Source of the DNA: a virus
Lineage: Duplodnaviria > Heunggongvirae > Uroviricota > Caudoviricetes
Direction: 5' to 3' (one strand)
IMG/VR virus record: IMGVR_UViG_3300042554_002438
Length of the DNA stretch: 64,000 nucleotides
Shown here: in pieces, positions 1 to 64,000 of the stretch
Layout: every line of letters begins with the position of its first letter
Position numbering within the stretch: the stretch's first letter is position 1
Notes under the pieces: generated by a model
Database searches by the model: none
Told to the model about the DNA's origin: nothing
What the model saw: only the letters and a program-made list of their open reading frames with translations
Position numbers and translations under genes: made by a program

Positions 1-68
1 CTGGTTGCGAACAGGAAACCAAGAACAAAATTAATAACGATGCAAATTTTTTTGTCATAACCAAATTT

Positions 69-338
69 TTATTGTTTTACTTTTACCATATGATCGTTGA
101 AACTATCCACATCCACAAACTCCCGCTCAAGATATTCAATCACCTCACGCATTGCCTTGGCATCATTGTCAGAACTCTTTATTGTCAGAGCGACTGCACC
201 AGCCAGAATCATTCTTATCTCATGAAGAGTTAATTCATCCTGTTCTTTGGGTTGTACAATATTAAAATAAGACATCCCATCCCTTCGTGTCATCTGAACA
301 ACAACCGTCCGTGTCGTTTCATCGAATTTACTGTCCAT
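69..338 (-). CDS. hypothetical protein
   Basis: 89 aa ORF in the minus-strand gene tiling; no recognisable motif. Confidence 0.45.
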   Translation of the reverse strand: MDSKFDETTRTVVVQMTRRDGMSYFNIVQPKEQDELTLHEIRMILAGAVALTIKSSDNDAKAMREVIEYLEREFVDVDSFNDHMVKVKQ

Positions 339-341
339 GTT

Positions 342-554
342 TTATTTATTGTTCAAACGTTTTTGCTTCTCGTAATAAATCGAATCGTGCTTTCCTTTCC
401 AAGCCACCCATTGCACATCACCCCTCTTTATATCCCTGTGCGTTTTCCTCGCACCAAGATAACTCAACCCCACGATGAAACCAATTCCAATTTTAAACCA
501 TAGCGCTGCCATAATTATTTCCTTAAATGTTCTGGGTGAATGGGATTCTTGCAA
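342..554 (-). CDS. hypothetical small protein
   Basis: 70 aa ORF; overlaps the next minus ORF by 40 nt. Confidence 0.3.
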   Translation of the reverse strand: MQESHSPRTFKEIIMAALWFKIGIGFIVGLSYLGARKTHRDIKRGDVQWVAWKGKHDSIYYEKQKRLNNK

Positions 555-742
555 TTACCCTTATGTTCAAAGATCGCCCCCCTATCATAATCAGCAAAGA
601 AATATTCACAACCCTCAATCTCAACAATGTTTAATTTGGAATGTCCGTTGTTGATCACAATGTTTGTTTGTCTCTTCTCAACCGTTGATTGTGTGCAAGA
701 AACCAATCCGATTAAAATCACCGCAATTAATATCTTTCTCAT
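515..742 (-). CDS. putative lipoprotein
   Basis: N-terminal signal peptide with lipobox-like LVSC (MRKILIAVILIGLVSC). Confidence 0.45.
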   Translation of the reverse strand: MRKILIAVILIGLVSCTQSTVEKRQTNIVINNGHSKLNIVEIEGCEYFFADYDRGAIFEHKGNCKNPIHPEHLRK

Positions 743-1599
743 GCTGTTTCCCTTTCCGCATTAAGAGACTTCAATTTCAATCCTGGTGTGGACAACCATT
801 TGATGATTTCCTCAGCGGTGTACCAACCAAAGTTATCATCATCGTCAGAGTAGTTCACCCAAAACATAATATCATACTCCGTGTTCGCTTTTCTCTTCTT
901 CTCTTCCCTCGCAACAGCATCCTTATAATCAATCCACCTCGGTGAACAAGCCATAAAATACTTATTACCTTTGTAACCACTGTTACGTCTTGTCTCCTCC
1001 TTCAACTTGGTGACGCCAATCTCTTTCTCATACTCAATGAGATCATATGCTTCCTTATCCACGTTGTACATCTCATCCAATACGTCTTGTGGCAACTTAT
1101 CCAGAATGAGAACGGACAATGATGAATTTGAGAACGCTGGCACCTCAGACTTTAGAAATGTGATGGCGATGTTCTTATTCTTGAACGCCTCATACAACTC
1201 CCTCATCTTAGGGAAATCTTCCTTGTTCTTGCTAGCGATACAAAAGTCACCCTCGTCCCAAGCGCACTCAAGGTCGTTGTAAACATTCTTAATGTCATAG
1301 CCCAAAAGATCCTTGGCCTTATACTTCTCCTTCAACCCATATGGTCTTTCAGATGTCAACACACAAAGGTCTTTATCTTCTTTGAACAGAACCTCACCGA
1401 TTGTCATTCTTCGGTTATCAATCCCAAGCAATGGTTTCTTAATCCCCAAGATGTTTGTCTTGTCGGACTTCAATCCAAACTTGTTTTTGATTCCCCTGAT
1501 TCCCCATTCGTGTTCCGATGTGAAATCCCAACCGAGTGATACCCCATAAAAGTTATCACCCTCAACGATGAACGATACGTTTTGATATGCTCTTCTCAT
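739..1599 (-). CDS. hypothetical protein
   Basis: 286 aa ORF; 4-nt overlap with the downstream gene; no recognisable family. Confidence 0.55.
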   Translation of the reverse strand: MRRAYQNVSFIVEGDNFYGVSLGWDFTSEHEWGIRGIKNKFGLKSDKTNILGIKKPLLGIDNRRMTIGEVLFKEDKDLCVLTSERPYGLKEKYKAKDLLGYDIKNVYNDLECAWDEGDFCIASKNKEDFPKMRELYEAFKNKNIAITFLKSEVPAFSNSSLSVLILDKLPQDVLDEMYNVDKEAYDLIEYEKEIGVTKLKEETRRNSGYKGNKYFMACSPRWIDYKDAVAREEKKRKANTEYDIMFWVNYSDDDDNFGWYTAEEIIKWLSTPGLKLKSLNAERETA

Positions 1600-1782
1600 G
1601 ATATATTATTTTTTTGTGTATTTTTTTAAATCCTTTGCTGAAATATTCAACTCACAATTTCCGTGTGCTTTCAATGAAACGAAAATTTCGCCACGCTCGG
1701 TTATCCAGACATTGGTTGCCTTGGTTTTCACACCATCGATGTAAAAATCCTTATCCTTTATGTTTGTTGCGTCTCGCATGTC

Positions 1783-1825
1783 GCAAATATATAACAGGAA
1801 TTTTTAATACGCAAATTTATTTCGT
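1783..1825 (-). promoter_or_regulatory. recurrent AT-rich promoter-like motif (plus-strand form ACAAA-ATAAG ... TTTTTAAT-GCAAATTT)
   Basis: one of at least 12 similar intergenic copies, each placed just upstream of a minus-strand start. Confidence 0.4.
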
Positions 1826-2053
1826 TAATTTTATAAAGATTCCAGCTGGCCCATGTGATACATGATAACCACAACATCTATTGTCCAAAGTCATACCATA
1901 CGATTTAAGACGAAATATTATCGCGGACTCAGCCTCACCATAAAAAATAGCGTGAACCGTGCTATCAGCGTAATCAATTGAAACGCCAATTATTTTATTT
2001 ATTGCCCAAGATGGGTTTATGTCCAACTCTTCAACTGGTATGTGTACTAACAT
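1817..2053 (-). CDS. hypothetical protein
   Basis: 78 aa ORF. Confidence 0.35.
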   Translation of the reverse strand: MLVHIPVEELDINPSWAINKIIGVSIDYADSTVHAIFYGEAESAIIFRLKSYGMTLDNRCCGYHVSHGPAGIFIKLTK

Positions 2054-2877
2054 TGTATTCTTTTTAATACGTCTAATATTCTTGAGTATGCTTCAACACC
2101 AACTGGTATCGACATTAATGAGACCAAAAAGTTACTGATGTATGAGTACATTGCGATGATATCCCCTTGAGATAACTTGTCAGATGTCTTGATGAAGACA
2201 ATCAAAGCTGTCACAAGAAATGTATATTTAACCGCATTCACCCAGAACCAATTCTTTCCTTGTAATGTTGAACCGTATATCCATAACTTTCTTCTTCTGT
2301 TAAAGAAACTTGTTATCTCATCCTTATTGGAACGATTGATAACATCAACTTTTTTCTCATATTGATTGTTCCCAACAACAGTTGCTTGTTTTATCTTCTT
2401 GTAAAACTTAAACACAATAAACATAATTGGGAACACACAACCCAACACAATGAAACCTGTTATCAAACTTCCCCTCATCACAAAAACCAAACTACCCAGA
2501 ACCGTGACAATAACGGAAATGTAATAATGAACGTAACTCTCGAGAACATCCACAATCTGGTGAGCCATATCTGTCCTGGCTACCTTAGATGAGTTATCAA
2601 CATCGGTCTTATGTATAAACTCCATCACGATGTTGTTATATATCTTTGTGTATACCTTTGTGTCATAAACCATTCTCTTGTATATGAACATGGTTGATCC
2701 AGCGTAAACCAGAACCAAACCAATCAACCAATTCCAGTTACCAACCAACAAACCATCAATCGTCTTTCCAAGAAAATAGGGTTGCAATAAAAGCAAACCC
2801 TCGGCAATTAACATGTAAGTGTATATTAATAATAACTCATACTTATATTGCTTAAATATATTAATCAGATGTTTCAT
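2047..2877 (-). CDS. multi-pass membrane protein
   Basis: 276 aa with several hydrophobic helices. Confidence 0.5.
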   Translation of the reverse strand: MKHLINIFKQYKYELLLIYTYMLIAEGLLLLQPYFLGKTIDGLLVGNWNWLIGLVLVYAGSTMFIYKRMVYDTKVYTKIYNNIVMEFIHKTDVDNSSKVARTDMAHQIVDVLESYVHYYISVIVTVLGSLVFVMRGSLITGFIVLGCVFPIMFIVFKFYKKIKQATVVGNNQYEKKVDVINRSNKDEITSFFNRRRKLWIYGSTLQGKNWFWVNAVKYTFLVTALIVFIKTSDKLSQGDIIAMYSYISNFLVSLMSIPVGVEAYSRILDVLKRIQC

Positions 2878-3427
2878 CGTTTTCAGTTTCCCCTTTCAGT
2901 TTTTCATAATAATCTTTTAGTTCACATAAGCTATACCAGTCCTTATCGAATGTCGGTTCCATTTCCTTTATGTTCTCAACCAGCTCGGCTTTGTAGCCTC
3001 TGTGATATACATAATGTTCTATCGCATCAGCCAAATCCTGAAGATGCTTCGGTGCCCCTATGCTTATTCTCAAATCGTAATCAGACCATTTAGTTTTATA
3101 ATCCCACATTCGAATCCCCTTGGTTATTTTTCTCTCAATATTATGTAAGAACCTGTTCCTTACTCTAACGATTGAGTTATCCGATCCAAATAAATGCAAG
3201 AACCTTAGGAACCACCTTGGGCACCACCAGGGTTTGGCTTCAGCATCCATTGCCATTACCAATGCGTGAATCATTCCACGCTTCTCGTAAGCATCCTCGA
3301 AAGGAACATAGCCTAGGTAGCCATACTTTTCATGGAAATTCTTTGGAAAGAAAACCGCTCGCAGGTCATCCAACCTTATATCCATTGTGTGGATCATCCC
3401 TTTATTTTTACCCTTGAATATTTTCAT
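2861..3427 (-). CDS. hypothetical protein
   Basis: 188 aa ORF. Confidence 0.5.
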   Translation of the reverse strand: MKIFKGKNKGMIHTMDIRLDDLRAVFFPKNFHEKYGYLGYVPFEDAYEKRGMIHALVMAMDAEAKPWWCPRWFLRFLHLFGSDNSIVRVRNRFLHNIERKITKGIRMWDYKTKWSDYDLRISIGAPKHLQDLADAIEHYVYHRGYKAELVENIKEMEPTFDKDWYSLCELKDYYEKLKGETENDETSD

Positions 3428-3764
3428 TTCGAATGTTGTTAAATTCTTCTCTTATTCTTCTGATTATTTCAGCATCGATATTTCTCATTAGTTCTTCTGT
3501 CAATGCTCTGGTCAATTCTTTCTCAACATCTTCATCACATCTAACACGAGTTATTAATTTATCTTTCTCATAAAACCAAATAACCTTGAATCTTTCATAT
3601 GAAAAGTTCGATTTGATTTTTGGATATCTAAACTCTTCGGTTTTGGGAAATGGTTCTTCAAGTTCATTGTTGAATAAAATAACATAATGGTCACCAACAT
3701 CAATGATATCATCACACAATAGGTAGGTTCCATACTCATCATTTAATAACCATTCTTTAGACAT
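3408..3764 (-). CDS. hypothetical protein
   Basis: 118 aa ORF. Confidence 0.45.
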   Translation of the reverse strand: MSKEWLLNDEYGTYLLCDDIIDVGDHYVILFNNELEEPFPKTEEFRYPKIKSNFSYERFKVIWFYEKDKLITRVRCDEDVEKELTRALTEELMRNIDAEIIRRIREEFNNIRNENIQG

Positions 3765-3767
3765 AAA

Positions 3768-4133
3768 TTACTTCTTAGTGTCATCCTTTATGACAATACT
3801 GTAATCCAATTTATTTAGTTCATCAGATAATCTTTTCAAGAAAGTTTCTTCACCATCATCACCAGACAATAACCAATCAACACGCTGTGCGTATATCTCA
3901 GCAATTCTCAAAATCTTTACAGCATCCCTGAATTTTTTGATGACCTCATCGGGATATTTGTGGTGGGTTCTCTCATCTGGGTATCTTTCAAAATACTCAA
4001 CGCCATACCATCTAACCTTTTCTCTGAACTCCTCATCGGTTAAAGGTCTGCCACTTCGTTCTATTTCACTTTCAATGCTATCAGCAATGTTGCGAATCTT
4101 ATATTGGTCGTAATCAAATGCTCCTCCACTCAT
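3768..4133 (-). CDS. hypothetical protein
   Basis: 121 aa ORF. Confidence 0.45.
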   Translation of the reverse strand: MSGGAFDYDQYKIRNIADSIESEIERSGRPLTDEEFREKVRWYGVEYFERYPDERTHHKYPDEVIKKFRDAVKILRIAEIYAQRVDWLLSGDDGEETFLKRLSDELNKLDYSIVIKDDTKK

Positions 4134-4684
4134 ATTTTATTTGTATAAATTTCTTTTATTGTACCATCTTTATAAAAAATTCTGCAATCAGGTTTTGTCC
4201 ACCCATAGAGGTTAGCCATAACTTGCGCATACTGCTCAATGCTATCCAATTTAAGTCTACCAACAACTCTTGTTGAACTATATTTATTTTCAACAATTGG
4301 TTCAACCAACCAAGTGGCGCCAGGATATTGGCTCTTCAAGTTTTTAATAGCGACATCTTTCTGAATGGTTCCTTTTTTACCATCGGTCAGCCATTGAGAA
4401 ACCTCGTAACCATTCCATTTTGTGTTCATCTCCTCGATGTTGGTGGCATAAGATGCTGGGTACCAACGATCGCCACAGCAAGGGCAATCCATACCCTCAT
4501 CACAACCATTCCAATAACAACCCAAGTCCTCGGCAATTCTTAGAGCCTCATCCTCCGAAACGGCCTCAATGTACAATCTGTGGCATAGTTTATCATCGGT
4601 GATGAATGAACCACCACTGTTGTTCTGTGTAATTTCGTAAAATTCGGTTGATTTTGCCTTAATCGCTGATTTTTCGCTGACCAT
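4130..4684 (-). CDS. hypothetical Cys-rich protein
   Basis: 184 aa; CPCCGDRW cysteine cluster suggests metal binding. Confidence 0.5.
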   Translation of the reverse strand: MVSEKSAIKAKSTEFYEITQNNSGGSFITDDKLCHRLYIEAVSEDEALRIAEDLGCYWNGCDEGMDCPCCGDRWYPASYATNIEEMNTKWNGYEVSQWLTDGKKGTIQKDVAIKNLKSQYPGATWLVEPIVENKYSSTRVVGRLKLDSIEQYAQVMANLYGWTKPDCRIFYKDGTIKEIYTNKI

Positions 4685-4697
4685 AATTTTTATTTTA

Positions 4698-4738
4698 GGT
4701 CACAAATATAAAGAAATATTTTTAAATATCCAAATCTT
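4698..4738 (-). promoter_or_regulatory. promoter-like motif copy
   Basis: ggtcacaaatataaagaaatatttttaaatatccaaat immediately upstream of the 4684 start. Confidence 0.35.
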
Positions 4739-4749
4739 ATTGAAACATT

Positions 4750-5010
4750 TTAATCAAAATTATATTTGACTGTAACCAGATAATTTTTTTTGATATCTTC
4801 TGGTATAAAACACCAGACAATATTAATCATCTTGTGGCGCGAAAAAAATGTTGATGGTTTCTCATCTATTTGTTTCAACGCATCGGAATTTTCTATAATA
4901 TGTTTCTCATCGTTTGATATCCAAACGTATTGATCACCGATTCTATTTGGTTTTTTATCATCAACCAAAAGAACCATCTTGTCAAGCATTATAAATCTCT
5001 CATTCAGCAT
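4750..5010 (-). CDS. hypothetical protein
   Basis: 86 aa ORF. Confidence 0.4.
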   Translation of the reverse strand: MLNERFIMLDKMVLLVDDKKPNRIGDQYVWISNDEKHIIENSDALKQIDEKPSTFFSRHKMINIVWCFIPEDIKKNYLVTVKYNFD

Positions 5011-5039
5011 AATCGTATTGAAAATCTAAGTAAAACAAT

Positions 5040-5288
5040 TCACCCCCTTGGGCTGTCCATTGGTTGGACAGCCACTAAATCTTGTGAAATAAATGTATGC
5101 GTAACACCAGTCGCATAAGGCATAAAGATCATGTCATAGTAAACGGAAACGTGTGTACCGAATGTTTCGTAATACCAAACTACTTTGTGGTTTACACCAT
5201 CGATTGTGATGTACTCATCACCATCTTTTAATTGATCATCCGTAACAATATAATGATTGCCCTGGTACTTTATGAACTCACCAATCAT
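5040..5288 (-). CDS. hypothetical protein
   Basis: 82 aa ORF. Confidence 0.4.
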   Translation of the reverse strand: MIGEFIKYQGNHYIVTDDQLKDGDEYITIDGVNHKVVWYYETFGTHVSVYYDMIFMPYATGVTHTFISQDLVAVQPMDSPRG

Positions 5289-5539
5289 ATTGAAATGTCA
5301 TCATTCTTTGGGGATGCGAAAGTATAATTAGCTGCCATAGCAACTTCAAACTTAGTTAAAAGTTCTTTTATATCAGTCGCACCCCAACCCGTACCAACCG
5401 TTCTGTTTTTTGCGGTGTGTTCGATTGTGTATCGCACAACTCTATCGTGTGTTACACTAACGGACACTCGGAAGTCAGACCTATCAGTGTATTTCCTTTC
5501 AATCTCAGCAACTTTATCCGCTAGTTCAAGTAATGTCAT
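5285..5539 (-). CDS. hypothetical protein
   Basis: 84 aa ORF; 4-nt overlap with neighbours. Confidence 0.4.
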   Translation of the reverse strand: MTLLELADKVAEIERKYTDRSDFRVSVSVTHDRVVRYTIEHTAKNRTVGTGWGATDIKELLTKFEVAMAANYTFASPKNDDISI

Positions 5540-5540
5540 A

Positions 5541-5804
5541 TCAGTCCCACTCTGTTATGTCCATATCTCTGTCGTTGATCACACAATCTAATGCTCTTTC
5601 AATGTCCCAAAAATATGTAACGAAATTACCATCAATCATTGTAATTGTGTTCACACCAAGTGCAGTGTAAAACTTGTCTGGGTCAATATCGTTATCGACT
5701 AACATTGTGACGATCTCATCACTAGTGAAACCGACCTCATATTTTCTTTTGCTATTTTTAATTATTTCTTCTGCCGTCATATTATTTCTTATTTTTACGA
5801 GCAT
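5541..5804 (-). CDS. hypothetical protein
   Basis: 87 aa ORF. Confidence 0.4.
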   Translation of the reverse strand: MLVKIRNNMTAEEIIKNSKRKYEVGFTSDEIVTMLVDNDIDPDKFYTALGVNTITMIDGNFVTYFWDIERALDCVINDRDMDITEWD

Positions 5805-5858
5805 TCGGTAGCACCAGGAAAAAATACCATAGTATTACCAGTATCGTTAATGTATGCA

Positions 5859-6464
5859 TTAATTAATTTTTTCTATGTAACTTAAAACCTCTTCTTTAGT
5901 ATTAACCCAATCCAATAGTTCGTAGTGTTCGCCTTTGGCGTTTATAAACTCGGCGTTGATTATTTGCAAACTATCTTCAACATTGTGAATGTTTCCGATG
6001 TATCGCTCACGTGCTTCATCGTCATATTCAAAAAGACAACCATCGGAATCTTCCTCAACTCTGATCGTGCTTCCCCATTTAACAATGTTCCAGAAAGCGC
6101 CACCCTCGGATATTGATGTTGCAAAATCATCCACATCGAATGATTCAGCATCTTCTTTGATTGGCATGTCCCAAGTTTCTTTCAACATTGGTAGCAACTC
6201 GTTCCACCATTTAACATCACCATCAAAATTATCCTCAACGGTAACAACAACCTCGGCAATACCATGCTCTTCTTCATCATCCCAGTATAATTCATCACCC
6301 TCGGTGGATATCCATTTCTTGGTGAAATCCTCTGAGAATCTGATTGAATCGAGTAGTTCTGTTAAAAATCTAACCCACGCTGACTCATCCGATTCTAACT
6401 CCTCAAACAAATCGTAATCAGTAATTTTGTAAGTTAATGTGTAGGATACTTTAAACTTTTTCAT
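5859..6464 (-). CDS. highly acidic hypothetical protein
   Basis: 201 aa, very rich in D/E (DDEEEH, EEDSDG, DVDDF runs). Confidence 0.5.
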   Translation of the reverse strand: MKKFKVSYTLTYKITDYDLFEELESDESAWVRFLTELLDSIRFSEDFTKKWISTEGDELYWDDEEEHGIAEVVVTVEDNFDGDVKWWNELLPMLKETWDMPIKEDAESFDVDDFATSISEGGAFWNIVKWGSTIRVEEDSDGCLFEYDDEARERYIGNIHNVEDSLQIINAEFINAKGEHYELLDWVNTKEEVLSYIEKIN

Positions 6465-6468
6465 TGTA

Positions 6469-7920
6469 TTAAATTTTAATCTTTATGTTTTCGATAATTA
6501 AATCACCAGTGTGAATACCGTTATGTTTATAAATTTCAACATGGTATCTGTTAGATGAGTTGACCTCAAATTCAAATTGCATTGTTGGTCTACCGTCAGC
6601 GTTGAGTGTTCTACAACAACCCTTTTCACAAGACTCACCAGGCATTTTATGATCGGCTCCGAAGAAAGACATATAACCCGCGAAGCTCTCAACCATATTC
6701 GGGTGTGCTGTTGTTAATTTATTTCGATTAACGTAAACCTCATAGACACCTTTAGGTATCTTCGTGAATGAAACGGTTAATACTAATTTAACTCTATTTG
6801 GCGCACCTAGCTGGCCACTTGTTGGCGTAACCTGTGTGACAGCATCTGTGATTTGACCATTAATTGGTATGCTGAAATTATTGCTATGTAAAACATTGTT
6901 GTATGCTCTAGCCATCATCGGTTGATCAGCTTTTTCATATACCTCAACATCATCATAATCATAATCAAGTTTGTATATTATCTTTATCACATCTTCCATT
7001 GTATAGGTAACTTTCTTACCATTCTCATCGAAGAAAACATAAGACCAGTCAGCTGATTTTAACATCTCCAATGTAACTTTCTCCCCATTCGGAGAATTAG
7101 TCCATTGCTGCCATAGTCTATCAATGTTTGAGTGATGTGTCCAGAAAACTGGATCAAACCCAGCTGTCGGAACCCAACCCATCAACCCTGTCTCACTAAT
7201 TTTACCAGTGATTGGGTTGTTGAACAACTTACCAGTTTGTACATTACCAGCGCCGATGTAATCGTGCATCGCACCATGTGGGGCATTGTTAATCTGCGAG
7301 TTAAACATTTCGTATGAGGTGTAACTCATTAATTTATCTGTCTCCAAAGCTCTTTGGATTTCACCTGCAATAGGATAACCATAGTTCAAGCTATCAAATC
7401 TACAACGTTCATATAGGGATGATTTCGGATCTCTGAATTTTTCTTGTAAAAATTTGTCGTAGTCAAAATTATTTGTGTAGCCCCAATAAGGTAATGCGAA
7501 ATCTTTATATCCAGACAATTTTCTAACTATCTTTTCTAAATGGTGAATGTATAATCTATGCCAAACCAAGAAATGAATTTTTTCTTTACCACTTGGTGTA
7601 TGTGTACAATTATCCCAAGCTTCTTTTAAATCGGCTGGGGTCTTATAGCTTGGGCACAGTGGGTTATATAAGATTGTGTCGGGAACCCAATGAATTGCAC
7701 CTTGATAATACCAACTCAATGGGTTATCACAAGGCATATTACGCATAATTTTAAAGGCTTTGTCCATGGCTTCAACGTCCATTTGTGCCTCTGGTGTGTG
7801 AATTTCTTTTCGGAGATATCGTTTTCCAACAACATCTCCAACGCTTTCGGTTCTGTCTTTACATGATATTAGCCATAATAGGCCAAACATCAAAATGAAT
7901 AGTATTAATATTTTTTTCAT
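6469..7920 (-). CDS. tyrosinase (type-3 copper oxidase), secreted/lipoprotein
   Basis: CuA signature HFLVWHRLYIHHLE and CuB signature DPVFWTHHSNIDRLW; N-terminal signal peptide ending LISC. Confidence 0.75.
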   Translation of the reverse strand: MKKILILFILMFGLLWLISCKDRTESVGDVVGKRYLRKEIHTPEAQMDVEAMDKAFKIMRNMPCDNPLSWYYQGAIHWVPDTILYNPLCPSYKTPADLKEAWDNCTHTPSGKEKIHFLVWHRLYIHHLEKIVRKLSGYKDFALPYWGYTNNFDYDKFLQEKFRDPKSSLYERCRFDSLNYGYPIAGEIQRALETDKLMSYTSYEMFNSQINNAPHGAMHDYIGAGNVQTGKLFNNPITGKISETGLMGWVPTAGFDPVFWTHHSNIDRLWQQWTNSPNGEKVTLEMLKSADWSYVFFDENGKKVTYTMEDVIKIIYKLDYDYDDVEVYEKADQPMMARAYNNVLHSNNFSIPINGQITDAVTQVTPTSGQLGAPNRVKLVLTVSFTKIPKGVYEVYVNRNKLTTAHPNMVESFAGYMSFFGADHKMPGESCEKGCCRTLNADGRPTMQFEFEVNSSNRYHVEIYKHNGIHTGDLIIENIKIKI

Positions 7921-7930
7921 AATTTTTAAT

Positions 7931-8131
7931 TTATTTTACAACATTAAGTAAAAAAAGTGTGATGTAAACCATAGATACAACTGTCATAAATTTAATTGTC
8001 ATGGCGATGATGGGTTTAGTACCGTTAACTTTAGCAACAAGCATGAAGGATCCTGTTGCATAGAACCAAATGATGGTTATGATCTTAGCAATGTCTAATA
8101 TGTTCATAGTTTTAATTTTTAAATAAATCAC
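7931..8131 (-). CDS. small membrane protein
   Basis: 66 aa with two hydrophobic segments. Confidence 0.35.
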   Translation of the reverse strand: MIYLKIKTMNILDIAKIITIIWFYATGSFMLVAKVNGTKPIIAMTIKFMTVVSMVYITLFLLNVVK

Positions 8132-8723
8132 TCAGGTATTGAAACATTTCAAAGTAAGGTTCGGTGGCATACCAAGTAAACCCCAACTTAGTCATGAATT
8201 CCTCATTTTCTTTTTTATACATCTCAAACATACGACTACCAGTCATCTTAGAGTATTGTACATTAGCGATACGATCACATAATTTAACAAATACAGCGCC
8301 TTTGGTATTACGAATACCCTCATAGTATTTGTCATTGGCACGTTCCTTACGGTTCTTACCCTTTTCATTGGTTACAGCATAAATAATCTCAGCCGCTTCC
8401 TGACCCAAAATATCTTTAACATCGTTATATGACACACGACAATCTTCGATCAAATCGTGGCCCCAACAAGCAAGCATACATGCGTGTTTAGTCGAAACCT
8501 GTGTGGTTGGATTAACAACCACATCACCAGTAAAGTATTCTTTATCGTCTAAAAGATGGTTGTACTTCTCACCGACATGGGCCACCATTCTCAAGTGGAA
8601 CTCATACGGTAAGTATGTGTCGTACATGTGGTTTGTTTCATTGTGCTTCTCAATGCACCATTTTTTCTTATCCATAATTTCTCTTGTTGTTACAAAGGTA
8701 AGAAAGAAAAATTTAATAACCAA
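8112..8723 (-). CDS. HD-domain phosphohydrolase
   Basis: H...GHDLIED metal-binding motif of HD hydrolases. Confidence 0.55.
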   Translation of the reverse strand: MVIKFFFLTFVTTREIMDKKKWCIEKHNETNHMYDTYLPYEFHLRMVAHVGEKYNHLLDDKEYFTGDVVVNPTTQVSTKHACMLACWGHDLIEDCRVSYNDVKDILGQEAAEIIYAVTNEKGKNRKERANDKYYEGIRNTKGAVFVKLCDRIANVQYSKMTGSRMFEMYKKENEEFMTKLGFTWYATEPYFEMFQYLSDLFKN

Positions 8724-8726
8724 AAA

Positions 8727-8752
8727 AAGGGGATAATTATTTCTAATTACCC
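8727..8752 (-). terminator. rho-independent terminator (minus strand)
   Basis: ggggataattatttctaattacccc hairpin preceded by an A-run on plus (T-run on minus). Confidence 0.4.
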
Positions 8753-8774
8753 CCCAGCACTTGACATGGCATGC

Positions 8775-9131
8775 TTAAGATTTTTTGTAATAGATCGTAT
8801 CAGGTAAAGACCCAAACACGAACTTGGTTACGTCACATAACCACATTTTAATATCAAATGGTATACCCATGTAAGACTCAACCTTATATGTGGCACCAGA
8901 ACCATTCCCCTCATCATACAACCAACCATCCGAAATTTTTTTGAGCTCCTCAGCACCCTCAAATGGTTTATCGGACAATGCTATCCAAATATACCACTCA
9001 CCTTCACATAGCAAATCAAGCCAGGTGTCAGCACCAAGAACCATTTGTAGATCGGCTTTAGATCCTTCCCATTCTGGAAGATCAACAAACCAACCATTAA
9101 ATTCTTTATCAAATCTTAATCTTTGTTTCAT
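8775..9131 (-). CDS. hypothetical protein
   Basis: 118 aa ORF. Confidence 0.45.
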   Translation of the reverse strand: MKQRLRFDKEFNGWFVDLPEWEGSKADLQMVLGADTWLDLLCEGEWYIWIALSDKPFEGAEELKKISDGWLYDEGNGSGATYKVESYMGIPFDIKMWLCDVTKFVFGSLPDTIYYKKS

Positions 9132-9514
9132 AAACTACATTTAAACATATAGTTAAATATCTCACAATTTGAATTTAGTTTAGATAAATCTGGAAAGGTC
9201 ACATCACCTATATAGTTATTATCTATATGTGATATGTGTAACTCGGTGAACATGTGTGCATATTTTTCATATGTTTTTTTGCCACCAATGCACCAATCAA
9301 TAACTTCGATATCTGGATTCCAAAGTCCCCTGGTATCGATTACAACTTCACGACCCTTCAATGGTGGTAACTCTAGTGATGTGTTGTAGCCAACGAGTAA
9401 TCTACCACCCATGGTTTTTTCTTTGAAATGTTTGAAATCTTCGGAACTACGCCATAGCATTTTATTACCGATTCCTATGAACCCGAGATTATTTACAGCA
9501 ATTATAGCTTTCAT
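9128..9514 (-). CDS. dihydrofolate reductase
   Basis: IIAVNNLGFIGIGNKMLWRSSEDFKHFKEKTMGGRLLVGYNTSLELPPLKGREVV aligns to the DHFR N-terminal consensus (E. coli FolA, T4 Frd). Confidence 0.7.
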   Translation of the reverse strand: MKAIIAVNNLGFIGIGNKMLWRSSEDFKHFKEKTMGGRLLVGYNTSLELPPLKGREVVIDTRGLWNPDIEVIDWCIGGKKTYEKYAHMFTELHISHIDNNYIGDVTFPDLSKLNSNCEIFNYMFKCSL

Positions 9515-9825
9515 TTTGATAATAAATCAATTAGTATGTAAGACAATTTATAACCAGCGAATGCACCTAAAGCTGATGGTATTGGAAACACAATTAACTT
9601 ACCAAGTGATGTAACATACTTCGGTCGGTTAACAATTCTACCCATATAAAAGTAGTAGGTTATATAACCAAGAAGAACCGCTAGATCTGTTTTGGTTGCG
9701 ATAAACACAACCAACATAGCACCGATAAAACCAAACGTAAAATTGTCTCTGGACTCGGTAAAAACCTCACCAGGAGTTGCATCTTTATATTCTTTAACTA
9801 TTTGTTTTATCGTTGTCTTGCCCAT
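9511..9825 (-). CDS. membrane protein
   Basis: 104 aa with hydrophobic helices. Confidence 0.45.
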   Translation of the reverse strand: MGKTTIKQIVKEYKDATPGEVFTESRDNFTFGFIGAMLVVFIATKTDLAVLLGYITYYFYMGRIVNRPKYVTSLGKLIVFPIPSALGAFAGYKLSYILIDLLSK

Positions 9826-10081
9826 TTTGTTTTATTTTCTCAAGATATTCAATCATAGTTTCGGCGTCTTTTGGGTTAATGATTATTTCATCAAATGCGC
9901 CGTAATTTGACTGTCTACCGAATATATAATCAATAGCATATAAAATCCTATCACGCAATGATTTACGTTTCAAGTGTGGCTCGATGTATAGCGTATTATC
10001 TTCATCATCATACCAAATGGCAAATTGATGTTCGAGCGATTCACATTCACACACCAAGATTTCTCTATTAATCTTTTCCAT
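9794..10081 (-). CDS. hypothetical protein
   Basis: 95 aa ORF. Confidence 0.4.
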   Translation of the reverse strand: MEKINREILVCECESLEHQFAIWYDDEDNTLYIEPHLKRKSLRDRILYAIDYIFGRQSNYGAFDEIIINPKDAETMIEYLEKIKQNGQDNDKTNS

Positions 10082-10298
10082 CTTCTTTTTTAATATCCTC
10101 TCGAGTTAATTCTTTTTCAGCTTGGTGCATGAAGATAATCTCTTTTGTTTGTTCATCAACTGTGCAAGCGGCAATTGGTTTATCAACTCGGTAATGATAT
10201 TCTTCTCCTAGCATACCAACTTCTCCGTTGACAACTTCAAAGGCATCAAACTCCTCTGGTAGGGTGTTGAGCCACGTTTTTAATTCTCCTAAATTCAT
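10068..10298 (-). CDS. hypothetical protein
   Basis: 76 aa ORF. Confidence 0.4.
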   Translation of the reverse strand: MNLGELKTWLNTLPEEFDAFEVVNGEVGMLGEEYHYRVDKPIAACTVDEQTKEIIFMHQAEKELTREDIKKEDGKD

Positions 10299-11320
10299 AT
10301 ATCGTAAGGTGTTGTACTGAATGTTATCTTCTCGATACTCAAACAGTTTGTGTTTATTATTTTTTCGATAAACATAATAAAATCAGAAACAATATCAAAT
10401 GATTTTATTTGTTTGTTCAGGTATAGGTTGTAAACCCCAATTTCTTGAAGAACATCTGATTTATTGATTATTAAATCAGTCACACCGTTGATGTTAATTG
10501 CTTTGATCATATCGTCCAAGTCCAACCAATCAACTTGCCTCGGTCTACCAGTTGTTGCACCAAACTCATTACCAACTTCTCTTATCTTCACAAACAATGG
10601 GTCTGCACCTTCAAAGTTTTTGGCACCAACATATGTGCGATAAGCTTTTGCAACGCCGTACACTCTGTCAATTTTTTGTGCTGGTATTCCATTAAGGATG
10701 GCCCCACCAATTGTGCAATGTGATGATGTAACATATGGGTAATCACCCCAATCAATATCCAACTCAAAACCCTGAGCCCCTTCGCAAAGTATACTACAAC
10801 CGTCTTGCCCATTAAATAATCCGTATGTATCAACAACCATGTCGGCTAACATAGGAACATCAACAGCTCTAAGACCTTTTCGATAATACTTATCTCGGTA
10901 AGCTGGGCCATTCCCAGTTTTAGTCGTACCGATTTTACTATCCAAACTATCTTCGTGTAGATGTTGCTCGGTGATGATGTGAACACGTTTATCAATCAAT
11001 AAGTTCTCACGAACTTTAAATCCAGCTAATTCGAGTTCATCAATTTCTTGAATAAGTTTGTCTGGGTTGACCACACAACCAAGTCCAATAATTGATTTGA
11101 TTCCATACAATACACCAACTGGTATGAAATGTGTTACATATTTTTCACCATTGTGATATATCGTGTGACCAGCATTACCACCACCATTGTAGCGCATAAC
11201 ATAATCATACTCATCTGGCTTCTTAGCCAGAGCGTGGGCAACCTTGCCCTTTCCAGTGTCACCCGCTTGCAGGTCAACAATTACATCAGCTTTGCGTATC
11301 ATAGTGCGTGGTTTTCCCAA
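10295..11320 (-). CDS. purA: adenylosuccinate synthetase (short form)
   Basis: LQAGDTGKGKVAH P-loop and GGGNAGHT motif, as in PurA. Confidence 0.8.
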   Translation of the reverse strand: MGKPRTMIRKADVIVDLQAGDTGKGKVAHALAKKPDEYDYVMRYNGGGNAGHTIYHNGEKYVTHFIPVGVLYGIKSIIGLGCVVNPDKLIQEIDELELAGFKVRENLLIDKRVHIITEQHLHEDSLDSKIGTTKTGNGPAYRDKYYRKGLRAVDVPMLADMVVDTYGLFNGQDGCSILCEGAQGFELDIDWGDYPYVTSSHCTIGGAILNGIPAQKIDRVYGVAKAYRTYVGAKNFEGADPLFVKIREVGNEFGATTGRPRQVDWLDLDDMIKAININGVTDLIINKSDVLQEIGVYNLYLNKQIKSFDIVSDFIMFIEKIINTNCLSIEKITFSTTPYDI

Positions 11321-11796
11321 TAACCGTTAGGGTAATCAATATTAACATAAAGCATATAAGTTGTGTAACCTTTGCGCTCATCTTTTTTATAGTGATTCCA
11401 GGTAGCATCTTCATCCATAAATGGTCGCAAACCAATAGCTTTGAATTTCTCAACAAACCACTTACAAAGTTCATGGTGAATGACCATATCTTTTGTCTCG
11501 AGTTCAAAACGAACACAAACCCATGGTGTTGTCATATAACCATCGGATCCCCCACCATAACTCAAAAGTTCTGGATATAAAACGATACCGATTTTTGGTT
11601 TCCATTCGTCATTTTTAGAGTCTGGGTTAATCAAAAAAGGTGTTTTAACTTCCAAGTAATGTTCATCAACCTGTTTAAAATTTGGGTCGTGTAATTGTAA
11701 TCGATCAATAATTTGGTCGATTTCTTTGTCGATTTGTTCTCTTATATTTACTAACATAATTTTATTTAAAATAGGATTGGGTTGTTTCCAACCCAA
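11299..11796 (-). CDS. hypothetical protein
   Basis: 165 aa; overlaps the purA start, so the true start may be internal. Confidence 0.45.
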   Translation of the reverse strand: MGWKQPNPILNKIMLVNIREQIDKEIDQIIDRLQLHDPNFKQVDEHYLEVKTPFLINPDSKNDEWKPKIGIVLYPELLSYGGGSDGYMTTPWVCVRFELETKDMVIHHELCKWFVEKFKAIGLRPFMDEDATWNHYKKDERKGYTTYMLYVNIDYPNGYWENHAL

Positions 11797-11809
11797 TCCA
11801 TTGTTTTAA

Positions 11810-13672
11810 TTATTTTACCTCGGTTACAGTACCCTGTTCAGATTCTTTTTTCTCTTGGATTTGCTTTAACAATTCCATTCCAAGTAAGCCATTGATTGGG
11901 CTACTATCACCACTACCTGTGATAAGAATCTCAGGGATGATTTTGATACCATTTGTACCAATCATTTCGGTAACTTTAAGTTTACCAAAGTTTTCAACAC
12001 CCATAGCTTTAACTTGCTTTTCGTAAGCCTCAGCAGTTGATTTACCAATCGCGGAAATCTTAGATGCTTCAGCATCACCAGTCAATTTAATCTGCGTAGC
12101 ATCAGCTTCAGCGTTCAATTTCTTAGCTTCAGCTTGAGCGGCAGCTTTTAATTTCAAGGCTTGTGCTTCACCCTCAGATTTCTTAACAGCGGCCTCAGCT
12201 TCACGTTGAGAAATCTCAACCGATTGTTGTGCTGACACCATTTGTCCTTGCATATCGGCAAGTGCTTTAGCCGATTCAAGCGTCTTACGTTTATCTTGAG
12301 CTTTGCGTTGAGTGTCAAATGTTACCTCTTCTTCTTGTGCAATCTTACGGTCAGTAAGAGTTTTCATCAGAGAGTCTGGTGGTGTGATGTCACCAATAAG
12401 CGTATCAACCGCATGCACGTTGTATTCTTCAAGAACCGTGCTGATCTTATCTTTAGCAGCATTCTGTCTTTGTTGACGAGTTGATAAGAACGCAATCACA
12501 TCAGAATCTTGTGCCGAGTTACGGAAATAGTTACCGATGGTTGGTTCAAGAACTTGTGACACAAGGTTCTGCATTGAGCCGAAACGAGCAATTACTTTAG
12601 GCGCTTCGGTTGATGGGATGTGGATAATCTGTGAAACATCCAAATTGAATGGGAAACCGTCTTGTGAACGTACTGTGATGGTACTCAAGTTCTTATCAAG
12701 ATTGTGTGATTCATTACGAGCATTTGCCCAGTTAAGAACCAAGTTTGTTGTTGGTACTATCTCAATCTTCTGTGTATAAGGATTGATTGCGTATTTACCT
12801 GGATCCAATGGGGTTGCCCACACACCTTTCTGACCTTTTTTAACGATGTTACCGTGTTTAAAATCACTTCCAGTGGTGTCTTCACCATCTTCACCAACAT
12901 AAGAGATAACAACACCAACATGACCGATAGGAATGGATGTCATTTCTTTCTTCTCAACTTCGATTGCCCATGGGTTCAATGAATAAGAACCAGCTTGAAT
13001 AACTTGGATTTGTAAACCCCTTTGTCCACCATTAGCCAAAAACTTATCAAAGTCTTGGAAATTATTGTGACCGCTAACCACAGAACCAGCGATTGAACCA
13101 ATCTCAAGTGGTGTACCATCAAGTGCTGTAACAACGCCAACCATACCATCTTCAATGTATGTGATGTCAGCGAGGAATATCTCGAATAAATGGGTATTAA
13201 CACGATACACACCGTTGTTTAAATAACCAACTTGTTTACCACGTTGTCCACCTGTTGATAAAAACGCTCTAGCATCTTGGTAATCATCACAATCAACGTG
13301 TCGAGCCAAGATAGCACCCTTTGGTAACTGTGCGCCATCTTTAGCTGATAACAAGCCGATCTTACCTTTAGGTATTGTTGTTAAAGGGGCTTGTTCGATT
13401 TCGAATTGCCATATCCAGTAAGCCCAATATAAACCTGGGGCTAATGTGTCGGCCTGAAAGCCTGGTTCATTGTTTAAGGCGATAATCTTACCATCGGGTA
13501 ATTGTTTATTGGGGCCAAAAAGTACAAATTTTTTGGTCACCAAACCAATTTTGTCTTCAGGTATGATAACCATACCAAAGAACACTCGTAGTACGAACTT
13601 GTAGAATACTACCATGAGGATCGGGATTAAAACCCATGCGTAACCCAATACGCTAGTTAATTGTTCTGTCAT
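11810..13672 (-). CDS. SPFH/band-7 (flotillin-like) membrane protein
   Basis: N-terminal TM helix, SPFH core and a long Ala/Lys/Glu-rich coiled-coil C-terminus, as in flotillins. Confidence 0.7.
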   Translation of the reverse strand: MTEQLTSVLGYAWVLIPILMVVFYKFVLRVFFGMVIIPEDKIGLVTKKFVLFGPNKQLPDGKIIALNNEPGFQADTLAPGLYWAYWIWQFEIEQAPLTTIPKGKIGLLSAKDGAQLPKGAILARHVDCDDYQDARAFLSTGGQRGKQVGYLNNGVYRVNTHLFEIFLADITYIEDGMVGVVTALDGTPLEIGSIAGSVVSGHNNFQDFDKFLANGGQRGLQIQVIQAGSYSLNPWAIEVEKKEMTSIPIGHVGVVISYVGEDGEDTTGSDFKHGNIVKKGQKGVWATPLDPGKYAINPYTQKIEIVPTTNLVLNWANARNESHNLDKNLSTITVRSQDGFPFNLDVSQIIHIPSTEAPKVIARFGSMQNLVSQVLEPTIGNYFRNSAQDSDVIAFLSTRQQRQNAAKDKISTVLEEYNVHAVDTLIGDITPPDSLMKTLTDRKIAQEEEVTFDTQRKAQDKRKTLESAKALADMQGQMVSAQQSVEISQREAEAAVKKSEGEAQALKLKAAAQAEAKKLNAEADATQIKLTGDAEASKISAIGKSTAEAYEKQVKAMGVENFGKLKVTEMIGTNGIKIIPEILITGSGDSSPINGLLGMELLKQIQEKKESEQGTVTEVK

Positions 13673-13690
13673 TTTTTTATTTTTTTAAAT

Positions 13691-13730
13691 GTTGTACAAA
13701 GGTAAGTTAAAATTTTTAAATCACCAAATT
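13691..13730 (-). promoter_or_regulatory. promoter-like motif copy
   Basis: gttgtacaaaggtaagttaaaatttttaaatcaccaaatt just upstream of the flotillin start; near-identical to the copy at 16538. Confidence 0.45.
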
Positions 13731-13741
13731 TTTTTATAAAA

Positions 13742-13996
13742 TTATTTAATGGTTTTGTTGAGTGAATCAATCATATGCATCGCATCATTCCAAGTAACTT
13801 CTTTTGAAAGCTGGATTGTGTAATCAGCGGCATTTTCAACATTTACGTTGATGGCTGGTACTCCGTGTGAGTACCTACCATCAAGTTCGTATGCTACAAC
13901 TTTTTTTGGTGATAGAATAAAATAAATCCCAACCGATAGGACTGATGCTACAACTAGCATCAAAAAGTATAACCAAGATTTTTCCATTGTGCTCAT
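13742..13996 (-). CDS. small membrane protein
   Basis: 84 aa with an N-terminal hydrophobic helix. Confidence 0.4.
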   Translation of the reverse strand: MSTMEKSWLYFLMLVVASVLSVGIYFILSPKKVVAYELDGRYSHGVPAINVNVENAADYTIQLSKEVTWNDAMHMIDSLNKTIK

Positions 13997-13997
13997 C

Positions 13998-15527
13998 TTA
14001 TAATTTATTTAAACGTTCACGAATTTCAGTTAATGTTGTTTGGTTGTGGAACTTACCATCTTCATAAATGGTTTGTAAGATTCCAGTTCCCTCTTGCTCC
14101 CAAGTACATTGAGTTAATACCTCATGGTCTTCAGTTACACAGATCAAACCTTTCAAAGATTTCTTGGTACCATCATCAGTTACTGGATCTTTGTAGATGT
14201 TGTAACCAACCTTTCCTTTTGGAATTAAAGCACTTCCCAAAAGTCCATCGGCTGAAGGTATAGTATCAAACTCCTCAACTTCAAACCAAGCACCTTTGGC
14301 TGCGAAACCTAAAGTGTCACGGGTATTCATTTGGTAAGTAAATGAACCAACACCCAATACAATGTTTGTTGCCGCAAATCCTTTTGCTTCCAATCTCTTG
14401 TAGATTTCAATTTGACGGTCTAATGTGATTGAATCTCCGTAGATTGCTCCGATGTGTGGGTCAAGAACCTTGTAACCTTGTTCATTGATTGTTCCACCAA
14501 AGATGTCCCAAAGTAATTCTATTACCCCGACTTCAGCAGGTGTTTTATACTCACCAGGCGCATCGGATAATTGTTCTTCTCTACCACAAATAATATCAAC
14601 TGGATCACCAGAGTCAGGACGAATTACTAACTTACCGTCACGAGCCATGATAGCTTCTTTGTTTGCTGGTAAGTATTCAGTAATCAACTTCCACAAATCA
14701 AATGTGTCAGATACAATTGATAGGATTCCATTCGGAAAATCTACCAACCAATCGGCAATCATTTGTTGTTCACCAACAGTAAAGATTTTTGTTGTTGATA
14801 CAGAGTGTTCAGATGCGTTAACCGAGTTAATGCACACTTCGTCTTTTGGTTCATTATAGAAATAACGAGCCCCTGGAATACAGATGATTGTATCTGAACC
14901 ACGGAACGATGTTGCATGTCCCATTCCACTAGTCAACATATCCCATGGTGATAAACCACGTGCTGAAAAGTCATGACACATAAAAGGAATTAACCAAGCT
15001 GTTGATGGGTCGGTTTTCATAACCCACTCAACAACATTACGTTTGTATTGCAATGCTATTGTTGCTGATGTGGATGGTTTCCAAGCCAACGAACTGATAA
15101 TTGTTTCCAAATACAATGTCAACCACGCAAACCCATCGACAGTATTGATGAAAGTCATGTGTGGAACATTTGGGTTTGTTTCAATACCTTCAGGTAGTGC
15201 TTTAACACGAATAGGTAAGTAACCTAATCTGTGTAGTGCAACGAAGTGTGATGCATCGTAATCCATTCCAAGATACAATGACATATCTTTTCCAAAGTTA
15301 ACCGCAACTTCCTCGGGTAAACTGAAAAAGTTCTCTTGAAATTCATCATGTAACCATTTAACAACCAATTGTTGTCCGAATGAAACGATTTTTGACACGC
15401 CTTTAGGTGCATACTTAACACTACGTGGAATCCATGTGCCGTACAAACGGGTGGTTCCAGGAGCTAACATTTTCTTGTGACCGATCTTATATCCGTCAGT
15501 GTAAAATAAACTTGTTGGTTTGAACAT
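13998..15527 (-). CDS. nadV: nicotinamide phosphoribosyltransferase (NAMPT/NadV)
   Basis: 509 aa; typical NAMPT start MFKPTSLFYTDGYKIGHKKM and family-wide similarity. Confidence 0.85.
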   Translation of the reverse strand: MFKPTSLFYTDGYKIGHKKMLAPGTTRLYGTWIPRSVKYAPKGVSKIVSFGQQLVVKWLHDEFQENFFSLPEEVAVNFGKDMSLYLGMDYDASHFVALHRLGYLPIRVKALPEGIETNPNVPHMTFINTVDGFAWLTLYLETIISSLAWKPSTSATIALQYKRNVVEWVMKTDPSTAWLIPFMCHDFSARGLSPWDMLTSGMGHATSFRGSDTIICIPGARYFYNEPKDEVCINSVNASEHSVSTTKIFTVGEQQMIADWLVDFPNGILSIVSDTFDLWKLITEYLPANKEAIMARDGKLVIRPDSGDPVDIICGREEQLSDAPGEYKTPAEVGVIELLWDIFGGTINEQGYKVLDPHIGAIYGDSITLDRQIEIYKRLEAKGFAATNIVLGVGSFTYQMNTRDTLGFAAKGAWFEVEEFDTIPSADGLLGSALIPKGKVGYNIYKDPVTDDGTKKSLKGLICVTEDHEVLTQCTWEQEGTGILQTIYEDGKFHNQTTLTEIRERLNKL

Positions 15528-15546
15528 AATAATTATTATTTTGGGG

Positions 15547-16518
15547 TTAAAATACGTTTAATTGTTTAACTAATGAGTGAATTGTTTTGTGCCTTGAAAG
15601 CGTGTCAACGATAGTTCCGTCTTGAACATCCTTCACACTATTTGTTGTGTAGATACCATCAAAATATTCACTTAGGAAATCAAACCCAGCGCTGAAGATG
15701 CCATGAGTAACTATCAAATAGTTTTTACCGTGGTGTTTTGGGTGAACAGTACTTGATATTTTTCTGGCATCATTGACAGCTTTAGCGATTTCAATGAATG
15801 TTCTACCACCATCGCAGATGTCATCAATAATGAAAATATCTTTGTCGGCATCGTTTACTGAAATTGGTACGTTAGTGTAATCAATCTTACCAGTTTCAAT
15901 ATTACGATGTTTTGATGCGATGATAACTTCATGTCTATATTTGAGTTGTTCAGCACAATGAAACACTTTTTTCAAAGCACCAGCATCGGGTGATACTAAA
16001 CGTACACCATCGAAATTCATGGAGTCCCAAATTTCAAATCCTTTTGATAAAAAGTAATCTTTAAATGCGAAATAAAGTAAAACGGTATTGTCCCGTTTCT
16101 CAAAGTTATTGATGCATGCCTCAAGAACATCTGAGTGTGGGTCAAGGACTGTTACCTTTTCGTAACCCTGTGAGTTAATGATTGGTGCGATTACGTTCTT
16201 AACATAATTGATACCACCTTCCGTAAACTTACGGTCGCTTCTAGCACCCATACAATAAGGAATGTAAAGACGAATACGATTAACACCAACCTCTTTTAAC
16301 GCTTGTGTTGCACAGATAATAATTTCCAAATCCTGGAATGTATTTAAACGAGATTTGATTGTTATACCTTGCGAATTATCTTTAAGTGAACAAAAGGTAT
16401 TGTATCCATTTTCAACCAATCTCAATGATTGTTGTCCATCGGGAAAACGACTAATCTCATATTTGAATGATAGCTTATCGTTATCGTTATGGTTAACTAA
16501 ATTTAAAAGTTCCGCCAT
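15547..16518 (-). CDS. prs: ribose-phosphate pyrophosphokinase (PRPP synthetase)
   Basis: 323 aa with PRPP-binding motifs (DDICDGGRT, DAGALKK). Confidence 0.8.
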   Translation of the reverse strand: MAELLNLVNHNDNDKLSFKYEISRFPDGQQSLRLVENGYNTFCSLKDNSQGITIKSRLNTFQDLEIIICATQALKEVGVNRIRLYIPYCMGARSDRKFTEGGINYVKNVIAPIINSQGYEKVTVLDPHSDVLEACINNFEKRDNTVLLYFAFKDYFLSKGFEIWDSMNFDGVRLVSPDAGALKKVFHCAEQLKYRHEVIIASKHRNIETGKIDYTNVPISVNDADKDIFIIDDICDGGRTFIEIAKAVNDARKISSTVHPKHHGKNYLIVTHGIFSAGFDFLSEYFDGIYTTNSVKDVQDGTIVDTLSRHKTIHSLVKQLNVF

Positions 16519-16537
16519 TTTTTTATTTTCTTTAAAT

Positions 16538-16578
16538 GTTGTACAAAGATAAGTTAAAATTTTTAAACCACCAAATTA
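16538..16578 (-). promoter_or_regulatory. promoter-like motif copy
   Basis: tgttgtacaaagataagttaaaatttttaaaccaccaaatt upstream of the prs start. Confidence 0.45.
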
Positions 16579-17085
16579 TTTAATTTTTCCAATGATATCC
16601 AACATTCTTTCGAGTTGTGGATTCTTGTGGGCTGTGGACTCATTTAAATTTGAAGTGCCCTTGGAGATGTTAACTGGTGCTATGTTCGCACCGCTACTGA
16701 GTAAGTCTTGTAATTCACTATCCGATAATTTTTCAGCATCTATTTCTACAAATGTACGTGGGTCATACCTTCTACCACGAAAAGATATTGGTCTATCGTA
16801 AGACTGTTGATATGCTGTACTTGCGAATGGCATCATGGACGTCCCATTATTACCAATAGTTTCAGATCTAACCATGGTTGTTGCCCCAGTTAAAATATCA
16901 CCACTAGTGCCAGTTTTTTTACTTATGAACTCCTGTGACGCAGCGCTAGTTTGCTTTGGGTTATTGTTCTTTATTTTTATCGCAGATACAGTTTCGTGAT
17001 TTATAGTTGCACTCGAACTCTTGGGTTCGCCAGTTTGATTTATCAACTTGATAAATTTTGCAAGTAATCTAAAAAGAATATTCAT
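16576..17085 (-). CDS. hypothetical low-complexity protein
   Basis: 169 aa, Ser/Thr/Asn-rich. Confidence 0.4.
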   Translation of the reverse strand: MNILFRLLAKFIKLINQTGEPKSSSATINHETVSAIKIKNNNPKQTSAASQEFISKKTGTSGDILTGATTMVRSETIGNNGTSMMPFASTAYQQSYDRPISFRGRRYDPRTFVEIDAEKLSDSELQDLLSSGANIAPVNISKGTSNLNESTAHKNPQLERMLDIIGKIK

Positions 17086-17193
17086 TTAATCTCTATCAAA
17101 AAATGTTGTAAATACCGATAAAATAAAAATACAAACGACAATACCAATAACTATTATCGCTGTGACTTGAGCTGCTGGGTGTAAACTTTCCAT
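17086..17193 (-). CDS. possible 35-aa single-TM peptide
   Basis: ATG at 17193; MESLHPAAQVTAIIVIGIVVCIFILSVFTTFFDRD; abuts the upstream gene; below the ORF-track length cutoff. Confidence 0.25.
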   Translation of the reverse strand: MESLHPAAQVTAIIVIGIVVCIFILSVFTTFFDRD

Positions 17194-17205
17194 ATTATTA
17201 ATTTT

Positions 17206-17760
17206 TTAATTATCAAACCAAACTATCATTCTAGAAACATAACCATTTTCCTCAAAGGTTTTCATGGCCGATAGCAAAACCACATACTCAATAGGTGCAC
17301 CAAAATCATACTCAGATGATGAGCAATATTTAGTGTAGCGATTGATTGCGGTTTCAAATTCTTTTGTGGTTAACCAAGTGTGTGAGTGCCAATCAGGATG
17401 TTCGACCCAACAAGGTTTATCATTTCTGTCCTTGATTATTTTAAGACGACCACTCTCAGCCCATCTCATCGCAGTTTCTAATGTAACGCTATTCTCAGAT
17501 GGCGAATCACTTATGTAACAAACAGAATCGTTCCTCGAATAGTAACCAAGTTCCTCAAATGGTGGTAATCCTTTAGGTAATAATCCATTTTTATGATTGG
17601 ATCTAACACCCTGTGAGATAAAGCCAAACATATCATAGTTTCTACCTGGATTAATGGCACCAGCAAAATCACGCCAATATGCTGGTTTACCAGTTTTTTT
17701 AGCTTCTTTTAATTCTTCTTTTGTGGTGTACTCAAGGTACATATGAATATCACATCCCAT
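17206..17760 (-). CDS. hypothetical protein
   Basis: 184 aa ORF. Confidence 0.45.
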   Translation of the reverse strand: MGCDIHMYLEYTTKEELKEAKKTGKPAYWRDFAGAINPGRNYDMFGFISQGVRSNHKNGLLPKGLPPFEELGYYSRNDSVCYISDSPSENSVTLETAMRWAESGRLKIIKDRNDKPCWVEHPDWHSHTWLTTKEFETAINRYTKYCSSSEYDFGAPIEYVVLLSAMKTFEENGYVSRMIVWFDN

Positions 17761-17775
17761 ATTATTTTCTATTAG

Positions 17776-17849
17776 TGGGCCCTGCTGGGTTCGAACCAGC
17801 GACCACCTGATTATGAGTCAGACGCTCTAACCGACTGAGCTAAGGGCCC
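17776..17849 (-). tRNA. tRNA-Met (anticodon CAT)
   Basis: hand-folded cloverleaf: GGGCCCT acceptor, GCTC/GAGC D-stem, CTCATAA anticodon loop, TTCGAAC T-loop; no encoded CCA. Confidence 0.8.
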
Positions 17850-17879
17850 TAATTTTATACAAAGATAGTAATTAATTTT

Positions 17880-18383
17880 TTATTTTCCAAATCCAGTATC
17901 GGTAAAAAATCTGAGCGTCTCGGCCATAAATGTATTTGTATCAAAATTTGGGTCGAATGTTAAATTATCATCCACAATAATATTATCATCCTCATCAACT
18001 TTATATTGGTACATTTCAAAACTGTTTGGGGTAGTTTTTATAGGATCAACTTTAATAATATCACCCTCAAATTGAACCCCACATAGTTCACAAAAATGTA
18101 CAACTTTATAACTATTCGTATCAGGCATTGGGATTAGAATGTCTTTATGTGTTAAACTCATCGCCTTTGAACCATCTTCATTTGTGTGATTGCAACTCAA
18201 TTTTATCTCATAAATTTGTTTTTCATACGAAGTTATGTGATTATTTTTCGATTCGATTAAAATATCAACTTTTTTCTTGAGCTCTCGTTCAATGGAGTTT
18301 AGATCTCGAGTAACCTTTTCTTTATTAATCTCAAGTTCGATTATTTTTTTACGGCCCTCTATAAACGGATTCTTTGATTCCAT
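17880..18383 (-). CDS. hypothetical protein
   Basis: 167 aa with a possible C-x-x-C zinc ribbon. Confidence 0.45.
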   Translation of the reverse strand: MESKNPFIEGRKKIIELEINKEKVTRDLNSIERELKKKVDILIESKNNHITSYEKQIYEIKLSCNHTNEDGSKAMSLTHKDILIPMPDTNSYKVVHFCELCGVQFEGDIIKVDPIKTTPNSFEMYQYKVDEDDNIIVDDNLTFDPNFDTNTFMAETLRFFTDTGFGK

Positions 18384-18388
18384 AAAGA

Positions 18389-18823
18389 TTAACCATTTGT
18401 ATTTTTTAATTCTAATTCATAATATTTTACCATCAGAGATGCGCTGGCATAATTGGTGGCAAGTGGTATGTTATGTACATTACATATCCTCAAAAGCATG
18501 CTCACATCCACCTGATGTGGGTGGGCTTCAAGTGGGTCGATGAAAAAAACAACACCGTCAATTTTACCGTTAACAATCATAGATGCTATCTCCGCATCAC
18601 CACCGTAAGGCCCAGAGTTTAACTTGGTTACATTCGTCAAACCAGCGTGTTCAACGTGTTTACCTGTGGTTCCAGTAGCATATATGTTTACGTTGTTTTT
18701 AAAGAAATCGAGACGTTTCATAATGAATGAGACCATATCCGCTTTCTTACCATCATGTGCGATAATAGCAACATTAAGTTTTTTCCGATTCTCTTTGTCA
18801 GCTAAAAATTTATTCAACAACAT
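18389..18823 (-). CDS. mgsA: methylglyoxal synthase
   Basis: IAIIAHDGKK...YATGTTG...GPYGGDAEIASMIVNGKIDGVVFFIDPLEAHPHQVDV...NIPLATN aligns along its length to E. coli MgsA. Confidence 0.8.
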   Translation of the reverse strand: MLLNKFLADKENRKKLNVAIIAHDGKKADMVSFIMKRLDFFKNNVNIYATGTTGKHVEHAGLTNVTKLNSGPYGGDAEIASMIVNGKIDGVVFFIDPLEAHPHQVDVSMLLRICNVHNIPLATNYASASLMVKYYELELKNTNG

Positions 18824-18825
18824 AA

Positions 18826-19347
18826 TTAAAATTTAATTCTAAGACCCATTTTTTGCATAGCCAATAATGCCTCGGCGTTACCCATAGCATCATCAACGGG
18901 ATTGTGAGTATGTTTTGTTTTTCTATACAAACGTTTCCACTCCTGGTTCTTACTAGCATCCTTAACCAAACCACAATACAAATCACCGATACGTCTGCCA
19001 GAAAACCCGAATGGGTTTCTACCGCAGTACTTATGCATGTACCAGTTAATCCACTGCCAATCAAAGGCTAAGTTATCGCTGATAAAGGTTGGTTTACCTT
19101 CGGAATTTTTAACTAACCATTTTTCGAACTCGCTCATAACCTCATATGGTTCCCCAAACTGTTCATGCTCAGACCTTGAAAACCCACTGACAGCTAACGC
19201 ATCTGGTTTGTATTGATCAGTTAATGGTCTGATCTTACCATAAAACGTTTTTGATGTGTCGGACACTTTAACAACACCGAAACATACAATTGAATGTGTA
19301 CCAACTAATTCACCATCAGCCTCAACATCCACTACAAAATAACTCAT
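18826..19347 (-). CDS. DEDDh 3'-5' exonuclease (DnaQ-like)
   Basis: VVDVEADGE Exo I motif and HNPVDDAMGNAE Exo III motif. Confidence 0.55.
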   Translation of the reverse strand: MSYFVVDVEADGELVGTHSIVCFGVVKVSDTSKTFYGKIRPLTDQYKPDALAVSGFSRSEHEQFGEPYEVMSEFEKWLVKNSEGKPTFISDNLAFDWQWINWYMHKYCGRNPFGFSGRRIGDLYCGLVKDASKNQEWKRLYRKTKHTHNPVDDAMGNAEALLAMQKMGLRIKF

Positions 19348-19778
19348 ATCTTTACTAATTTTTTAATTTCTCTGTCAATATCGCGCTTTTTAATTGTCTC
19401 GCGTTTATCGTAATTCTTTTTACCCCTAGCAATAGCGATTCTACATTTTATCTTACCAGAACCATTCAAGTAAAACCAAAACGGAACGATTGTTAAACCT
19501 TTTGTCAAACTGTTCTGAATCTTTCGGATTTCTGTTCTGTGTAAAAGTAATTTTTTATCACGATTCTCATCATGACCAAAAAATTCGCTATTTGTGGTTA
19601 TTTTAAAATTTTTGATGAACATTTCGTCATCCTTGATATAGCAAAACGCATCAACTATGCTAATTTTACCATCCTTAATTGCTTTAACTTCAGAGCCAAA
19701 AAGAATAATACCAGCCTCATACTCTTGAAGGTATTCATAATCAAATTTTGCTTTTCTATTTGTAACTAAAGTTTTCAC
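19344..19778 (-). CDS. smpB: SsrA-binding protein SmpB
   Basis: NRKAKFDYEYLQEYEAGIILFGSEVKAIKDGKISIVDAF...KLLLHRTEIRK...IARGKKNYDKRETIKKRD collinear with E. coli SmpB. Confidence 0.85.
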   Translation of the reverse strand: MKTLVTNRKAKFDYEYLQEYEAGIILFGSEVKAIKDGKISIVDAFCYIKDDEMFIKNFKITTNSEFFGHDENRDKKLLLHRTEIRKIQNSLTKGLTIVPFWFYLNGSGKIKCRIAIARGKKNYDKRETIKKRDIDREIKKLVKI

Positions 19779-19811
19779 AATACAAATATAGTAAATGATT
19801 TGAATAAAAAC

Positions 19812-19840
19812 AAAAAAACCCCGTAATTTTTTACGGGGTT
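19812..19840 (-). terminator. rho-independent terminator (minus strand)
   Basis: ccccgtaattttttacgggg hairpin with a flanking A-run on plus (T-run on minus), downstream of the ferritin-like gene. Confidence 0.6.
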
Positions 19841-19864
19841 TAGTTTATTCGATGATACGCTCGA

Positions 19865-20500
19865 TTAAAAGTAAGTTTGTTCGAAATACAATACTTCAAA
19901 TTTGTTCTCTTCGTTAATTAATTCAATTGCATTAATTAAATCATTATATTCAACGACAGATTCTTTTTGACCAGTTCTATAAGTTTGTAAGAAATCAAAT
20001 GTAGTTAAGTCATTCCCGAATAGTTTTGAAGATGTTGTGTTGTACTTCATCATCAAACCTAACTCTAACTTATAAGCTTCTCTAACTATCTCACATAATC
20101 CAGAGAAAGTTCTCTTAGTATCAACTGATGGTATAGTTGGGATAATATTAAATCCAACCATATACTCTTGTAACCCTTTAGCGTGTACTAATTCGGTATC
20201 AGCCTCAGCGTCAAAGAAAGCGCCAGCTTTTTTATAGTTTCTATCGTGACACCAGTTAGCGGCGTTTCTATAAAAATAATGGGCTTCATATTCATCGGCA
20301 ATTCTACTAGTCAATTCAGCGACAGTTTCGCCAGGTAAGTTATACAACATTTGGCCCTCATCTTCCATCGGTTCAACGGAAACAGCAACGGGGGTGACAT
20401 CTTCAGCATCTGGTGTCATTGTAACCTCAGCCTCAGGTAATTTATTATCCCTTGCAATGTTCATAATCTTACTTTTCATTTCTTCTTTTGTAACATTCAT
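19865..20500 (-). CDS. ferritin-like protein
   Basis: EYEAHYFYRNAANWC...AEADTELVHAKGLQE resembles ferritin di-iron helices; about 60-aa N-terminal extension. Confidence 0.45.
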   Translation of the reverse strand: MNVTKEEMKSKIMNIARDNKLPEAEVTMTPDAEDVTPVAVSVEPMEDEGQMLYNLPGETVAELTSRIADEYEAHYFYRNAANWCHDRNYKKAGAFFDAEADTELVHAKGLQEYMVGFNIIPTIPSVDTKRTFSGLCEIVREAYKLELGLMMKYNTTSSKLFGNDLTTFDFLQTYRTGQKESVVEYNDLINAIELINEENKFEVLYFEQTYF

Positions 20501-20545
20501 GATTAAATCTTTTACATAAATAGTTTGATTTTATAATAAATCCCC

Positions 20546-21325
20546 TTACAAATCATTAAATAACTTGATCATATCCGAGATATCAACAACACCCTTTTTC
20601 TGAATCACATGAGTTGCACATTCGTTTGCAAAGAAAATGCTAGTCTCAACATGCCTTGTTTTAATTAACGCAGCGGTGAACGCGGCGATAAAAGTATCAC
20701 CAGCCCCAGCCACATCCCTAACATCAACCTTTTTTGTTGGATAGTTATTGCCATTAAGGTCACAACCATCACCACCTTTAGTGATTAATAATTTATTACT
20801 TATCTTATTGATAACGTTATTATTATGCGCTGGGTTCTTACTTTCTGAATGATTAACTTTGATATATGTTGCATTAGTTATCCACGACCCGAAAGGTTTC
20901 TTAGTGTCAACTGTCGATATGTTGCTATTCGCTATGATATACTCAATCATCTCTGTCGTTAAAAATCCCTTGTCGTAATCGGATATAATAACAGCATCAT
21001 AGTTAGCAAACTCAACGCTTGATATTTTACTGAAAACCAGCGGTTCAACAACATCACCATCATCAACTCTCAATAAAATGTAATTGGATTTCTCATCTAC
21101 ATAACGAGTCTTAACCATGTTTGTTTCTTGGTAAATAAAATCAACATCAATACCCAATGATTTTAAATTAGCAACAACATTACCAGCCATACCTGGATTA
21201 GTTTTGGTATCGATTGGTTTAAATACTGGTGTGGGGGCTTCTGGGTTTAACCTGGAACACTCTCCATAGATAAATTTATCTATACAAATTTCACCGATAA
21301 CTAAAATTTTCATATTAAATAACAA
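20546..21325 (-). CDS. PfkB-family sugar/nucleoside kinase (ribokinase-like)
   Basis: GAGDTFIAAFTAAL PfkB C-terminal signature and GG anion-hole motif. Confidence 0.7.
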   Translation of the reverse strand: MLFNMKILVIGEICIDKFIYGECSRLNPEAPTPVFKPIDTKTNPGMAGNVVANLKSLGIDVDFIYQETNMVKTRYVDEKSNYILLRVDDGDVVEPLVFSKISSVEFANYDAVIISDYDKGFLTTEMIEYIIANSNISTVDTKKPFGSWITNATYIKVNHSESKNPAHNNNVINKISNKLLITKGGDGCDLNGNNYPTKKVDVRDVAGAGDTFIAAFTAALIKTRHVETSIFFANECATHVIQKKGVVDISDMIKLFNDL

Positions 21326-21495
21326 AATTGCGATTCTTTTTCTGAAGACCTAACCTGATGAATTATACCTCGGTCTGTCCTCACAACTAATTTATTTTCT
21401 TTTGGTAGCACTTCTAAAACTACACCTGTTTTATGTTCACCGAGGAACGAGAAATTAACTGGATCCCCAACTTTATAGTCCGAAATCTTTTTCAT
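21310..21495 (-). CDS. hypothetical small protein
   Basis: 61 aa ORF. Confidence 0.35.
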   Translation of the reverse strand: MKKISDYKVGDPVNFSFLGEHKTGVVLEVLPKENKLVVRTDRGIIHQVRSSEKESQFCYLI

Positions 21496-22140
21496 TTAAT
21501 CCCACCAACCTCTAATGTCTCTGTTTAATAACTTGAACAAAATATCCTGAGCCCTTTTTTCGTTGTAGTGACTAAGATTCATCGCCAATCTTCTTTTATA
21601 TTCATCTTTGGTTAATTCAAAAATTTGATGTTTTTTATTGGCCAAAACTTTCCTAACAGCAGCTTTATGTTGATTAAAATACTCGTCATATCTCTCAGAG
21701 ACCTCAACAATTTCTAGTTCCTTGTAATCAGGTTTATCATCCATATCCAACCAATTGTAATTTGATTCGTGATAATCCATGTATTCCATTGAATAATATT
21801 CTTCTTGAATTTTATCAATAAGCCTAACACATAACATCATTCTTTGAGCATCGTATTTGGCTGATGTATGGATATCCCTATCACCAATATATTTGGATTG
21901 ATTTTTAAGTTTAAACTTTAATATCTCCCAGATAAAATGATCATCCCAATCCCTATCTTTCCAGATAACTGGGAACCATCTGACTAAATTTTTAATGTTA
22001 CGCGAAAATTCCCTGAATCTCCACCCCAGGTTTTTCCAATAATAATCGTAAGTTTTATCCCATAAAACTTTTAATTTATTGGGTTCCTTAACATTTTCAT
22101 CAGTATCAAAATCAATATTTAGTTTATGGCTATTTCTCAT
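21496..22140 (-). CDS. hypothetical protein
   Basis: 214 aa ORF. Confidence 0.45.
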   Translation of the reverse strand: MRNSHKLNIDFDTDENVKEPNKLKVLWDKTYDYYWKNLGWRFREFSRNIKNLVRWFPVIWKDRDWDDHFIWEILKFKLKNQSKYIGDRDIHTSAKYDAQRMMLCVRLIDKIQEEYYSMEYMDYHESNYNWLDMDDKPDYKELEIVEVSERYDEYFNQHKAAVRKVLANKKHQIFELTKDEYKRRLAMNLSHYNEKRAQDILFKLLNRDIRGWWD

Positions 22141-22521
22141 TCAGTTAAATAATTTAAGTTTTGTGTGTTTAAATGTTTTCTTTGTGTAAATACTTACTCG
22201 GCGTTTAAAACAACGGAATCTAATTTTCAACTCATCAATACCATCAACACCAGCACAAACTGTTTTGTGAAACTTTAGTAGTTCTCTGATCATTTGTGGC
22301 CTCTTCTTAGCTGACTTTAAAAAGACATCGTTAAACTTACCAAAGTGCTTAATTTCGTACTTGCAACCATCAAAGTCAGCCACATTGTATGTGATGGAAA
22401 ATTGATGGTCTGTGACCATAATTGATGTGGTGTCAGGTACATTTGACGTAATCCAAACGGTTAACCCATCTTCCGTATGAAAGATAGATTTGGAAACTTT
22501 TTGATTTACATTACTTTCCAT
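22141..22521 (-). CDS. hypothetical protein
   Basis: 126 aa ORF. Confidence 0.45.
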   Translation of the reverse strand: MESNVNQKVSKSIFHTEDGLTVWITSNVPDTTSIMVTDHQFSITYNVADFDGCKYEIKHFGKFNDVFLKSAKKRPQMIRELLKFHKTVCAGVDGIDELKIRFRCFKRRVSIYTKKTFKHTKLKLFN

Positions 22522-22529
22522 TTTTATAT

Positions 22530-23138
22530 TTATATTAGATGTTTCAATATTTTTTCTTTAATACCAGATTGTTTTATACCCTCGAAATCTCTAGGCGTCC
22601 AGACAAAATTTTCTAAACCCCAATCGCGATCAAATGGGCCATATGAACTATTCTCAACATGTATACCCATGTGTAAATCATCAACAGCGACCCAATGAGT
22701 AACTTCTGGATGATCTCTTAACCAACGAAGGATTTCAAAATGTCTTTCTTGCTCCCTATCAGAGGTTCGAGTCCACGGAAAATCGTTATGGTCAGGGACA
22801 AACCCTTCCTCTAACCAATTTGTAAAATGAAACACCTCTGTTCCATCAATTGGTCTTTTAATAATACCTTTAGATTCATAGTAGTCACCTAATTCTTCAA
22901 TTGTCGCGTGTAATCGCCAATCGGAACTAACAACAATTTCAGCGCCAGTTTCTTCAAGTATTTCATTGAGCACTTTAACAGCTTTATCGTCAAAATTATC
23001 GAACCTATATTCAACAGGAATCTCTTTCGAGGTCATGGACAACTTTCTACCACCCCACTTTTCTTGTTTTTTGTATCGACTACCCCAATTGTTTGACAAA
23101 CAAATGACCCCGTCATTATCTAAAAATATAACTTTCAT
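22530..23138 (-). CDS. HAD-superfamily phosphatase (paralog 1)
   Basis: MKVIFLDNDGVI motif I (DxDGV) and VVSSDWR motif II. Confidence 0.55.
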   Translation of the reverse strand: MKVIFLDNDGVICLSNNWGSRYKKQEKWGGRKLSMTSKEIPVEYRFDNFDDKAVKVLNEILEETGAEIVVSSDWRLHATIEELGDYYESKGIIKRPIDGTEVFHFTNWLEEGFVPDHNDFPWTRTSDREQERHFEILRWLRDHPEVTHWVAVDDLHMGIHVENSSYGPFDRDWGLENFVWTPRDFEGIKQSGIKEKILKHLI

Positions 23139-23139
23139 C

Positions 23140-23712
23140 TTAATAATTTAAATCAATGATATCTTTTTCCAACATTGCTTTTGCAATTTCATAGTAATGT
23201 TGGTTAAACCCATCTTTATTTCTTGGTGATGGTAATACATGCACAAAATGATTACGTTGCCCGTAAAGCATATCAGAATCATCATCTATGATGATATAGT
23301 TTTCAACACCAGACTTATCCATGTACTCTTGCTGTACAACTTCATCCCAATTAATATGGTGGAATTGTAGATCGTTATTTAGGTAATACTCTATCTCCAT
23401 TCCTCGCGGAATTGAATAACCTTTGGCTCTCATACTAGGCGTGATGCCAATGATTTTACCTGCCATCTCTTCCATCTCCCAAACCTTTCTCATAAAGTCT
23501 ATACCACCGTGTCTCCAGGTTGAACTAACGACAATTTCGGCGCCAGTTTCAAGAATTAATTTGTTCATTAACTCTTTACTCCAAGAGCAAAATGTTTGAT
23601 AATGATCTTTGCGGCCATCTTCCCAAACCCATTCTTTGTATTGACACTCACCACTTCGATAAGCATTCTCGCAGTTCAACACACCGTCTATGTCAAGGAA
23701 TATTACTTTCAT
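23140..23712 (-). CDS. HAD-superfamily phosphatase (paralog 2)
   Basis: MKVIFLDIDGVL and VVSSTWR; tandem paralog of the preceding gene. Confidence 0.55.
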   Translation of the reverse strand: MKVIFLDIDGVLNCENAYRSGECQYKEWVWEDGRKDHYQTFCSWSKELMNKLILETGAEIVVSSTWRHGGIDFMRKVWEMEEMAGKIIGITPSMRAKGYSIPRGMEIEYYLNNDLQFHHINWDEVVQQEYMDKSGVENYIIIDDDSDMLYGQRNHFVHVLPSPRNKDGFNQHYYEIAKAMLEKDIIDLNY

Positions 23713-23921
23713 TTTTTATCATTTGATGAGAGTGAAGAATAACCGAGCAAACCAATTAATACTTTGATACCAAGAGCTTGCCAAAACCCAATCTTTACTA
23801 AGATAGTGGGCATAGCTGGAACCAAACAAAAGTTCCATAACCACATTATAGGTAACGCCAAGATAACCGCTAAAAGAAGCAGTAATCCGATCACAATCAA
23901 GAACGCTAATAATTTTTCCAT
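23709..23921 (-). CDS. small membrane protein
   Basis: 70 aa, hydrophobic. Confidence 0.35.
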   Translation of the reverse strand: MEKLLAFLIVIGLLLLLAVILALPIMWLWNFCLVPAMPTILVKIGFWQALGIKVLIGLLGYSSLSSNDKK

Positions 23922-23964
23922 GTTACAAATATAATATTTTTTTATTTAACAACAAAATTTATTT

Positions 23965-24294
23965 TTATTTTATAGTTACTTTTATGCTAACACCAATCGT
24001 ATCTATTTGATAATCCGAATATATCTTGATTGTTTTTTCATTATCTTCGTAGGTACCAGCATCACCATTAAAAAACAAAATAAACTTTTCACCAAAATAA
24101 ACCTCGTTAGATTTATAATTTGTATCTTTATTGATTATCTCGTACTTATATTCTAGTTTGTCTTTTTTATGATGGTTGTATAATAAAAAAGAAAATCCTA
24201 TCAATATATGCACTGATAGGAACACACTTAAAATGAGTTTAAAATTTTCTTTGAAAAATTCTAAGATTCGATTAGTTTTCGTCTCCTGGTTCAT
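23965..24294 (-). CDS. membrane-anchored hypothetical protein
   Basis: 109 aa with an N-terminal TM helix. Confidence 0.4.
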   Translation of the reverse strand: MNQETKTNRILEFFKENFKLILSVFLSVHILIGFSFLLYNHHKKDKLEYKYEIINKDTNYKSNEVYFGEKFILFFNGDAGTYEDNEKTIKIYSDYQIDTIGVSIKVTIK

Positions 24295-24817
24295 AATTCA
24301 ATTGTTTAAGTATTATATAGTCGTTCGTTTGAATGTATAAGTTGTTTTTACGCATCAGGGTAATAAATGAGTCTAACGGACTTGTTAATGGGAAATATTC
24401 GATGACATCGGATGGTATCCCATAATTTATATAATTAAACCCAGATAATCTGCGATATTTCTTCTCTCTACCCATTTGTTTATAAGGTCGACCAGAATCA
24501 TCAATAAAATTAAACTCTTCCCAGCCATCTGGATCGCGTTTAGGTATATCCCAAGTTTCCTCGTATTTTGGTAACTTTTCAATAACCTCATTCAATAATT
24601 CTGGGTTTTCACCACATTGTGTGACAGTACCCATTAGTTTGTAATTTTTCGATTCCCCTGGATTAAATTCAAACAAGATGTTACCATCGCTGGTGATTTT
24701 GCCCCATGCGTGATCCATTGTGATGTTTTCTCTAGGTGAATCAATCTCTATCAACAATAATTTGTTCTTTATTGTGTATACTTCAATTGGATTCCATATC
24801 GCTTTTAAGTCTTGCAT
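24272..24817 (-). CDS. hypothetical protein
   Basis: 181 aa ORF. Confidence 0.45.
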   Translation of the reverse strand: MQDLKAIWNPIEVYTIKNKLLLIEIDSPRENITMDHAWGKITSDGNILFEFNPGESKNYKLMGTVTQCGENPELLNEVIEKLPKYEETWDIPKRDPDGWEEFNFIDDSGRPYKQMGREKKYRRLSGFNYINYGIPSDVIEYFPLTSPLDSFITLMRKNNLYIQTNDYIILKQLNYEPGDEN

Positions 24818-24818
24818 A

Positions 24819-25280
24819 TTAACTATTCTTTAATGTACTATCCCAAGCTACATAACAAACTAGATCGTAATTAACTTTACTGGCATCATTGTTCAATATA
24901 TATGGTTCACTTGGTTTAAATTTAACGTATTCGAGTATATCCTCAGCGGGTAATAACTCACTAAGTTGTACTAATTGTTTTAAACTTAATGACTTAAAAA
25001 CCAATTTACTCAACATCAAATTCTCTGGATGGAGTCTACTTGAGAAGTGATAAAAGATATTGTCTTTAGTTACTAAGTGTTCGTTTAAACAATAGTCAAC
25101 CAAATACATGAACCTCAGATCTTTGAACCATTTCGGTATTGCCTGATCATTCACATCAATACCATGGACAATCTTAAATTGAATCTGGTCAATATAAACA
25201 CCACGCTCAAATTTACCAGCAGTCAAGCCGTTAAATGATGGGTTTTTGGGATTCGTGGTTATGTAATTGTTTAAATCCAT
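24819..25280 (-). CDS. hypothetical protein
   Basis: 153 aa ORF. Confidence 0.45.
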   Translation of the reverse strand: MDLNNYITTNPKNPSFNGLTAGKFERGVYIDQIQFKIVHGIDVNDQAIPKWFKDLRFMYLVDYCLNEHLVTKDNIFYHFSSRLHPENLMLSKLVFKSLSLKQLVQLSELLPAEDILEYVKFKPSEPYILNNDASKVNYDLVCYVAWDSTLKNS

Positions 25281-25307
25281 ACCACAAATATAATCAAAAT
25301 TTTTTAA

Positions 25308-26018
25308 TTACAAAACTTTAATGACATTTTCTGGACTAATTGCATGATAATTAGTGCCAACCGTTATTATCTTAATCCCATCAATCTCCATAATAATAGG
25401 TTTTGGGGCATCGTTTGATAAAATCATTAACTCGGAATCATGGGTGTAGCCACACTCAACCAAAGCGGTTGTTAGCCTATGAATAATATAAACGCTGAGG
25501 TAATAATCTAAAACTTTCATATGGTAATTATAATCAAGCTCCTTTTTACCCGTCATACTACCCTGTCCGCTACCATCACATTCTTTACAATCAACAATAC
25601 TCTCGCAACATTCGCACTCAATCTTACCATCACCATCACATGCATAACAATCATCGTATTCATCAATCATTGGAACCGTGTTCAACTTAGTAATTAAATC
25701 ACCTAATTTTACTGGTACATTATTATCCAGTTTCTGGTTCTTTAATACAAATGAAAAATCTGGCATACCATCGGTTTTAATTGTGATCTCATCATCTGGT
25801 ATTTGCTCTTTTGGTACCATAATTAAAAGTCGAGAGTCTGTTGCGCAATAATAATCTTCGTACTCAAAATACGCATTTAGTTTGTCCGCTGCAAACATTT
25901 TAGCTGCATCTAGTAATTTAATCTTACTCATGTTGTCTTTTATTTTTAAATTCTTCAAGTTGTTTTTCCACAATTCTATTCCAATCCATTTCATCGTACT
26001 TTGAGCCAATGGTTCCAA
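25308..26018 (-). CDS. Cys-rich hypothetical protein
   Basis: CYACDGDGKIECECCESIVDCKECDGSGQG zinc-finger-like cluster. Confidence 0.45.
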   Translation of the reverse strand: MEPLAQSTMKWIGIELWKNNLKNLKIKDNMSKIKLLDAAKMFAADKLNAYFEYEDYYCATDSRLLIMVPKEQIPDDEITIKTDGMPDFSFVLKNQKLDNNVPVKLGDLITKLNTVPMIDEYDDCYACDGDGKIECECCESIVDCKECDGSGQGSMTGKKELDYNYHMKVLDYYLSVYIIHRLTTALVECGYTHDSELMILSNDAPKPIIMEIDGIKIITVGTNYHAISPENVIKVL

Positions 26019-26214
26019 AATCTTTCTTATACTCGAATATTTCTTTAACCATTAAATCTTTATCAATTGGTGTAAACTTGTCCCAGTTTGTTAATATCAT
26101 ATCAACCGTTCGGCTAACAATAGGGGTTCTTCTCCCTAATGCATATCTAAAAGCTGATATCATTATAACAGAGTCGACTCTAAATATTTTTCTAAATCTC
26201 GGATCTTTCGTCAT
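25924..26214 (-). CDS. hypothetical protein
   Basis: 96 aa; overlaps the upstream ORF by 95 nt, so the true start is uncertain. Confidence 0.35.
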   Translation of the reverse strand: MTKDPRFRKIFRVDSVIMISAFRYALGRRTPIVSRTVDMILTNWDKFTPIDKDLMVKEIFEYKKDFGTIGSKYDEMDWNRIVEKQLEEFKNKRQHE

Positions 26215-26215
26215 G

Positions 26216-26617
26216 TTATTCTCTATAATAATCGTTTTTTATATGAATATGGCCATTATATATTGGTGAAAACCCATCGAAAGATTCAGCAGGTTCTTCC
26301 AATGCAAATCCCAGTAAAACCAATTTGACATCAAATTTATCGTTCACCGATGAGTAAACCAATTCTTTACCACAAAAAAATAAACAATTTTCTAAAAAAT
26401 CTGGTATTATTTTTTTAAAATCGTAAGAAGCATCAAATGCTTCAATCACATCAATACCCACCCTATCAACAATATAATCAATTTTAACACCGAAATAATT
26501 TTTTCTAATCGATGTTAATGACTTAAGTGATAAAACATAAGCACCCAGTTTACCTGTGAGTTTGTTTAATGGATCGTCTATATTAAAATTAGTATCAAGA
26601 TAATGAAAAATATTCAT
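26216..26617 (-). CDS. hypothetical protein
   Basis: 133 aa ORF. Confidence 0.4.
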   Translation of the reverse strand: MNIFHYLDTNFNIDDPLNKLTGKLGAYVLSLKSLTSIRKNYFGVKIDYIVDRVGIDVIEAFDASYDFKKIIPDFLENCLFFCGKELVYSSVNDKFDVKLVLLGFALEEPAESFDGFSPIYNGHIHIKNDYYRE

Positions 26618-26915
26618 GGTTTTTTATTACAATGTAATTTATAATCTTATGTTTCAACACCAAATCGACAATATTTTTTTTCAAAACAAGTTTTTTAACT
26701 TTAGATTTGGATCCATCATATATGTGAAAATAAAAATCAAAGATTTCTTTATCATAGTAATGGTAGGGCCCGATTAAATCCACCAACCCAGCTTTTTTTA
26801 GCGCCAGATAGTATTCCTCGATTTTTTCATAGTCACTTTCAGATAACGGATTCTTTATGTTATCTAACAAAATTTTGTTGACAGAAACTTCTCTTTCTAT
26901 TTCTAATACATCCAT
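26595..26915 (-). CDS. hypothetical protein
   Basis: 106 aa ORF. Confidence 0.4.
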   Translation of the reverse strand: MDVLEIEREVSVNKILLDNIKNPLSESDYEKIEEYYLALKKAGLVDLIGPYHYYDKEIFDFYFHIYDGSKSKVKKLVLKKNIVDLVLKHKIINYIVIKNHEYFSLS

Positions 26916-26916
26916 A

Positions 26917-27513
26917 TTAAATTATTTGATCGATAACACCATTTTTCAAAGCTTCTTCTGCCGAAAAATACCAATCTTTTTTAAGATTTTTGATTTGGTC
27001 AAGTTGTTTCTGTTTCAGACGAGTACAATCAATTAAATGTGCGTCATAAACCATCATAATCCTTTTGGTTTCTTCAAGATTTTCCTTCAATATACTAAGT
27101 TTATCGTATGGCATTTGATCCAAACACTCATGATACATGTATGTCGATAACTTGTGTCCGTATCTTTTATCCCCAGATACTAATACAAGTAGAGCCATCG
27201 ACATAGCAGAACCAAAACAATAAGTATAGACCTCGGTATTCGAACTCTCTATTGCCGCGATTAAAGCAAAGCCATCATATACCGATCCCCCAAAGCTATT
27301 CACAATCAATTTTATTGGCTTACGTTCATAATCAACCAAATTCTCTTGGTTCTCGTCATCATACTCATTAATCTCAGCAATATATTGGATTATATCGCCT
27401 ACGGAAGATTCATCTATCTCGCTACTTAGTGTGATCGTCCTTGATGGATTTTCCCTATCAAAAGAAAAATACCTATTCTTCTTTTTGTTCTGGTTTTTTA
27501 ATTTCATATTCAT
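26917..27513 (-). CDS. ClpP-family serine protease
   Basis: LIVNSFGGSVYDG...CFGSAMSMAL...YMYHE aligns to the ClpP Ser/His catalytic region (INSPGGSV...GQAASMG...MIHQP). Confidence 0.65.
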   Translation of the reverse strand: MNMKLKNQNKKKNRYFSFDRENPSRTITLSSEIDESSVGDIIQYIAEINEYDDENQENLVDYERKPIKLIVNSFGGSVYDGFALIAAIESSNTEVYTYCFGSAMSMALLVLVSGDKRYGHKLSTYMYHECLDQMPYDKLSILKENLEETKRIMMVYDAHLIDCTRLKQKQLDQIKNLKKDWYFSAEEALKNGVIDQII

Positions 27514-27811
27514 ATGTCAACCATGGTTTTTTTTGTTGGGTGTTTAGTGCCTCAACTATCTTATTATAATTTTCTTCATAAAATCTTTCACCGTCTTCCG
27601 AATTTGCCCAAAATAGAAATCCTGGTTCAGTCTGCGTCCTCCCCAGGATTTCTTTTGTTGCTCTTCTATCTTTTTTAAGAAATGAAATACTAACATAGTT
27701 CAGTATAAACTTCCCATCAGTCTTTGACCAATACGCCAGTTGGCCAAATTTTTGTTTGTTCTTTACTCTGGCATTTTCAATAATCTCTATTAAAAATTTA
27801 ACATTTCCCAT
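27473..27811 (-). CDS. hypothetical protein
   Basis: 112 aa ORF. Confidence 0.4.
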   Translation of the reverse strand: MGNVKFLIEIIENARVKNKQKFGQLAYWSKTDGKFILNYVSISFLKKDRRATKEILGRTQTEPGFLFWANSEDGERFYEENYNKIVEALNTQQKKPWLTYEYEIKKPEQKEE

Positions 27812-29193
27812 TAACTAGATTCTTCCATATCAACCACACCCGAGTCTTTAACTATACCCTCAAGAACCTTAAACTCAAAAGATTTGTGTTTGTAAATTCT
27901 AGGTACCAGACCAGATTCTAATCTGACACATACACCCTCACGGATATGGGTATCATCGAGCATTGATTTACCTTTAGAATAAATATCAACAAGTTCAGTA
28001 ATCTTGTCATTAAAATCCCTATCACCGTTTATACTTGGATAGGTTAATTCCATTTCAATTCTTCTGAAACGTGTTATCTCTGGAACATGTTTTACACCTA
28101 TCTCATTACATCTTTTAACAACATCATCCCAAGTGTAATCAACTGATTGGCCATCTGGGTTGGTCATTGTCATACGGTACACATAAAAGTCTTGTTGGGC
28201 TGTCGAACAACCATATGAGTAAACCATGTGCTTTTTATCGCCCATGTTGGAATACTGTTTCGTGAATTCCTTATCACCCATTTTACTTGTATCAACAGAT
28301 GGCATGATTGGCGTATTCTCATTCTCATAACCAACAATCTCAAGATAAACAGTCTCACCTTTTCTTAGATTACCTTTGAAAAGAGCGAAAGCTTTATCTC
28401 TTATGGTTGGATCATGGAATTGGGTTGCATTTGATTTAGCCTCCTCCAAAACAACTCTGCGTGTACCAGTTAAATAAGCCCATTCAGTCTCGTTTATCTT
28501 GATACCAAGCTTAATCAATAATCTTTCAAACCAATTTAAATCACGGTCAACCAACACATGCCCAACTCTATGAGAAGTTCCGTGTAGTTTTTCTGTGATG
28601 ACAACCAAATCCTCACGATTTATTTGATGTACATTCTTACCAAAATGTTCGGTATCAATATGTTCCTTGAACATAACCGAAGTTTTTGCCACTCTGGTTT
28701 TTTTACCTTGGTTTTGTTGAGCGGCTTTTATTGTGTTCGGGTTGATGTACTTATTACAAATTGGTACACCACCCCATTCATCAATCTCAAGACCCTCATC
28801 AACCAGACCAGTCACATAAATGAAACCAAAACTGTGTAATGGTGTCCAGAAACCATCTGAGATTTCCCCACGAAATCTCTGGGCCCTAACCCTACGGTTA
28901 TCATCAAACATACCAGCTTTATCATCTGGGAATTTGTTCTTTGTTTTATCTCGATATAAGTTATTCGCATGGCAAAACTCATGAGATAACTGACCATCAC
29001 ATGGGAAGTATACCCCCCAATGATCTTCTTTGCAATCTAAACCAACCACCACTTGATTACCGTGGCATGTCGCTAATTGCACCTTATCCGCATTAGGATG
29101 CGGTCTAACGTTTTTAAGTTTTGTTACTATTCCTTTATACATATTTTTTACTTTGATTCTACCATTACGTAAGTACCCTCTACCATACCCCAT
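27811..29193 (-). CDS. ATP-dependent RNA ligase (Rnl2/Rnl5-like) with an N-terminal OB/tRNA-binding-like domain
   Basis: nucleotidyltransferase motif I ITEKLHGTSHRV (KxHGxx, as in T4 Rnl2 EKIHGTN); N-terminal ...RPHPNADKVQLATC... resembles tRNA-binding OB folds. Confidence 0.6.
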   Translation of the reverse strand: MGYGRGYLRNGRIKVKNMYKGIVTKLKNVRPHPNADKVQLATCHGNQVVVGLDCKEDHWGVYFPCDGQLSHEFCHANNLYRDKTKNKFPDDKAGMFDDNRRVRAQRFRGEISDGFWTPLHSFGFIYVTGLVDEGLEIDEWGGVPICNKYINPNTIKAAQQNQGKKTRVAKTSVMFKEHIDTEHFGKNVHQINREDLVVITEKLHGTSHRVGHVLVDRDLNWFERLLIKLGIKINETEWAYLTGTRRVVLEEAKSNATQFHDPTIRDKAFALFKGNLRKGETVYLEIVGYENENTPIMPSVDTSKMGDKEFTKQYSNMGDKKHMVYSYGCSTAQQDFYVYRMTMTNPDGQSVDYTWDDVVKRCNEIGVKHVPEITRFRRIEMELTYPSINGDRDFNDKITELVDIYSKGKSMLDDTHIREGVCVRLESGLVPRIYKHKSFEFKVLEGIVKDSGVVDMEESS

Positions 29194-29429
29194 GAAGATT
29201 CTTCATGAAAGTAATATGTTTCTGGTACGTCTTTGTCTGTCATAGGTCTTGTCAGATACCATAATTGTGACCCTTTCCAAGTGACATTTAACAATTTTTG
29301 ACCTTTTGGTAAATGCAATGTGGCCTCACCGCCCCAGTTTTTAACCCGAGAGTTATCAGTACAGGATGTAAATAAACAAACTGAAATAATGGCCGCCCAA
29401 ATAGATGCGATGATAATAATTTTTCTCAT
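29148..29429 (-). CDS. putative lipoprotein
   Basis: MRKIIIIASIWAAIISVCLFTSC signal peptide with lipobox; the ORF-track start at 29450 is a TTG, so the internal ATG at 29429 is preferred. Confidence 0.45.
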   Translation of the reverse strand: MRKIIIIASIWAAIISVCLFTSCTDNSRVKNWGGEATLHLPKGQKLLNVTWKGSQLWYLTRPMTDKDVPETYYFHEESSWGMVEGTYVMVESK

Positions 29430-29440
29430 ATTATTTTTAT

Positions 29441-29480
29441 TAAGGTACAAAGATAGTGATTATTTTTTTAATTCGCAAAT
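29441..29480 (-). promoter_or_regulatory. promoter-like motif copy
   Basis: aggtacaaagatagtgattatttttttttaattcgcaaat. Confidence 0.4.
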
Positions 29481-29506
29481 AAAAAAACCCCACAGAGGGG
29501 GTTTTT
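29480..29506 (-). terminator. rho-independent terminator (bidirectional hairpin)
   Basis: A7-ccccacagaggggg-T6; downstream of the thioredoxin gene. Confidence 0.6.
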
Positions 29507-29528
29507 TAAAAAAAAATTCATATTAAAT

Positions 29529-29855
29529 TTAAATAGAGAATATTTCTGCGAGTTGATCTATGAATTTATTCTTTGGTACATAACCGCTTTTAGTAGCGAT
29601 TTTTGCCCCATTCTTGTAATATAAAAGGGTTGGAATTCCTCTTACATTATTTTTTGCAGCTAACTCTGGACAATTATCCACGTTAACTTTGCATATTTTA
29701 ACGATACCAATTTGATCCGCAGTTTCTTCTAGAACTGGGGCTAAAGATTTACAAGGGCCGCACCATTCAGCGTAGAAATCAACCACTACCTTATCTTGAC
29801 TTGAGATTATTTTTTCGAAATCGCTTTCATTTTCAATTGAAATTACATTTGACAT
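29529..29855 (-). CDS. trxA: thioredoxin
   Basis: WCGPCK active site; 108 aa. Confidence 0.85.
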   Translation of the reverse strand: MSNVISIENESDFEKIISSQDKVVVDFYAEWCGPCKSLAPVLEETADQIGIVKICKVNVDNCPELAAKNNVRGIPTLLYYKNGAKIATKSGYVPKNKFIDQLAEIFSI

Positions 29856-29910
29856 ATTAATTTTATTAATTTTTTATTATTTTATACAACTATAAATATA
29901 CAAATTTTGT

Positions 29911-30702
29911 TTATAATGATAAATCGTTTAATGAATAAATTCTTTTATAGCCAACATTATATCTTCGGTTATGTTCGCAATCCATAAGAAATGTGCATAT
30001 ACCAGCGTTGTTCAATTCAACAAAATTTTCATATCTATCATCAACAAACCAATCGATACCAGATTTTTTTGCTACCTCAACTTTTGATTGGTCAAACCCG
30101 ATACTATAAACTGGAACCGCTGGGAAATTCCACTTTTTTAACCACTCTTCAGTCCATTCCCTGGGAATTGATCTTGATGTGATATAACAATGTGGCTCAA
30201 ATGGTAGGTCTTTTGGGGTCACTTTGGGCTCAATGTTGAGCCAGAAATCCTTATCATCTCGCATTAATTCGAATTTTTCCTTAATATTTCTATCAAAATT
30301 CCAAAATAACACTGGTTCAATGATACCATGTCTTTTTGTCCAAGCGCCTAACCAATCAGCTAAAACTTCATCAATATCCAACCCTATCTTTGGTGGGTTA
30401 AGGTACCGATGTCGTCTATCATCACCTTGTGGGTGTATCTTATAGAACTCGGTTAAAAAAGCTGCGTTTGTTAATACATGTGAAATATGTAACAATCCAC
30501 TTTCAGGATCATGGTCTTCACCGTTCTTAAAAGCATTCAAGTGCCTCTCAAGTGATGCTATTACCTCAGACCATTGTAGGCCGTTCTCCCAATCCCTTTC
30601 GCCGTATATCTCAGCACCCTTCATAAGTGCTGTCGCTAACTGGTTATACGCAAATGGGGGAACCAGGTCATAGCGAGGTTTATCTTTTTTTTCTCTATTC
30701 AT
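29911..30702 (-). CDS. fusion: dNTP pyrophosphohydrolase-like N-domain and 5'(3')-deoxyribonucleotidase (NT5C-like HAD) C-domain
   Basis: N-terminal DKPRYDLVPPFAYNQLATALMKGAEIYGERDWENG (phage dATP/dGTP diphosphohydrolase-type motif); C-terminal KIGLDIDEVLADW (DxDxV HAD motif I of NT5C). Confidence 0.5.
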   Translation of the reverse strand: MNREKKDKPRYDLVPPFAYNQLATALMKGAEIYGERDWENGLQWSEVIASLERHLNAFKNGEDHDPESGLLHISHVLTNAAFLTEFYKIHPQGDDRRHRYLNPPKIGLDIDEVLADWLGAWTKRHGIIEPVLFWNFDRNIKEKFELMRDDKDFWLNIEPKVTPKDLPFEPHCYITSRSIPREWTEEWLKKWNFPAVPVYSIGFDQSKVEVAKKSGIDWFVDDRYENFVELNNAGICTFLMDCEHNRRYNVGYKRIYSLNDLSL

Positions 30703-30704
30703 AG

Positions 30705-31286
30705 TTATTGATTAATGTTGAAGGCTCGATCATATGCCCCATCTAGTATAATCTTTTTATGGAGTTTCATTGTTATTTCAGCATCATATAAAGCATTATG
30801 TTGACCACCATTCTTATCCAAGCCAAGTATTAGGTGCCTATTTTTTTTAGGATCGTGATACCAAATCTTTAAAACTGTTGCCATATCATATGGTTGATAT
30901 CCGTTAAAATTATTTGGTAATTTTCTGGACGGTTCTCCCATAAAATATAAATCCATGAATAAAACCCAATCAAAAGCTAAAGTATCACCCCAAAACTCAA
31001 TATCCTTAAATTGTTTTAACCAAGTAACTAAAGCATCTGATATTGTTTGTTTATCTTGTTTTATGGTGAAGGATTTATTCTCCTCGTCATTTTCAAAAAA
31101 ATGAACGTATTCGGAATATGTGAGCTTGGGTATAACATTATCTTTAATCCATTGGTCACATTGTGATTCATCGTAGTCATTAAATTCAGCGTAAAATTTA
31201 TGACCATTTTCTGTTATCATCCCTAAAGAAATGGGTGTGGTTGCTTTATGCAAACCAGTAAATTCAAAATCAAAAAATATTCTCAT
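30705..31286 (-). CDS. DEDDh 3'-5' exonuclease
   Basis: FFDFEFTGL Exo I motif and HNALYDAEIT Exo III motif. Confidence 0.65.
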   Translation of the reverse strand: MRIFFDFEFTGLHKATTPISLGMITENGHKFYAEFNDYDESQCDQWIKDNVIPKLTYSEYVHFFENDEENKSFTIKQDKQTISDALVTWLKQFKDIEFWGDTLAFDWVLFMDLYFMGEPSRKLPNNFNGYQPYDMATVLKIWYHDPKKNRHLILGLDKNGGQHNALYDAEITMKLHKKIILDGAYDRAFNINQ

Positions 31287-31310
31287 GGTACAAATATAGG
31301 TTATTTATTT

Positions 31311-31727
31311 TTATTTAGCAACTTTATTTAATTTTAATACAAATTCAGTTAAATCAGTCGTATTGTAATTAGCCATTTTCTCATCAATCGAACCATTAAT
31401 AGAATCTTTAATTAAATTGTAATTTTCTTCTTTTAAAAATTTCAAAGACTCATCATCAGACCATATTTTATCGCCCCAGGGATGTATAAAAAATTGTTTC
31501 AAAGTCATATTGATTGTTGGTACTGGTTGTTTATGACCAGCAACAATTTCAGGTATTCCTATTTCTTCGGTTAAGTAAAAAAATAGAATCGCTTTACGCT
31601 CACTAAGAATGGTGATTAATTCTTCCATCTTTGGAAGAGCTAAACGATCGTGTATATTGCGATGATGATTAATCGTTCTATGTAAATCGTTTAGCTTTTC
31701 TACAACCTGTTCGTTTGTATAAAACAT
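31311..31727 (-). CDS. hypothetical protein
   Basis: 138 aa ORF. Confidence 0.45.
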   Translation of the reverse strand: MFYTNEQVVEKLNDLHRTINHHRNIHDRLALPKMEELITILSERKAILFFYLTEEIGIPEIVAGHKQPVPTINMTLKQFFIHPWGDKIWSDDESLKFLKEENYNLIKDSINGSIDEKMANYNTTDLTEFVLKLNKVAK

Positions 31728-31728
31728 G

Positions 31729-32172
31729 TTAATCGATTATAGTTTCAATTGTATGGGGCACTACCCATCTAGCGCAGTCTTGGGGTAAGCGATGGATATG
31801 TTTATAGTTATTTATATAACCCATCATGTTTGCTGAACCGACAGCATTAGCTGAATGAACCATTACCTTACAAACAGGCGCACCATTCAACCACTGTTCA
31901 ACTAACCATTTAGTGCAGTCCATACCAGTTTTTTCGGTGATGTTATCATAGTTCAATTGATAATTGTGATAAACATTTGTGTGCCATTCTTTCATCGCAC
32001 TATCACCAAGATCATGATCAAGTGATATTAAATCAATATTCTCTAAACCAATTTCGGTTATTTTGGAAACAAACTCATCGTAGTCTCTGACAACAGTCCA
32101 CTCGATTGTCATGTGTGTTGACGGGTTAGGTAAAGGCGTCCTAAGATCGTCTAAGTATATATTATATCTCAT
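31729..32172 (-). CDS. hypothetical protein
   Basis: 147 aa ORF. Confidence 0.45.
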   Translation of the reverse strand: MRYNIYLDDLRTPLPNPSTHMTIEWTVVRDYDEFVSKITEIGLENIDLISLDHDLGDSAMKEWHTNVYHNYQLNYDNITEKTGMDCTKWLVEQWLNGAPVCKVMVHSANAVGSANMMGYINNYKHIHRLPQDCARWVVPHTIETIID

Positions 32173-32567
32173 AATTTTATCTCAAATCTATTTTTCATTA
32201 TTTCTAATTTATCTTCTGGTACACCGTGTATGTTTTTACCACCATGCCTATTTTCTACGATTAAAGATGTTACTTTGTAATCGTAGTATTTAGCTTTTTC
32301 GTAGTAGAAATCCATTTCCCATTCTTGGGTAAATGTGTTAGATACTATGATTATCGATGTATCGTTAGCCATAGCTTTTTCCGTTTGGATCATACACCAG
32401 TTGTGTGCCATTTTAATATCGGCTGGGTTAAACTTGTATTCTCCGTCCTTCATGAAATACATGTCAGCTTCAAAGTGAGCATATCCAGCACCCTTTGCAC
32501 CGATTAAATCAGCGACTGTTGACTTACCACTTCCAGGCAATCCGCGTAATAATATTAAATCTTTCAT
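32169..32567 (-). CDS. polynucleotide 5'-kinase (T4 Pnk kinase-domain-like P-loop kinase)
   Basis: GLPGSGKST Walker A; HFEADMYF and IIIVSNTF...NRHGGKNIHGVPEDKLEIM collinear with the T4 Pnkp N-domain (GCPGSGKST...NRDDYR...ISDTN...RNSKRGTKAVPIDVL). Confidence 0.55.
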   Translation of the reverse strand: MKDLILLRGLPGSGKSTVADLIGAKGAGYAHFEADMYFMKDGEYKFNPADIKMAHNWCMIQTEKAMANDTSIIIVSNTFTQEWEMDFYYEKAKYYDYKVTSLIVENRHGGKNIHGVPEDKLEIMKNRFEIKL

Positions 32568-33025
32568 TTTTTTACTTCTTTTGTTTTTATTTCTCTTAAA
32601 TCTTCTGTTGGTACAATTGTTAAAACATCATACCTACCTCGTCTGCGATACATTTTATACGGTTCGGGTTCATCTGTAACAACCATCATTAATTTATCCT
32701 CAACCATCTTAATTAAATTGTCTCGTTTAACAACCAACCAAGAATCATCAGTTTCGAATGAAATGTAATCAGCCATACCATATAACCAACCAGGTTTACC
32801 GTGAACATTTTCGATCTCAACCCAATGTATAGCTGGGTCAACACTTGCATCCGAACGGCTAATTTTTTTCAAACCCTTTATATCAAACTTAATATTATCT
32901 ATTTGAACATCCCAATGTTCATTAATATCTTGTTCGGTTGTTGGGTAAACAAGTTCGTGACCAGGTTTACTAACCAAATCAACAAACTCTTTTTCTTTTA
33001 ATTTACCATCAGACAAAAACCCCAT
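32564..33025 (-). CDS. hypothetical protein
   Basis: 153 aa ORF. Confidence 0.45.
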   Translation of the reverse strand: MGFLSDGKLKEKEFVDLVSKPGHELVYPTTEQDINEHWDVQIDNIKFDIKGLKKISRSDASVDPAIHWVEIENVHGKPGWLYGMADYISFETDDSWLVVKRDNLIKMVEDKLMMVVTDEPEPYKMYRRRGRYDVLTIVPTEDLREIKTKEVKK

Positions 33026-33504
33026 TACGCCAATCTAAACTGATTTATAAATGTTCTAATTTTATAGTTAGTTTCACCACCAATAGCTTCAATAAACAAA
33101 TCAATCTCTTCGTTAGTTGCGAATGGTTGCGGTTCTGGGTATTTTGTTTTATTAAAGATTCGTTCATCGATAATAAAAACAATCGCCGTTAACTGGTCAC
33201 CCAAATCTGGTTCATAAAATGCCGCATGTGGAATACCCAGGTCTAATAAAGCCATCAAGTGTCTATTCATAGAACCAAACGGTAGGCCATCGTCAGTACT
33301 CATATTGGTATTTGTTGTACCACCATTCAGAATAATGAATGTCTTCCAATTATCAGCCCAATCTTTATAGATAGCTTCCATGTTTTTCACACCATCACAA
33401 TTTCTACTATACTCAACAACAGCGTGTCCAAATTGGATGCCTTGTTGAATTGGTGATATATTATACGGAACCAACCCGTACATTCTAAGTTCTAATCTTT
33501 CCAT
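33025..33504 (-). CDS. hypothetical protein (weak PTH2-like GxIxxQxxHA pattern)
   Basis: IQQGIQFGHAVV loosely resembles the peptidyl-tRNA hydrolase 2 motif; not confirmed. Confidence 0.35.
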   Translation of the reverse strand: MERLELRMYGLVPYNISPIQQGIQFGHAVVEYSRNCDGVKNMEAIYKDWADNWKTFIILNGGTTNTNMSTDDGLPFGSMNRHLMALLDLGIPHAAFYEPDLGDQLTAIVFIIDERIFNKTKYPEPQPFATNEEIDLFIEAIGGETNYKIRTFINQFRLA

Positions 33505-33809
33505 TAAAAATCTAATTCAAGTTGTTTAAGTTCGGTATCAATTTCATTTAACACCAATTTATTGTATGATTTGGTTACATCGCGATCATTCAAATCAATA
33601 ATAGTTGGCCCATCCTTTGATTTACCATGTGCCGCAGAAATCAATTCATTATTCTTGTAAACGAAAACAATAGGTTGATACATCTCAAAATATTTTTGAG
33701 ATTGCTCTGGTTGAGCTGGGTTACAAATATCCCAAAGGACTTTGGCGTTAGCTAATCTAACTAATTCAATCGCGTGAGCAGCATTTTTCGGTTTTCTGTA
33801 TGTGTACAT
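33504..33809 (-). CDS. hypothetical protein
   Basis: the ORF-track start at 33851 is a TTG lying inside the promoter-like motif, so the internal ATG (MYTYRK) is preferred. Confidence 0.4.
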   Translation of the reverse strand: MYTYRKPKNAAHAIELVRLANAKVLWDICNPAQPEQSQKYFEMYQPIVFVYKNNELISAAHGKSKDGPTIIDLNDRDVTKSYNKLVLNEIDTELKQLELDF

Positions 33810-33816
33810 AATTTTT

Positions 33817-33858
33817 TTTACAAAGATAAGAATAAAATTTTTAATATGCAAATTTATG
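33817..33858 (-). promoter_or_regulatory. promoter-like motif copy
   Basis: tacaaagataagaataaaatttttaatatgcaaattt. Confidence 0.4.
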
Positions 33859-34369
33859 AAAAAGTTAAAATTATATCCTTAACGGTATCATCGTTTGTGT
33901 GTGTCCTGGCCGTTAATAACTTATACTTCTCAAAAAATGGGTCGTACTCTGATGAAAAATATTGATATTTATTCAACTCGTCTATATTTTTCGCAAAATA
34001 TTCATTGACCATAATTCTTTCACTTGATGTGGTCTGCATAAGCATTATGTAAACCAAGAAACCATCATCAGTTGTTAAAAAAACAACGTTATTTTTAAAA
34101 TTGATTGATATGAAATTTAAAAAATCGTCATTAATCATACCCGAATATTTGAATGGGCATAATTTATACAGAACACCCATCTGGCCAATCAATATCGGTT
34201 GTATTTCTTGATTAAAAGAATTGGTGATAAATATATTATCACCATTTTCTTCAAGGATTTTTGCAAAAAAAATATCCTTGAACACATTCTTATTTAAGTC
34301 AATATAATACTTTATGATTTTGTTAAAAGCCTCATCAAAAAATTTTGGATCTTTCATTTTAACCATCAA
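33854..34369 (-). CDS. hypothetical protein
   Basis: 171 aa ORF. Confidence 0.45.
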   Translation of the reverse strand: MMVKMKDPKFFDEAFNKIIKYYIDLNKNVFKDIFFAKILEENGDNIFITNSFNQEIQPILIGQMGVLYKLCPFKYSGMINDDFLNFISINFKNNVVFLTTDDGFLVYIMLMQTTSSERIMVNEYFAKNIDELNKYQYFSSEYDPFFEKYKLLTARTHTNDDTVKDIILTFS

Positions 34370-35460
34370 CTTATCGCATATATTCTTTTTCTAAAACGAA
34401 TTAACAAGTCGTCAACAAATTTTCTATCAACAGAATTAGGTAGATCTGATTTTGCGTAAAGGTCATCCAAAAGTGTGATTTTTGATTCCGCTTCGGCAAG
34501 AAGATCCTCATATTCAGCATCACCATTTCTTATTTTAAGTAATTCCTCAGCATCTGGTCTTTTGACGATCACTTGTTTAAGTTCGGCAATCTCGGTTGCC
34601 ATACGTATCAACCTAATACAGTGCATCATATTTTTTGAATCATAACCCTTACCATGTTCTTGGTTTGTGTTATATCGATCGTCATTACGCTTTTCAACCC
34701 AATCCCAGTATTCCTTATAATCTTTACAGTAAGAAGTATAACCATCCTTGTTATAGATAATTGTCGCAACTGGCTTTTCGCCAAATGGAATGGAACTTAA
34801 TCTAACCTCATTCGATGTGTCATCATCATTGACGATGCCACGATAACCGAGCCTAGAATTTTCTTTACTGGCGTAATGATCATAAAACATGGCGTATACA
34901 TCTCTGGCATGTGGTACATTAACCAAACCACATTTGTTCTGTACATAACCACTATTGTCCAAAAATGCTTTGAGTGGGATCGATTTATAACCATCGACAA
35001 CATAGCAAAAATCCAATATAGATTTGCGCTCTTTGTCAACTGGGTTTACAATTTTTTTGTTTAACCCGCGAGCTTTTTTAATTTGTGCGACAGCGTACCC
35101 ACCAAATGAATCGCGGCAAACTTTACTGATGAACTTATCCTTATGTTGTAGAATCATATCAAACATTGGGTGTTTGTAAAGTATATTCTCTTCGGGCATA
35201 TTGAATAACTCAATTATGTTTGGGTTTTGCGATTGTAATAATTGCAAGAACCTACCAATCTCATAGTAGACAGCATCATTTGTGGCATCCGAAACTTGTT
35301 CAATATAGTCATATCCCAGTACGTTATCAAGCGGTAAGTAGTAAACTCCACGATAATCGGTATCGGATGTTGGTTTGTGTGTACCATACGCCCTTGATCC
35401 AGATATTGTTTCAAACAATAAAAGTCCATTCGTTCTTAAATAATCTATCGTTAATCGCAT
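34366..35460 (-). CDS. Pol-beta-superfamily nucleotidyltransferase (RlaP-like; RNA-repair associated)
   Basis: GSRAYGTHKPTSDTDYRGV = GS...[DE]x[DE] nucleotidyltransferase motif with a helical C-terminal domain. Confidence 0.5.
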   Translation of the reverse strand: MRLTIDYLRTNGLLLFETISGSRAYGTHKPTSDTDYRGVYYLPLDNVLGYDYIEQVSDATNDAVYYEIGRFLQLLQSQNPNIIELFNMPEENILYKHPMFDMILQHKDKFISKVCRDSFGGYAVAQIKKARGLNKKIVNPVDKERKSILDFCYVVDGYKSIPLKAFLDNSGYVQNKCGLVNVPHARDVYAMFYDHYASKENSRLGYRGIVNDDDTSNEVRLSSIPFGEKPVATIIYNKDGYTSYCKDYKEYWDWVEKRNDDRYNTNQEHGKGYDSKNMMHCIRLIRMATEIAELKQVIVKRPDAEELLKIRNGDAEYEDLLAEAESKITLLDDLYAKSDLPNSVDRKFVDDLLIRFRKRIYAIS

Positions 35461-35936
35461 ATCATTTCTAATTTAAACCATTCGGGTATTTCTCTTTTTG
35501 TCCACTTAGCGAAATCGGCTTTAGCACCTATGTAATAATTTCGGTACGATTGAACCACCGAATAACCAACTTTATATTCGTCAGGCATAGCCATCGGTGG
35601 TGTTGTTGCACCAACATCCCTGGGTAACATTGGTACGTTCTTAGCGCACCATTCAATGATCGCTTCAGATTTATGTACCTTACCGTATCGGTATGTATAT
35701 TCTTCACACAACGCTAAACCAATTTCACAAAGATACTCATAATTCTCATCACTTTCTCTGACCCATTTTGCGCAGGGGTGGTTTTTGTGGCTAAGTTTGT
35801 ATGGCGCTTCTGAACCAACCATCCAGCAAGCTCCACATAATAATTGTGCTGTTTCAAGAATCATCTTCACAACATGCTTATCACAATGATATTCAGCAAT
35901 TTTACGTGGGTTAGTGTCTAAAAAGAATATATTCAT
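35451..35936 (-). CDS. hypothetical protein
   Basis: 161 aa; N-terminus loosely resembles Pdg/endoV-type glycosylases but is unconvincing. Confidence 0.4.
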   Translation of the reverse strand: MNIFFLDTNPRKIAEYHCDKHVVKMILETAQLLCGACWMVGSEAPYKLSHKNHPCAKWVRESDENYEYLCEIGLALCEEYTYRYGKVHKSEAIIEWCAKNVPMLPRDVGATTPPMAMPDEYKVGYSVVQSYRNYYIGAKADFAKWTKREIPEWFKLEMICD

Positions 35937-35948
35937 ACCTTATTTTTC

Positions 35949-35989
35949 AACAAAGATACGCAAATATTTTTAATTCGCAAATTTTTTTG
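35949..35989 (-). promoter_or_regulatory. promoter-like motif copy
   Basis: caacaaagatacgcaaatatttttaattcgcaaattttttt, 12 nt upstream of the ATG at 35936. Confidence 0.45.
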
Positions 35990-36100
35990 TAAAATTAGGG
36001 TATTTATGATTAAAAAGCGGTGACAGTTTGTCAGTAAGCATAAAATTAAATCTAACACATATGGACAGTGAGAGTTATAGGAGTGAAAAAAAGAGTGACA

Positions 36101-36313
36101 ATGGAGACCGTTGTGTTGATGCTGGCGACATTTTTCAACCCACTTGGGTTCGATGCCCTATTCGCGTATGTAATGAAATTGACAGGTTCTTACTGGATTA
36201 CGGATTTAATTTTTTACCTTATATCAGTTTCGTTATTTATATTATACTTTTTCTTAAAGAAACGTTCTGATCATTCTTCTTCGTCAGTTTCGAAAAATCC
36301 ATCTTTATCGTAG
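36101..36313 (+). CDS. possible small two-TM membrane protein (plus strand)
   Basis: ATG preceded by a GAGTGA Shine-Dalgarno-like sequence; METVVLMLATFFNPLGF...ISVSLFILYFFLKK; lies in a minus-strand intergenic gap but overlaps the next minus gene by 43 nt. Confidence 0.25.
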   Translation: METVVLMLATFFNPLGFDALFAYVMKLTGSYWITDLIFYLISVSLFILYFFLKKRSDHSSSSVSKNPSLS

Positions 36314-36636
36314 TCGTATTCAACACAAGGGTATGGCCTACCTCGTTCATCTAAGTATTGCCAAACACCGTCATCCTTTGTAATTTTTCCCATATATTCA
36401 TCCCCTGGATGTTCAACCCATCTCCAATCTTTATTCTCAATACCTTCAGGTAACTCTGGATTATCTATTGGTGGATCATATGCATTTACATTCGTGTGAT
36501 GCCAATTACATGAGCATCCAATATCATCTGAGGAAGATATACAATCATCACAAAAATAAGGGTTTGCACCACCAGAAAAACCTGGCATATAAACATATAC
36601 GGCCATTTTACCGCAATCACATTTAGCTTTACTCAT
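36271..36636 (-). CDS. Cys-rich hypothetical protein
   Basis: CDCGKM...CDDC...CSCNWHH. Confidence 0.45.
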   Translation of the reverse strand: MSKAKCDCGKMAVYVYMPGFSGGANPYFCDDCISSSDDIGCSCNWHHTNVNAYDPPIDNPELPEGIENKDWRWVEHPGDEYMGKITKDDGVWQYLDERGRPYPCVEYDYDKDGFFETDEEE

Positions 36637-37025
36637 AAATGTATCAAAACTTTTGATTGGTGAAATAAAGGTACAAATGCAACGTTTGTTAATGGATCAA
36701 AATCCTCAATTAATTCTGTATTAATATCATCAATTTCAATCCTACAAACACCATCATTTGATTTGATTGTCTCTAAGTGATGTTTATTAAGTAGAGTGAG
36801 TCTGAATAAACCATTTTCATCCGCACCTTCATTTACCCAACCAATGTTTTTAGGTTCCACCAATACAGGTTTAGCCCATTGAATTTGTTCACCTAATAGC
36901 TCATCAAAATTAGCAACAACTAAATTATCATTGATACAAAAAACAAATAATTGATTATTAGAATCCTCTGATAATATATAATTCTCATCGTTAATCGTAA
37001 CTAATTGTACTTCTTTTAATTTCAT
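36633..37025 (-). CDS. hypothetical protein
   Basis: 130 aa ORF. Confidence 0.45.
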   Translation of the reverse strand: MKLKEVQLVTINDENYILSEDSNNQLFVFCINDNLVVANFDELLGEQIQWAKPVLVEPKNIGWVNEGADENGLFRLTLLNKHHLETIKSNDGVCRIEIDDINTELIEDFDPLTNVAFVPLFHQSKVLIHL

Positions 37026-37300
37026 TTACCGTATTCTTGCTTTAACATTTGTCTTACAAAGTGTTGTGTGGCTATCCTTTCAACATAACCACATAACAAA
37101 TCAATTTCTTCATCAGTTAATTTTGTATCACATAAAAAATTAGATAACTCCTCAATCACCTCATTACTGATGTTGAGTTGGCGTAACCTGCTTAGGTTTT
37201 TTACCTCTATATTTCTTTTTTGTCGTGTTAGTTTTTTTAGCAACGACTTCAGTTTTTGGTGAATCATTTGGTTCAGTTTTTTTATGTGTTTTATTAACAA
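37022..37300 (-). CDS. hypothetical protein (overlaps the next ORF in another frame)
   Basis: 92 aa ORF; 137-nt out-of-frame overlap with 37164..37616. Confidence 0.35.
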   Translation of the reverse strand: MLIKHIKKLNQMIHQKLKSLLKKLTRQKRNIEVKNLSRLRQLNISNEVIEELSNFLCDTKLTDEEIDLLCGYVERIATQHFVRQMLKQEYGK

Positions 37301-37616
37301 CTTTTTTTGGTACTGGGGTGAGAGTTACTTCCGTTGTTTGTGTTTTTGGTTTTTTCTTATAATACCTTTTTTTCTTTGGTTTTTCATCGGTAACCACAGG
37401 CCTATCATCAAAAACGTTCATTTTTAGTGTTATTTGATTTAAATCATCCGATTTAAACTCACCCCTTAATACATTCTCGAACTCATTTTTAATATCAACA
37501 CCGTGATATTTTTCCAATGTATCAACTGTTGATTGATTGATGTTTACTGTAACAGTTTTTTTAGGTTTCATACCTAAAATACGTCTAATAAAATTAGTTA
37601 TATTATTCATAATCAT
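37164..37616 (-). CDS. basic Lys-rich protein
   Basis: 150 aa; C-terminal KKKRYYKKKPK...KKKYRGKKPK low-complexity basic tail. Confidence 0.4.
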   Translation of the reverse strand: MIMNNITNFIRRILGMKPKKTVTVNINQSTVDTLEKYHGVDIKNEFENVLRGEFKSDDLNQITLKMNVFDDRPVVTDEKPKKKRYYKKKPKTQTTEVTLTPVPKKVVNKTHKKTEPNDSPKTEVVAKKTNTTKKKYRGKKPKQVTPTQHQ

Positions 37617-37658
37617 GTTTTTTTTGTAAATTTAAGAAAAAAAAATCAGAAAGTCAAG

Positions 37659-38108
37659 TCACTGAATGGTAAACATGGTGACCGATTGGTCTGGTTGATG
37701 CTTATCTAGTAAAACATCCAACCCACTTTCAATAAATTTAGACATTATTTTTTTTCTAACGAATATACCCAATTTCTTATGTGGGTAGAGATAAATCATC
37801 TTATTTGGTGTGAAGAATCTTTTATCTTGGCTAATATGTCCACAAAAAATTAATTTATTCTTATGTAAAGACAGTTCGTTAAAAAAATCATCATCCAATT
37901 TATGACATATGGTATTCTGTTCTTTGGTTTGTGATAAAAGTATATTAAAATTATAGTAATTTAGATATGTTGAGATACCGCCACTTTCAAAACCTTTTAA
38001 AAATACGATAGATAATTGTTTTATTGGTTGATGTTGATACAAATCTTCATTGAATAATAAATCATACAATTTCGGATCTATCTCAAAGTAATTTTTAGCA
38101 AGGATCAT
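37659..38108 (-). CDS. hypothetical protein
   Basis: 149 aa ORF. Confidence 0.45.
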   Translation of the reverse strand: MILAKNYFEIDPKLYDLLFNEDLYQHQPIKQLSIVFLKGFESGGISTYLNYYNFNILLSQTKEQNTICHKLDDDFFNELSLHKNKLIFCGHISQDKRFFTPNKMIYLYPHKKLGIFVRKKIMSKFIESGLDVLLDKHQPDQSVTMFTIQ

Positions 38109-38497
38109 TAAAATTTAAAATTGAACTTATTTTCGAAATCTTTCTTTGTGACTGTATTAATACTCGAAACAATTTCATTTGGGATAACCACAATTATACC
38201 GTATGAACGGGAGAATTTTTCACAATACCCCATATATTTGTTGGTAATTTTTCGCCCCTCGATTAAATCAAAATATACTTTACCATTGATAATAAACTCT
38301 GGTTTCATCAAAACCGTTTCGGTAATAAAAAACACCTCGTTATTTGGTTGTATCGTTAAACCATTGTCAACACACCACTGGTTTAATATGTGGTAATTAC
38401 CCATCTGGCCTCGTTTAACACCCGTAAAAACTTTAAGTTTTTCTGACATAGTGAATATTTTTTTTACAAATATAAATATAATCCAAAAAAATTCCAT
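38108..38497 (-). CDS. hypothetical protein
   Basis: 129 aa ORF. Confidence 0.45.
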   Translation of the reverse strand: MEFFWIIFIFVKKIFTMSEKLKVFTGVKRGQMGNYHILNQWCVDNGLTIQPNNEVFFITETVLMKPEFIINGKVYFDLIEGRKITNKYMGYCEKFSRSYGIIVVIPNEIVSSINTVTKKDFENKFNFKF

Positions 38498-38521
38498 ACC
38501 TTTGCGTGATATTTATGTAAA

Positions 38522-40606
38522 ATGGCACAAAAAGTATCATATACAGGGGTTTTCTTGGACAAGGATTCAAGAGCCGTATTAGAAAAAGAGTTCAAATCGC
38601 AGGTTCCTGATGGATGGGAGTGGATTGCGCATCATATGACCATAACTTTAGGGGAAATGGTTGATAAATCGGAATTGGGTAAACAAGTTGCCCTTAATAT
38701 AGTTTCATTTGGTAAAGATGATAAAGTCATGGCAATTGGTGTCAAGGGTTACCCTAGTAAAAATGAAAAACCGCACATTACTTTAGCCGTTAATCGCGCT
38801 GAGGGTGGTAAACCTTATATGAGTAATTTAATTAAGGAATGGGTACCATACTCGATCGGTGCCATATTAACTGGTGTTGTCAGTGAATACCCGCCACAAT
38901 CTAAAGAAACACTTAATGAAGCTTATGATATTAAATCATTACCGTTCTATAACGATGTTATCAATAAAAACGGTAAAATATATCAGGTTGGTGGGGCTGT
39001 TAGAGATTTGTATCTGGGTAAACAATCTAAAGACCTTGACATCGTTATTAGTGGAATACCAGCTAAGGAACTCGAAGATGTGTTGAAAAAATATGGTAAA
39101 GTTGATATGGTTGGTGCGTCATTTGGTGTTATTAAGTTCACACCACCAGATGGTGAAGAAATTGATATTGCAATACCAAGAACTGAAAAGAAGAGTGGTG
39201 TTGGTTATCAGGGTTTTGATGTGTCGGCTGATCACACTCTCCCTATCGAAAAGGATCTTGAGAGAAGAGATTTCACAATAAATTCAATCGCTAAAGATAG
39301 TGATGGGAATGTTATTGATCCATTCGGTGGGTTAAAGGATCTTGATTCGAAGGTTATCAAATTAACAAACCCTAAGGCTTTTTCAGATGACCCATTAAGG
39401 ATGTTAAGGGCGATTCAATTTGCGTCTAGGTTTGGTTTTAAAATAGATGAGGAAACGTTTGATGCTATTAAAAAGAATGCGATGACTATTGACGAAATAT
39501 CAAAAGAGAGAATATTGATAGAGTTTGATAAAATCGTAAACAAAGGTAATCCCAGAGTCGGAGCTGAGTTATTAGTTTCAAGTGGATTGTACAGGGGCAT
39601 ATTCGGTACCGAGTTTGATGGTGATTTTGAACCGTTTGACCAAGTAACTAGGAACAGTGAGTTCGCTTACTGGTTGATCCAATCGTTCACCGAACAACCA
39701 GACCAATACTATAAGAATATAATGAAAGGTGACATCGATACGGCTAGAGAGATATCAGCTTTGGCTTATATGTATAACAACTTACCTGGTAACGACAAAG
39801 CAAAACAAAGATTTGTTTATTTTAATATAAATAAGATATCACCACAGATGTTTAATAGTAATTTCGTGAGAAGTATATTGAGTGATGTTATCAATGACTT
39901 TGATTCTCAAAAATACCCAGCTGGTTATTCGGATTTAAAAGTCAATGGTAATGATTTAATGGCAATGGGTTTAAAAGGTAAAGCTGTTGGTGATATGTTA
40001 AATAAATTAATCTCTGCAATATATTCTGATAAAATTGAAAATACAAAGAATGGTTTGTTGGGTTTTGTTGAGAGGAATAAGGATATGTTAAATGAATCTG
40101 TTGGTGGTACAAATAAGAATAGAGTTGTGTTTTATGATTTTGATGGTACTTTAATGGATAGTCCACTTCCTGACACAGGTAAACAAATCTATAAAGAAAA
40201 AACTGGTAATGTATACCCACATCAAGGTTGGTGGGGTCGTGCTGAGAGTTTGGATTTAAATGTCTTCGACATAAAAACAAATCCAGATGTTGAGGCTAAA
40301 TTTAGAGCTGACTCATCGGATCCAAATACGCATGTTGTTTTATTAACCAATAGGTTGTCAAAACTTGAGGAACCAATTAAAAAAGTTCTTGACAAACATA
40401 ATATGGTATTCGATTTTTATTCTTTTAAAAATGATGGTCGTGAAAAGGGTGAACGTGTTTTGGATATTTTAGCCAAAGTATATCCGAATACGAATGAAAT
40501 TGAATTTTATGATGACGATGAGCGACACATTCAAAATGTAAGAGATAATTTAATCGACACCGATTACGATTTCAAGGTGAATCAAGTTATTGATGGTAGA
40601 TTATAA
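38522..40606 (+). CDS. tri-domain RNA end-healing enzyme: 2H phosphoesterase, CCA-adding nucleotidyltransferase (class II) and HAD 3'-phosphatase
   Basis: N-terminal HHMTIT and PHITLA = two H-x-T/S-x motifs of 2H/LigT CPDases; middle GGAVRDLYLG...DLDIV...RRDFTIN...DPFGGLKDL...DPLRMLRAIQFA = CCA-adding/poly(A) polymerase head domain; C-terminal VVFYDFDGTLMD (DxDGT), LLTNR and YDDDERH = HAD phosphatase motifs as in the T4 Pnkp C-domain. Confidence 0.8.
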   Translation: MAQKVSYTGVFLDKDSRAVLEKEFKSQVPDGWEWIAHHMTITLGEMVDKSELGKQVALNIVSFGKDDKVMAIGVKGYPSKNEKPHITLAVNRAEGGKPYMSNLIKEWVPYSIGAILTGVVSEYPPQSKETLNEAYDIKSLPFYNDVINKNGKIYQVGGAVRDLYLGKQSKDLDIVISGIPAKELEDVLKKYGKVDMVGASFGVIKFTPPDGEEIDIAIPRTEKKSGVGYQGFDVSADHTLPIEKDLERRDFTINSIAKDSDGNVIDPFGGLKDLDSKVIKLTNPKAFSDDPLRMLRAIQFASRFGFKIDEETFDAIKKNAMTIDEISKERILIEFDKIVNKGNPRVGAELLVSSGLYRGIFGTEFDGDFEPFDQVTRNSEFAYWLIQSFTEQPDQYYKNIMKGDIDTAREISALAYMYNNLPGNDKAKQRFVYFNINKISPQMFNSNFVRSILSDVINDFDSQKYPAGYSDLKVNGNDLMAMGLKGKAVGDMLNKLISAIYSDKIENTKNGLLGFVERNKDMLNESVGGTNKNRVVFYDFDGTLMDSPLPDTGKQIYKEKTGNVYPHQGWWGRAESLDLNVFDIKTNPDVEAKFRADSSDPNTHVVLLTNRLSKLEEPIKKVLDKHNMVFDFYSFKNDGREKGERVLDILAKVYPNTNEIEFYDDDERHIQNVRDNLIDTDYDFKVNQVIDGRL

Positions 40607-40640
40607 AAAAAGCCGAGAATATTCTCGGCTCTTTATTTTT
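40605..40640. terminator. bidirectional rho-independent terminator
   Basis: A7-gccgagaatattctcggc-tttattttt between convergent genes. Confidence 0.7.
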
Positions 40641-40663
40641 AGATCTGAATCTATCTATCGAAA

Positions 40664-41272
40664 TTAAACTATATCTGTTGATTCTAGCAAAGTGTAACTA
40701 AATTTGTTACCGTGTATTTTTGATGCTTTTCTACATATCTGCATAAAAATATCGAAATCAATAACTCTTTTAAAAACCTGACACCCCTCAGACCAATTTT
40801 CAACCCAAGTTGAATCTCGACCAGCTTTGTGTATATTGATACCAAACATACCAGTATCTGTTACTGTTTCTTGAAAAGTTAAATCTCTATTAGCATCTCT
40901 GTAAACCGTAACATTGCCATTTCTTTGGCATAATGCGGAATACTTTCCTTGATGTAAATCGATAGACCAAACACTTCTATATTGGCCTGGAACTAATCTA
41001 GCAACCCCTTTGTTATTGTGAAATTCCATAACGCCCTTCTTACCAGGATCAGTTGTTGCATTCCAGCAGTAGAATTTCCAAGTGCCAGTTTCGTCTTTGT
41101 ATGATATTGTCAAACAATCATCAAACACATTTGTTACTTTGTCAGCAACAGATGGTGTGTTTAACCTAACACCAACTATGTTGACATCATACGTTTTATT
41201 TTTATCATCGTTAAACCAAACATAATTTTTTGATTTAACAGCCCTCTCAATTTGTTCTCTCGTATAACACAT
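40664..41272 (-). CDS. YkuD-fold (L,D-transpeptidase-like) domain protein, putative peptidoglycan-active
   Basis: INIHKAGRDSTWVENWSEGCQVF matches the H...S-x-G-C-[IV] catalytic motif of YkuD domains. Confidence 0.4.
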   Translation of the reverse strand: MCYTREQIERAVKSKNYVWFNDDKNKTYDVNIVGVRLNTPSVADKVTNVFDDCLTISYKDETGTWKFYCWNATTDPGKKGVMEFHNNKGVARLVPGQYRSVWSIDLHQGKYSALCQRNGNVTVYRDANRDLTFQETVTDTGMFGINIHKAGRDSTWVENWSEGCQVFKRVIDFDIFMQICRKASKIHGNKFSYTLLESTDIV

Positions 41273-41274
41273 AT

Positions 41275-41565
41275 TTAATCTCTAGTTGGGAAAATACCCT
41301 GAAGGGCGATGCATGTTTCCATGTACGGTTTACCTTGGTAAATATCACCAATATTTAACTGAACCAAATTACCGTGTTCATCTTTTGGTCTTAAATCTGG
41401 TAACGCAAATGTCGTAACACCATCGCCACCATAATATGTACCCAATAGAGCAAATAATGCTGTGTTTTGTGAAATTGATAATAATTGTCCGTGGCAGAAA
41501 GCCCAACCACGTGGTGCAAATGGGAATCCAAATTGTTGAATTTGCCCTAAAAATTGTTCATCCAT
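41275..41565 (-). CDS. phage tail collar domain protein
   Basis: FGFPFAPRGWAFCHGQLLSISQNTALFALLGTYYGGDGVTTFALPDLR tail-collar (MdpB-like) motif. Confidence 0.65.
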   Translation of the reverse strand: MDEQFLGQIQQFGFPFAPRGWAFCHGQLLSISQNTALFALLGTYYGGDGVTTFALPDLRPKDEHGNLVQLNIGDIYQGKPYMETCIALQGIFPTRD

Positions 41566-41596
41566 ATTTAATTTTTTTTATTTAATTTTATTTATT

Positions 41597-41887
41597 TTAA
41601 AATTTAGCATCTGCGATAAGTTTTTTTCGGTATAATGGTGTGGTTAACTTACTCTCATTAACATATTCACCGATTATTGCTATGTAATAAAGTGGTAACC
41701 CCATTGCCATAGCTTGGCTATTAAAGTCTGGTAAAGAAAAATTTTGCGCACTATCACCACCATAAGTATTTCCAATCACAGCGTACAACGCTTTACTTGA
41801 TGGTTCCGCACGTGAACCATCACACGGGGCCCAGATCATTGGGTTTGGGGTGTAAGCAAACTGTCTTATTTCTCCAATTGTTATCAT
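41597..41887 (-). CDS. phage tail collar domain protein (paralog)
   Basis: WAPCDGS...ALYAVIGNTYGGD...FSLPDF; paralog of the previous gene. Confidence 0.65.
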   Translation of the reverse strand: MITIGEIRQFAYTPNPMIWAPCDGSRAEPSSKALYAVIGNTYGGDSAQNFSLPDFNSQAMAMGLPLYYIAIIGEYVNESKLTTPLYRKKLIADAKF

Positions 41888-42621
41888 TGTAATAAGTTAT
41901 TAAATTTTTTGAAATATTTTAGTCTATCATCTAAACCATTTGTTCCACCATTAACTCTTTTTGTTACTGAAATAACAGTTGCATCGTCAGCTCCTCTATC
42001 ACAGATAGTCCATAGTTTATTGCTATTAAAAAAATATGCCGCAGACATCATTGGGTATTTTGTTGCAACCAAATCTGGATTGGCGACACAATCTTCACCG
42101 CAGAACTTAGAAAATTTACCATAATTTGCCCTACCAGTTAATTGTATATAACCTCTTCCTTTAAATCTTACACCATCACCTGGTTGTGTGTTACCAAGAT
42201 CTTTTCTACCCTCATATGCAGCACCTGACGCAAATTCAACAACCCATTTAAAGTTACCAGATTCGTGTGCACATTGCGCTAAAAAGTGAGCTAATCTTAA
42301 ATTAGTTGTTATATTAAATTTTGCGGCTGTATCTGGTATCTGAGCTAAAACGTTATCTGGTATTTGTCCTTTTAATTTATCAAGATTTAAACCAGAGTTG
42401 TTTGAAATAACTGTTTCAGTTTTTTTAGGTTCTGGAAACATTTTACCCCAGGTTATATCACCCACAATACCATCATCAAGTAATCCATTGGCTTTCTGCC
42501 ATGCTTTCACAGCGGCCTCAGTTTTTGGGCCAAAAGTCCCAAGTGCTTTACCAGCATCTACACCCAAAAAGTTCTGTAATTTTTTTACATCTTCACCTTT
42601 TGATCCAATCTTTAACAACAT
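41884..42621 (-). CDS. endolysin: peptidoglycan-binding domain plus GH19 chitinase-like lysozyme
   Basis: N-terminal PG_binding_1-like (DGIVGDITWGKM); catalytic AHFLAQCAHESGNF GH19 signature. Confidence 0.8.
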   Translation of the reverse strand: MLLKIGSKGEDVKKLQNFLGVDAGKALGTFGPKTEAAVKAWQKANGLLDDGIVGDITWGKMFPEPKKTETVISNNSGLNLDKLKGQIPDNVLAQIPDTAAKFNITTNLRLAHFLAQCAHESGNFKWVVEFASGAAYEGRKDLGNTQPGDGVRFKGRGYIQLTGRANYGKFSKFCGEDCVANPDLVATKYPMMSAAYFFNSNKLWTICDRGADDATVISVTKRVNGGTNGLDDRLKYFKKFNNLLQ

Positions 42622-42681
42622 ACTTCTTTATTTTATTATAAATAGTATGAGATAAATAAAAGTAATAAAAAATTAGATTTG

Positions 42682-42752
42682 AGCTGGTAGTTGGAATCGA
42701 ACCAATCTCTATAAGTTTTGCAGACTTATTGCACTCCATGTACATTACCAGC
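42682..42752 (-). tRNA. tRNA-Cys (GCA)
   Basis: hand fold: GCTGGTA/TACCAGC acceptor, TAAGT-CTGCAAA-ACTTA anticodon arm, TTCGATT T-loop; short D-loop. Confidence 0.65.
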
Positions 42753-42759
42753 ATATTAG

Positions 42760-42830
42760 CACGGGTGGAAGGATTCGAACCTCCATCGCTGGTTTTGGAG
42801 ACCAGCATTCTACCATTGAAATACACCCGT
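42760..42830 (-). tRNA. tRNA-Trp (CCA)
   Basis: ACGGGTG/CACCCGT acceptor, CTGGT-CTCCAAA-ACCAG anticodon arm. Confidence 0.7.
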
Positions 42831-42837
42831 ATATTGT

Positions 42838-42989
42838 GGACACAGTGGGAATCGAACCCAAACGATCTCCTTGCAAGGGAGTCGACCTGCCTTCGGTATC
42901 TGGCCCATATGGCGGAGAGCGGAGTACTCGAAACTCATACCCGAAAGTACCACTCGCTTAGCAGGCGGTGACAGCACCCTGGCTGTGTC
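42838..42989 (-). ncRNA. atypical 152-nt tRNA-like RNA (acceptor helix and T-arm but a non-canonical core)
   Basis: 3' TGGG-TTCGATT-CCCA T-arm followed by CTGTGTC; the exact complement GACACAG lies 152 nt upstream; an internal ACTCC-CTTGCAA-GGAGA hairpin and GGTACT/AGTACT hairpin; no standard D-arm. Confidence 0.35.
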
Positions 42990-43001
42990 ACTCTCCATTT
43001 G

Positions 43002-43077
43002 TCGGGAAAGCTGGATTCGAACCAGCGATCTCTCGCGTCCAAGGCGAGCGAGGATGACCTGACTCCTCCATTTCCCG
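43002..43077 (-). tRNA. tRNA-Pro (TGG)
   Basis: CGGGAAA/TTTCCCG acceptor, CTCGC-CTTGGAC-GCGAG anticodon arm, GCTGG-TTCGAAT-CCAGC T-arm. Confidence 0.65.
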
Positions 43078-43082
43078 TTTTG

Positions 43083-43155
43083 TAGGGTAGACAGGGTTCG
43101 AACCTGCGACCCCGTGCTCCCAAAGCACGTGCGCTACCAACTGCGCTACTACCCT
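43083..43155 (-). tRNA. tRNA, anticodon TGG (second Pro-like)
   Basis: AGGGTAG/CTACCCT acceptor, GCGC D-stem, CGTGC-TTTGGGA-GCACG anticodon arm. Confidence 0.55.
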
Positions 43156-43162
43156 ATGTTTG

Positions 43163-43248
43163 TCGGAGTGGAGGGATTCGAACCCCCTGAGTTTCCAATG
43201 TGCCAGATTTACAGTCTGGTGCCCATCCGCCGTCTGAGCAGCACTCCG
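43163..43248 (-). tRNA. tRNA-Tyr (GTA), class II
   Basis: CGGAGTG/CACTCCG acceptor, CCAGA-CTGTAAA-TCTGG anticodon arm, 15-nt variable arm (bacterial type). Confidence 0.75.
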
Positions 43249-43261
43249 AAATGATATAAAA

Positions 43262-43288
43262 CAAAAAACCCTGAGATTTTGTCCCAGG
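43262..43288 (-). terminator. rho-independent terminator (minus strand) upstream of the tRNA array
   Basis: A-run then ccctgagattttgtcccaggg hairpin; followed on plus by the conserved GGGCTTCTACTAT. Confidence 0.55.
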
Positions 43289-43460
43289 GCTTCTACTATT
43301 TTATATAATTAGTTTCCAAAAAAAATCGTTAACTAAAAGACAATAGAAGCCCTGTTCCAGCTGGATATGCTGGAGCTGCTGGACAACTATACGGCCATGC
43401 CACGATATTTTTGTTCAAATTTTTCATTTTGTCTTTATAAATAGTGTGTTCTTTTAAAAA

Positions 43461-43505
43461 GTGATACAAATATAAGCACAGTTTTTTAAATAAGCAAGTT
43501 TTTTT
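43461..43505 (-). promoter_or_regulatory. promoter-like motif copy
   Basis: gtgatacaaatataagcacagttttttaaataagcaagttttttt. Confidence 0.4.
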
Positions 43506-43528
43506 AAAAATTAATCATAAATTTCTGT

Positions 43529-43572
43529 TATATCGGTCATGTGATACAAATATATCGGTCATGTGATACAAA
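43529..43572. repeat. 22-bp tandem direct repeat x2 (tatatcggtcatgtgatacaaa)
   Basis: two adjacent identical copies; the GTGATACAAA core also starts the promoter-like motif at 43461. Confidence 0.6.
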
Positions 43573-43593
43573 CCAGGCGCTTACCACTCACAA

Positions 43594-43668
43594 TTGGGGC
43601 GAACGATGAGGTTCGAACTCACGACCTCCTGAACCACAATCAGGCGCTCTAACCAACTGAGCTACGTC
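43594..43668 (-). tRNA. tRNA-His (GTG) with encoded G-1 and encoded 3' CCA
   Basis: G-1 paired to C73, GCGGACG acceptor, CCTGA-TTGTGGT-TCAGG anticodon arm; CCA is templated. Confidence 0.8.
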
Positions 43669-43682
43669 CGCCATGTAATCCC

Positions 43683-44525
43683 CTACCTGTTGGTGGGGAT
43701 TAAGTTATTTAAATATTCTCTATTTTGAGTAAAGATTGGTGTTTCGACATCCAATTCCCAAGCGCTTCTGGTGTAAACATCCTTTGGATCAATCACAACC
43801 GTATCACGATTGACTTCCGCATTGGCACTTTTACGAACAAACGTCTTTTCAATTTTTCTGATTATACCACCACGTTTTTCTCTTGGTGAGTAATCATTCC
43901 AATTTGTACCAGCCTGAAATATCAATTCTTGCATACCATCGGTCTTAACCCCATGTAATTGTTTTGGTGAGTATAAACTCTGAGCGACCGATGAAATTGA
44001 ATTTCTGGTCGCATCTTGTTGTCTCCAGATGAAATAATTCTCAACCTCAACTTTTTGTGGGATTTGAAATACCCTGGCATCAAACATAGCCAATTTAGGT
44101 TCGCTGGCGTATCTTTTATCCGTCACAGACTTTCTCTCGATAACATGTAGATTCTTAATATAACGATCCATTCTCAATTTATTAAAGATGGCTGTTGCCA
44201 TTGAGGCTGAAACGCTCGCCATTTTCTGTAAGTTATTATCGAACCAAGCTTGTGTGCCCTCATCTTCAAAATCGGTGATCAAAATTGAAATCTCATCTGA
44301 TTGCACATACGCAAACTTAGCACCCATAATGTTTTTACATAGATATGCCGCTGTCTCATCCATATCATCAATCAAATCCAAATCAAATGGCCTTCTCAAA
44401 CCTTTTGTATAGGTGTGAAAAGCCTTACCATCAATTCTGATAATGGTGTAACCTCTTCTTGGTAATGAAATACGAGTTCTATCCTCATAGTTCGATTTCA
44501 TTCTGTCTCCTAATGCGTCTTTCAT
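43683..44525 (-). CDS. Thg1-like protein (tRNA-His guanylyltransferase / 3'-5' nucleotidyltransferase family)
   Basis: RIDGKAFH, YVQSDEISIL (conserved QSDE catalytic motif) and FIWRQQD collinear with Thg1 (RLDGRNFH, YGQSDEYSF, LSWRQAD). Confidence 0.75.
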   Translation of the reverse strand: MKDALGDRMKSNYEDRTRISLPRRGYTIIRIDGKAFHTYTKGLRRPFDLDLIDDMDETAAYLCKNIMGAKFAYVQSDEISILITDFEDEGTQAWFDNNLQKMASVSASMATAIFNKLRMDRYIKNLHVIERKSVTDKRYASEPKLAMFDARVFQIPQKVEVENYFIWRQQDATRNSISSVAQSLYSPKQLHGVKTDGMQELIFQAGTNWNDYSPREKRGGIIRKIEKTFVRKSANAEVNRDTVVIDPKDVYTRSAWELDVETPIFTQNREYLNNLIPTNR

Positions 44526-44956
44526 TTTATTTCTTGGTTAATTTTATATTCTTCTTCTGTTGCTATTCTAATTGGTACGAACAGCGCATACCCATCATCA
44601 TCCTCAAAATGGTTACAATCGTCTTCATAAGTCATATTAAACTTAGTTCGATTGTAGATGAACTTGTTTTGTTTGACATCCCATTTTGCTATGGTGGCTC
44701 TCCTATGATCACCCGCATAAAACTGACCGTCAACCAAATTTTTTTTCTGAATAGCCCCAGCGCCAATTAATTTTGGTACATAAAAGTTATTCCACTCATC
44801 AGTTTCAACTCGTGGTAATTCGGGTATATCATTAACACCAGCGAATGGTTTTAATGTCTCCCAATATTCACGAATACGTTGTTCCCTTTCAGCTTTTTCA
44901 ATTTCTCGTTTAGCTTTCAGTTCAGCGAATATCATATCTTTATCAATCTGTTCCAT
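44522..44956 (-). CDS. hypothetical protein
   Basis: 144 aa ORF. Confidence 0.45.
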
Positions 44957-44960
44957 AACA

Positions 44961-45045
44961 AATCATTTTGCGGAGAGGGAGGGATTCGAACCCCCGTTAC
45001 CTTTCGGTAAAACGGTTTTCAAGACCGCCGCGATCAACCGCTCTG
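44961..45045 (-). tRNA. tRNA-Ser (TGA), class II
   Basis: GGAGAGG/CCTCTCC acceptor, CTTGAAA anticodon loop, long variable arm. Confidence 0.7.
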
Positions 45046-45107
45046 CCACCTCTCCAATATTTCACAAATATAAGAATAAAAATGTTAATTAACAAGTTTA
45101 TTTTTGG

Positions 45108-45181
45108 TAGGCATGGTAGGACTCGAACCTACGACCTTCTGCGTATCAGACAGACGCTCTAACCAACTGAGCTACATGCCT
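45108..45181 (-). tRNA. tRNA-Ile (GAT)
   Basis: AGGCATG/CATGCCT acceptor, TCTGT-CTGATAC-GCAGA anticodon arm. Confidence 0.7.
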
Positions 45182-45188
45182 ATATTTG

Positions 45189-45262
45189 TACACCCTGATG
45201 GATTCGAACCACCGACCCCCTGCATGTAAGGCAGGTGCTCTAACCAACTGAGCTAAGGATGC
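45189..45262 (-). tRNA. tRNA-Val (TAC)
   Basis: CCTGC-CTTACAT-GCAGG anticodon arm, GGTGG-TTCGAAT-CCATC T-arm. Confidence 0.7.
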
Positions 45263-45268
45263 AAATTG

Positions 45269-45342
45269 TGACCCCATCGGGACTCGAACCCGAAACCTTC
45301 GCATTAAAAGTGCGAAGCTCTAACCAATTGAGCTACGAGGTC
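45269..45342 (-). tRNA. tRNA-Lys (TTT)
   Basis: TCGCA-CTTTTAA-TGCGA anticodon arm, TCGGG-TTCGAGT-CCCGA T-arm. Confidence 0.75.
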
Positions 45343-45350
45343 ATATAAAA

Positions 45351-45386
45351 CAAAAAACCCAGGTGGTTTACCTGGGTTTTCTTTTC
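45351..45386 (-). terminator. rho-independent terminator (hairpin with T-runs on both strands)
   Basis: cccaggtggtttacctggg flanked by an A-run and a T-run. Confidence 0.6.
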
Positions 45387-45515
45387 TAACTCTATGTTCT
45401 TTAGTTTAACATAAATTAGGCAATACTAACCCAGCCCAGTTTTTCACCGAGATATGTTTAATTGACTTAATAATGTTAACCATTGTGTTCATTTTACTGA
45501 TTTTTAAATATATAG

Positions 45516-45556
45516 TGCAAAAGTAAGCAAAGTTTTTTAAATATGCAAGTTTTTTC
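45516..45556 (-). promoter_or_regulatory. promoter-like motif copy
   Basis: gtgcaaaagtaagcaaagttttttaaatatgcaagtttttt. Confidence 0.4.
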
Positions 45557-45565
45557 AAAAAAAAA

Positions 45566-45958
45566 TTAAAAAATTTCTCTTTTACCTCTAGATACTGGCT
45601 CCAAACCTTTATTTCTGTCAATATAGATCCAGTCATATTCAACCAAACCGAACTCATTGAGATGGTCTAATACGGTCTCAATACTATATTCTTTACATGA
45701 ATAAATGTCAAATTGAACCAAACTTGGTGTATTTGCATCCCAAATATGAATCGCAGCATGTGAGGTTGCAAGGGTTATTGTCCCAGTAATACCCTCATTA
45801 CCTGGCTCGTCAACATAAATGGACGTTGGGCCAGCAACGACAACCATACCAACTTTATTTACCAACGAGGTTAACCATGCGTCTAAAACCTCTTCCTTCT
45901 TTGGTGGATTTAAAACGTATCCACGGACGATTAAATGCAAGTGATTTGGATTGAACAT
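45566..45958 (-). CDS. pyruvoyl-dependent decarboxylase, SpeH-like S-adenosylmethionine decarboxylase family
   Basis: TGTITLATSHAAIHIWDANTPSLVQFDIYSCKE collinear with the SpeH core ([27 protein letters not shown]). Confidence 0.5.
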   Translation of the reverse strand: MFNPNHLHLIVRGYVLNPPKKEEVLDAWLTSLVNKVGMVVVAGPTSIYVDEPGNEGITGTITLATSHAAIHIWDANTPSLVQFDIYSCKEYSIETVLDHLNEFGLVEYDWIYIDRNKGLEPVSRGKREIF

Positions 45959-46000
45959 TTTCTATAATATTTACTGAAATAAATATTAAGAATTAGCGTT

Positions 46001-46035
46001 AAAAACAAAAAAACCGAATTATTTATTCGGTTTTT
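46001..46035 (-). terminator. rho-independent terminator
   Basis: ccgaattatttattcgg hairpin with flanking A- and T-runs; overlaps the stop codon of 46023..46406. Confidence 0.55.
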
Positions 46036-46406
46036 GCGTTATTTTTGAATTTTGGTTTTAATGATTTTTTATCAATTTCCATTGTAAAATGGTATCGTAA
46101 TAAATCATCATCCGTATAATCACCTGACGATGAAAAATTTAAAGACTTAATGTCAAAACTAAAACCACCGATGATTTCACCAGTGGGGTCAAGGTATTCT
46201 AATTCAATTCTCGATAAATTAAATAAATCGGTTGGAATAATATGGTCATTAACTGTTTCATAACAAGATGTTTCAAACATTAATCTATCACCATCATTAT
46301 ATAGTTTATATTTTGAAAATAAGTAGGGGTGAATCTCAACACCAACCGTTTTAATTAACCAGCGATTTGTTTTTTTCGGTTCAATTGGGAATTTTTCGAT
46401 ATTCAT
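46023..46406 (-). CDS. hypothetical protein
   Basis: 127 aa ORF. Confidence 0.45.
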   Translation of the reverse strand: MNIEKFPIEPKKTNRWLIKTVGVEIHPYLFSKYKLYNDGDRLMFETSCYETVNDHIIPTDLFNLSRIELEYLDPTGEIIGGFSFDIKSLNFSSSGDYTDDDLLRYHFTMEIDKKSLKPKFKNNAKTE

Positions 46407-46427
46407 GATTAAATTTTATTTTTTTTA

Positions 46428-48080
46428 TTATAAACTGTAAATTCCAAAAGGCGTAATTAAATAATCAATGATTTTATTTTTTAAATGAGTCATAGCTTCT
46501 TCGGGACGATTTACTATTGGCTCGTTATGAACATTAAATGAAGTATTTACCAAACAACCAAAACCTGTTTGATTTTTATAAGATTTCAAAATATGATAAA
46601 ATAATGGATTTGAATTTTTAGTTACAATTTGAATACGTGCCGTTTTGTCCACAGGATGGACAACAGTTGGTAACTTATCTTTCCATTCATCTCGTGTTTC
46701 AAAACATAATGTCATAAACTCAGCGGCATATCTAGATTTATTCACTATAAACAATCGATTAGCATCCTCATCTATTACTGCTGGCGCAAAAGGCATAAAA
46801 TCGTTACGTTGTAACTTATCATTAATTAATTTATAAGTTTCGGGGTGAGTGGCGTCACAAATAATACTTCTATTACCTAAAGCTCTAGGGCCGTGTTCAA
46901 ATTTGCCCTGAAATAATCCTAATATTTTTTTATTAAGTAATAAAACAGTAATAAAATCTATATTAAAAGGAATATAATTATATGTTCCTAAAATATTTTT
47001 TGCCGCTTCATCTACGTGTTCTTTATCATACTCATTCCCAAAAAACACATTATTTAATCTAAAAGGTTTAAAATCAGGATGAAGTTGTTTAATCGTTCCT
47101 AAAACACACCCTAAAGCTAACCCCTCATCACCCATTGGGGGGGCTATAAATACTTCATCCACCCATTCTAGTTCATTAATTAATTTATTCATTTTTACAT
47201 TAGCAAAAATACCTCCAGCCATTGCCACTTTTTTAACATGAGGATATTTTTGATGTAAATTATTAAGTATTTTTAAGATTTTTTCCTCAAATACTTTCTG
47301 TCCAGTATAAGCAATGTTTTTAATAGTTTCATGATTCTTCCAATATCGAGAACCCATTGATTTAAAAAAGTTTTGATAAGTTTTTAAAAAAACATTTCCC
47401 CCAGCTAAATCACTATCATCAGAAAAAGGTGAAATTTCTGTTTGAAGACCATCAATTTTAATAACTTCGTTAAAAGCATCATATATTTCAGGTATTAGTC
47501 CTCCATGCCCAGCCATACCCACTACTTTACCTTCATCTTTTAATCTTTTAAATCCTATTAATTCTGTAATAGCGGCATAAAATAGTCCTAAAGAATCTCT
47601 ATTTAATAAAATCCCATCGATATACTCTAAATTACCATTTTTACCTAAATAATACTTAGCTGAATGATTTTCTCCTGAACCATCAATAGCCACAACTAAT
47701 GTATCTTCTTGAAAGTTAGATAAGTAATATGCTGTATTAATATGAGAATCGTGGTGTTCGATTTTAATATATTTTTCTTTTTCTAAATTAAAATTAATGG
47801 TCATTTTAAAAATATCTCTGATTATTTCGTAATCGTAAAAACTAGTGAAATAATTTACTTTTCCTAAATCTACATCATGTTTAACTATTAATTCAGTAAG
47901 AGAAGCTAAAGGATATCTAAAATAATTATTTTCAAAATCTTTATAAGGTTTAATCCTATTTAATCTTTCTTCCTCTAAGACTACTTTTAAATCGCCATTT
48001 TCAAAATAAGCTAACCCACAGCTGTGAGAACCACCAATAATTCCTAATATTCGATAGGAAGAATTTTCGTACAATTTCAT
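46428..48080 (-). CDS. carbamoyltransferase (NodU/CmcH family)
   Basis: 550 aa; YRILGIIGGSHSCGLAYFENGDLKVVLEEERLNRIK N-terminus typical of NodU/HypF-type carbamoyltransferases. Confidence 0.7.
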   Translation of the reverse strand: MKLYENSSYRILGIIGGSHSCGLAYFENGDLKVVLEEERLNRIKPYKDFENNYFRYPLASLTELIVKHDVDLGKVNYFTSFYDYEIIRDIFKMTINFNLEKEKYIKIEHHDSHINTAYYLSNFQEDTLVVAIDGSGENHSAKYYLGKNGNLEYIDGILLNRDSLGLFYAAITELIGFKRLKDEGKVVGMAGHGGLIPEIYDAFNEVIKIDGLQTEISPFSDDSDLAGGNVFLKTYQNFFKSMGSRYWKNHETIKNIAYTGQKVFEEKILKILNNLHQKYPHVKKVAMAGGIFANVKMNKLINELEWVDEVFIAPPMGDEGLALGCVLGTIKQLHPDFKPFRLNNVFFGNEYDKEHVDEAAKNILGTYNYIPFNIDFITVLLLNKKILGLFQGKFEHGPRALGNRSIICDATHPETYKLINDKLQRNDFMPFAPAVIDEDANRLFIVNKSRYAAEFMTLCFETRDEWKDKLPTVVHPVDKTARIQIVTKNSNPLFYHILKSYKNQTGFGCLVNTSFNVHNEPIVNRPEEAMTHLKNKIIDYLITPFGIYSL

Positions 48081-48082
48081 AA

Positions 48083-48763
48083 TTAATCTAATTCTTTTAT
48101 AATTTCTTTTTTATTAAAATCATATTTCCACCAAGAATTTTCACCAGGTGTAGAAATGTATGACACATGAGTCATGTGCGCTTTTTTTACACACATTTGT
48201 TTATATTTATTTTGGTTTGTAATTCTGTTAGACCATTGAGCGTCAGTTGACGCGAGATATTGGGTGATGCCTTGAATATCGTTAGCGGCAATAGTGTGAT
48301 AAGGGTGTTCTAACCAAATGTGTCTCCTAATTCCAGTAAAAAACCAACCAGTAAACGACACTTCAAATTCATCTGGTAGGGCATCCATTTCATATGTTTT
48401 AAAAAATTTATTATATTTTTCCATCAAAGGAAGTTGCCCTCCCTGACAATGTATCCATTGTTTGCCTTGAGAATGAATTGTTGCTAAATAACTATTTTGC
48501 CTAACACACGACCACCCTGTAACTATTTCGTGTCTATGTAACGCTTCTTCTAAATAGGCAAAATTTTCAGGACTAATAATAACATCATCAGAAACAATAA
48601 AATAATTATCATAATTTGTTTCTTCAATGAAGGAAGGAATATGTGTATTGAGTTCATATTCCCTAAACCCCTTAAACCAAACTTTAGGGACTTTTAATTT
48701 TGAGATGGCGTGTTTTATGATTTCTTCATCTCTAACACTCATTATCATTAAACAATTTTTCAT
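48083..48763 (-). CDS. hypothetical protein, possible glycosyltransferase
   Basis: 226 aa; position within the sugar-modification cluster; weak GT-A-like features. Confidence 0.35.
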   Translation of the reverse strand: MKNCLMIMSVRDEEIIKHAISKLKVPKVWFKGFREYELNTHIPSFIEETNYDNYFIVSDDVIISPENFAYLEEALHRHEIVTGWSCVRQNSYLATIHSQGKQWIHCQGGQLPLMEKYNKFFKTYEMDALPDEFEVSFTGWFFTGIRRHIWLEHPYHTIAANDIQGITQYLASTDAQWSNRITNQNKYKQMCVKKAHMTHVSYISTPGENSWWKYDFNKKEIIKELD

Positions 48764-49443
48764 AATTTATTCGAAAAAAATCCTAAAATATCTTCAATAA
48801 TTTCTAAAGAATTTTTATTAACAATTCCATCTGGGTTATAAAAATAATCGGGAACGCTCTCCGTACCAAATTTTCCCACATTATACCCAGCATAAAATTG
48901 ATTGAAATCACTACCCCAAGGTAAATAAGCTGTAACCCAATCATATTTTTTTGTTTCGTGCAGATAACCATTAATGATAGAAATGTTACAATTATGTTCT
49001 TTTCTAAATCTATCTATTACGCACATCCAAACGTGAAGCTCTTCTGGGTTTTCACTGTGTAACGTAAAATTAACTAATTTATATCTTAAATCTAGCTTGT
49101 CTTCAAGTAAGATCTCTCTAGTATGTGGATTAAGAATTTTAACCTCATAAGGGACAAATCCTTTATAAAACCACCTTAAATACGAATGATTTGGTATATT
49201 GGCGGCTTCCCAAAGAATTTTAAAATCTTCTGAATTTATTATTTCCTCTTCAATTGACTTTGAACCTGAGGCGTTGTAATTGTACTTTAATTTTTTTACA
49301 ACTTTGGTTTTTTCAATAGATATTTCTACACGAAATTCATTAAGTTTATTATCATCATCGTGTACATGAACACATAAACCATCTCGGTAATCTACCATAA
49401 ATCTATAATTCATATTTTTGTTTTTAAAATTTATTTTATCCAA
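48760..49443 (-). CDS. hypothetical protein
   Basis: 227 aa ORF. Confidence 0.45.
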   Translation of the reverse strand: MDKINFKNKNMNYRFMVDYRDGLCVHVHDDDNKLNEFRVEISIEKTKVVKKLKYNYNASGSKSIEEEIINSEDFKILWEAANIPNHSYLRWFYKGFVPYEVKILNPHTREILLEDKLDLRYKLVNFTLHSENPEELHVWMCVIDRFRKEHNCNISIINGYLHETKKYDWVTAYLPWGSDFNQFYAGYNVGKFGTESVPDYFYNPDGIVNKNSLEIIEDILGFFSNKL

Positions 49444-50161
49444 AGCAACTCATTGTGCTATAATTTTTCATTTCAAATATATAATTAACCCTAATATCCG
49501 AAGGATCCATTTCAATAGTCCTGTTCGTATTACAAGCCATGGCAATAGCGGACGTTGCTGTTAAATTACCTAAAAAATGGTCACAAGAAGCTATTGCTGT
49601 TGTCATATCTTTTAATAAAGGTAAATATAGCATAGGTATTTTATTAAAAAAAGGAGAAGTTGTATATTGTTCGATATATGAACAAACAAAGTAAGCTTTA
49701 TCTTTCCAATATTCAATGTAATTTAAATAATATTGAATAGTATCTAAATGCGGTAAAGGTTTAAAATTTCTATTTATTAATAATAAGTCTTTGAATGCGC
49801 TGTCTTTTTTAACCTCTAACCAAGAATAATTAAAAGGTATTTCAATGTTTGGGTTAATATAATTGCGGAGGTACAATTCATTCCACGATGCTGTGAACAA
49901 ATTTGGGTCGGTTCTAAATCTGGTGAGATCAATATCTATTTCTTGGTTCGCCCAAATTTCAAAGTTATTAACATAAGATTGATTTGATACTATGGGGGAT
50001 AATTCATTAAAACTATTTTCTACCCCCGAAGCAAATACTTCATGGTCGTGATTACAAATATATATGTTAAATTTTTCCCCTGTGGTTTCAAAAAGATATT
50101 TGGGTAAAATTAAAGCGTGAATAAAATCACCTAGTTTTCCACCAATTAATATATTTCTCAT
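49436..50161 (-). CDS. hypothetical protein
   Basis: 241 aa ORF. Confidence 0.45.
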   Translation of the reverse strand: MRNILIGGKLGDFIHALILPKYLFETTGEKFNIYICNHDHEVFASGVENSFNELSPIVSNQSYVNNFEIWANQEIDIDLTRFRTDPNLFTASWNELYLRNYINPNIEIPFNYSWLEVKKDSAFKDLLLINRNFKPLPHLDTIQYYLNYIEYWKDKAYFVCSYIEQYTTSPFFNKIPMLYLPLLKDMTTAIASCDHFLGNLTATSAIAMACNTNRTIEMDPSDIRVNYIFEMKNYSTMSCFG

Positions 50162-50412
50162 TTTTTACCGTACATTTTAGTTGCACCTTGTTTATATAAT
50201 TTTTGTTGTTTTCCAGTTGCCACCATTTCATTAATACTTTCATCAATTTCTTGTATTAAATCTGTTCGATATGTGTTAGCAACATTTGTAACTCGAGTAG
50301 CATCTGCTATTTGTTTATCGGAGGCATTGGGATCACGTTTAATGTCTTCGGCCATCCAAATACGAATATTAGCTATTGTAAGTTTGTCAATTAAATTTCC
50401 TATTGTTTCCAT
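50158..50412 (-). CDS. hypothetical protein
   Basis: 84 aa ORF. Confidence 0.4.
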   Translation of the reverse strand: METIGNLIDKLTIANIRIWMAEDIKRDPNASDKQIADATRVTNVANTYRTDLIQEIDESINEMVATGKQQKLYKQGATKMYGKK

Positions 50413-50415
50413 AGT

Positions 50416-51039
50416 TTATTTTTTAATGTAAATATAATTATATTCTACAGTTTTATCCAATTTATAACCAATTAAATCCATATAATCATTATAAGATTCT
50501 AAATATATATAATTTTCAAGTATAACAACTTTAGGATTATATTTAGTATGATTAAATCCTTTCATTACTTCTAATTCCCAGCCTTCTGTATCAATAATTA
50601 GAATATCTATTTCTTGTTCTAATTTAGCTTCTTCTAAAACTAAATCTAAAGTAGTAATATTAACATTAATATTCTGAATAAAACCAGGATCTCCTTCTTT
50701 ATCTATATATTCTTGTTTTATGTTAATTGATGAAAAAGATTCATAAGTTAAATCTCCATCTTCAGGATATCTCCATTTTGTTATTTGAAAGTTAGCGTTT
50801 TCTTCAATGTAATCAGCACAAGCATAAGGATATATTTCATTTCCTACTTTTTTATGAAATTCTACAAAATATGGGTTTGGTTCAACACTAATACATCTCC
50901 ATCCATCTTCCCTAAATATTTTTGAAAAACTAAGTATTTCAGGGTGTGCTGCTCCTACTTCAACTAATATTCCTTTAGATTTAAAAAATCTACTATATTG
51001 ATCTTTTACAATATCATCTATATCAAATTCAGCGTACAT
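50416..51039 (-). CDS. FkbM-family methyltransferase
   Basis: ...GILVEVGAAHPE... and FkbM-like length and arrangement. Confidence 0.5.
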   Translation of the reverse strand: MYAEFDIDDIVKDQYSRFFKSKGILVEVGAAHPEILSFSKIFREDGWRCISVEPNPYFVEFHKKVGNEIYPYACADYIEENANFQITKWRYPEDGDLTYESFSSINIKQEYIDKEGDPGFIQNINVNITTLDLVLEEAKLEQEIDILIIDTEGWELEVMKGFNHTKYNPKVVILENYIYLESYNDYMDLIGYKLDKTVEYNYIYIKK

Positions 51040-51040
51040 A

Positions 51041-52264
51041 TTATTTTCCTCCTATAATTTCAAAACGTGGGCAAGGTACAATAAATTGCCCACCATTATT
51101 TAAATAATCTTGTTCACGAGAAACAAACTCATTAATAAAATGCCAAGGTAATACTAACATATAATCTGGTGGTGACTGTCTCATTTCTTCTTCTGAAATA
51201 ATTGGAATGTTGGTTCCAATGGTTTTTAATCCAAATTTATAAGGACTGCGTTCAACCATAGCGGAGATTAAACTGCTATCTAAACCAAAATATTGAAGTA
51301 ATGTATTTCCTTTAGTAGAGGCGCCATAGCCATAAACTGTTTTTCCTTTAGCCACCTCTTCTTTAATAAACGCTACCGTTTGTTCTTTTAAAGCATCAAT
51401 ATCTTTCTGAAATTGTTCCCACACTTCAGGAGACTCGACATCAAATTTTTCTTCTAACGATAAGATAGATTCCATTCTAAATTGGCAAACATCTCTTAAA
51501 GGAGAAGTTCCAAATGAAGTGATGGGGGCGTTATCTTTTTGAACATAAACTCTAAAACTACCTCCGTTTACATCATTTAGTTCACAATCCACCACTTTTA
51601 AATTATGTTTAGCGAATAAATTTTTAATTGTTTTTAAAGAATAGTAATATCTATGCTCGTGGCATATATTATCAAACGCTAACTGTTTTACCATTAATGG
51701 TGTATAACTTAATTGAAGTACCCAAACACCATCATCCGCCAAAATTTCATTTATATCGTTAATAAATGGATGTGGGTCGGATAAATCATAAAACATAGCA
51801 ATAGTTGTAATTACTTTAGCTTTTTTATCACCATATCCTGTTTTTTGATAGGCGTCATAACTAAAATAATCTTGAATTACTGTGCCATATTTACTAGATT
51901 CATTATAAAAAGTATCATCACAAGGATCGATCCCTAATTTAATAAATTCGTTAGGAATTTGTCTCATCATCGTTCCATCATTACAGGCAATATCTAACCA
52001 CACATCATCTTTTTTATATTTAATTCTAGAACATATTTCATTAACAATATTACCAAGTTCTTTGGTCATAGTTGCGTTGATACCAGAACGATACCAATAT
52101 TTACCCCACATTGTTTCATTTGGGGCATCCTCAATTAATCTAACAGCTCCCGTCACCTCTTCTATTTGAAGGTCAAGACTGTATTTATTTTTACCATCAT
52201 AATCGGTATCTGATTTAATAAAATCAGAGACATAATGGGAACCAATTTCTAATATTTTTTTCAT
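51041..52264 (-). CDS. class I SAM-dependent methyltransferase (sugar C-methyltransferase-like)
   Basis: 407 aa; LDIACNDGTMMRQ SAM-binding motif followed by a C-methyltransferase-type C-terminal domain. Confidence 0.5.
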   Translation of the reverse strand: MKKILEIGSHYVSDFIKSDTDYDGKNKYSLDLQIEEVTGAVRLIEDAPNETMWGKYWYRSGINATMTKELGNIVNEICSRIKYKKDDVWLDIACNDGTMMRQIPNEFIKLGIDPCDDTFYNESSKYGTVIQDYFSYDAYQKTGYGDKKAKVITTIAMFYDLSDPHPFINDINEILADDGVWVLQLSYTPLMVKQLAFDNICHEHRYYYSLKTIKNLFAKHNLKVVDCELNDVNGGSFRVYVQKDNAPITSFGTSPLRDVCQFRMESILSLEEKFDVESPEVWEQFQKDIDALKEQTVAFIKEEVAKGKTVYGYGASTKGNTLLQYFGLDSSLISAMVERSPYKFGLKTIGTNIPIISEEEMRQSPPDYMLVLPWHFINEFVSREQDYLNNGGQFIVPCPRFEIIGGK

Positions 52265-52323
52265 TTTTTTTATAAATTTTGTATAACTTAAAATTAAGTT
52301 AAAATAATTGATAAGTAAAGTAT

Positions 52324-52791
52324 TTAATACAATTTTTTATATTTAATTATAGAATCACTACAAACACCATAACAACCAGAAACGTCATCGTTATTTAATT
52401 CTGGTAAAACCGCAACGCTTTTTTTAATTGGTTGTTTACCAGGGTAAGCCCAAATATAACCTTTACTTGTTATGGTCAGTGTATCATGTTCATGCCAAAA
52501 ATAATGTAGATATGCCCCTCTCGAGTCCAACTCATTAAATCTTTCAATTACAACTATATCTTTACAGTGTAACCATAATTTGCTGTGATGCTTCTCCAAC
52601 CAATCAATATCTAATTGGTATTGTGGTTGATCGTGACCCAAAAAAAGTTTGTTGTTATGTAATCTAACATCAATTTTACAATCAAATCCCAAATTGATTG
52701 CGTTTTCTATATATGAGGGGTTATTCTCATATTCCTTTTGTACGCCATCTAAATTACCTCTGTGGGATATAAGTTTCACAATTTTAACCAC
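52324..52791 (-). CDS. glycerophosphodiester phosphodiesterase (GDPD)-like protein, short
   Basis: LISHRGNLDG...NAINLGFDCKIDVRLHNNKLFLGHD matches the GDPD N-terminal HRG...E...D...HD motifs. Confidence 0.45.
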   Translation of the reverse strand: MVKIVKLISHRGNLDGVQKEYENNPSYIENAINLGFDCKIDVRLHNNKLFLGHDQPQYQLDIDWLEKHHSKLWLHCKDIVVIERFNELDSRGAYLHYFWHEHDTLTITSKGYIWAYPGKQPIKKSVAVLPELNNDDVSGCYGVCSDSIIKYKKLY

Positions 52792-52794
52792 ATT

Positions 52795-53247
52795 CTATTT
52801 TAGGGCCTCAAATTCCATTTCTTCTGGAGTTAATAAACCCTTATTATATTTCTGAACTCGATCGAAATACCTTTGTTTTACTTTACTAGATATTGGTATC
52901 GGGTTACCTTCTTCGTCAATTCTAACAAATTTAATATTTGTGTATGTCACAATTTCTTGTGTGCCCGTGTGAACATTGTGTTTTCTAACTTCAATATATA
53001 GGGATAACGATGTTTTACCAAACTCTAAAACTTTACCATAAATTTTAAGCAAATTATTAACCTTAACTGGTTTTTTAAAAACCAGTTGATCAATCATAAT
53101 AGTAACAACTCTTGGGGTATCACAAATCTGAGCGGCGTAAGCTGCTGATGCGTCATCTATTAATGACACCAAAGTACCCCCGAACATATTATCATGGACT
53201 CCAATGTCGCCTTTTTTACAGATATACGTTGTGATTAATTCCATGCG
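52795..53247 (-). CDS. hotdog-fold acyl-CoA thioesterase
   Basis: MELITTYICKKGDIGVHDNMFGGTLVSLIDDASAAYAA; start reassigned to the second Met because the longer ORF (to 53373) would run through the terminator and the tmRNA 3' end. Confidence 0.55.
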   Translation of the reverse strand, partial: RMELITTYICKKGDIGVHDNMFGGTLVSLIDDASAAYAAQICDTPRVVTIMIDQLVFKKPVKVNNLLKIYGKVLEFGKTSLSLYIEVRKHNVHTGTQEIVTYTNIKFVRIDEEGNPIPISSKVKQRYFDRVQKYNKGLLTPEEMEFEALK

Positions 53248-53280
53248 ACAATAGTAATAAAAAATGTGGATAAAACAAAT

Positions 53281-53310
53281 AAAAAAAGGGTAAAATATTT
53301 TACCCTTTTT
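53281..53310 (-). terminator. rho-independent terminator (bidirectional hairpin)
   Basis: A7-gggtaaaatattttaccc-T5. Confidence 0.6.
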
Positions 53311-53319
53311 AAATTTCTG

Positions 53320-53695
53320 TGGAGTCGGAGGGATTCGAACCCTCGTCTCGTTTAGCCATTCAATAATTCTCATTCACATGCTTAGTTCATTTTTCTAAAC
53401 AAACAAAATATTTGTCTTCACTAACCCAGAAGTTCAATAAAACTGGAATACCTTTTTTGGAGTTCCCACCTCCCACCTGGCATCTAAGGGTTTTTGCAGT
53501 TTTAACTGACAGTTGTTGGCTTACGCCAATTCGTAGTCTGCAAACTCAACTGGCTGACCGTTCAACACGATGTTGCCTTCAGCGTCAATGTAGCTTTCGC
53601 CATCTGAAATTGTGTATAGGTTATTTAAGTGTTTCCGATACTAACACCACATGCAAATTAAAGAACGAATCTACCGATCGATTCCAGTCGACCCC
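53320..53695 (-). ncRNA. ssrA: candidate tmRNA (ssrA)
   Basis: 376-nt RNA with a tRNA-Ala-like tRNA-like domain: 5' GGGGTCG pairs with 3' CGACTCC (G3-U70 wobble, A73); GAGGG-TTCGAAT-CCCTC T-arm; 5' GGGGTCGACTGGAATCGATCGG resembles the tmRNA consensus GGGGCUGAUUCUGGAUUCGACGGG; internal frame ...GCA GAC TAC GAA TTG GCG TAA; SmpB is encoded at 19344..19778. Confidence 0.55.
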
Positions 53696-53726
53696 ATATG
53701 TATAAATACCGTAATATTTTACTTTG

Positions 53727-53820
53727 TACCGAGGATGGGAGTCGAACCCACACGGCCTTTTGGGCCAAGGGATTTTAAGTCCCTCATGTCTACCATTCCA
53801 TCACCTCGGCATTACGATGA
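53727..53820 (-). tRNA. tRNA-Leu (TAA), class II
   Basis: GCCGAGG acceptor, AGGGA-CTTAAAA-TCCCT anticodon arm, long variable arm. Confidence 0.65.
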
Positions 53821-53861
53821 TTTACACCACAATATTACGAAATTATTTTTAAAAAACAAAA

Positions 53862-54434
53862 TTATTTTCTAAATAGAAACGCATTTTTTATTCCAGGTAT
53901 CATTGATTCAGAATAAAATGAAATATTTTCTTTTAAACCGTAATATGTTTTAAAATTAATCACGTTATCTTCATTATCTTTTTTTATTGAAAATAAAAAT
54001 GGTGCGTGTGTTTCAAATTCTTTTATTTCATATGTTAAATTATATTTTTTGATTAAATCGTTAACAGCGGTTACCGATCCAGTAAAATAATAATCAACAT
54101 CAAAACCTAATGATGTTATATCATAACCAATTATTACAAAATTTAAATTATCATCATTATTGAGATAATCAGCGTAAATTTTTATACCCACAATATTTTC
54201 ATGTTCATCTGTTTTAATCGCATATTGTTTAAATACTGGTTTATCTAATATATTAAACATAGCATTAATATCATGAACTCTACTTTGTAAGTCATCAATA
54301 TTGTCTATCAAATAATATTGGCTGTTAAGTTTTTCAGTTGTGGTTAAAAACTTAGCAAAGTTATTATCCCCAGTTGATGCCTTTACATCACCATTCAGAT
54401 CAATGTAAAAATCTTTGAAGTCTGTTATTTCCAT
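53862..54434 (-). CDS. hypothetical protein
   Basis: 190 aa ORF. Confidence 0.45.
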   Translation of the reverse strand: MEITDFKDFYIDLNGDVKASTGDNNFAKFLTTTEKLNSQYYLIDNIDDLQSRVHDINAMFNILDKPVFKQYAIKTDEHENIVGIKIYADYLNNDDNLNFVIIGYDITSLGFDVDYYFTGSVTAVNDLIKKYNLTYEIKEFETHAPFLFSIKKDNEDNVINFKTYYGLKENISFYSESMIPGIKNAFLFRK

Positions 54435-54472
54435 AAAACAAATATAAACAATTTTTTTTAAAAAACAAATGT

Positions 54473-54542
54473 TGTCGGGGGTGGATTCGAACCACCGTAA
54501 ACTCCTTCAAAGGGAGTTGTCCTGCCGCTAGACGACCCGACA
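54473..54542 (-). tRNA. tRNA-Gln (TTG)
   Basis: U1-A72 acceptor TGTCGGG/CCCGACA, ACTCC-CTTTGAA-GGAGT anticodon arm. Confidence 0.65.
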
Positions 54543-54548
54543 ATTTAG

Positions 54549-54634
54549 TACCTGGAGAGGGATTCGAACCCTCACGCCCCTTTCAGAGCACTGGATTTTA
54601 AGTCCAGCGTGACTACCAGTTCCACCATCCAGGC
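54549..54634 (-). tRNA. tRNA-Leu (TAA), class II (second copy)
   Basis: CTGGA-CTTAAAA-TCCAG anticodon arm, long variable arm. Confidence 0.6.
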
Positions 54635-54639
54635 ATTTG

Positions 54640-54720
54640 TACCCTCGGTCGGATTCGAACCGACACGCCTCGCGACACTGGTTTCTAAGACCAGCGGGTC
54701 TACCGTTCCCCCACGAGGGC
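54640..54720 (-). tRNA. tRNA-Leu (TAG), class II
   Basis: CTGGT-CTTAGAA-ACCAG anticodon arm, GTCGG-TTCGAAT-CCGAC T-arm. Confidence 0.65.
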
Positions 54721-54725
54721 ATTTG

Positions 54726-54798
54726 TGGCTTTAACAGGATTCGAACCCATACTTTATCGTCCGTAGCGATAAGTGCTATCCAGTTACACCATAAAGCC
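54726..54798 (-). tRNA. tRNA-Arg (ACG)
   Basis: GGCTTTA/TAAAGCC acceptor, TATCG-CTACGGA-CGATA anticodon arm. Confidence 0.7.
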
Positions 54799-54800
54799 AT

Positions 54801-54836
54801 AAAATAAAAAACCCTGAGTTGCTTAGCACCCCAGGG
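54801..54836 (-). terminator. rho-independent terminator (minus strand) between guaC and the tRNA array
   Basis: A-run then ccctgagttgcttagcaccccaggg hairpin (T-run on minus). Confidence 0.5.
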
Positions 54837-55070
54837 TTGATTTTTCATAGTTAAAATCTTTGTTTACATATGAACATAGCTTACCCCAGGCTCTTTTGTC
54901 AAGAGTTGTAATTGTAACTGGCGTTGTAAGCTTAGTGTTCTCATGTCTATATAAATATGTTCGTTTTTAAAAAAGTGCAACTATCGGACTAACCTTTACA
55001 AACTTTCCGAAGAAAGCTTTTGGGGTTGAACCAAATTTAACCAGAGTTAGTTGCTGAATTTAGTCCCAAT

Positions 55071-55117
55071 TGCGATACAAAGATAAGAAATGTTTTTTTA
55101 ATAAACAAGTATTTTTG
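55071..55117 (-). promoter_or_regulatory. promoter-like motif copy
   Basis: gcgatacaaagataagaaatgtttttttaataaacaagtatttttg. Confidence 0.4.
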
Positions 55118-55123
55118 AAAATT

Positions 55124-63010: not shown

Positions 63011-63457
63011 TGCGCATGACGCCGCCCAGGCATGTGGTTTACCAACCGCATCGTAACCCATAGACTTAGCATATCCAATACCAGCTTCGTATAGTTGGTT
63101 TGATTTTTCATTCTGTTTTGAATTGTAATCAACATGGACTGTTATCTTTTTATCGATACCTTTAAGTTGATCCGCAACCTCAACCGATTTCACAACCTCG
63201 TTCCACAATTTGGGTTGCATGTTTGCAATTGGGTTATGATTCCTGGCTCTGGGTTCAGATTCTTTTTTATAGATAACGTGTACACCATGACCAATCTCAT
63301 ATAAACAAACCGTTGTGACATAGTTAATCTTAGCCCCAACTTCTTGTGAATCGCAGCCAATGTATATTTCACTCTTTGGGTATCTCTCAACCCAATTCTT
63401 TACATACTCAAATAAGTTTTCAATAGTTTTACCGTCTGTTTGTTTAAAATTTTTCAT
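62990..63457 (-). CDS. hypothetical protein (possible RNase H-fold nuclease)
   Basis: 155 aa; weak RuvC/RNase-H-like pattern (IYIGCDS...AASCAADNYCR). Confidence 0.4.
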   Translation of the reverse strand: MKNFKQTDGKTIENLFEYVKNWVERYPKSEIYIGCDSQEVGAKINYVTTVCLYEIGHGVHVIYKKESEPRARNHNPIANMQPKLWNEVVKSVEVADQLKGIDKKITVHVDYNSKQNEKSNQLYEAGIGYAKSMGYDAVGKPHAWAASCAADNYCR

Positions 63458-63470
63458 AAAATATTAACCT

Positions 63471-63995
63471 TTAATACTCAAAGGTCGTGAATCCCATCAT
63501 TCCCTCCGAATCTTTTACAAAATTAATGTGTTGCGCTTTACCATCCTTATGGATAATAACGTGTGATTGTAACCAAGAACTTGGGCCATTATTATAACCA
63601 ACCCTTAACTTTGTTGATGTTCCAACAGCCAAAGCACCATCTTTTCTACCTGGTGAATGGTAATGCCCGATTACAATCTTTGTGTTTAAATTTCGATACT
63701 GTTGCAACGAACCTCTGGATCCGTTTGACCCAATATCACCATGTTGCCCTAATTCCCAGTTTTTTACCCTGTATGAGTCGTTTCTACCTAAAGTTTTATA
63801 CTTGGGGTACTTCTCATTTATCAAAGCTGGGATTACACCCTTAACAGCATGTGGGTTCTCAGCATATTGGCCCAAGAGTATATCTGAGAGTTGCATATAC
63901 AATCTTGAATTTTTCGGTGTTGGTTGTTTTTTCCAATCCTCATTCTTCAACCAACGATCCAAAAAATCATCGTGATTACTTCTCACAACAACCAC
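63471..63995 (-). CDS. calcineurin-like metallophosphoesterase (likely N-terminally truncated by the window edge)
   Basis: SNHDDF (GNH[DE]) and GHYHSP (GHxH) motifs; the GDxHG and GDxxDRG motifs expected upstream are absent, so the gene probably continues beyond 64000. Confidence 0.5.
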   Translation of the reverse strand: MVVVRSNHDDFLDRWLKNEDWKKQPTPKNSRLYMQLSDILLGQYAENPHAVKGVIPALINEKYPKYKTLGRNDSYRVKNWELGQHGDIGSNGSRGSLQQYRNLNTKIVIGHYHSPGRKDGALAVGTSTKLRVGYNNGPSSWLQSHVIIHKDGKAQHINFVKDSEGMMGFTTFEY

Positions 63996-64000
63996 ATTAT

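Follow-up and report, generated by a model that had tools for sequence, protein, structure and literature searches.

A phage gene for a predicted envelope-tethered, lid-bearing tyrosinase

Tyrosinases are among the best-studied copper enzymes, but in the databases and literature searched none was found described in a bacteriophage; no relevant paper on a phage or viral tyrosinase came to light, and the one co-occurrence of the terms (PMC12147045) concerned an unrelated topic. The gene described here, found in a 64,000-nucleotide stretch of DNA (the window), raises the question of whether a phage can encode such an enzyme, where in the infected cell it would act and what the virus would gain from it. 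The reading favoured here, which is quite likely to be correct, is that the product is a phage-borne pre-pro-tyrosinase, or polyphenol oxidase, that would be exported, tethered and held latent, and would oxidise phenolics at the envelope. All features are given in window positions and all lie on the minus strand.

Protein identity and the copper site

The gene (6469..7920) is complete, with an ATG start and a stop codon at 6469-6471, and encodes a pre-pro-tyrosinase of 483 amino acids. Its identity as a member of the type-3 copper tyrosinase family is solid. The original prediction had proposed a tyrosinase with both type-3 copper signatures, and both are indeed present, the first, HFLVWHRLYIHHLE, as residues 116-129 and the second, DPVFWTHHSNIDRLW, as residues 256-270. 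The search that it had suggested with the Pfam Tyrosinase profile (PF00264) gave a match well above the cut-off (E=1.5e-26; 94.5 bits against 22.6), and the same profile is matched by 59/59 relatives in a Pfam scan. A sequence search returned 981 homologues at E<=1e-5 and this, together with a dN/dS of 0.044 against a 92%-identical variant, places family membership far beyond chance. The catalytic helical type-3 copper domain extends over 6916..7821 (residues 34-335) and has the four-helix-bundle fold. A PPO1_DWL middle domain (PF12142; 6940..7044, residues 293-327) is recognised with 22.7 bits against a cut-off of 20.8 and was detected in 19/59 relatives, while PPO1_KFDV, without a Pfam match in the window protein, was found in 2/59 relatives and among some precomputed bacterial matches.

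The CuA site (7534..7692, residues 77-129) contains H77, the C105-T-H107 motif and H121, together with the conserved residues H116, H127 and E129. The CuB site (7111..7278, residues 215-270) contains H215, H219 and H263, along with the gate residue V250 and the activity-controller positions G216 and D220. With the ligand list of the Hahella tyrosinase HcTyr1 as the reference (PMC11609597), H77/H107/H121/H215/H219/H263 align with H43/H78/H87/H211/H215/H238. Loss of these histidines in a full alignment had been named in advance as the finding that would overturn the assignment, and all six are kept: 181/181 aligned relatives have H77, H121, H215, H219 and H263, and 180/181 have H107.

The residues of the CuB site are invariant among the aligned relatives, as is C105, which aligns with the cysteine of C76-x-H78 in HcTyr1. 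This makes C105-T-H107 a candidate Cys-His thioether pair; the apo crystal of HcTyr1 is without the thioether (PMC11609597). By alignment offsets, the small gate residue V250 lines up with Val218 of the B. megaterium tyrosinase, which is listed in a table of gatekeeper residues (PMC10526336). The residue after the first CuB histidine is Gly216, a position at which several true tyrosinases have Asn (table in PMC10526336). Because of this glycine in place of Asn, monophenolase activity is uncertain, and the protein could act chiefly as a catechol oxidase.

The closest structures to the window protein are those of HcTyr1, Ralstonia TYR and the latent plant polyphenol oxidases (PPOs). HcTyr1 (Hahella sp. 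CCB MM4, PDB 8b74; PMC11609597) is also a lid-bearing tyrosinase, but it is gammaproteobacterial and belongs neither to a phage nor to the Bacteroidota. In contrast to the window protein with its lipoprotein signal, HcTyr1 is described in its paper without mention of a signal peptide, and its alignment begins at its residue 16. Moreover, the window protein has a 5-residue insertion with the conserved His116 between H107 and H121, and the stretch that follows the plug in HcTyr1, FGLEN, contains neither a Cys cluster nor a His/Met-rich loop. The plant PPOs and aurone synthase (6hqj, 6els, 4z11-4z14) and the V. spinosum enzyme vsTyr (8bbq) match the fold over its full length, including the shielding domain. 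Like the window protein, the plant PPOs and vsTyr have a PPO1_DWL domain, a Cys beside a CuA histidine and a gatekeeping Phe in the lid (Phe453 in vsTyr; PMC10526336), although they are only 18-31% identical to it. In contrast to its Sec/SPase II lipoprotein signal, the plant PPOs are plastid-targeted and vsTyr is exported folded through Tat (PMC10526336). Streptomyces MelC2 has the same dicopper catalytic core but is without a lid domain, and needs a separate caddie protein, MelC1, to load copper and to be exported through Tat; beside the window tyrosinase there is no caddie-like gene.

Much nearer in sequence are uncharacterised lipoproteins of the Bacteroidota annotated as 'tyrosinase family proteins', which are 45-50% identical to the window protein over its full length. 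These proteins, from Flavobacterium, Mucilaginibacter, Emticicia and Chitinophagaceae, share its domains, a lipobox-type N-terminus, the copper ligands, C105, V250 and F420. Membership of the MelC2 family (NCBIfam NF047834) was rejected at 36.4 bits against a cut-off of 450, and that of the BagH/FevF-type o-aminophenol oxidases at 23.3 against 630. The protein is also not a mollusc haemocyanin, as it is a single 483-residue unit and not a polypeptide of seven or eight functional units. The high sequence scores of haemocyanins in the PDB stem from the summing of their repeated units.

Export signal, lid domain and post-plug loop

The N-terminus of the protein (7861..7920) comprises a Sec/SPase II lipoprotein signal peptide (residues 1-19) and Cys20, the predicted site of lipid attachment, with the lipobox L17-I18-S19-C20. 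The lipoprotein-type signal peptide ending LISC that had been predicted at the outset holds up under a rule-based criterion, which asks for a positive n-region, a hydrophobic h-region, the pattern [LVI][ASTVI][GAS]C and a Cys at positions 15-35. The sequence, MKKILILFILMFGLLWLISC, fits this PROSITE PS51257-type lipobox rule through K2/K3 in the n-region, the stretch LMFGLLWLISC and Cys20. Inspection of the N-terminus (MKKILILF...) revealed no twin-arginine motif. In the AF2 model residues 2-20 form a helix, which is followed by a disordered tether at 23-30. As judged from its sequence, the window protein is predicted to be built for export and for lipid anchoring in the host envelope.

The means of anchoring varies among the relatives, which fall into a phage clade of 132 proteins and a bacterial clade of 49. 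A lipobox is found in 53/132 of the phage-clade proteins and in 37/49 of the bacterial ones, and a further 62 of the 132 have a hydrophobic anchor without the Cys. Taken together, a lipobox or a hydrophobic N-terminal anchor is present in 115/132 proteins of the phage clade and 42/49 of the bacterial clade. Since in around half of the phage clade the lipobox is replaced by an uncleaved membrane anchor, the feature common to the clade appears to be extracytoplasmic tethering and not lipidation as such.

Beyond what the original prediction had recognised, the window protein has the two-domain architecture of the latent pro-tyrosinases, as in HcTyr1, Ralstonia TYR, V. spinosum tyrosinase and plant PPOs, in which the catalytic helical domain is joined through a DWL linker region to a C-terminal beta-sandwich lid. 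This lid, or shielding, domain (6472..6894, residues 343-483) is packed on the catalytic domain, and the linker at residues 328-342 is variable and modelled with lower confidence. The lid contains the motif F413-x-G415-x-M417-x-F419-F420-G421, which is invariant among the relatives and within which Phe420 (6661..6663) is the predicted active-site placeholder, or plug. Phe420 aligns with Phe397, the lid placeholder of HcTyr1 (PMC11609597), and is a Phe in 181/181 relatives as well as in 94/100 scorable family representatives in a census. Its position over the dicopper site is predicted from the HcTyr1 alignment and a confident two-domain model. A compact, self-contained and lid-regulated tyrosinase scaffold of this kind may also be of interest to biotechnology.

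The plug is followed by a loop (6610..6660, residues 421-437, GADHKMPGESCEKGCCR) that contains the cluster C431-x3-C435-C436 and is a candidate for copper loading. Its pLDDT in the AF2 model is about 55, falling below 50 at residues 426-434. The three cysteines are found in 128-129/132 members of the phage clade and in 0/49 members of the bacterial clade, where the loop at the equivalent site is His- or His/Met-rich and without a Cys cluster. In an exhaustive census the C-x3-C-C cluster was confined to the phage clade; one scan of genome contigs was pattern-based, with 10 bacterial loci matched, and the absence of this loop type from bacterial genomes is supported, not proven.

A comparable arrangement is known from the fungal enzymes abPPO4 (4oua) and Aspergillus oryzae MelB (3w6q), in which the placeholder Phe is followed by a long disordered loop with a CXXC motif linked to copper incorporation (PMC4157443). 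In abPPO4 this loop comes after Phe454, carries its CXXC at 462-465 and has been termed the 'copper grappler' (PMC4157443). In the phage clade, likewise, a loop of low model confidence with C-x3-C-C comes after F420, and by analogy this loop probably aids copper loading. Alternatively, the cysteines could be disulfide-bonded in the oxidising periplasm and have a purely structural role. The Cys-cluster loop of the phages and the His/Met-rich loop of the bacteria provide a natural comparison for copper loading among exported tyrosinases.

Probable transcription unit and possible roles during infection

The tyrosinase gene is probably transcribed from a Bacteroidota-type promoter at 8693..8724, which matches the motif TTTG-N-TAnnTTTG and would drive a unit that also includes an HD-domain metal-dependent phosphohydrolase, a small membrane protein and the downstream small ORFs. 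The first gene of this inferred unit encodes the phosphohydrolase (8112..8675, 187 aa; phrog_990, E=2.2e-25, with a weak match to Pfam HD_4), and is followed, directly upstream of the tyrosinase, by that for a predicted two-helix membrane protein of 58 amino acids (7931..8107). The genes are spaced 4-10 nt apart, and a terminator-like hairpin with a T-run (8728..8755), directly upstream of the promoter, closes the preceding unit. In the window 18 matches to the promoter motif were counted where 5.2 were expected, 16 of them on the coding strand, and 0/100 shuffles reach 18; a scan for sigma-70 sites around the tyrosinase gene found 21, against 21.3 expected by chance. The 58-residue membrane protein, which is probably co-transcribed with the tyrosinase, has no Pfam match and is not kept beside the tyrosinase in other phages. 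Across 24 loci, in phages or bacteria, no conserved caddie, copper chaperone or pathway gene was found beside the tyrosinase, and the Mucilaginibacter homologue is flanked by housekeeping or signalling genes that bear no relation to it.

The mechanism that is proposed begins with transcription from this host-type promoter, after which the protein would be exported unfolded via Sec. The Tat route taken by the V. spinosum and Streptomyces tyrosinases is excluded, because there is no twin-arginine motif. Cleavage by signal peptidase II and lipidation of Cys20 would then leave the enzyme held in the envelope by a flexible linker. As a protein exported unfolded and tethered in the envelope, it would have to acquire its copper outside the cytoplasm, probably with the help of the flexible C431-x3-C435-C436 loop. 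The lid would maintain latency, with its Phe420 placed over the dicopper site, until it is displaced or is cut within the 328-342 linker, whereupon catechols would be oxidised to o-quinones in an O2-dependent reaction in the envelope of the infected cell; monophenols might possibly be oxidised too. In HcTyr1, which oxidises L-Tyr, L-DOPA and lignin phenolics, removal of the lid raises activity about 10-fold (PMC11609597). The pay-off is the least certain step: as an auxiliary gene whose product oxidises phenolics in the periplasm or at the cell surface, it might serve to remove inhibitory phenolics or to lay down a quinone- or melanin-type deposit on the infected-cell envelope. The original prediction had offered, as speculation, that the enzyme could modify tyrosines of cell-surface or virion proteins, detoxify phenolics or cross-link the envelope. 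Such oxidative phenol and quinone chemistry at the envelope would join the list of what phages may do to their hosts.

It may tentatively be suggested that the enzyme clears the periplasm or surface of the infected cell of exogenous phenolics, be they plant, lignin or humic phenolics or phenolic antimicrobials, and in so doing keeps up the function of the host's lipoprotein tyrosinase at a time when the expression of host genes is shut off. Consistent with this, lipoprotein tyrosinases from Mucilaginibacter, Flavobacterium, Emticicia and Chitinophagaceae, taxa of soil and fresh water that are linked to plant litter, are the nearest cellular homologues. In bacteria as in phages the gene occurs on its own, as would be expected for an enzyme acting on an exogenous substrate, and HcTyr1 oxidises lignin-related phenolics and has been discussed in relation to phenolic turnover in wetlands (PMC11609597). 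However, the gene has no linked transporter, quinone reductase or other partner for detoxification, constitutive detoxification would hardly call for an enzyme that is latent and plugged, and o-quinones are in turn reactive, toxic products within the periplasm.

A second possible role, also to be viewed with some doubt, is that the tethered enzyme, once activated, turns tyrosine, DOPA or protein tyrosines of the envelope into quinones that polymerise or cross-link, so that the infected-cell envelope would be tanned or melanised and thereby pigmented or hardened. The benefit could be protection against UV, oxidants or grazers over the long cycle of a jumbo phage, or a block of receptors against superinfection. 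Action at the envelope fits the presence of a membrane tether, either lipobox or hydrophobic anchor, in every lineage with a classifiable N-terminus, and latency through a plug suits an activity that must be timed and is potentially self-damaging. In addition, UV-protective melanin is the role usually given to bacterial tyrosinases (PMC11609597), and strong purifying selection has maintained the gene throughout a broad radiation of phages. Against this, no tyrosine-rich substrate protein is encoded beside the tyrosinase and the host-type promoter suggests early or middle expression.

A fuller proposal, rather unlikely as it stands, would have a timed, self-plugged and membrane-tethered tyrosinase of Bacteroidota jumbo phages tan or melanise the infected-cell envelope, load its own copper through the C-x3-C-C loop without host chaperones, and so shield the cell or block superinfection. 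If true, bacterial viruses would gain their first described oxidative system for cross-linking proteins or phenols.

It is improbable that the protein is no oxidase at all in vivo and instead a permanently lidded copper- or O2-binding protein, akin to a single functional unit of a mollusc haemocyanin. Such units, with a catalytic-like domain and a plugged beta-sandwich, are the best sequence matches in the PDB, and an invariant plug Phe, a lid omega of 0.05 and a loop rich in metal-binding residues would suit a binding protein; in the structural ranking, tyrosinases and PPOs stand above haemocyanins. A dedicated tailoring oxidase of a small-molecule pathway, for instance a PvdP-like enzyme or a GriF/NspF/BagH-type o-aminophenol oxidase, is highly implausible, given that no biosynthetic genes are linked to the tyrosinase in any examined locus and that export to the envelope is ill-suited to a cytoplasmic pathway.

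Phage origin and evolutionary setting

The reading of an exported phage tyrosinase also depends on the gene being carried by a phage. The window contains tRNA arrays with 27 tRNAs in total, its genes lie almost all on one strand and many short ORFs are without a family. Its PHROG matches include NAMPT, PRPP synthetase, RNA ligase, CCA-adding enzyme, endolysin, tRNA-His guanylyltransferase and phage-only families, and its sole DNA match is a Tenacibaculum jumbo phage. By gene content the window is a jumbo-phage accessory region, with tRNAs, an endolysin, and genes for NAD salvage and tRNA repair; its annotated part revealed no gene for a capsid, portal or terminase. An identical protein is present on 20 public contigs, of which the longest, Ga0453895_0000002 of JGI 3300042475, is 298,717 bp, and the phage, of roughly 299 kb, probably infects Bacteroidota. 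The phage location that had been assumed for the gene is thus upheld by the 27 tRNAs, the PHROG matches and the identical protein on the 298,717-bp contig.

That the gene instead comes from a bacterial chromosome, a plasmid or a mis-binned contig with an ordinary Bacteroidota tyrosinase is very improbable. That no such structural or packaging genes were seen in the annotated part of the window would fit such an origin, as would the bacterial identity of the nearest named homologues and the failure of an exact 40-mer of the tyrosinase gene to match IMG/VR. However, the tRNA arrays, the one-strand gene arrangement, the endolysin, the phage-type NAMPT/PRPP-synthetase pair and the phage-only PHROGs all speak against it, together with the Tenacibaculum jumbo phage match. 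Viral contigs in IMG/VR with lengths of up to 476 kb carry relatives of the gene, and six independently sampled loci with such relatives look like phage DNA. Moreover, named bacterial genomes carry only the other clade, with the His/Met-rich loop, and the plasmid matches are at most 32% identical.

No counterpart was found in the phage and viral reference collections searched. A tblastn search of the 50,697 deposited phage genomes of INPHARED gave no tyrosinase match, a negative that is meaningful because the same query, run against plasmids, finds distant rhizobial tyrosinases at 27-32% identity. PHROGs has no family for tyrosinase, and BFVD holds no matching fold, with weak partial matches to the beta-sandwich alone (TMq at most 0.18).

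In the tree the window protein falls within the phage clade of 132 sequences, which was recovered in 169/200 bootstraps (84.5%) with the loop columns excluded and is nested within the Bacteroidota lipoprotein tyrosinases. All clade members whose surroundings were examined lie in phage-like or IMG/VR viral DNA, the large phage contigs among them being about 80-476 kb in length. The lipoprotein tyrosinases of the bacteria themselves, in contrast, form separate branches outside the clade and are found in ordinary chromosomal contexts. The clade is a phage-specific branch of a bacterial tyrosinase family, with the Bacteroidota lipoprotein tyrosinases as the evident source of the gene.

The window tyrosinase is under strong purifying selection, as seen in the comparison with the 92%-identical variant, and the lid (omega 0.05) is constrained as strongly as the catalytic domain. 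With its place in a phage genome, its Bacteroidota homologues and this selection, it has the attributes of a host-derived phage auxiliary gene. It is no one-off passenger but part of a conserved clade. That a clade under such selection persists, in the members examined, on many large contigs of phages implies that the gene is of real use during infection. The labelled database copies of the protein are annotated as 'hypothetical protein', and the GC and GC3 contents of the gene match those of its neighbours.

A tyrosinase with the lid domain of latent enzymes

The tyrosinase gene runs from 6469 to 7920 on the minus strand and encodes, from an ATG start, a protein of 483 amino acids. It carries both of the type-3 copper signatures that had been reported for it, at residues 116–129 (HFLVWHRLYIHHLE) and 256–270 (DPVFWTHHSNIDRLW), and the family assignment is upheld by the Pfam Tyrosinase profile PF00264 (94.5 bits against a cut-off of 22.6, E=1.5e-26), with PPO1_DWL (PF12142) also matching at 22.7 bits against 20.8. 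The NCBIfam models MelC2 and BagH/FevF match far below threshold only. The lipoprotein-type signal ending in LISC likewise agrees with a PROSITE-type rule, which the N-terminus MKKILILFILMFGLLWLISC satisfies with K2 and K3, an h-region free of charge, an L-I-S-C lipobox and a predicted lipidation site at Cys20. Some database copies are 473 residues long and apparently start at Met11, as judged by length alone (7888–7920, minus strand); since a protein begun there would have no K2/K3 n-region in its signal peptide, the 483-residue start is more plausible. Homologues at E<=1e-5 number 981, and comparison with a 92%-identical variant (L061) gives a dN/dS of 0.044 for the whole gene, 0.029 for the catalytic domain and 0.05 for the C-terminal domain. 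The homologues and the low ratios together show a genuine, functional gene under purifying selection.

The active site was mapped by HMMER alignment from HcTyr1, the lid-bearing tyrosinase of Hahella sp. CCB MM4 (PDB 8b74), whose ligands are H43, H78, H87, H211, H215 and H238, with Cys76 beside His78 and Phe397 as the lid placeholder (PMC11609597). The activity of HcTyr1, which accepts L-Tyr, L-DOPA and lignin phenolics, rises about 10-fold on loss of the lid (PMC11609597). The CuA ligands H43, H78 and H87 correspond to H77, H107 and H121, the CuB ligands H211, H215 and H238 to H215, H219 and H263, C76-x-H78 to C105-T-H107 and F397 to F420. The copper-ligand histidines, whose conservation the original prediction had treated as decisive, are invariant in an alignment of 181 sequences, as are C105 and F420 (Phe in 181 of 181), the single exception being a Q at 107. 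By homology to HcTyr1, we infer that Phe420 sits as the plug over the dicopper site. Unlike HcTyr1, the phage protein has an insertion of five residues between its second and its third CuA histidine; within it lies His116 (7573–7575, minus strand), which is His in 166 of the 181 sequences and Asn in the remainder. The gate residue V250 is the counterpart of Val218 of the B. megaterium tyrosinase, and the first CuB histidine is followed by Gly216 instead of Asn, so that monophenolase activity cannot be inferred.

A confident AlphaFold model built from an 89-sequence alignment (pLDDT 87.8, pTM 0.88) has the two-domain fold of latent enzymes, with an N-terminal helix (residues 2–20), a disordered tether (23–30), a helical catalytic domain (about 34–335) and a beta-sandwich (343–482). 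Over the whole chain, Foldseek aligns it to the latent lid-bearing enzymes Hahella 8b74, tomato PPO, latent aurone synthase, latent apple tyrosinase and Ralstonia TYR. Alignments of the family profile to 6hqi, 6els, 4z11 and 8b74 extend into their C-terminal domains, and some bacterial relatives match PPO1_KFDV, so that the C-terminal domain is a homologue of the shielding lid of pro-tyrosinases.

A phage clade with a cysteine loop

The closest homologues, 50–69% identical, lie on contigs of 80–347 kb among phage-like neighbours (including thymidylate synthase, GIY-YIG, dNMP kinase, SAM synthetase, HNH, ClpP, UvdE and methylases) and many short ORFs without a Pfam match. Full-length copies, about 18 of them, are also present in IMG/VR, where the viral contigs that carry them reach 476 kb. 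Named bacterial genomes (Mucilaginibacter, Flavobacterium, Pseudarcicella, Chitinophagaceae and, on a 5.18-Mb contig, Emticicia) encode homologues that are only 34–49% identical. In a neighbour-joining tree the root falls within the bacterial sequences, and 132 sequences, including the window protein and all IMG/VR copies, form a single nested clade; of 200 bootstraps run with the diagnostic loop columns left out, 169 recover this clade. When 1.84 billion cluster representatives were searched exhaustively, 655 clusters fell into the family at E<=1e-30, among which the phage clade accounts for two full-length representatives plus fragments.

The phage and bacterial sequences differ at residues 421–437, a low-confidence loop immediately after the predicted plug residue. 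The cluster C431-x3-C435-C436 is present in 128–129 of the 132 phage-clade members and in none of the 49 sequences of the bacterial clade, whose loops are His-rich or His/Met-rich (e.g. GHHMKGMANMPG and DHHSGMEDMKMDGMP). The protein appears to belong to a phage-specific lineage of Sec/lipoprotein-type, Cys-loop latent tyrosinases. One copy, at 2968–4332 (plus strand) of a 28-kb IMG/VR contig (L039), is a member of the earliest-branching viral group (bootstrap 88%), yet keeps a His/Met loop (ATHHAGHSDMSNMPGMK) without the Cys cluster; its flanks are phage-like, five of six flanking ORFs having no Pfam match. It looks like a transitional form and suggests that the gene was captured once, from a Bacteroidota host, and that its loop was replaced afterwards. 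GC and GC3 of the tyrosinase gene equal those of its neighbours, which argues that the acquisition is old, and no conserved neighbouring gene was found across the loci compared.

Both the class of enzyme and the lid mechanism were known before; a phage-borne tyrosinase is, as far as could be checked, new. None of 50,697 deposited phage genomes gave a homologue (distant tyrosinases did turn up when plasmids were searched in the same way), there was no PHROG family, no comparable fold in BFVD and no paper on phage tyrosinase in the searched corpus, and labelled database copies of the protein are all called 'hypothetical protein'. Giant-virus metagenome-assembled (GVMAG) contigs in IMG/VR (L042–L056) encode remote tyrosinase-domain proteins with about 25% identity across residues 117–289, so eukaryotic giant viruses, too, have tyrosinase-like genes, unrelated to the phage clade.

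Proposed maturation and role

The analysis shows the family, the ligands, the two-domain latent fold and the lipobox, along with purifying selection, the clade structure and the phage context; the steps of maturation are proposals built on these. The protein has no twin-arginine motif and would therefore be exported via Sec, in contrast to the V. spinosum tyrosinase, which leaves the cytoplasm folded via Tat (PMC10526336). With Sec export, folding and copper uptake would have to take place outside the cytoplasm. The flexible metal-binding loop behind the plug is a plausible built-in copper-loading device, by analogy with fungal pro-tyrosinases, where the placeholder Phe454 of abPPO4 is followed by a disordered loop whose CXXC motif is credited with the incorporation of copper (PMC4157443); a disordered or low-confidence Cys-bearing loop after the placeholder Phe is common to both groups. 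Lipidation of Cys20 would tether the enzyme to the envelope, and in about half of the phage clade the lipobox is replaced by an uncleaved hydrophobic anchor. Phe420 would maintain latency until the lid moves or the variable linker 328–342 is cut, after which catechols, and possibly monophenols, would be oxidised to o-quinones.

Confidence is good in the description at the level of the enzyme and low in any single biological role. One tentative possibility is that the enzyme removes inhibitory phenolics and so continues the presumed function of the host enzyme; another, given roughly equal weight, is that it tans the envelope with quinones or melanin, either for protection or to keep out superinfecting phages.

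Genomic setting and host

That the gene is phage-encoded, as originally proposed, is borne out by gene content, on which the assignment rests since no capsid or terminase gene was seen in the annotated part of the window. Nearly all ORFs lie on a single strand, and there are 27 tRNA genes in several arrays (17775–17849 and 42681–60404), which together with a CCA-adding enzyme (38522–40606, plus strand), a tRNA-His guanylyltransferase (43683–44525) and an RNA ligase (27811–29193) amount to a large module for tRNA supply and repair. Nucleotide matches to deposited phages are confined to the NAMPT gene, whose DNA is 75% identical to that of the Tenacibaculum jumbo phages PTm1 and PTm5; a ribose-phosphate pyrophosphokinase (PRPP synthetase) gene adjoins it in the window, and the two form an NAD+ salvage pair (13998–16518, minus strand). 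With DHFR, a PurA/PurZ-like synthetase, an endolysin (PG-binding and GH19) and phage-only families, these PHROG and Pfam matches are typical for a jumbo-phage accessory region. An identical tyrosinase occurs on 20 public contigs, the longest of 298,717 bp, with unchanged neighbours.

The adenylosuccinate synthetase homologue (10295–11320, minus strand; phrog_1211, E=2.9e-69, with Pfam Adenylsucc_synt on the counterpart in contig L057) is of the same family as PurZ, known from phages whose genomes contain 2-aminoadenine, and the DHFR gene (9128–9514) lies near this homologue. A 620-residue protein (11810–13672, minus strand) with an SPFH/Band 7 domain, also matching phrog_200 ('lipoprotein'), is a second candidate envelope or membrane protein. 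An island of 28–30% GC at about 46000–52300, with a GC3 of 0.17–0.20 against about 0.31–0.33 for most other long genes checked, encodes a Nol-type carbamoyltransferase (46428–48080) and a C-methyltransferase (51041–52264) and may have been acquired more recently, as a cluster for modifying sugars or small molecules.

Across the whole window, 18 sites match the Bacteroidota promoter consensus TTTG-N17-23-TAnnTTTG where 5.2 would be expected, and none of 100 shuffles gives as many as 18; 16 of the sites have the orientation of the coding strand, and the ones checked against the ORF list lie directly upstream of genes (e.g. 4703–4734, 8693–8724, 13697–13728, 16544–16575 and 35951–35981, all minus strand). 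They share an extended form, TTTGCGAATTAAAAA...TTAyCTTTG, just 5' of genes and tRNA arrays, and are likely to be host-RNA-polymerase promoters that hint at the host phylum. One of them, at 8724–8693, directly follows a terminator-like hairpin (8755–8728, minus strand), and with intergenic gaps of 4–10 nt around the tyrosinase this suggests that an HD phosphohydrolase, a predicted membrane protein of 58 residues, the tyrosinase and downstream small ORFs form one unit read by host RNA polymerase. The promoters, the closest cellular homologues of the tyrosinase, which are all from Bacteroidota, and a T9SS sorting domain protein encoded on a related phage contig point to Bacteroidota as the host phylum. 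That contig (L062) is phage-like and carries a tyrosinase of the Cys-loop clade; the T9SS protein, 335 residues long and encoded about 7 kb from the tyrosinase gene (18154–19161, plus strand), combines a MopE-type copper-binding motif and a PKD domain with the C-terminal sorting domain, a tail specific to Bacteroidota, and may be a phage-encoded secreted copper-binding protein.

Follow-up and report, generated by a model that had tools for sequence, protein, structure and literature searches.

Which RNA polymerase reads the A/T-rich motif of about 40 bp that stands in front of many genes of an uncultured phage? The question arises at positions 13691-13730 of a 64,000-nucleotide stretch of phage DNA, hereafter called the window, where the initial annotation had proposed a candidate phage promoter, repeated in at least 12 copies upstream of minus-strand genes. 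In our analysis the repeated 40-bp motif, judged by its sequence, is almost certainly a promoter. From the observed sequence match, spacing, enrichment, coupling of strand and orientation, start-codon geometry and phylum specificity we infer that ~21-25 such promoters are very probably recognised by the host RNA polymerase equipped with the primary sigma factor of Bacteroidota (sigma-A, 'sigma-ABfr').

The window is 100% identical to positions 229,225-293,224 of the JGI metagenome contig 3300042475|Ga0453895_0000002 (298,717 bp), and the same phage is present on many other metagenome contigs. Its G+C content is ~35% and ~97 of the 111 long ORFs are located on the minus strand. It is an auxiliary region, devoted to tRNAs, tmRNA/SmpB, NAD salvage, RNA repair and nucleotide metabolism. 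Besides 27 tRNA genes and one tmRNA gene, the latter found by Rfam while ARAGORN reported none, it contains genes of NAMPT, a phosphoribosyltransferase-like protein, an SPFH protein, RNA ligase, RlaP, Thg1, a CCA-adding/'Swiss-army-knife' enzyme, SmpB, ClpP, thioredoxin, DHFR, adenylosuccinate synthase, IMPDH/GMP reductase, sugar-modifying enzymes and an endolysin. Among deposited phages, only Tenacibaculum phage PTm1/PTm5 matches at the DNA level, in its NAMPT gene (75% identity). A 99.8%-identical contig that extends beyond the right end of the window carries, on the reverse strand, the gene of ribosomal protein bS21, which marks freshwater huge phages predicted to infect Bacteroidetes/Flavobacterium; the published description of this bS21 group does not mention promoters (PMC9723584). 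The host is thus probably a member of Bacteroidota, class Flavobacteriia.

The motif is present at all 12 positions listed initially, in each case on the minus strand, which is that of the genes. The number given there holds as a minimum but is an undercount, as the window contains 21 core copies and four variants whose downstream box deviates at one base (61042, 53837, 53256 and 37634), all on the minus strand (Table 1). The nine core copies beyond the original list have the T of their TA at 57245, 54446, 45072, 31298, 25292, 23933, 19790, 17867 and 8700. The core motif consists of (T/C)TTG, an A/T-tract spacer of 18-20 nt and TA(T/C)HTTTG(TA). When the copies are aligned on the downstream block, they read a.aaA-(T/C)TTG, three variable bases, aTTaAAAAatt, about 8 bases and cT-TA(T/C)HTTTG-TA, with the register and the content of the spacer varying among copies. 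The distance between TTG and TA is 20 nt in 17 of the 21 core copies, 19 nt in three and 18 nt in one. TTG of the upstream (-33) box is present in every core copy, as TTTG in 15, CTTG in five and GTTG in one, and the downstream (-7) box TAHHTTTG is exact in 20 of 21, with no G at -10/-9, the exception being the copy at 57245 with A at -8.

Table 1. Promoter copies in the window, all on the minus strand; positions of the -7 boxes are given from the T of TA to the final G
Feature	Coordinates (strand)	-33 box and spacer	-7 box	Downstream gene and context
Flagged promoter copy	13692..13728 (-)	TTTG 13728-13725, 20-nt spacer	TACCTTTG 13704-13697	predicted +1 13692; 24-nt A-rich leader, ATG 13672 (-), 620-aa SPFH/Band-7 protein
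Promoter copy	16539..16575 (-)		TATCTTTG 16551-16544	ATG 16518, 323-aa phosphoribosyltransferase-like protein; near-duplicate of the 13704 promoter-plus-leader cassette
Promoter copy	1779..1815 (-)		TATATTTG 1791-1784	ATG 1779 on predicted +1; predicted leaderless 57-aa ORF 1606-1779
Promoter copy	4698..4734 (-)		TATATTTG 4710-4703	18-nt leader, ATG 4684, 184-aa DUF7296 protein
Promoter copy	8688..8724 (-)	TTTG from T-run of upstream terminator hairpin 8755-8728	TACCTTTG 8700-8693	ATG 8675, HD-type phosphohydrolase
Promoter copy	17855..17891 (-)		TATCTTTG 17867-17860	predicted +1 5 nt before tRNA-Met 5' end (17849)
Promoter copy	19778..19814 (-)		TATATTTG 19790-19783	abuts strong terminator hairpin 19841-19816; SmpB GTG start 19778 on predicted +1
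Promoter copy	23921..23956 (-)	19-nt spacer	TATATTTG 23933-23926	ATG 23921 on predicted +1, 70-aa ORF
Promoter copy	25280..25314 (-)	18-nt spacer	TATATTTG 25292-25285	ATG 25280 on predicted +1, 153-aa ORF
Promoter copy	29443..29479 (-)		TATCTTTG 29455-29448	directly after terminator hairpin; 18-nt leader, ATG 29429, 93-aa ORF, then RNA ligase
Promoter copy	31286..31322 (-)	GTTG	TATATTTG 31298-31291	ATG 31286 on predicted +1, 193-aa RNase H/exonuclease-like protein
Promoter copy	33816..33852 (-)		TATCTTTG 33828-33821	11-nt leader, ATG 33809; mechanical TTG start 33851 is the -33 box
Promoter copy	35946..35981 (-)	19-nt spacer	TATCTTTG 35958-35951	14-nt leader, ATG 35936, 161-aa protein
Promoter copy	43462..43498 (-)	CTTG	TATATTTG 43474-43467	upstream of 32-aa ORF and tRNA cluster 43248-42681
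Promoter copy	45060..45096 (-)	CTTG	TATATTTG 45072-45065	predicted +1 4 nt before tRNA-Ser 5' end (45055)
Promoter copy	45513..45549 (-)	CTTG	TACTTTTG 45525-45518	upstream of 28-aa ORF and tRNA cluster 45342-45105
Promoter copy	54434..54469 (-)	19-nt spacer	TATATTTG 54446-54439	directly after tRNA-Gln; ATG 54434 on predicted +1, 190-aa ORF
Promoter copy	55073..55109 (-)	CTTG	TATCTTTG 55085-55078	~275-nt leader, tRNA cluster 54798-54471
Promoter copy, one -7 mismatch	57233..57269 (-)		TATTATTG 57245-57238	directly after tRNA; 19-nt leader, ATG 57218, 116-aa protein, weak HTH match
Promoter copy	60733..60769 (-)		TACTTTTG 60745-60738	~330-nt leader, tRNA-Phe/Thr cluster (60404 downward)
Promoter copy	60833..60869 (-)		TACATTTG 60845-60838	directly after terminator hairpin; 100 nt upstream of the 60745 copy
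Probable variant promoter	53244..53280 (-)	TTTG-N20	TACTATTG 53256-53249	just after tmRNA gene; ATG 53244 (public gene-call start, 149-aa 4HBT thioesterase) on predicted +1
Probable variant promoter	53825..53860 (-)	TTTG-N19	TAATATTG 53837-53830	upstream of tRNA-Leu (53810) and tmRNA gene (53695-53317)
Possible variant promoter	37622..37658 (-)	CTTG-N20	TAAATTTA, A for G at -5	10-nt A-rich leader, ATG 37616
Possible variant promoter	61030..61065 (-)	CTTG-N19	TATATTTA 61042-61035	upstream of small ORF

Sequences of this kind might arise as a by-product of A/T-rich intergenic DNA, or be a short dispersed repeat without promoter function. The intergenic DNA is indeed very A/T-rich and two of the copies are recent duplicates, but the distribution of the motif leaves this explanation with next to no credence. 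The arrangement TTTG-N17-23-TANNTTTG occurs 18 times, a number reached in no shuffle that keeps dinucleotide content (5.2 ± 2.0). For the two-box pattern TTG-N18-20-TAHHTTTG chance predicts 2.6 ± 1.6 matches on each strand, and we count 22 in gene sense and 4 in antisense. Twenty of the 22 gene-sense matches precede an ORF, a tRNA or a leader, while the two intragenic ones (26339 and 8993) both lack the A/T spacer. A weight-matrix scan (≥12 bits) yields 20 matches on the minus strand and none on the plus strand, and the invariant positions of the matrix are the G and C ones (TTG, TTTG). The motif also changes strand together with the genes: in the 10 kb to the left of the window, where genes lie on both strands, two plus-strand copies precede plus-strand genes and five of six minus-strand copies are located upstream of minus-strand genes. 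Two further copies are found to the right of the window. Finally, the distance to the start codon is quantised at 4 nt, as described below. We therefore keep to the reading of the motif as a regulatory element, a promoter, which was the reading of the initial annotation too. It is well supported by the strand bias and position of the copies, by the coupling of their orientation to that of the genes and by the geometry of the start sites.

Sites of the E. coli -35/-10 type are not enriched in the window (67 found and 76.8 ± 9.1 expected in one scan, 89 and 100.5 ± 10.3 in another). As a candidate second promoter class in the gaps without the main motif we considered TATTTAT(A), and rejected it: 20 occurrences on the minus and 18 on the plus strand, with equal enrichment in A/T-rich gaps on both strands.

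The primary sigma factor of Bacteroidota recognises TTTG at -33 and TAnnTTTG at -7, and transcription starts 4-5 nt after the -7 box (PMC6847099; PMC9723704; PMC2483708). RNA-seq of Flavobacterium johnsoniae refined this picture: T-12, A-11, T-8, T-7, T-6 and G-5 are nearly invariant, G is absent from -10/-9, and A/T-rich elements at ~-18 and ~-28 are normal in Flavobacterium promoters (PMC6847099). The -33 box is non-essential, yet required for full activity (PMC2483708). In sequence comparison the phage copies follow all these published rules as regards boxes, spacing and the lack of G at -10/-9. The earlier remark that the motif is unlike the sigma-70 -35/-10 elements is correct for the E. 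coli consensus, but element by element the motif matches the primary-sigma promoter of Bacteroidota.

According to the mechanism that we propose, region 4 of sigma would contact (T)TTG at -36 to -33 and region 2 would contact TAnnTTTG at -12 to -5, the A-tract/T-tract spacer (~-29 to -15) would correspond to the A/T-rich elements of Flavobacterium promoters, and RNA synthesis would begin 5 nt past the final G of the -7 box. Three kinds of transcripts would be produced: leaderless ones with the start codon on +1, those with an A-rich leader of 11-25 nt devoid of Shine-Dalgarno sequence and of the Flavobacterium 'TAAAA' type, and precursor RNAs running into the tRNA clusters and the tmRNA gene. 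As only the holoenzyme of the uninfected host would be needed, with no phage factor, expression of the auxiliary region from these promoters is most likely early or constitutive. The copies also look like strong promoters, because the -33 box, needed for full activity (PMC2483708), is kept in the phage copies.

The position of start codons relative to the -7 box can be compared with this scheme. In six core copies (54446, 31298, 25292, 23933, 19790 and 1791) and in variant 53256 the start codon begins on the predicted +1, exactly 4 nt downstream of G-5; in each case this codon is either the earliest possible start of its ORF or the one chosen in the public gene call, and for the GTG-initiated ORF the SmpB profile alignment starts at residue 5. 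The gap amounts to 11-25 nt in nine other core copies and to 39 nt at 43474, and for several copies the next feature is not an ORF but a tRNA gene or a non-coding leader. The rule formulated initially, 12-25 A/T-rich nt followed by the start codon, hence describes the group of nine (with 11 nt as its lower end) and not the remaining copies. This geometry predicts six to seven leaderless mRNAs, including the GTG-initiated one of SmpB. The base at the predicted +1 of the 21 core copies is A in 17 and G in two (purine in 19/21), and in front of two tRNA genes (copies 17867 and 45072) the predicted +1 is placed four to five nt before the mature 5' end. The same box-to-start geometry was found in ~584 kb of Bacteroidota chromosomal DNA, with eight cases at 4 nt and none at 5 nt; leaderless starts make up 4/17 in the phage and 8/103 in the host sample, which is no significant excess (p=0.07).

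Translation start regions follow the pattern of Bacteroidota as well. A Shine-Dalgarno-like tetramer is present in only 4 of 81 ATG genes, A occupies -3 in 63% of them and is also enriched at ~-13 to -9; start regions lacking Shine-Dalgarno sequences and enriched in A are typical for Bacteroidota (PMC6847099). The phage leaders carry the 'TAAAA' element described for Flavobacterium (PMC2483708). Two TTG 'ORF starts' had been noticed inside motif copies and taken as a sign of regulatory function, and they can now be assigned: the one at 29450 belongs to a -7 box and the one at 33851 to a -33 box. Gene starts placed at these two codons and at TTG 8723 should be moved to downstream ATGs.

Four copies (8700, 19790, 29455 and 60845) directly follow an intrinsic terminator, whose T-run supplies the TTTG of the -33 box, and three others (45072, 54446 and 57245) directly follow a tRNA gene. 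Because of these locations the motifs mark the boundaries of transcription units of ~3 kb.

The suggestion of the initial annotation, a phage-directed polymerase or sigma factor, deserves separate consideration. Under it a sigma factor or RNA polymerase encoded by the phage would recognise the motif, whose likeness to host promoters would be coincidental or a result of mimicry. Many jumbo phages encode their own polymerases, and the part inspected here comprises ~84 kb of the 299-kb genome. The phage copies are, moreover, more uniform than host promoters. With a uniform start-codon-based filter, which replaced a six-frame 'open frame' filter biased against sites with short leaders, TTG at -33 accompanies 65% of the candidate -7 promoters of the window and 24% of those in a sample of Bacteroidota chromosomes (p=0.0015). 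Conservation of the spacer is likewise higher in the phage copies than in the host sample, and the two-box pattern is ~5 times denser in the phage, with 22 in 64 kb vs 4 extra in an equal length of DNA from Flavobacteriia. The closer conservation of the -33 box and the spacer could reflect selection for strength or an extra factor.

Against a phage-encoded enzyme stand the boxes, the spacing and the implied start site, all of them those of the primary promoter of the host phylum. We scanned one genome per prokaryotic species with the extended pattern TTTGN4TTAAAAAN9TANNTTTGTA, and 79 of the 118 classifiable loci among the matches listed belong to Bacteroidota or their nearest relatives (Ignavibacteria, Kapabacteria). 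Bacteroidota constitute about a tenth of the species in one-genome-per-species collections. Among the matches listed, loci of the Bacteroidota group are more GC-rich than the other ones (0.40 vs 0.33) and more often non-coding (76% vs 49%, p=0.004). Scans of 30 window proteins, combined with precomputed Pfam hits for the gene calls, revealed no sigma or RNA-polymerase domain among the called genes of the window and ~20 kb of flanks (the ~84 kb mentioned above), and the only promoter found directly before tRNA genes is the host-type one. Recognition by a phage-encoded sigma factor or polymerase is, in our estimation, very unlikely. A phage sigma factor mimicking host specificity, or a phage modifier of the host polymerase, could conceivably act at these sites.

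A comparator with a known Flavobacteriia host agrees with recognition by the host holoenzyme: PTm1 displays the same two-box architecture, with 15 gene-sense and 4 antisense matches in 40 kb. As only three genes are shared in 40 kb, PTm1 was rejected as a close relative and is used solely as a known-host comparator.

The conserved spacer suggests yet another explanation, in which the segment aTTaAAAAatt, partly palindromic (TTAAAAATTTTAA), would be an operator where a phage or host DNA-binding protein switches host-type promoters on or off. Such an arrangement would resemble T4 middle promoters, in which a promoter is combined with the site of a regulator, the activator box. The greater conservation of the spacer in the phage than in the host sample speaks for it, and so does the behaviour of relatives, which swap the upstream half of the promoter, so that this half is exchangeable. 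These distant relatives retain the -7 box but carry another upstream box, TTTTTAATnCCG, at a distance of exactly 11 nt from it; the TTTTTAATnCCG-N11 box occurs 5 times in one contig (L004) with 0.06 expected, and is found in three others (L013, L016 and L007), while the window has none. However, A/T-rich elements at ~-18/~-28 belong to ordinary Flavobacterium promoters (PMC6847099), the register and content of the spacer differ among copies, and the same TTAAAAA spacer is found in Bacteroidota chromosomal promoters. An operator in the spacer is possible but unnecessary, and as an explanation of the motif we regard it as highly improbable.

The relatives with the TTTTTAATnCCG box share the NAMPT-SPFH module. 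By analogy, their TTTTTAATnCCG-N11 recalls the activator box that T4 middle promoters use in sigma appropriation, and it is conceivable, though unlikely, that the phage lineage uses the upstream half of its promoters to tune or re-target host sigma-A. Should a phage factor indeed read the TTTTTAATnCCG box, Bacteroidota phages would gain their first described promoter-switching system of this kind.

The two-box motif itself occurs in relatives too. Thirty viral contigs with the SPFH gene are loosely related to the window (1-8 shared genes per 20 kb), and gene-sense matches outnumber antisense ones 11 to 0 in L021 and 4 to 0 in each of L023 and L024. Upstream of the orthologous SPFH gene, the motif was found in only a few of 27 related viral contigs (L002/L003, L021 and L024), the others having no promoter or other sequences there. 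Promoter sites turn over, and for this reason the position upstream of SPFH is not usable as a test of conservation.

With recognition by the host holoenzyme as the preferred reading, the motif adds another example to a well-known class of promoters and reveals no new mechanism of transcription. The sigma-A promoters of Bacteroides fragilis, F. johnsoniae and F. psychrophilum resemble it in both boxes, the lack of G at -10/-9, the A/T-rich spacer, A-rich TAAAA leaders without Shine-Dalgarno sequence, occasional leaderless mRNAs and a start 4-5 nt after the box, the last deduced here from start codons. The phage differs from them by the frequency of TTG at -33, the ~5-fold density and a spacer almost fixed at 20 nt.

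Early promoters of T4 (also of T5, and A1-A3 of T7) are strong host sigma-70 promoters placed on a phage genome. The present motif may be regarded as their counterpart: it is similarly of near-consensus host type with extra conserved A/T-rich positions, would be usable by the unmodified host polymerase, and is repeated many times in one orientation before auxiliary and tRNA genes, but the sigma specificity differs, being -33/-7 instead of -35/-10, and no sign of T4-like modifiers of the host polymerase was seen. Promoters of phage polymerases or sigma factors (T7 class, N4, the non-virion RNAP of phiKZ/AR9, T4 late TATAAATA) are unrelated to the primary promoter of the host and usually form a single block. 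They share with our motif the repetition of a short conserved sequence upstream of many phage genes, whereas the present one is the two-block promoter of the host. In the Cellulophaga crAss-like phage phi14:2, middle promoters are transcribed by the rifampicin-sensitive host RNAP; their motif was described as resembling -35/-10 and worked with the E. coli sigma-70 holoenzyme, while early genes use a virion RNAP (bioRxiv 10.1101/2020.03.07.982082). This phage has a Flavobacteriia host and likewise a conserved multi-part, sense-oriented intergenic promoter motif, but of -35/-10-like type in contrast to the canonical -33/-7 found here, and no virion RNAP is known for the present phage.

The analysis maps ~25 promoter sites along 64 kb of the genome of a jumbo phage that is uncultured and widespread in freshwater, and provides sequence-based evidence for a host from Bacteroidota, probably Flavobacteriia. 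It also suggests that phage tRNA clusters and tmRNA are wired to the host polymerase. The near-consensus copies are candidate strong and compact promoter parts for Flavobacterium genetics.

The copies at 13691 and 16538, reported initially as near-identical over 40 nt, indeed differ at only 2 of 40 bases, and the similarity runs through the leader to ATG, which reflects a recent duplication of a cassette. In a 97.9%-identical strain (L153) a promoter-less spacer of 33 nt is located where the window has the 57-nt promoter-plus-leader cassette of the 16551 copy. Cassettes with a common promoter and leader are found in the left flank as well, where two of eight copies are of the leaderless type. 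The phage copies behave as mobile promoter-plus-leader cassettes. At the 19790 copy, the 97.9%-identical strain keeps both boxes and both spacings, while changes are seen in spacer bases and in the 4 nt that precede the start codon.

In the window phage, the T-run of a strong intrinsic-terminator hairpin itself serves as the -33 TTTG of the following promoter at the terminator-promoter fusions listed in the table. The TTG starts at 8723, 29450 and 33851, proposed by mechanical ORF calling, are artefacts located within promoters, and the real starts are likely the ATGs at 8675, 29429 and 33809, respectively. The GTG start codon of the SmpB ORF is placed on the predicted +1 of its promoter, and its mRNA therefore appears, from the sequence, to carry a leaderless GUG start. 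Three promoters with long leaders (about 280-330 nt) into tRNA clusters have in common the initial transcribed sequence TA(C/T)C(A/G)CAATT(G/C).

Promoter presence also varies between strains. The promoter-plus-leader cassette at 16519-16575 of the window phage is 57 nt long and nearly duplicates that at 13673-13741, while the 97.9% identical strain L153 has in its place a 33-nt spacer without a promoter (7122-7154). In loosely related viral contigs sharing the SPFH gene (L004/L005/L014/L026, L013, L016 and L007) the -7 box, TA(T/C)nTTT(G/A), is retained and the upstream box differs, being TTTTTAATnCCG located exactly 11 nt 5' of the -7 box. This pairing occurs five times in L004 versus 0.06 expected, and is absent from the window. 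TTTTTAATnCCG could represent a different promoter class or an activator box.

Coordinates of the features (window positions unless stated otherwise)
Feature	Position	Strand	Evidence
Terminator-promoter fusions	8728-8755; 19816-19841; ~29480-29505; ~60870-60895	-	
Conserved initial transcribed sequence	60838-60815; 60738-60715; 55078-55055	-	
SmpB gene, full-length	19344-19778	-	PF01668, 162.8 bits
tmRNA gene	53317-53695	-	Rfam RF00023, 78.8 bits
RNA/tRNA repair and maturation set	27811-29193; 34366-35460; 38522-40606; 43683-44525	+ (38522-40606)	
Ribosomal protein bS21 gene	L157 2460-2699 (~7.5 kb past position 64000)	reverse	PF01165

By sequence match, both halves of trans-translation, tmRNA and SmpB, are phage-encoded; ARAGORN made no call at the tmRNA gene despite the Rfam match. 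The repair and maturation genes form a dense set beside the tRNA clusters and encode RNA ligase, an RlaP nucleotidyltransferase, a fusion of a CCA-adding enzyme with a HAD 'Swiss-army-knife' domain, and Thg1. The CCA-enzyme gene is among the few on the plus strand, and is preceded only by a -7 box, TACCTTTG at 38497-38504, without a -33 TTG. In the region 57442-60252, where G+C is about 0.46 versus 0.35 overall, tRNA genes are separated by long unannotated spacers of 130-680 nt, with no Rfam family reaching its gathering score; the spacers may represent fragments of tRNAs, introns or RNAs of an unknown kind.

The bS21 gene lies on L157, a contig 99.8% identical to the window phage, and ties this phage to the freshwater huge phages encoding bS21, whose predicted hosts are Bacteroidetes (PMC9723584).

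Follow-up and report, generated by a model that had tools for sequence, protein, structure and literature searches.

The closest described system is NARP1, a phage-borne two-gene operon known from SPbetaL1, Bas63, FADO and ICP1 (Osterman et al. 2024; PMC12774641; PMC13586617). The genes are ordered Adps then Namat. Adps forms ADPR-PP from ADP-ribose (ADPR) and ATP, and Namat forms NAD+ from ADPR-PP and nicotinamide, bypassing PRPP and NMN and requiring no NMNAT (10.1101/2024.02.11.579819). A variant, NARP1-AP, has the arrangement Adps-Adpp-Namat, in which Adpp is a Poa1p-like Macro phosphatase (10.64898/2026.01.28.702374). NARP2, consisting of the NadV Nampt and the NatV Nmnat/Nudix protein in KVP40, has the same overall role, with a Nampt-fold enzyme that is a homolog of Namat.

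The window, the whole stretch of 64 kb that was analyzed, presumably belongs to the much larger genome of an uncultured large phage. A gene pair on its minus strand (16518-13998) is very probably a NARP1 operon that would rebuild NAD+ from ADP-ribose and nicotinamide. The first gene, adps (15547..16518), encodes a 323-aa PRPS-like protein that is best read as an ADP-ribose pyrophosphokinase. The second, namat (13998..15527), encodes a 509-aa Nampt-like protein that is best read as a nicotinamide ADP-ribose transferase. Between the adps stop and the namat start lie 19 bp of AT-rich sequence (15528..15546, read directly from the sequence). No site turned up between adps and namat in a terminator scan, and the two are presumably co-transcribed. 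An earlier note had called them prs and nadV and had joined them with a PfkB-family kinase gene (20546..21325) into a pathway from ribose and nicotinamide to NMN. All three open reading frames are present at these coordinates, on the minus strand throughout. The note's general idea, that a phage module replenishes the NAD+ which Thoeris, DSR or Sir2-type defenses have depleted, is supported, but its chemistry is not, as the pair matches Adps and Namat and not Prs and Nampt.

The direct evidence for NARP1 consists of homology, clade assignment, diagnostic motifs, gene order and the conservation of that order in relatives. By analogy with the characterized homologs of SPbetaL1, Bas63, FADO and ICP1, we infer the enzyme activities and the anti-defense phenotype of the pair. 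A host defense (for example Thoeris type I, DSR1/2, SIR2-HerA or SEFIR) would cut NAD+ into ADP-ribose and nicotinamide. Adps would then convert ADPR and ATP to ADPR-PP, and Namat would exchange the pyrophosphate of ADPR-PP for nicotinamide, giving NAD+ directly. PRPP, NMN, NMNAT and a ribokinase would play no part in this route. The locus would be an ordinary further example of an already known anti-defense pathway.

The 323-aa protein is related to PRPP synthetases but falls below every curated Prs cut-off. It matches phrog_619, annotated as ribose-phosphate pyrophosphokinase, with an E value of 1e-59, and its matches to Pfam Prs domains are weak and under the cut-off. With the Prs profile TIGR01251 (cut-off 113) it scores 91.5 bits, compared to 98 for ICP1 Adps, 119 for Bas61 Adps, 73 for the Lbo-JY46 protein and 423 for E. 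coli Prs; the range for the Adps that are known or operon-linked, three in all, is 70-119 bits. The opposite ranking comes from a profile of three Adps that are known or operon-linked, with 159.5 bits for the window protein and 80.3 for E. coli Prs. Similarly, in blastp the protein reaches 127 bits with Bas61 Adps, 104 with ICP1 Adps and 58 with E. coli Prs, and the best Prs match in the PDB reaches only 45 bits. The protein is placed in the Adps clade by pairwise scores, profiles and motifs, which are proxies for a clade.

The active-site motifs also point to Adps. ICP1 Adps has a remodeled PP loop (C215-S220), followed by an F221 lid, with which it binds the ATP donor; its catalytic beta-hairpin lysine is K185 (K162 in SPbetaL1), and adenine is contacted by F18, R87 and F92 (PMC13586617). 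The window protein has the PP loop DDICDGGRTF, identical to the loop in Bas61 Adps, and DDICDG[GA]RTF is kept in all of its close relatives. E. coli Prs has DDMIDTGGTL at this position, so that C235-D-G-G-R-T240 followed by F241 stands where the E. coli enzyme has I-D-T-G-G-T-L. K203 aligns with K185 of ICP1 Adps, which is biochemically verified, and F25, R93 and F98 align with the three adenine contacts. Among these four residues F98 alone discriminates Adps from Prs (Val in E. coli), as the lysine and the equivalents of F18 and R87 are also found in Prs. Further residues conserved with ICP1 Adps are H128, D178, D232, D233 and D236. Adps are further marked by loss of the C-terminal alpha11-alpha12 module and the regulatory elements of Prs. 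Like other Adps, the window protein lacks the 8-residue Prs insert that follows the T-H-x-I-F-S motif, but it ends in a C-terminal tail of its own.

A true phage PRPP synthetase, raising purine, pyrimidine and NAD precursor pools for replication and unrelated to defense, is very improbable. Such a role would fit the nearby genes of nucleotide metabolism, which include a PurA-like gene (10295-11302) and a DHFR gene within the first 12 kb of the window, and it would fit the retention of R93, H128, D178, K203, D232, D233 and D236, which are shared with Prs. The motif and profile evidence speaks against it, and SPbetaL1 Adps formed no PRPP when purified (10.1101/2024.02.11.579819). In addition, all relatives pair the gene strictly with one of the Namat type, which NARP1 predicts and a general PRPP role leaves unexplained.

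The 509-aa protein groups with Adps-associated Namats and not with Nmnat-associated Nampts. The general annotations are a match to the Pfam family NAPRTase (PF04095, E value 2.9e-29) and a match to phrog_448, nicotinamide phosphoribosyl transferase (E value 1e-155). In the PDB, the crystallized SPbetaL1 Namat (9w5x/9w5w) scores 382 bits, while human and bacterial Nampts score 131-152. By blastp, five verified or operon-linked Namats score 303-361 bits, among them those of SPbetaL1 (361), ICP1 (345) and Bas61 (303). The T4-like phage Nampts are more distant at 28-29% identity, with 144 bits for that of Vibrio phage QD01 and 108 for NadV of Aeromonas phage 25. The Nampt-like catalytic core is intact (D11, Y13, F187, R190, D212, H241, R303 and D305), corresponding to D13, Y15, F189, R192, D215, the catalytic His, R306 and D308 in SPbetaL1 Namat (PMC12774641).

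Two selectivity-clamp elements, the SCL loop and the SCH motif, characterize Namats; the window protein has the first, and the second with one deviation. The SCL loop is long in Namats, with Arg, Lys or Tyr at its third position plus a stacking residue (PMC12774641). In the window protein it is PRSVKYAPKG (aa 34-43), in which K38 aligns with R40 of SPbetaL1 and is followed by Y39. The same arrangement of Lys and then an aromatic residue is found in ICP1, Staphylococcus phage 812 and Lbo-JY46, and in Nampts this loop has 4-5 residues fewer. The SCH motif has the consensus GS-X-Phi-X-Phi-X-Phi-TRD (PMC12774641). The window sequence GSFTYQMNTRD (aa 394-404) fits it at 10 of the 11 positions, including the Phe at position 3 (F396), while Nampts, including the T4-like phage enzymes, have GGGLLQ(Q/M)(L/V)(D/N)RD there.

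The exception is position 7 of the SCH motif, where the window has Met400 in place of the consensus aromatic residue (Tyr or Phe). The corresponding residue of SPbetaL1 Namat, Y396, touches adenine (PMC12774641). Tyr stands here (GSFTYQYNTRD) in Lbo-JY46 and in each of the 11 related sequences covering the motif. Met400 is unique among the relatives examined, where every other sequence has Tyr or Phe; one Nampt, NadV of Aeromonas phage 25, also has an aligned Met. This could indicate a decaying or shifted NARP1, in which the change from Tyr to Met loosens Namat toward PRPP and NMN chemistry or cuts its activity, and of the explanations considered this is the least probable. Both reading frames are intact, all catalytic residues are kept, as are the ten remaining positions of the motif, and the clamp elements F396 and K38-Y39 are still present. 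Single clamp mutations in SPbetaL1 Namat reduced activity only about 1.3- to 1.7-fold, and loss required double mutants (PMC12774641). Since these single mutants lost little, Met400 probably weakens the preference for ADPR-PP and does not abolish it.

The window operon is a divergent form of NARP1. Its Adps is 35% identical to those of ICP1 and Bas61, and its Namat is 42-44% identical to those of SPbetaL1 and ICP1. It belongs to a subclade that includes Leptolyngbya phage Lbo-JY46 (43% identity for Adps and 70% for Namat) and uncultured viral contigs. The window Adps has insertions that ICP1 Adps lacks and a C-terminal tail of about 35 residues, which is common to Lbo-JY46 and has no counterpart in ICP1 Adps. 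The Namat is extended by about 19 inserted residues in a loop that matches the disordered beta14-beta15 loop.

No gene for the last step of an NMN pathway was found in the window. Open reading frames of about 75 aa or more had no match to cytidylyltransferase/NMNAT (PF01467), NUDIX (PF00293) or Macro domains, and tblastn of the window with a cyanophage cytidylyltransferase gave no match. This agrees with the earlier note, which had recognized no NMNAT and suggested that the pathway may be completed elsewhere or by the host. The absence is not a gap if the pair is NARP1, because NARP1 goes from ADPR, ATP and nicotinamide straight to NAD+ and needs no NMNAT. The older scheme resembles NARP2: the PfkB protein as a ribokinase would supply ribose-5-phosphate, Prs would supply PRPP and Nampt would supply NMN. 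The generic annotations fit it, as the 509-aa protein matches PF04095 and NF006629 and the 323-aa protein matches phrog_619 and resembles TIGR01251 members. Namats also form some NMN from PRPP in vitro (10.1101/2024.02.11.579819; PMC12774641), and an NMNAT could sit in the presumably much larger genome outside the 64 kb seen. Nevertheless such a salvage pathway is improbable. Identical annotations proved experimentally wrong for the NARP1 genes, NARP1 and NARP2 occur together in no phage in the source study, and the clade of Nmnat-associated Nampts is without Adps (10.1101/2024.02.11.579819). The 323-aa protein misses the Prs cut-offs and has the Adps PP loop, Namat is a much nearer match to the 509-aa protein than the T4-like phage Nampts are, and the window has an Adps gene and no Nmnat or Nudix gene. 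With the two genes read as NARP1, a minor side route to NMN through Namat is possible by analogy with the in vitro activity.

The PfkB gene has no role in the NAD+-rebuilding pathway. Starting at TTG, the reading frame gives 259 aa and matches Pfam PfkB (PF00294) with an E value of 1.2e-23; the ATG at 21313, giving 255 aa, is the likelier start. The earlier note took the protein for a ribokinase-like enzyme, and this is rejected: its best profile is TIGR02198 (rfaE_dom_I) at 145 bits, short of the curated cut-off of 345, while the ribokinase model TIGR02152 gives 44.9 bits where 299.65 are required. NF008353 scores 30.5 against 341, in the C-terminal ATP-site region only. The best PDB match is HldA (4e84). 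The protein shares the N-terminal motif I/VGE..D.....R..PEAP.PV and the catalytic motif GAGD with HldA and HldE (RfaE) domain I, the D-glycero-beta-D-manno-heptose-7-phosphate kinase, but is shorter (255-259 aa compared to about 315).

Genome context separates the kinase from the operon as well. Its phage homologs are almost confined to cyanomyophages, and among cyanophages and marine viral contigs its relatives belong to clusters of heptose-nucleotide genes. A cytidylyltransferase gene adjoins the homolog in 12 of 15 related viral loci, usually with GmhA-like and nucleotidyltransferase genes, and heptose partner genes are also beside the homolog in Synechococcus phage Sf-CH8. None of these viral loci has Adps or Namat. 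Conversely, none of 14 contigs with close relatives of the window Adps has the PfkB gene, and the syntenic contig L057 lacks it between the HAD and ferritin genes. In the window the gene lies 4 kb upstream of the adps-namat pair, with eight unrelated genes between them. A terminator-like hairpin (19816..19841, an 11-bp stem and a T-run on the minus strand) divides the ferritin/PfkB unit from the stretch running from SmpB to NARP1, although this is a consensus match from the terminator scan and not evidence of function. Membership of the kinase in a NARP1 module is likewise rejected, as it is unlinked in relatives and the hairpin lies between. Of the heptose-pathway partners GmhA, GmhB and an adenylyltransferase, none is found in the window, and the protein is probably an active HldA/RfaE-domain-I-like kinase of the heptose-phosphate type that has lost its usual partners. 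The earlier note had named beforehand an unrelated PfkB kinase together with no NMNAT as the outcome that refutes its proposal, and this is what the 64-kb window contains, the rest of the genome lying outside the scope of the analysis. What it refutes is the three-gene NMN pathway; the proposed role of the pair in rebuilding NAD+ is unaffected.

In all 13 related IMG/VR viral loci with enough sequence, Namat comes after Adps and lies on the same strand. In the published study, 97% of Adps-clade genes have a Namat neighbor within 10 genes (10.1101/2024.02.11.579819). Among phage records, 1056 have an Adps-like match and 2025 have a Namat/Nampt-like match. Some close relatives (L009 and L014) have a Macro-like gene directly after Adps, resembling NARP1-AP, with which the window shares the core Adps and Namat genes. 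The window differs in having only 19 bp at this position and no Macro-domain gene, and tblastn of the window with the Macro-like proteins of these two relatives gave no match. Lacking Adpp, the operon is predicted to be sensitive to aRES-type defenses that produce ADPR-1''-phosphate.

A conserved neighbor of the NARP1 genes within this phage clade is orf184 (17206..17760, minus strand), a member of the MGCDIH...NPGRNY...HPDWHSH...WFDN family. Its homologs occur without NARP1 genes in five contigs (L044, L046-L048 and L050), and they adjoin Adps or Namat in others (L010-L013, L039, L057 and the contig of P0062). It is possibly an accessory gene of NARP1, though the link is unproven.

The motifs, scores, and gene order of the Adps-Namat pair suggest with high probability that this uncultured large phage carries a divergent new example of NARP1, a known anti-defense pathway. 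Every ORF between 11.8 and 24.3 kb is on the minus strand, and the three that the earlier note assigned to an NAD+ salvage module were confirmed: adps (15547-16518, minus strand, 323 aa; called prs in that note), namat (13998-15527, minus strand, 509 aa; called nadV), and a PfkB gene (20546-21325, minus strand; 259 aa from a TTG start or 255 aa from the ATG at 21313; PF00294, 1.2e-23). Adps matches the phage "ribose-phosphate pyrophosphokinase" family phrog_619 (1e-59), and its Pfam Prs domains are weak and below the cut-off. Namat belongs to the NAPRTase/Nampt family (PF04095, 2.9e-29; phrog_448, 1e-155). The spacer between the two genes is 19 bp, and a terminator scan found no terminator-like sites between them.

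A two-gene phage operon annotated as Prs plus Nampt has exactly this arrangement, and its products were shown not to make PRPP and NMN (Osterman et al., bioRxiv 10.1101/2024.02.11.579819). The Prs-like enzyme, Adps, converts ADP-ribose to ADPR-PP by pyrophosphorylation, and the Nampt-like enzyme, Namat, combines ADPR-PP with nicotinamide to form NAD+; host NMN-utilizing enzymes are not required. NARP1 is found in about 4.3% of phages and counters Thoeris I, DSR1/2, SIR2-HerA, and SEFIR. NARP2 consists of a separate Nampt clade (type KVP40) plus Nmnat, and no phage in the same study had both pathways (10.1101/2024.02.11.579819). Diagnostic structural features have been described for Namat (PMC12774641) and Adps (PMC13586617). 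Since two clades of such proteins are known, the question is to which clade the proteins of the window belong.

The first protein has the features of Adps. It was aligned with the biochemically verified Adps of ICP1, Adps of the BASEL phage Bas61, the Prs-like protein of Leptolyngbya phage Lbo-JY46, and E. coli Prs. The catalytic lysine (K203, equivalent to ICP1 K185), the residues contacting the adenine of ADPR (F25, R93, and F98, equivalent to ICP1 F18, R87, and F92), and the acceptor residues H128, D178, D232, D233, and D236 are all kept. The donor-binding PP loop, DDICDGGRTF, is identical in Bas61 Adps and of the same type as that of ICP1 (DDICDGAASF), whereas in E. coli and archaeal Prs it reads DD(M/I)I(D/S)TGGT. 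The eight-residue insert that follows the THxIFS motif in Prs is absent, as it is from other Adps proteins. With blastp the protein scores 127 bits against Bas61 Adps and 104 against ICP1 Adps, compared to 58 against E. coli Prs; the best solved Prs structure gives 45 bits. Its score with the Prs profile TIGR01251 is 91.5 bits, below the cut-off of 113, while ICP1 Adps scores 98, Bas61 119, Staphylococcus phage 812 gp209 70, Lbo-JY46 73, and E. coli Prs 423 bits. A profile built from three known or operon-linked Adps proteins (ICP1, Bas61, and phage 812) gives 159.5 bits for the window protein versus 80.3 for E. coli Prs.

The second protein groups with Namat. Among solved structures it scores 382 bits against SPbetaL1 Namat (9w5x/9w5w) versus 131-152 against human and bacterial Nampt. 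Blastp scores against Namats are 361 bits (SPbetaL1), 360 (Staphylococcus phage 812), 345 (ICP1), and 303 (Bas61); the Nampt references, both from T4-like phages, score 144 (Vibrio phage QD01, Straboviridae) and 108 (Aeromonas phage 25 NadV). The model NF006629 does not discriminate, as Namat and Nampt both score above its cut-off. The catalytic core is wholly conserved (D11, Y13, F187, R190, D212, H241, R303, D305). The Namat-specific selectivity-clamp helix has the motif GS-X-Phi-X-Phi-X-Phi-TRD (PMC12774641), which appears in the window as GSFTYQMNTRD (aa 394-404), while Nampts have GGGLLQQLDRD or GGGLLQMVNRD at this position. The clamp loop, PRSVKYAPKG, is of the long Namat type; K38 corresponds to SPbetaL1 R40 and precedes Y39, and this order of a lysine and then a stacking residue is the arrangement described for Bas63-type Namats.

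The only deviation from the clamp motif is Met400 at position 7, where Y396 of SPbetaL1 contacts adenine (PMC12774641). The 11 related sequences spanning the motif, like Lbo-JY46, all have a tyrosine here, making the Tyr-to-Met change unique among the relatives examined. The codon (ATG, 15328-15330) is three nucleotide changes away from TAT or TAC. NAD+ synthesis by SPbetaL1 Namat falls only 1.3- to 1.7-fold with single clamp substitutions, and it takes double mutants to produce a severe loss (PMC12774641); Met400 is therefore a caveat and not a refutation. This natural variant at an adenine-contacting position is one small lead from the analysis, and it does not alter the picture of the NARP1 mechanism.

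Gene order in related phages also links Adps with Namat. Megablast of 25 kb of the window against deposited phages found no near-identical phage and no close DNA relative; the sole match was to 340 bp within the Namat gene of Tenacibaculum phages. Scanning IMG/VR yielded 14 loci with an Adps 55-85% identical to that of the window. In each of the 13 loci whose sequence reaches that far, Adps has a Namat homolog downstream of it in the same orientation, at a distance of 14 bp to about 9 kb. Several relatives have additional genes in the gap, coding for a HAD-like protein of ~145 aa, a Macro-like protein similar to Adpp (the phosphatase of the extended pathway NARP1-AP), Nuc_deoxyri_tr2 and SET-domain proteins, or a GIY-YIG-type insertion. 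These genes, together with DUF1937 and ART-PolyVal genes, make up a variable island between or around Adps and Namat in loci L006-L016, L039, L043/L045, and L057. The operon in the window is minimal, with none of the intervening genes. A Band_7/SPFH gene (11810-13672) comes after Namat, as it does in several related contigs. The variable accessory gene set around NARP1 is a second small lead that likewise leaves the mechanism unchanged.

The earlier note was right in its general idea that the pair restores NAD+ against depleting defenses, but the route it proposed, from ribose through PRPP to NMN with an NMNAT supplied elsewhere or by the host, is unsupported. Pfam scans found no cytidylyltransferase-like, NUDIX, or Macro domains in the ~100 ORFs of the window (for the 38-64 kb set, among the best 25 of 28 families, the rest having E > ~9e-5), and tblastn with proteins of the relatives found no hidden NMNAT or Macro gene. 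Since NARP1 yields NAD+ directly, the absence of NMNAT is expected and does not represent a gap. Standard labels are misleading at such loci: a phage "PRPP synthetase" beside a "NAMPT" is to be interpreted as NARP1, a counter-defense that recycles ADPR and is self-contained, and not as incomplete NMN salvage awaiting an NMNAT. The result extends NARP1 to a divergent subclade found in large, tRNA-rich uncultured phages and one cyanobacterial phage.

The PfkB protein, which had been proposed as a ribokinase feeding the pathway, is best read as an orphan sugar-phosphate kinase of the heptose type, and no connection to NAD+ metabolism could be demonstrated. Profile scores, the closest PDB structure, the context of the family, and the absence of co-occurrence led to rejection of the ribokinase role. 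The best curated model is TIGR02198, RfaE domain I (D-glycero-beta-D-manno-heptose-7-phosphate kinase), with 145 bits; the bifunctional HldE model gives 95 bits, and the ribokinase model 45 bits, in the C-terminal ATP-site region alone. The closest solved structure is Burkholderia HldA (4e84), and the match extends to the N-terminal PEAP.PV motif characteristic of the HldA family. An intact GAGD catalytic motif makes it probable that the kinase is active. Homologs occur in 34 of 50,697 phage records, nearly all of them T4-like cyanophages, and in Synechococcus phage Sf-CH8 the neighbors are heptose-1-phosphate adenylyltransferase, phosphoheptose isomerase, a nucleotidyltransferase, a dehydratase, and glycosyltransferases. 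Of 15 related IMG/VR loci, 12 have a cytidylyltransferase gene next to it, most often together with GmhA-like and nucleotidyltransferase genes; Adps and Namat are missing from all of those loci. The 14 relatives with Adps, in turn, all lack a PfkB gene within 10 kb. The syntenic contig L057 has the gene order of the window (HAD, ferritin, SmpB, exonuclease, orf184, NAPRTase-family, Band_7) with no PfkB gene between HAD and ferritin. The ferritin/PfkB unit is separated from the stretch from SmpB to NARP1 by a terminator-like hairpin (19816-19841, 11-bp stem), and heptose-pathway partner genes are absent from the 64-kb window. A nucleotide-sugar modification cluster at 46-63 kb, with two GDP-mannose 4,6-dehydratase/epimerase-type proteins, FkbM and C-methyltransferases, and a carbamoyltransferase, could be the context of this kinase.

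The uncharacterized neighbor orf184 (17206-17760, minus strand) belongs to a family of > 330 uncharacterized proteins widespread in phages, with the motifs MGCDIH, NPGRNY, HPDWHSH, and WFDN. Its invariant Asp and His residues are suggestive of a metal site. The AlphaFold2 model is confident (pLDDT 94, pTM 0.88); the predicted fold had no match in the PDB, and matches in BFVD were to uncharacterized viral proteins only. Homologs adjoin Adps or Namat in several related contigs. One conceivable reading is that orf184 is a new accessory NARP1 enzyme which, like Adpp and RyDEP, would convert another NAD+-derived defense product to ADPR or nicotinamide, and that the island around Adps and Namat is made up of such accessories (HAD-like phosphatase, Macro-like, Nuc_deoxyri_tr2, and ART-PolyVal in the relatives). 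This reading is improbable. Other orf184 homologs have no NARP1 genes nearby, and the contigs with orf184 near NARP1 have a long synteny block in common with the window, suggesting that the association may reflect inherited gene order and not function.

Several other genes of the window deserve mention. A full-length tmRNA gene (53317-53695, minus strand; Rfam RF00023, 78.8 bits, E 6e-29), missed by ARAGORN, and an SmpB gene (19344-19778, minus strand; PF01668, 6e-48) provide both parts of trans-translation. All 27 tRNA genes lie on the minus strand and together cover most amino acids, with one at 17775-17849 and 26 in clusters within 42681-60404; this load is typical of a very large phage. 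A cluster related to RNA repair and tRNA maintenance (21.5-40.6 kb) includes two tandem HAD_SAK_2 genes (22530-23712), RlaP, cREC_REC, an RNA ligase, an Rv2179c-like exoribonuclease (30705-31286), and a CCA-adding/poly(A) polymerase fused to HAD_SAK_1 (38522-40606, plus strand), and a Thg1-like gene is found farther along, within the 38-64 kb ORF set. A dATP/dGTP diphosphohydrolase N-terminal domain match (PF18909, 7e-28) lies within 21.5-38.5 kb. The short adenylosuccinate synthetase homolog (10295-11302, minus strand, 335 aa) was considered as PurZ, a Z-genome marker, and this was rejected because it scores 198 bits against PurA versus 56-71 against PurZ structures. The window also encodes a methylglyoxal synthase homolog, unusual for a phage (18389-18823, minus strand; NF003559, 156.6 bits versus an equivalog cut-off of 84), and a tyrosinase/polyphenol-oxidase-like protein (6469-7920, minus strand; PF00264, 1.5e-26, and PF12142).

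What the first reader, a model, noticed from the sequence alone, without database searches (positions are those of the whole stretch)
18389..18823. Methylglyoxal synthase in a phage
Near full-length collinearity with MgsA, including the catalytic His/Asp region. Methylglyoxal is a toxic electrophile produced from DHAP. A phage copy could throttle host glycolysis, act against co-infecting phages or competitors, or contribute to host killing.
Basis: partly seen in the sequence, partly recalled or inferred. Interest (0 to 1): 0.55.

Follow-up and report, generated by a model that had tools for sequence, protein, structure and literature searches.

The report
Methylglyoxal synthase gene in jumbo phage
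A roughly 299-kb bacteriophage carries an apparently functional copy of the bacterial enzyme that turns the glycolytic intermediate DHAP into toxic methylglyoxal plus free phosphate; hundreds of uncultured large phages carry the same gene, and nobody has tested what it does for them.

Summary
Window 18389..18823 (- strand) is a 144-aa ORF that passes NCBIfam's methylglyoxal synthase equivalog model NF003559 (156.6 bits, cutoff 84). It keeps all 12 active-site and phosphate-binding residues of E. coli MgsA. Its predicted fold matches solved MgsA structures, not the CarB MGS-like domain.

The window is phage DNA: endolysin, tail-collar proteins, an RNA-repair toolkit, 27 tRNAs, tmRNA plus SmpB, and the NARP1 NAD+-rebuilding pair. 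The identical protein lies on contigs of 298.7 and 298.8 kb.

The gene is not a one-off or a contaminant. At least 353 IMG/VR viral contigs encode relatives, and 29 of the fetched loci have a T4-type capsid gene within 10 kb. The phage sequences form one clade, about 50-55% identical to the nearest cellular MgsA, under strong purifying selection (dN/dS about 0.06-0.16). No verified cultured phage genome in INPHARED has it, and PHROGs has no matching family. The literature lists viral mgsA only in gene catalogues.

Most likely it makes methylglyoxal and phosphate from host DHAP. Whether phosphate release, relief of triose-phosphate build-up, or methylglyoxal toxicity is the selected effect is unresolved. 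It is a new member of a known kind, of moderate interest.

The parts
18389..18823 (-). mgsA coding sequence, 144 aa, methylglyoxal synthase (EC 4.2.3.3), short type without the E. coli C-terminal Arg150 tail
   Evidence: ORF; NF003559 156.6 bits above cutoff 84; PDB MgsA hits to E=7.5e-31; AlphaFold model pLDDT 85.3 with the top 26 Foldseek hits all MgsA
18743..18757 (-). AHDGKK motif: His23, Asp24, Lys27 (E. coli His19, Asp20, Lys23), phosphate/substrate binding
   Evidence: Alignment; conserved in 119/120 homologs, the 120th gapped at these columns; coordinates checked
18665..18676 (-). TGTT motif: Thr50, Thr52, Thr53 (E. coli Thr45, Thr47, Thr48), phosphoryl-binding loop
18596..18616 (-). 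SGPYGGD motif: Ser70, Gly71 and the catalytic base Asp76 (E. coli Ser65, Gly66, Asp71)
   Evidence: Asp invariant in 120/120 homologs
18506..18538 (-). DPLEAHPHQVD motif: Asp96, catalytic His103, Asp106 (E. coli Asp91, His98, Asp101)
   Evidence: invariant in 120/120 homologs
18785..18823 (-). N-terminal 13-residue extension (MLLNKFLADKENR) absent from most relatives, which are 126-135 aa; predicted helix of low confidence
   Evidence: Homolog lengths and coverage; pLDDT 57 for residues 1-10

Best explanation
The ORF encodes a catalytically competent methylglyoxal synthase carried as an auxiliary metabolic gene by a roughly 299-kb jumbo phage. The host is probably an aquatic member of the Bacteroidota. 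SHOWN: it is an MgsA by sequence, active-site residues and predicted fold. It sits in a tight, same-strand phage gene block, and the synteny is conserved in independent assemblies. It belongs to a monophyletic phage-specific MgsA clade present on hundreds of viral contigs and kept under strong purifying selection. INFERRED: during infection it converts host dihydroxyacetone phosphate into methylglyoxal plus inorganic phosphate. My preferred reading of the selected effect follows the established physiology of bacterial MgsA. The enzyme acts as a phosphate-releasing overflow valve from the triose-phosphate pool. It frees phosphate for the very large phage nucleotide demand and prevents sugar-phosphate build-up when GAPDH, which needs phosphate and NAD+, becomes limiting. 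The phage enzyme is of the short type. It lacks the C-terminal Arg150 tail that strengthens cooperative phosphate inhibition in E. coli MgsA, so it probably escapes part of the host's control. Methylglyoxal toxicity would be tolerated or would help as a side effect in a cell that is going to lyse anyway. Rough confidences: it is a real phage-encoded MgsA enzyme, about 0.9; phosphate release or overflow is the main selected function, about 0.4.
For: Identity: NF003559 equivalog 156.6 bits against cutoff 84; PDB hits all MgsA; 12 of 12 active-site residues conserved here and in 119-120 of the 120 nearest homologs; AlphaFold2 model pLDDT 85.3, pTM 0.80; Foldseek top 26 hits all MgsA (TM to target 0.87-0.91 for the short B. 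subtilis and Thermus forms), CarB domains only at 14-18% identity and E of 2.5e-5 or weaker. Phage origin: endolysin, tail-collar proteins, RNA ligase, CCA-adding enzyme, Thg1, ClpP; 27 tRNAs; tmRNA; the identical protein on contigs of 298,717 and 298,814 bp. The PfkB-ferritin-SmpB-exonuclease-MGS-...-Namat-Band_7 synteny is conserved on independent contigs up to 270 kb. GC 37.2% and GC3 35.9% match the neighbours. Family: 353 IMG/VR contigs encode relatives; 29 fetched loci have a Gp23-type capsid gene within 10 kb; the neighbour-joining tree puts all 27 sampled phage sequences in one clade with no cellular member, and the next branch out (P0121, 62% identical) is also on a phage-like contig. 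The nearest cellular sequences are 52-55% identical: a Fibrobacteria MAG, Fervidobacterium, and P0148, which lies next to PGK and GAPDH. Selection: pN 0.10-0.26 with synonymous sites saturated, dN/dS about 0.06-0.16; MgsA is 84-90% identical in the sister phages, against 31-48% and 57-60% for the two flanking hypothetical genes. Regulation: no C-terminal tail or Arg150 equivalent; that tail raises cooperativity toward phosphate when added to the short Thermus enzyme (PMC4133812). Context: the phage also carries the NARP1 NAD+-reconstitution genes about 1.9 kb away, so it is adapted to NAD+-depleted hosts in which GAPDH would stall.
Against: No enzymology or infection data exist for any phage MgsA; activity is inferred from sequence. 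TIGR00160 falls 5 bits below its trusted cutoff. Nothing in the sequence distinguishes a phosphate-release benefit from a benefit of methylglyoxal itself. No phosphate-stress gene (pstS, phoH) was seen in the roughly 60 window ORFs scanned, and only 64 kb of about 299 kb is available. No methylglyoxal detoxification gene (glyoxalase, DJ-1, aldo-keto reductase) was found in the window, so carbon recovery to lactate or pyruvate would depend on the host. No partner gene co-occurs with MgsA in more than a third of loci, so context gives little functional guidance. Host assignment is indirect. It rests on a NAMPT-like segment 75% identical at nucleotide level to Tenacibaculum phage PTm1, a Flavobacterium phage among the closest cultured-phage capsids at about 41% alongside a Microcystis phage, and a SusC-like receptor gene in a related contig.
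Confidence: 0.6

Rival explanations
1. Methylglyoxal itself is the point. The phage makes a reactive electrophile to arrest host growth and macromolecular synthesis (host takeover), to damage competing or superinfecting phage DNA, or to speed cell death. This is essentially the first reader's proposal.
For: The enzyme is intact and strongly conserved. It is of the short type without the Arg150 tail, hence probably less restrained. No detoxification gene accompanies it in the window. It lies among accessory and takeover-type genes rather than in a metabolic operon. Methylglyoxal toxicity to bacteria is established knowledge.
Against: Methylglyoxal reacts with guanine and with proteins indiscriminately, so it would also hit the replicating phage genome and phage proteins. 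No phage self-protection function was found. Phages have far more specific host shut-off tools. There is no experimental support in the literature searched.
Confidence: 0.25
2. MgsA opens a bypass of GAPDH that needs neither NAD+ nor phosphate (DHAP to methylglyoxal to D-lactate to pyruvate). It would work alongside the neighbouring NARP1 genes as part of a counter-defence against NAD+-depleting abortive-infection systems.
For: In this sub-clade MgsA lies about 1.9 kb from the Adps-like and Namat genes; Namat matches PDB 9W5X at E=3.7e-113. NADAR, SIR2 and Nuc_deoxyri_tr2 genes occur in related MgsA loci. A PRS-like or Namat-like gene lies within 10 kb of MgsA in about 15 of 91 loci.
Against: The association is confined to some sub-clades. 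In others MgsA sits beside capsid genes or ClpP. The bypass yields no ATP and needs host glyoxalases.
Confidence: 0.08
3. Methylglyoxal, or lactaldehyde or lactate derived from it, feeds a phage-specific biosynthetic pathway such as a glycan or nucleic-acid modification.
For: The window holds many sugar-modifying genes: PfkB kinase, carbamoyltransferase, C-methyltransferase and GDP-mannose dehydratase.
Against: None of these genes co-occurs consistently with MgsA across loci. No reductase or glyoxalase is adjacent. No known pathway of this kind starts from MgsA.
Confidence: 0.04
4. It is not a phage gene or not an enzyme: bacterial contamination, a chimeric assembly, or a decayed or non-catalytic MGS-like domain.
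For: All 22 MgsA matches in the INPHARED phage collection are unannotated records. The two inspected are bacterial chromosomal DNA labelled as phage: dapB-mgsA-cca-birA, and minCD-rodA-mgsA. Such artefacts therefore exist.
Against: Here the gene is separated from phage genes by 2 and 5 nt, shares their strand and GC content, and recurs in the same synteny in many independent assemblies. All catalytic residues are intact and under purifying selection. The fold matches MgsA and not CarB.
Confidence: 0.02

Closest known systems
Bacterial methylglyoxal synthase MgsA (EC 4.2.3.3), short type as in Bacillus subtilis (PDB 6F2C) and Thermus (1WO8, 2XW6)
   Same: Single MGS domain of about 130 aa. All catalytic and phosphate-binding residues are present. 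44-46% identity and TM-score 0.87-0.91 to these structures. It lacks the long C-terminal tail.
   Different: It is encoded by a phage and belongs to a separate phage-only clade that is at most about 55% identical to any cellular sequence sampled. It has clade-typical motifs GKKADM, GGDA(E/Q)IA and HPHQVD where E. coli has DHCKQM, GGDQQVG and VPHDPD. It carries a 13-residue N-terminal extension. The Crh-type regulation known from Bacillus is not expected.
E. coli-type MgsA (PDB 1B93, 1EGH) with allosteric phosphate control
   Same: Same reaction chemistry is expected, with the Asp71 base and His98. 39% identity.
   Different: The C-terminal roughly 20 residues, including Arg150, are missing. 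Arg150 forms the inter-subunit salt bridge that transmits the phosphate signal (PMC4133812). The MgsA of a flavobacterium (Elizabethkingia, 6PHE) is this long type and is not closer to the phage protein than the Bacillus or Thermus enzymes are.
Viral 'mgsA' entries in metagenomic auxiliary-gene catalogues (Lake Baikal scaffold NODE_24_length_120194; plastisphere and brine-pool viromes)
   Same: Probably the same phage gene family: large T4-like aquatic phage scaffolds annotated by KEGG as mgsA (PMC8066274, PMC12397222, PMC11252502).
   Different: Those papers only list the gene under 'propanoate' or 'methane' metabolism. They do not check residues, phylogeny or distribution, and they propose no function. 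I could not compare their sequences directly.
Classical phage auxiliary metabolic genes that rewire host central carbon and phosphate metabolism (cyanophage talC, CP12, pstS, phoH)
   Same: Works alike in principle: a host-derived metabolic enzyme kept by a large lytic phage to redirect fluxes toward phage replication (established knowledge, not tested here).
   Different: The reaction is different and the product is toxic. The gene was not acquired recently from the host lineage but is an old phage lineage.
MGS-like domains of CarB (allosteric domain) and PurH
   Same: Same fold superfamily; Pfam PF02142 covers both.
   Different: Only 14-18% identity and far weaker Foldseek scores. Those are domains of large multidomain proteins without the MgsA catalytic set. 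The window protein is stand-alone and has the full set.

Membership tests
Methylglyoxal synthase MgsA (EC 4.2.3.3) | MGS-like domain (Pfam PF02142) as a stand-alone protein of about 125-155 aa | tested here: met
   PF02142 at E=3.5e-16, 59.6 bits against cutoff 24.1; 144 aa, single domain
Methylglyoxal synthase MgsA (EC 4.2.3.3) | Score above the curated cutoff of an equivalog-level family model | tested here: met
   NCBIfam NF003559: 156.6 bits against cutoff 84
Methylglyoxal synthase MgsA (EC 4.2.3.3) | Score above the trusted cutoff of TIGR00160 (MGSA equivalog) | tested here: not met
   141.7 bits against cutoff 146.9, with E=1.5e-41. This is a 5-bit shortfall of a divergent clade, not a missing feature.
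Methylglyoxal synthase MgsA (EC 4.2.3.3) | Catalytic base Asp71 and His98, with Asp91 and Asp101 (E. coli numbering) | tested here: met
   Asp76, His103, Asp96 and Asp106 in the window protein; invariant in 120/120 nearest homologs
Methylglyoxal synthase MgsA (EC 4.2.3.3) | Phosphoryl-binding residues His19, Asp20, Lys23, Thr45, Thr47, Thr48, Ser65, Gly66 | tested here: met
   All conserved in the window protein and in 119-120 of 120 homologs
Methylglyoxal synthase MgsA (EC 4.2.3.3) | MgsA three-dimensional fold | tested here: met
   AlphaFold2 pLDDT 85.3; Foldseek top 26 PDB hits are all MgsA, E down to 3.3e-13, rmsd about 1.8 A
Methylglyoxal synthase MgsA (EC 4.2.3.3) | Homohexameric assembly | not testable with these tools
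   Only a monomer model could be made
Methylglyoxal synthase MgsA (EC 4.2.3.3) | Conversion of DHAP to methylglyoxal and phosphate | not testable with these tools
   Needs an enzyme assay or complementation
E. coli-type allosteric MgsA | C-terminal tail providing Arg150 for the inter-subunit salt bridge with Asp20 | tested here: not met
   The alignment ends about 13 residues short and has no conserved C-terminal Arg, in the window protein or across the phage clade. Role of the tail: PMC4133812.
Phage auxiliary metabolic gene | Flanked on both sides by phage genes on a viral genome, recurring in independent viral assemblies | tested here: met
CarB/PurH-type MGS-like regulatory or cyclohydrolase domain | Domain embedded in a large multidomain protein and lacking the MgsA catalytic residue set | tested here: not met
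   Stand-alone protein with the full catalytic set. CarB and CPS1 hits are only 14-18% identical with E of 2.5e-5 or weaker.

The most novel reading that the evidence does not exclude
A whole lineage of aquatic jumbo phages deliberately switches on methylglyoxal production in infected cells. The gene could act as a counter-defence bypass that keeps triose-phosphate flux and phosphate recycling going when host immunity drains NAD+; it sits beside the NARP1 NAD+-rebuilding genes here. Alternatively, methylglyoxal could serve as a chemical effector that arrests the host or rival phages. Either would be a new class of phage metabolic manipulation based on a toxic electrophile.
Probability: 0.15. 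Interest if true: 0.7.

Novelty: new member of a known kind. Interest (0 to 1): 0.42.

Why it matters
MgsA is usually treated as a risky emergency valve of bacterial glycolysis. A conserved, phage-specific clade of it exists on hundreds of large environmental phage genomes, and it is kept more conserved than its flanking hypothetical genes. This implies that making methylglyoxal and/or freeing phosphate from triose phosphates pays off during infection. Related scaffolds have been reported to recruit up to 8.8% of virome reads in Lake Baikal (PMC8066274), so the gene could affect carbon and phosphorus flow in infected freshwater bacteria. It is directly testable by enzyme assay, complementation and measurement of methylglyoxal or phosphate. 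No cultured phage is yet known to carry it, and that is the main obstacle.

Tried and rejected
(1) Generic MGS-like domain (CarB, PurH): rejected by the residue check and fold search.

(2) Host contamination or chimera: rejected by 2-5 nt gene spacing, matching GC content, and synteny in independent contigs.

(3) Precedent in cultured phages: tblastn against INPHARED gave 22 records, all unannotated. The two inspected were UNVERIFIED records of bacterial chromosome (Listeria dapB-mgsA-cca-birA; Clostridia-like minCD-rodA-mgsA). PHROGs had no matching family.

(4) Recent capture from a Bacteroidota host: not supported. The flavobacterial MgsA 6PHE is no closer than the Bacillus or Thermus enzymes, and the phage clade is monophyletic.

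(5) A conserved partner gene: clustering 2229 ORFs from 91 loci found none present in more than about a third of loci. The frequent neighbours are capsid-module genes in one sub-clade.

(6) Glyoxalase, DJ-1 or aldo-keto reductase in the window: none among about 60 ORFs scanned with Pfam. About 40 short ORFs were not scanned.

(7) The single-protein scan of GTDB genomes gave only 3 loci because its peptide patterns were too specific. The exhaustive 50%-representative search supplied cellular relatives instead.

(8) The listing of cluster members gave no organism names for the nearest non-phage clusters.

(9) Literature searches for functional work on phage MgsA found only catalogue mentions.

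Full report
OBSERVATION. It has an ATG start and 144 codons. It begins 2 nt after the stop of the upstream gene and ends 5 nt before the next gene on the same strand. Pfam finds the MGS-like domain (PF02142, E=3.5e-16). NCBIfam's equivalog model for methylglyoxal synthase, NF003559, scores 156.6 bits against a cutoff of 84. The older TIGR00160 model scores 141.7 bits, 5 bits under its trusted cutoff. Every match among solved structures is a methylglyoxal synthase, the best being B. subtilis 6F2C at E=7.5e-31.

IS IT A TRUE MgsA OR ONLY AN MGS-LIKE DOMAIN?

The 39% identity and the hits to PDB entries 1B93 and 1EGH are consistent with it being correct. The window protein keeps His19, Asp20, Lys23, Thr45, Thr47, Thr48, Ser65, Gly66, the catalytic base Asp71, Asp91, His98 and Asp101. 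These correspond to window residues H23, D24, K27, T50, T52, T53, S70, G71, D76, D96, H103 and D106.

(ii) The same twelve positions are conserved in 119-120 of the 120 closest database homologs.

(iii) An AlphaFold2 model built on a 49-sequence alignment has pLDDT 85.3 and pTM 0.80. Its 26 best Foldseek matches in the PDB are all MgsA, with rmsd about 1.8 A and TM-score 0.87-0.91 relative to the short Bacillus and Thermus enzymes. The carbamoyl-phosphate synthetase MGS-like domains appear only at 14-18% identity and E of 2.5e-5 or weaker.

The refutation criterion is therefore not met. One difference from the E. coli enzyme is clear: the C-terminal tail with Arg150 is missing. No conserved C-terminal arginine exists anywhere in the phage clade. 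According to PMC4133812, that tail forms the inter-subunit salt bridge carrying the allosteric phosphate signal. Adding it to the naturally short Thermus enzyme raises the Hill coefficient from 1.5 to 1.99. The phage enzyme is thus of the short, less cooperative type.

IS THE WINDOW A PHAGE? The window has 35% GC, and nearly all genes lie on one strand with small intergenic gaps. Its recognisable content is as follows.
- Lysis and tail: an endolysin and two tail-collar-domain proteins.
- RNA repair and tRNA maturation: RNA ligase, a CCA-adding enzyme fused to a HAD domain, Thg1, RlaP, cREC_REC, and two HAD_SAK_2 proteins.
- RNA genes: 27 tRNA genes and a tmRNA, plus SmpB.
- Other: ClpP, thioredoxin, DHFR, PurA and a GMP-reductase-like protein.
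- NAD+ reconstitution: a Namat/Adps-like pair.

The identical MgsA protein is encoded on contigs of 298,717 bp (JGI 3300042475) and 298,814 bp (GCA_043537205.1), with the same neighbours. A sister contig is in IMG/VR (L009, 85% identity). The MgsA gene has the same GC content (37.2%) and GC3 (35.9%) as its neighbours. I conclude that it is a resident gene of a roughly 299-kb jumbo phage.

The host is not shown. Three indirect hints point to Bacteroidota. A 340-nt NAMPT-like segment is 75% identical to Tenacibaculum phage PTm1. A SusC-like TonB-dependent receptor gene lies in a related MgsA-bearing contig. A Flavobacterium phage (about 41% identity) is among the closest cultured-phage capsids to the capsid gene next to MgsA in another sub-clade, alongside a Microcystis phage.

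HOW COMMON IS IT? The word-indexed protein search returned 3958 hits. The best 120 are all at least 64% identical. I looked at the genomic context of six of them.
- P0004 and P0013 (83-93% identical) lie in the same syntenic block as the window, PfkB-ferritin/DUF5856-SmpB-exonuclease-hypothetical-MGS-...-Namat-Band_7-PurA, on contigs up to 270 kb.
- P0048 (70%) lies on a 292-kb contig among small unknown genes, ClpP and ThyA.
- P0093 (69%) lies 2.4 kb from a T4-type Gp23 capsid gene and the prohead protease.
- P0121 (62%) lies on a phage-like contig with SmpB, NADAR and HAD_SAK_2 genes.
- P0148 (52%) is cellular, lying near PGK and GAPDH.

A profile-guided scan of IMG/VR found 353 viral contigs encoding a relative, many of them 100-272 kb long. 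Of the fetched loci, 29 have a Gp23 homolog within 10 kb.

In a neighbour-joining tree of 99 sequences, all 27 sampled phage sequences form one clade with no cellular intruder. The tree included phage sequences, single-domain representatives from the exhaustive 50%-cluster search, and reference enzymes. The next branches out are P0121 (phage-like contig), uncultured sequences, and a Fibrobacteria MAG at 54% identity. In the exhaustive search only 7 of 2958 representatives reach E below 1e-30, which again shows a gap between the phage clade and cellular MgsA. The MgsA of a flavobacterium (Elizabethkingia, 6PHE) is no closer than those of Bacillus or Thermus, so this is not a recent host capture.

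Selection is strongly purifying. Synonymous sites are saturated while pN is 0.10-0.26, and dN/dS is about 0.06-0.16 where it can be computed. In the sister phages MgsA is 84-90% identical, while the two flanking hypothetical proteins are only 31-48% and 57-60% identical.

PRECEDENT. No verified cultured phage genome appears to have the gene. The 22 tblastn matches in INPHARED are all unannotated records. The two I inspected are marked UNVERIFIED and carry ordinary bacterial chromosome synteny: Listeria dapB-mgsA-cca-birA, and a Clostridia-like PBP2-minC-minD-rodA-mgsA. PHROGs v4 has no family matching the protein.

In the searchable literature, viral mgsA appears only as an item in auxiliary-gene lists:
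- Lake Baikal viromes, on a 120-kb T4-like scaffold recruiting up to 8.8% of reads in one sample (PMC8066274).
- Plastisphere viromes (PMC12397222).
- A deep-sea brine pool (PMC11252502).

None of these analyses the protein or proposes a role. Searches for functional work found nothing.

MECHANISM. What is shown: an intact MgsA active site in a phage gene that has been kept for a long time. What follows from established enzymology: the protein should convert DHAP into methylglyoxal and inorganic phosphate. What is inferred: why that helps the phage.

In bacteria MgsA is understood as a bypass that opens when phosphate is scarce and triose phosphates pile up. It returns phosphate to the pool at the cost of making a toxic product. 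A large lytic phage that must build a roughly 300-kb genome many times over has an acute phosphate and nucleotide demand, and the infected cell need not survive. A less tightly phosphate-inhibited, short-type MgsA therefore fits an auxiliary gene that frees phosphate and relieves sugar-phosphate stress. I rank this first, at about 0.4.

The enzyme comes with no detoxification partner in the window. Against it, methylglyoxal would also damage phage DNA and proteins.

A third, more speculative reading links the gene to its neighbours here. MgsA lies about 1.9 kb from an Adps-like gene and a Namat gene; Namat matches PDB 9W5X at E=3.7e-113, and those structures are described in PMC12774641. These are the NARP1 pathway that rebuilds NAD+ after host defences destroy it. 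GAPDH needs both NAD+ and phosphate, so a methylglyoxal bypass would keep triose phosphates draining in an NAD+-depleted cell. That linkage holds only in some sub-clades; elsewhere MgsA sits beside capsid genes or ClpP. Clustering all neighbouring ORFs found no partner present in more than about a third of loci. I give this reading under 0.1.

COMPARISON AND NOVELTY. By every sequence and structure criterion I could test, the protein is a member of the MgsA family. The hexameric state and the activity could not be tested. It is not a member of the E. coli-type allosteric subgroup, because the Arg150 tail is absent. It works like other phage auxiliary metabolic genes that redirect central metabolism.

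The new points relative to the literature are these:
- the residue-level and fold-level confirmation;
- the scale of the family (at least 353 viral contigs);
- its monophyly and age;
- its absence from verified cultured phage genomes and from PHROGs;
- the short-type architecture.

This makes it a new member of a known kind, not a new kind of system. Interest is moderate (0.42). A specialist would find a conserved phage gene for a toxic electrophile noteworthy and testable, but not astonishing, and the gene has already been listed in catalogues.

OTHER THINGS SEEN. Rfam finds a full-length tmRNA at 53317..53695 (78.8 bits) that ARAGORN missed. Together with SmpB at 19344..19778, the phage has a complete trans-translation pair; SmpB also occurs in Lak and other huge phages. 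The window also carries a tyrosinase-like gene with a lipoprotein-like N-terminus, a ferritin-like gene, a low-GC sugar-modification cluster, and the NARP1 pair. In the window MgsA and the adjacent 167-aa hypothetical gene are in the opposite order from all sister contigs, and a tRNA-Met gene follows them.

Noticed in passing
window 53317-53695 (-) and 19344-19778 (-): Full-length tmRNA (Rfam RF00023, 78.8 bits, E=6e-29), missed by ARAGORN, plus an SmpB gene (Pfam E=6e-48). The phage encodes a complete trans-translation pair. SmpB homologs also occur in Lak and other huge phages.
   Followed up: partly
window 13998-15527 (-) and 15547-16518 (-): The 'NAMPT' is a close homolog of the phage Namat structures 9W5X/9W5W (E=3.7e-113, against about 1e-37 for classical NAMPT). 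Its upstream neighbour is a divergent PRPP-synthetase-like protein. Together they look like the NARP1 NAD+-reconstitution counter-defence pathway (Adps + Namat), about 1.9 kb from MgsA.
   Followed up: partly
window 6469-7920 (-): A 483-aa protein with tyrosinase / polyphenol-oxidase domains (Pfam E=1.5e-26) and a lipoprotein-like N-terminus (MKKILILFILMFGLLWLISC). This is an unusual gene for a phage.
   Followed up: no
window 17775-18823 (-); L001 and L003-L005 about 9300-10400: Gene order differs from all sister contigs. Here the order is exonuclease-MGS-hyp167-tRNA-Met; in relatives it is exonuclease-hyp166/171-MGS. MgsA and its neighbour have swapped places. MgsA is much more conserved (84-90%) than that neighbour (31-48%).
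   Followed up: yes
window 22530-44525: Dense RNA-repair and tRNA-maturation toolkit next to the 27 tRNA genes: two HAD_SAK_2 proteins (22530-23712), RNA ligase (27811-29193), cREC_REC (31729-32172), a P-loop kinase (32169-32567), RlaP (34366-35460), a CCA-adding enzyme fused to HAD_SAK_1 on the + strand (38522-40606), and Thg1 (43683-44525).
   Followed up: partly
window 19865-20500 (-): Ferritin-like protein (Pfam E=4e-15) with a 60-residue acidic N-terminal extension. The syntenic gene in relatives is annotated DUF5856 or ferritin.
   Followed up: no
window 46000-52300 (-) and 61148-62958 (+): Low-GC (28-30%) cluster with a carbamoyltransferase (46428-48080) and a C-methyltransferase (51041-52264). 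Two + strand genes, a GDP-mannose 4,6-dehydratase and an epimerase-like gene, suggest a phage-encoded sugar modification pathway.
   Followed up: no
L099 (OR848172.1) and L100 (MT835478.1): Records labelled as phage in GenBank/INPHARED that carry mgsA are marked UNVERIFIED and show bacterial chromosome synteny (dapB-mgsA-cca-birA; PBP2-minC-minD-rodA-mgsA). They are host DNA, not phage genes.
   Followed up: yes
L014 1275-4028 (-); L016 15915-16103 (+): Related MgsA-bearing phage contigs carry a 917-aa SusC-like TonB-dependent receptor gene (CarboxypepD_reg + Plug) and a ribosomal protein S21-like gene. The receptor gene hints at Bacteroidota hosts.
   Followed up: no
window 57400-60300 (-): The tRNA-rich stretch has raised GC (up to 46%) and gaps of 200-700 nt between tRNA genes. 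These hold no convincing ORF and no Rfam hit at gathering threshold, so other structured RNAs may be present.
   Followed up: no
window 9128-13672, 29911-30702 and 55124-56164 (-): Further metabolic genes: DHFR, PurA, a 620-aa SPFH/Band_7 protein, a dATP/dGTP diphosphohydrolase-like protein, and a GMP-reductase/IMPDH-like protein.
   Followed up: no
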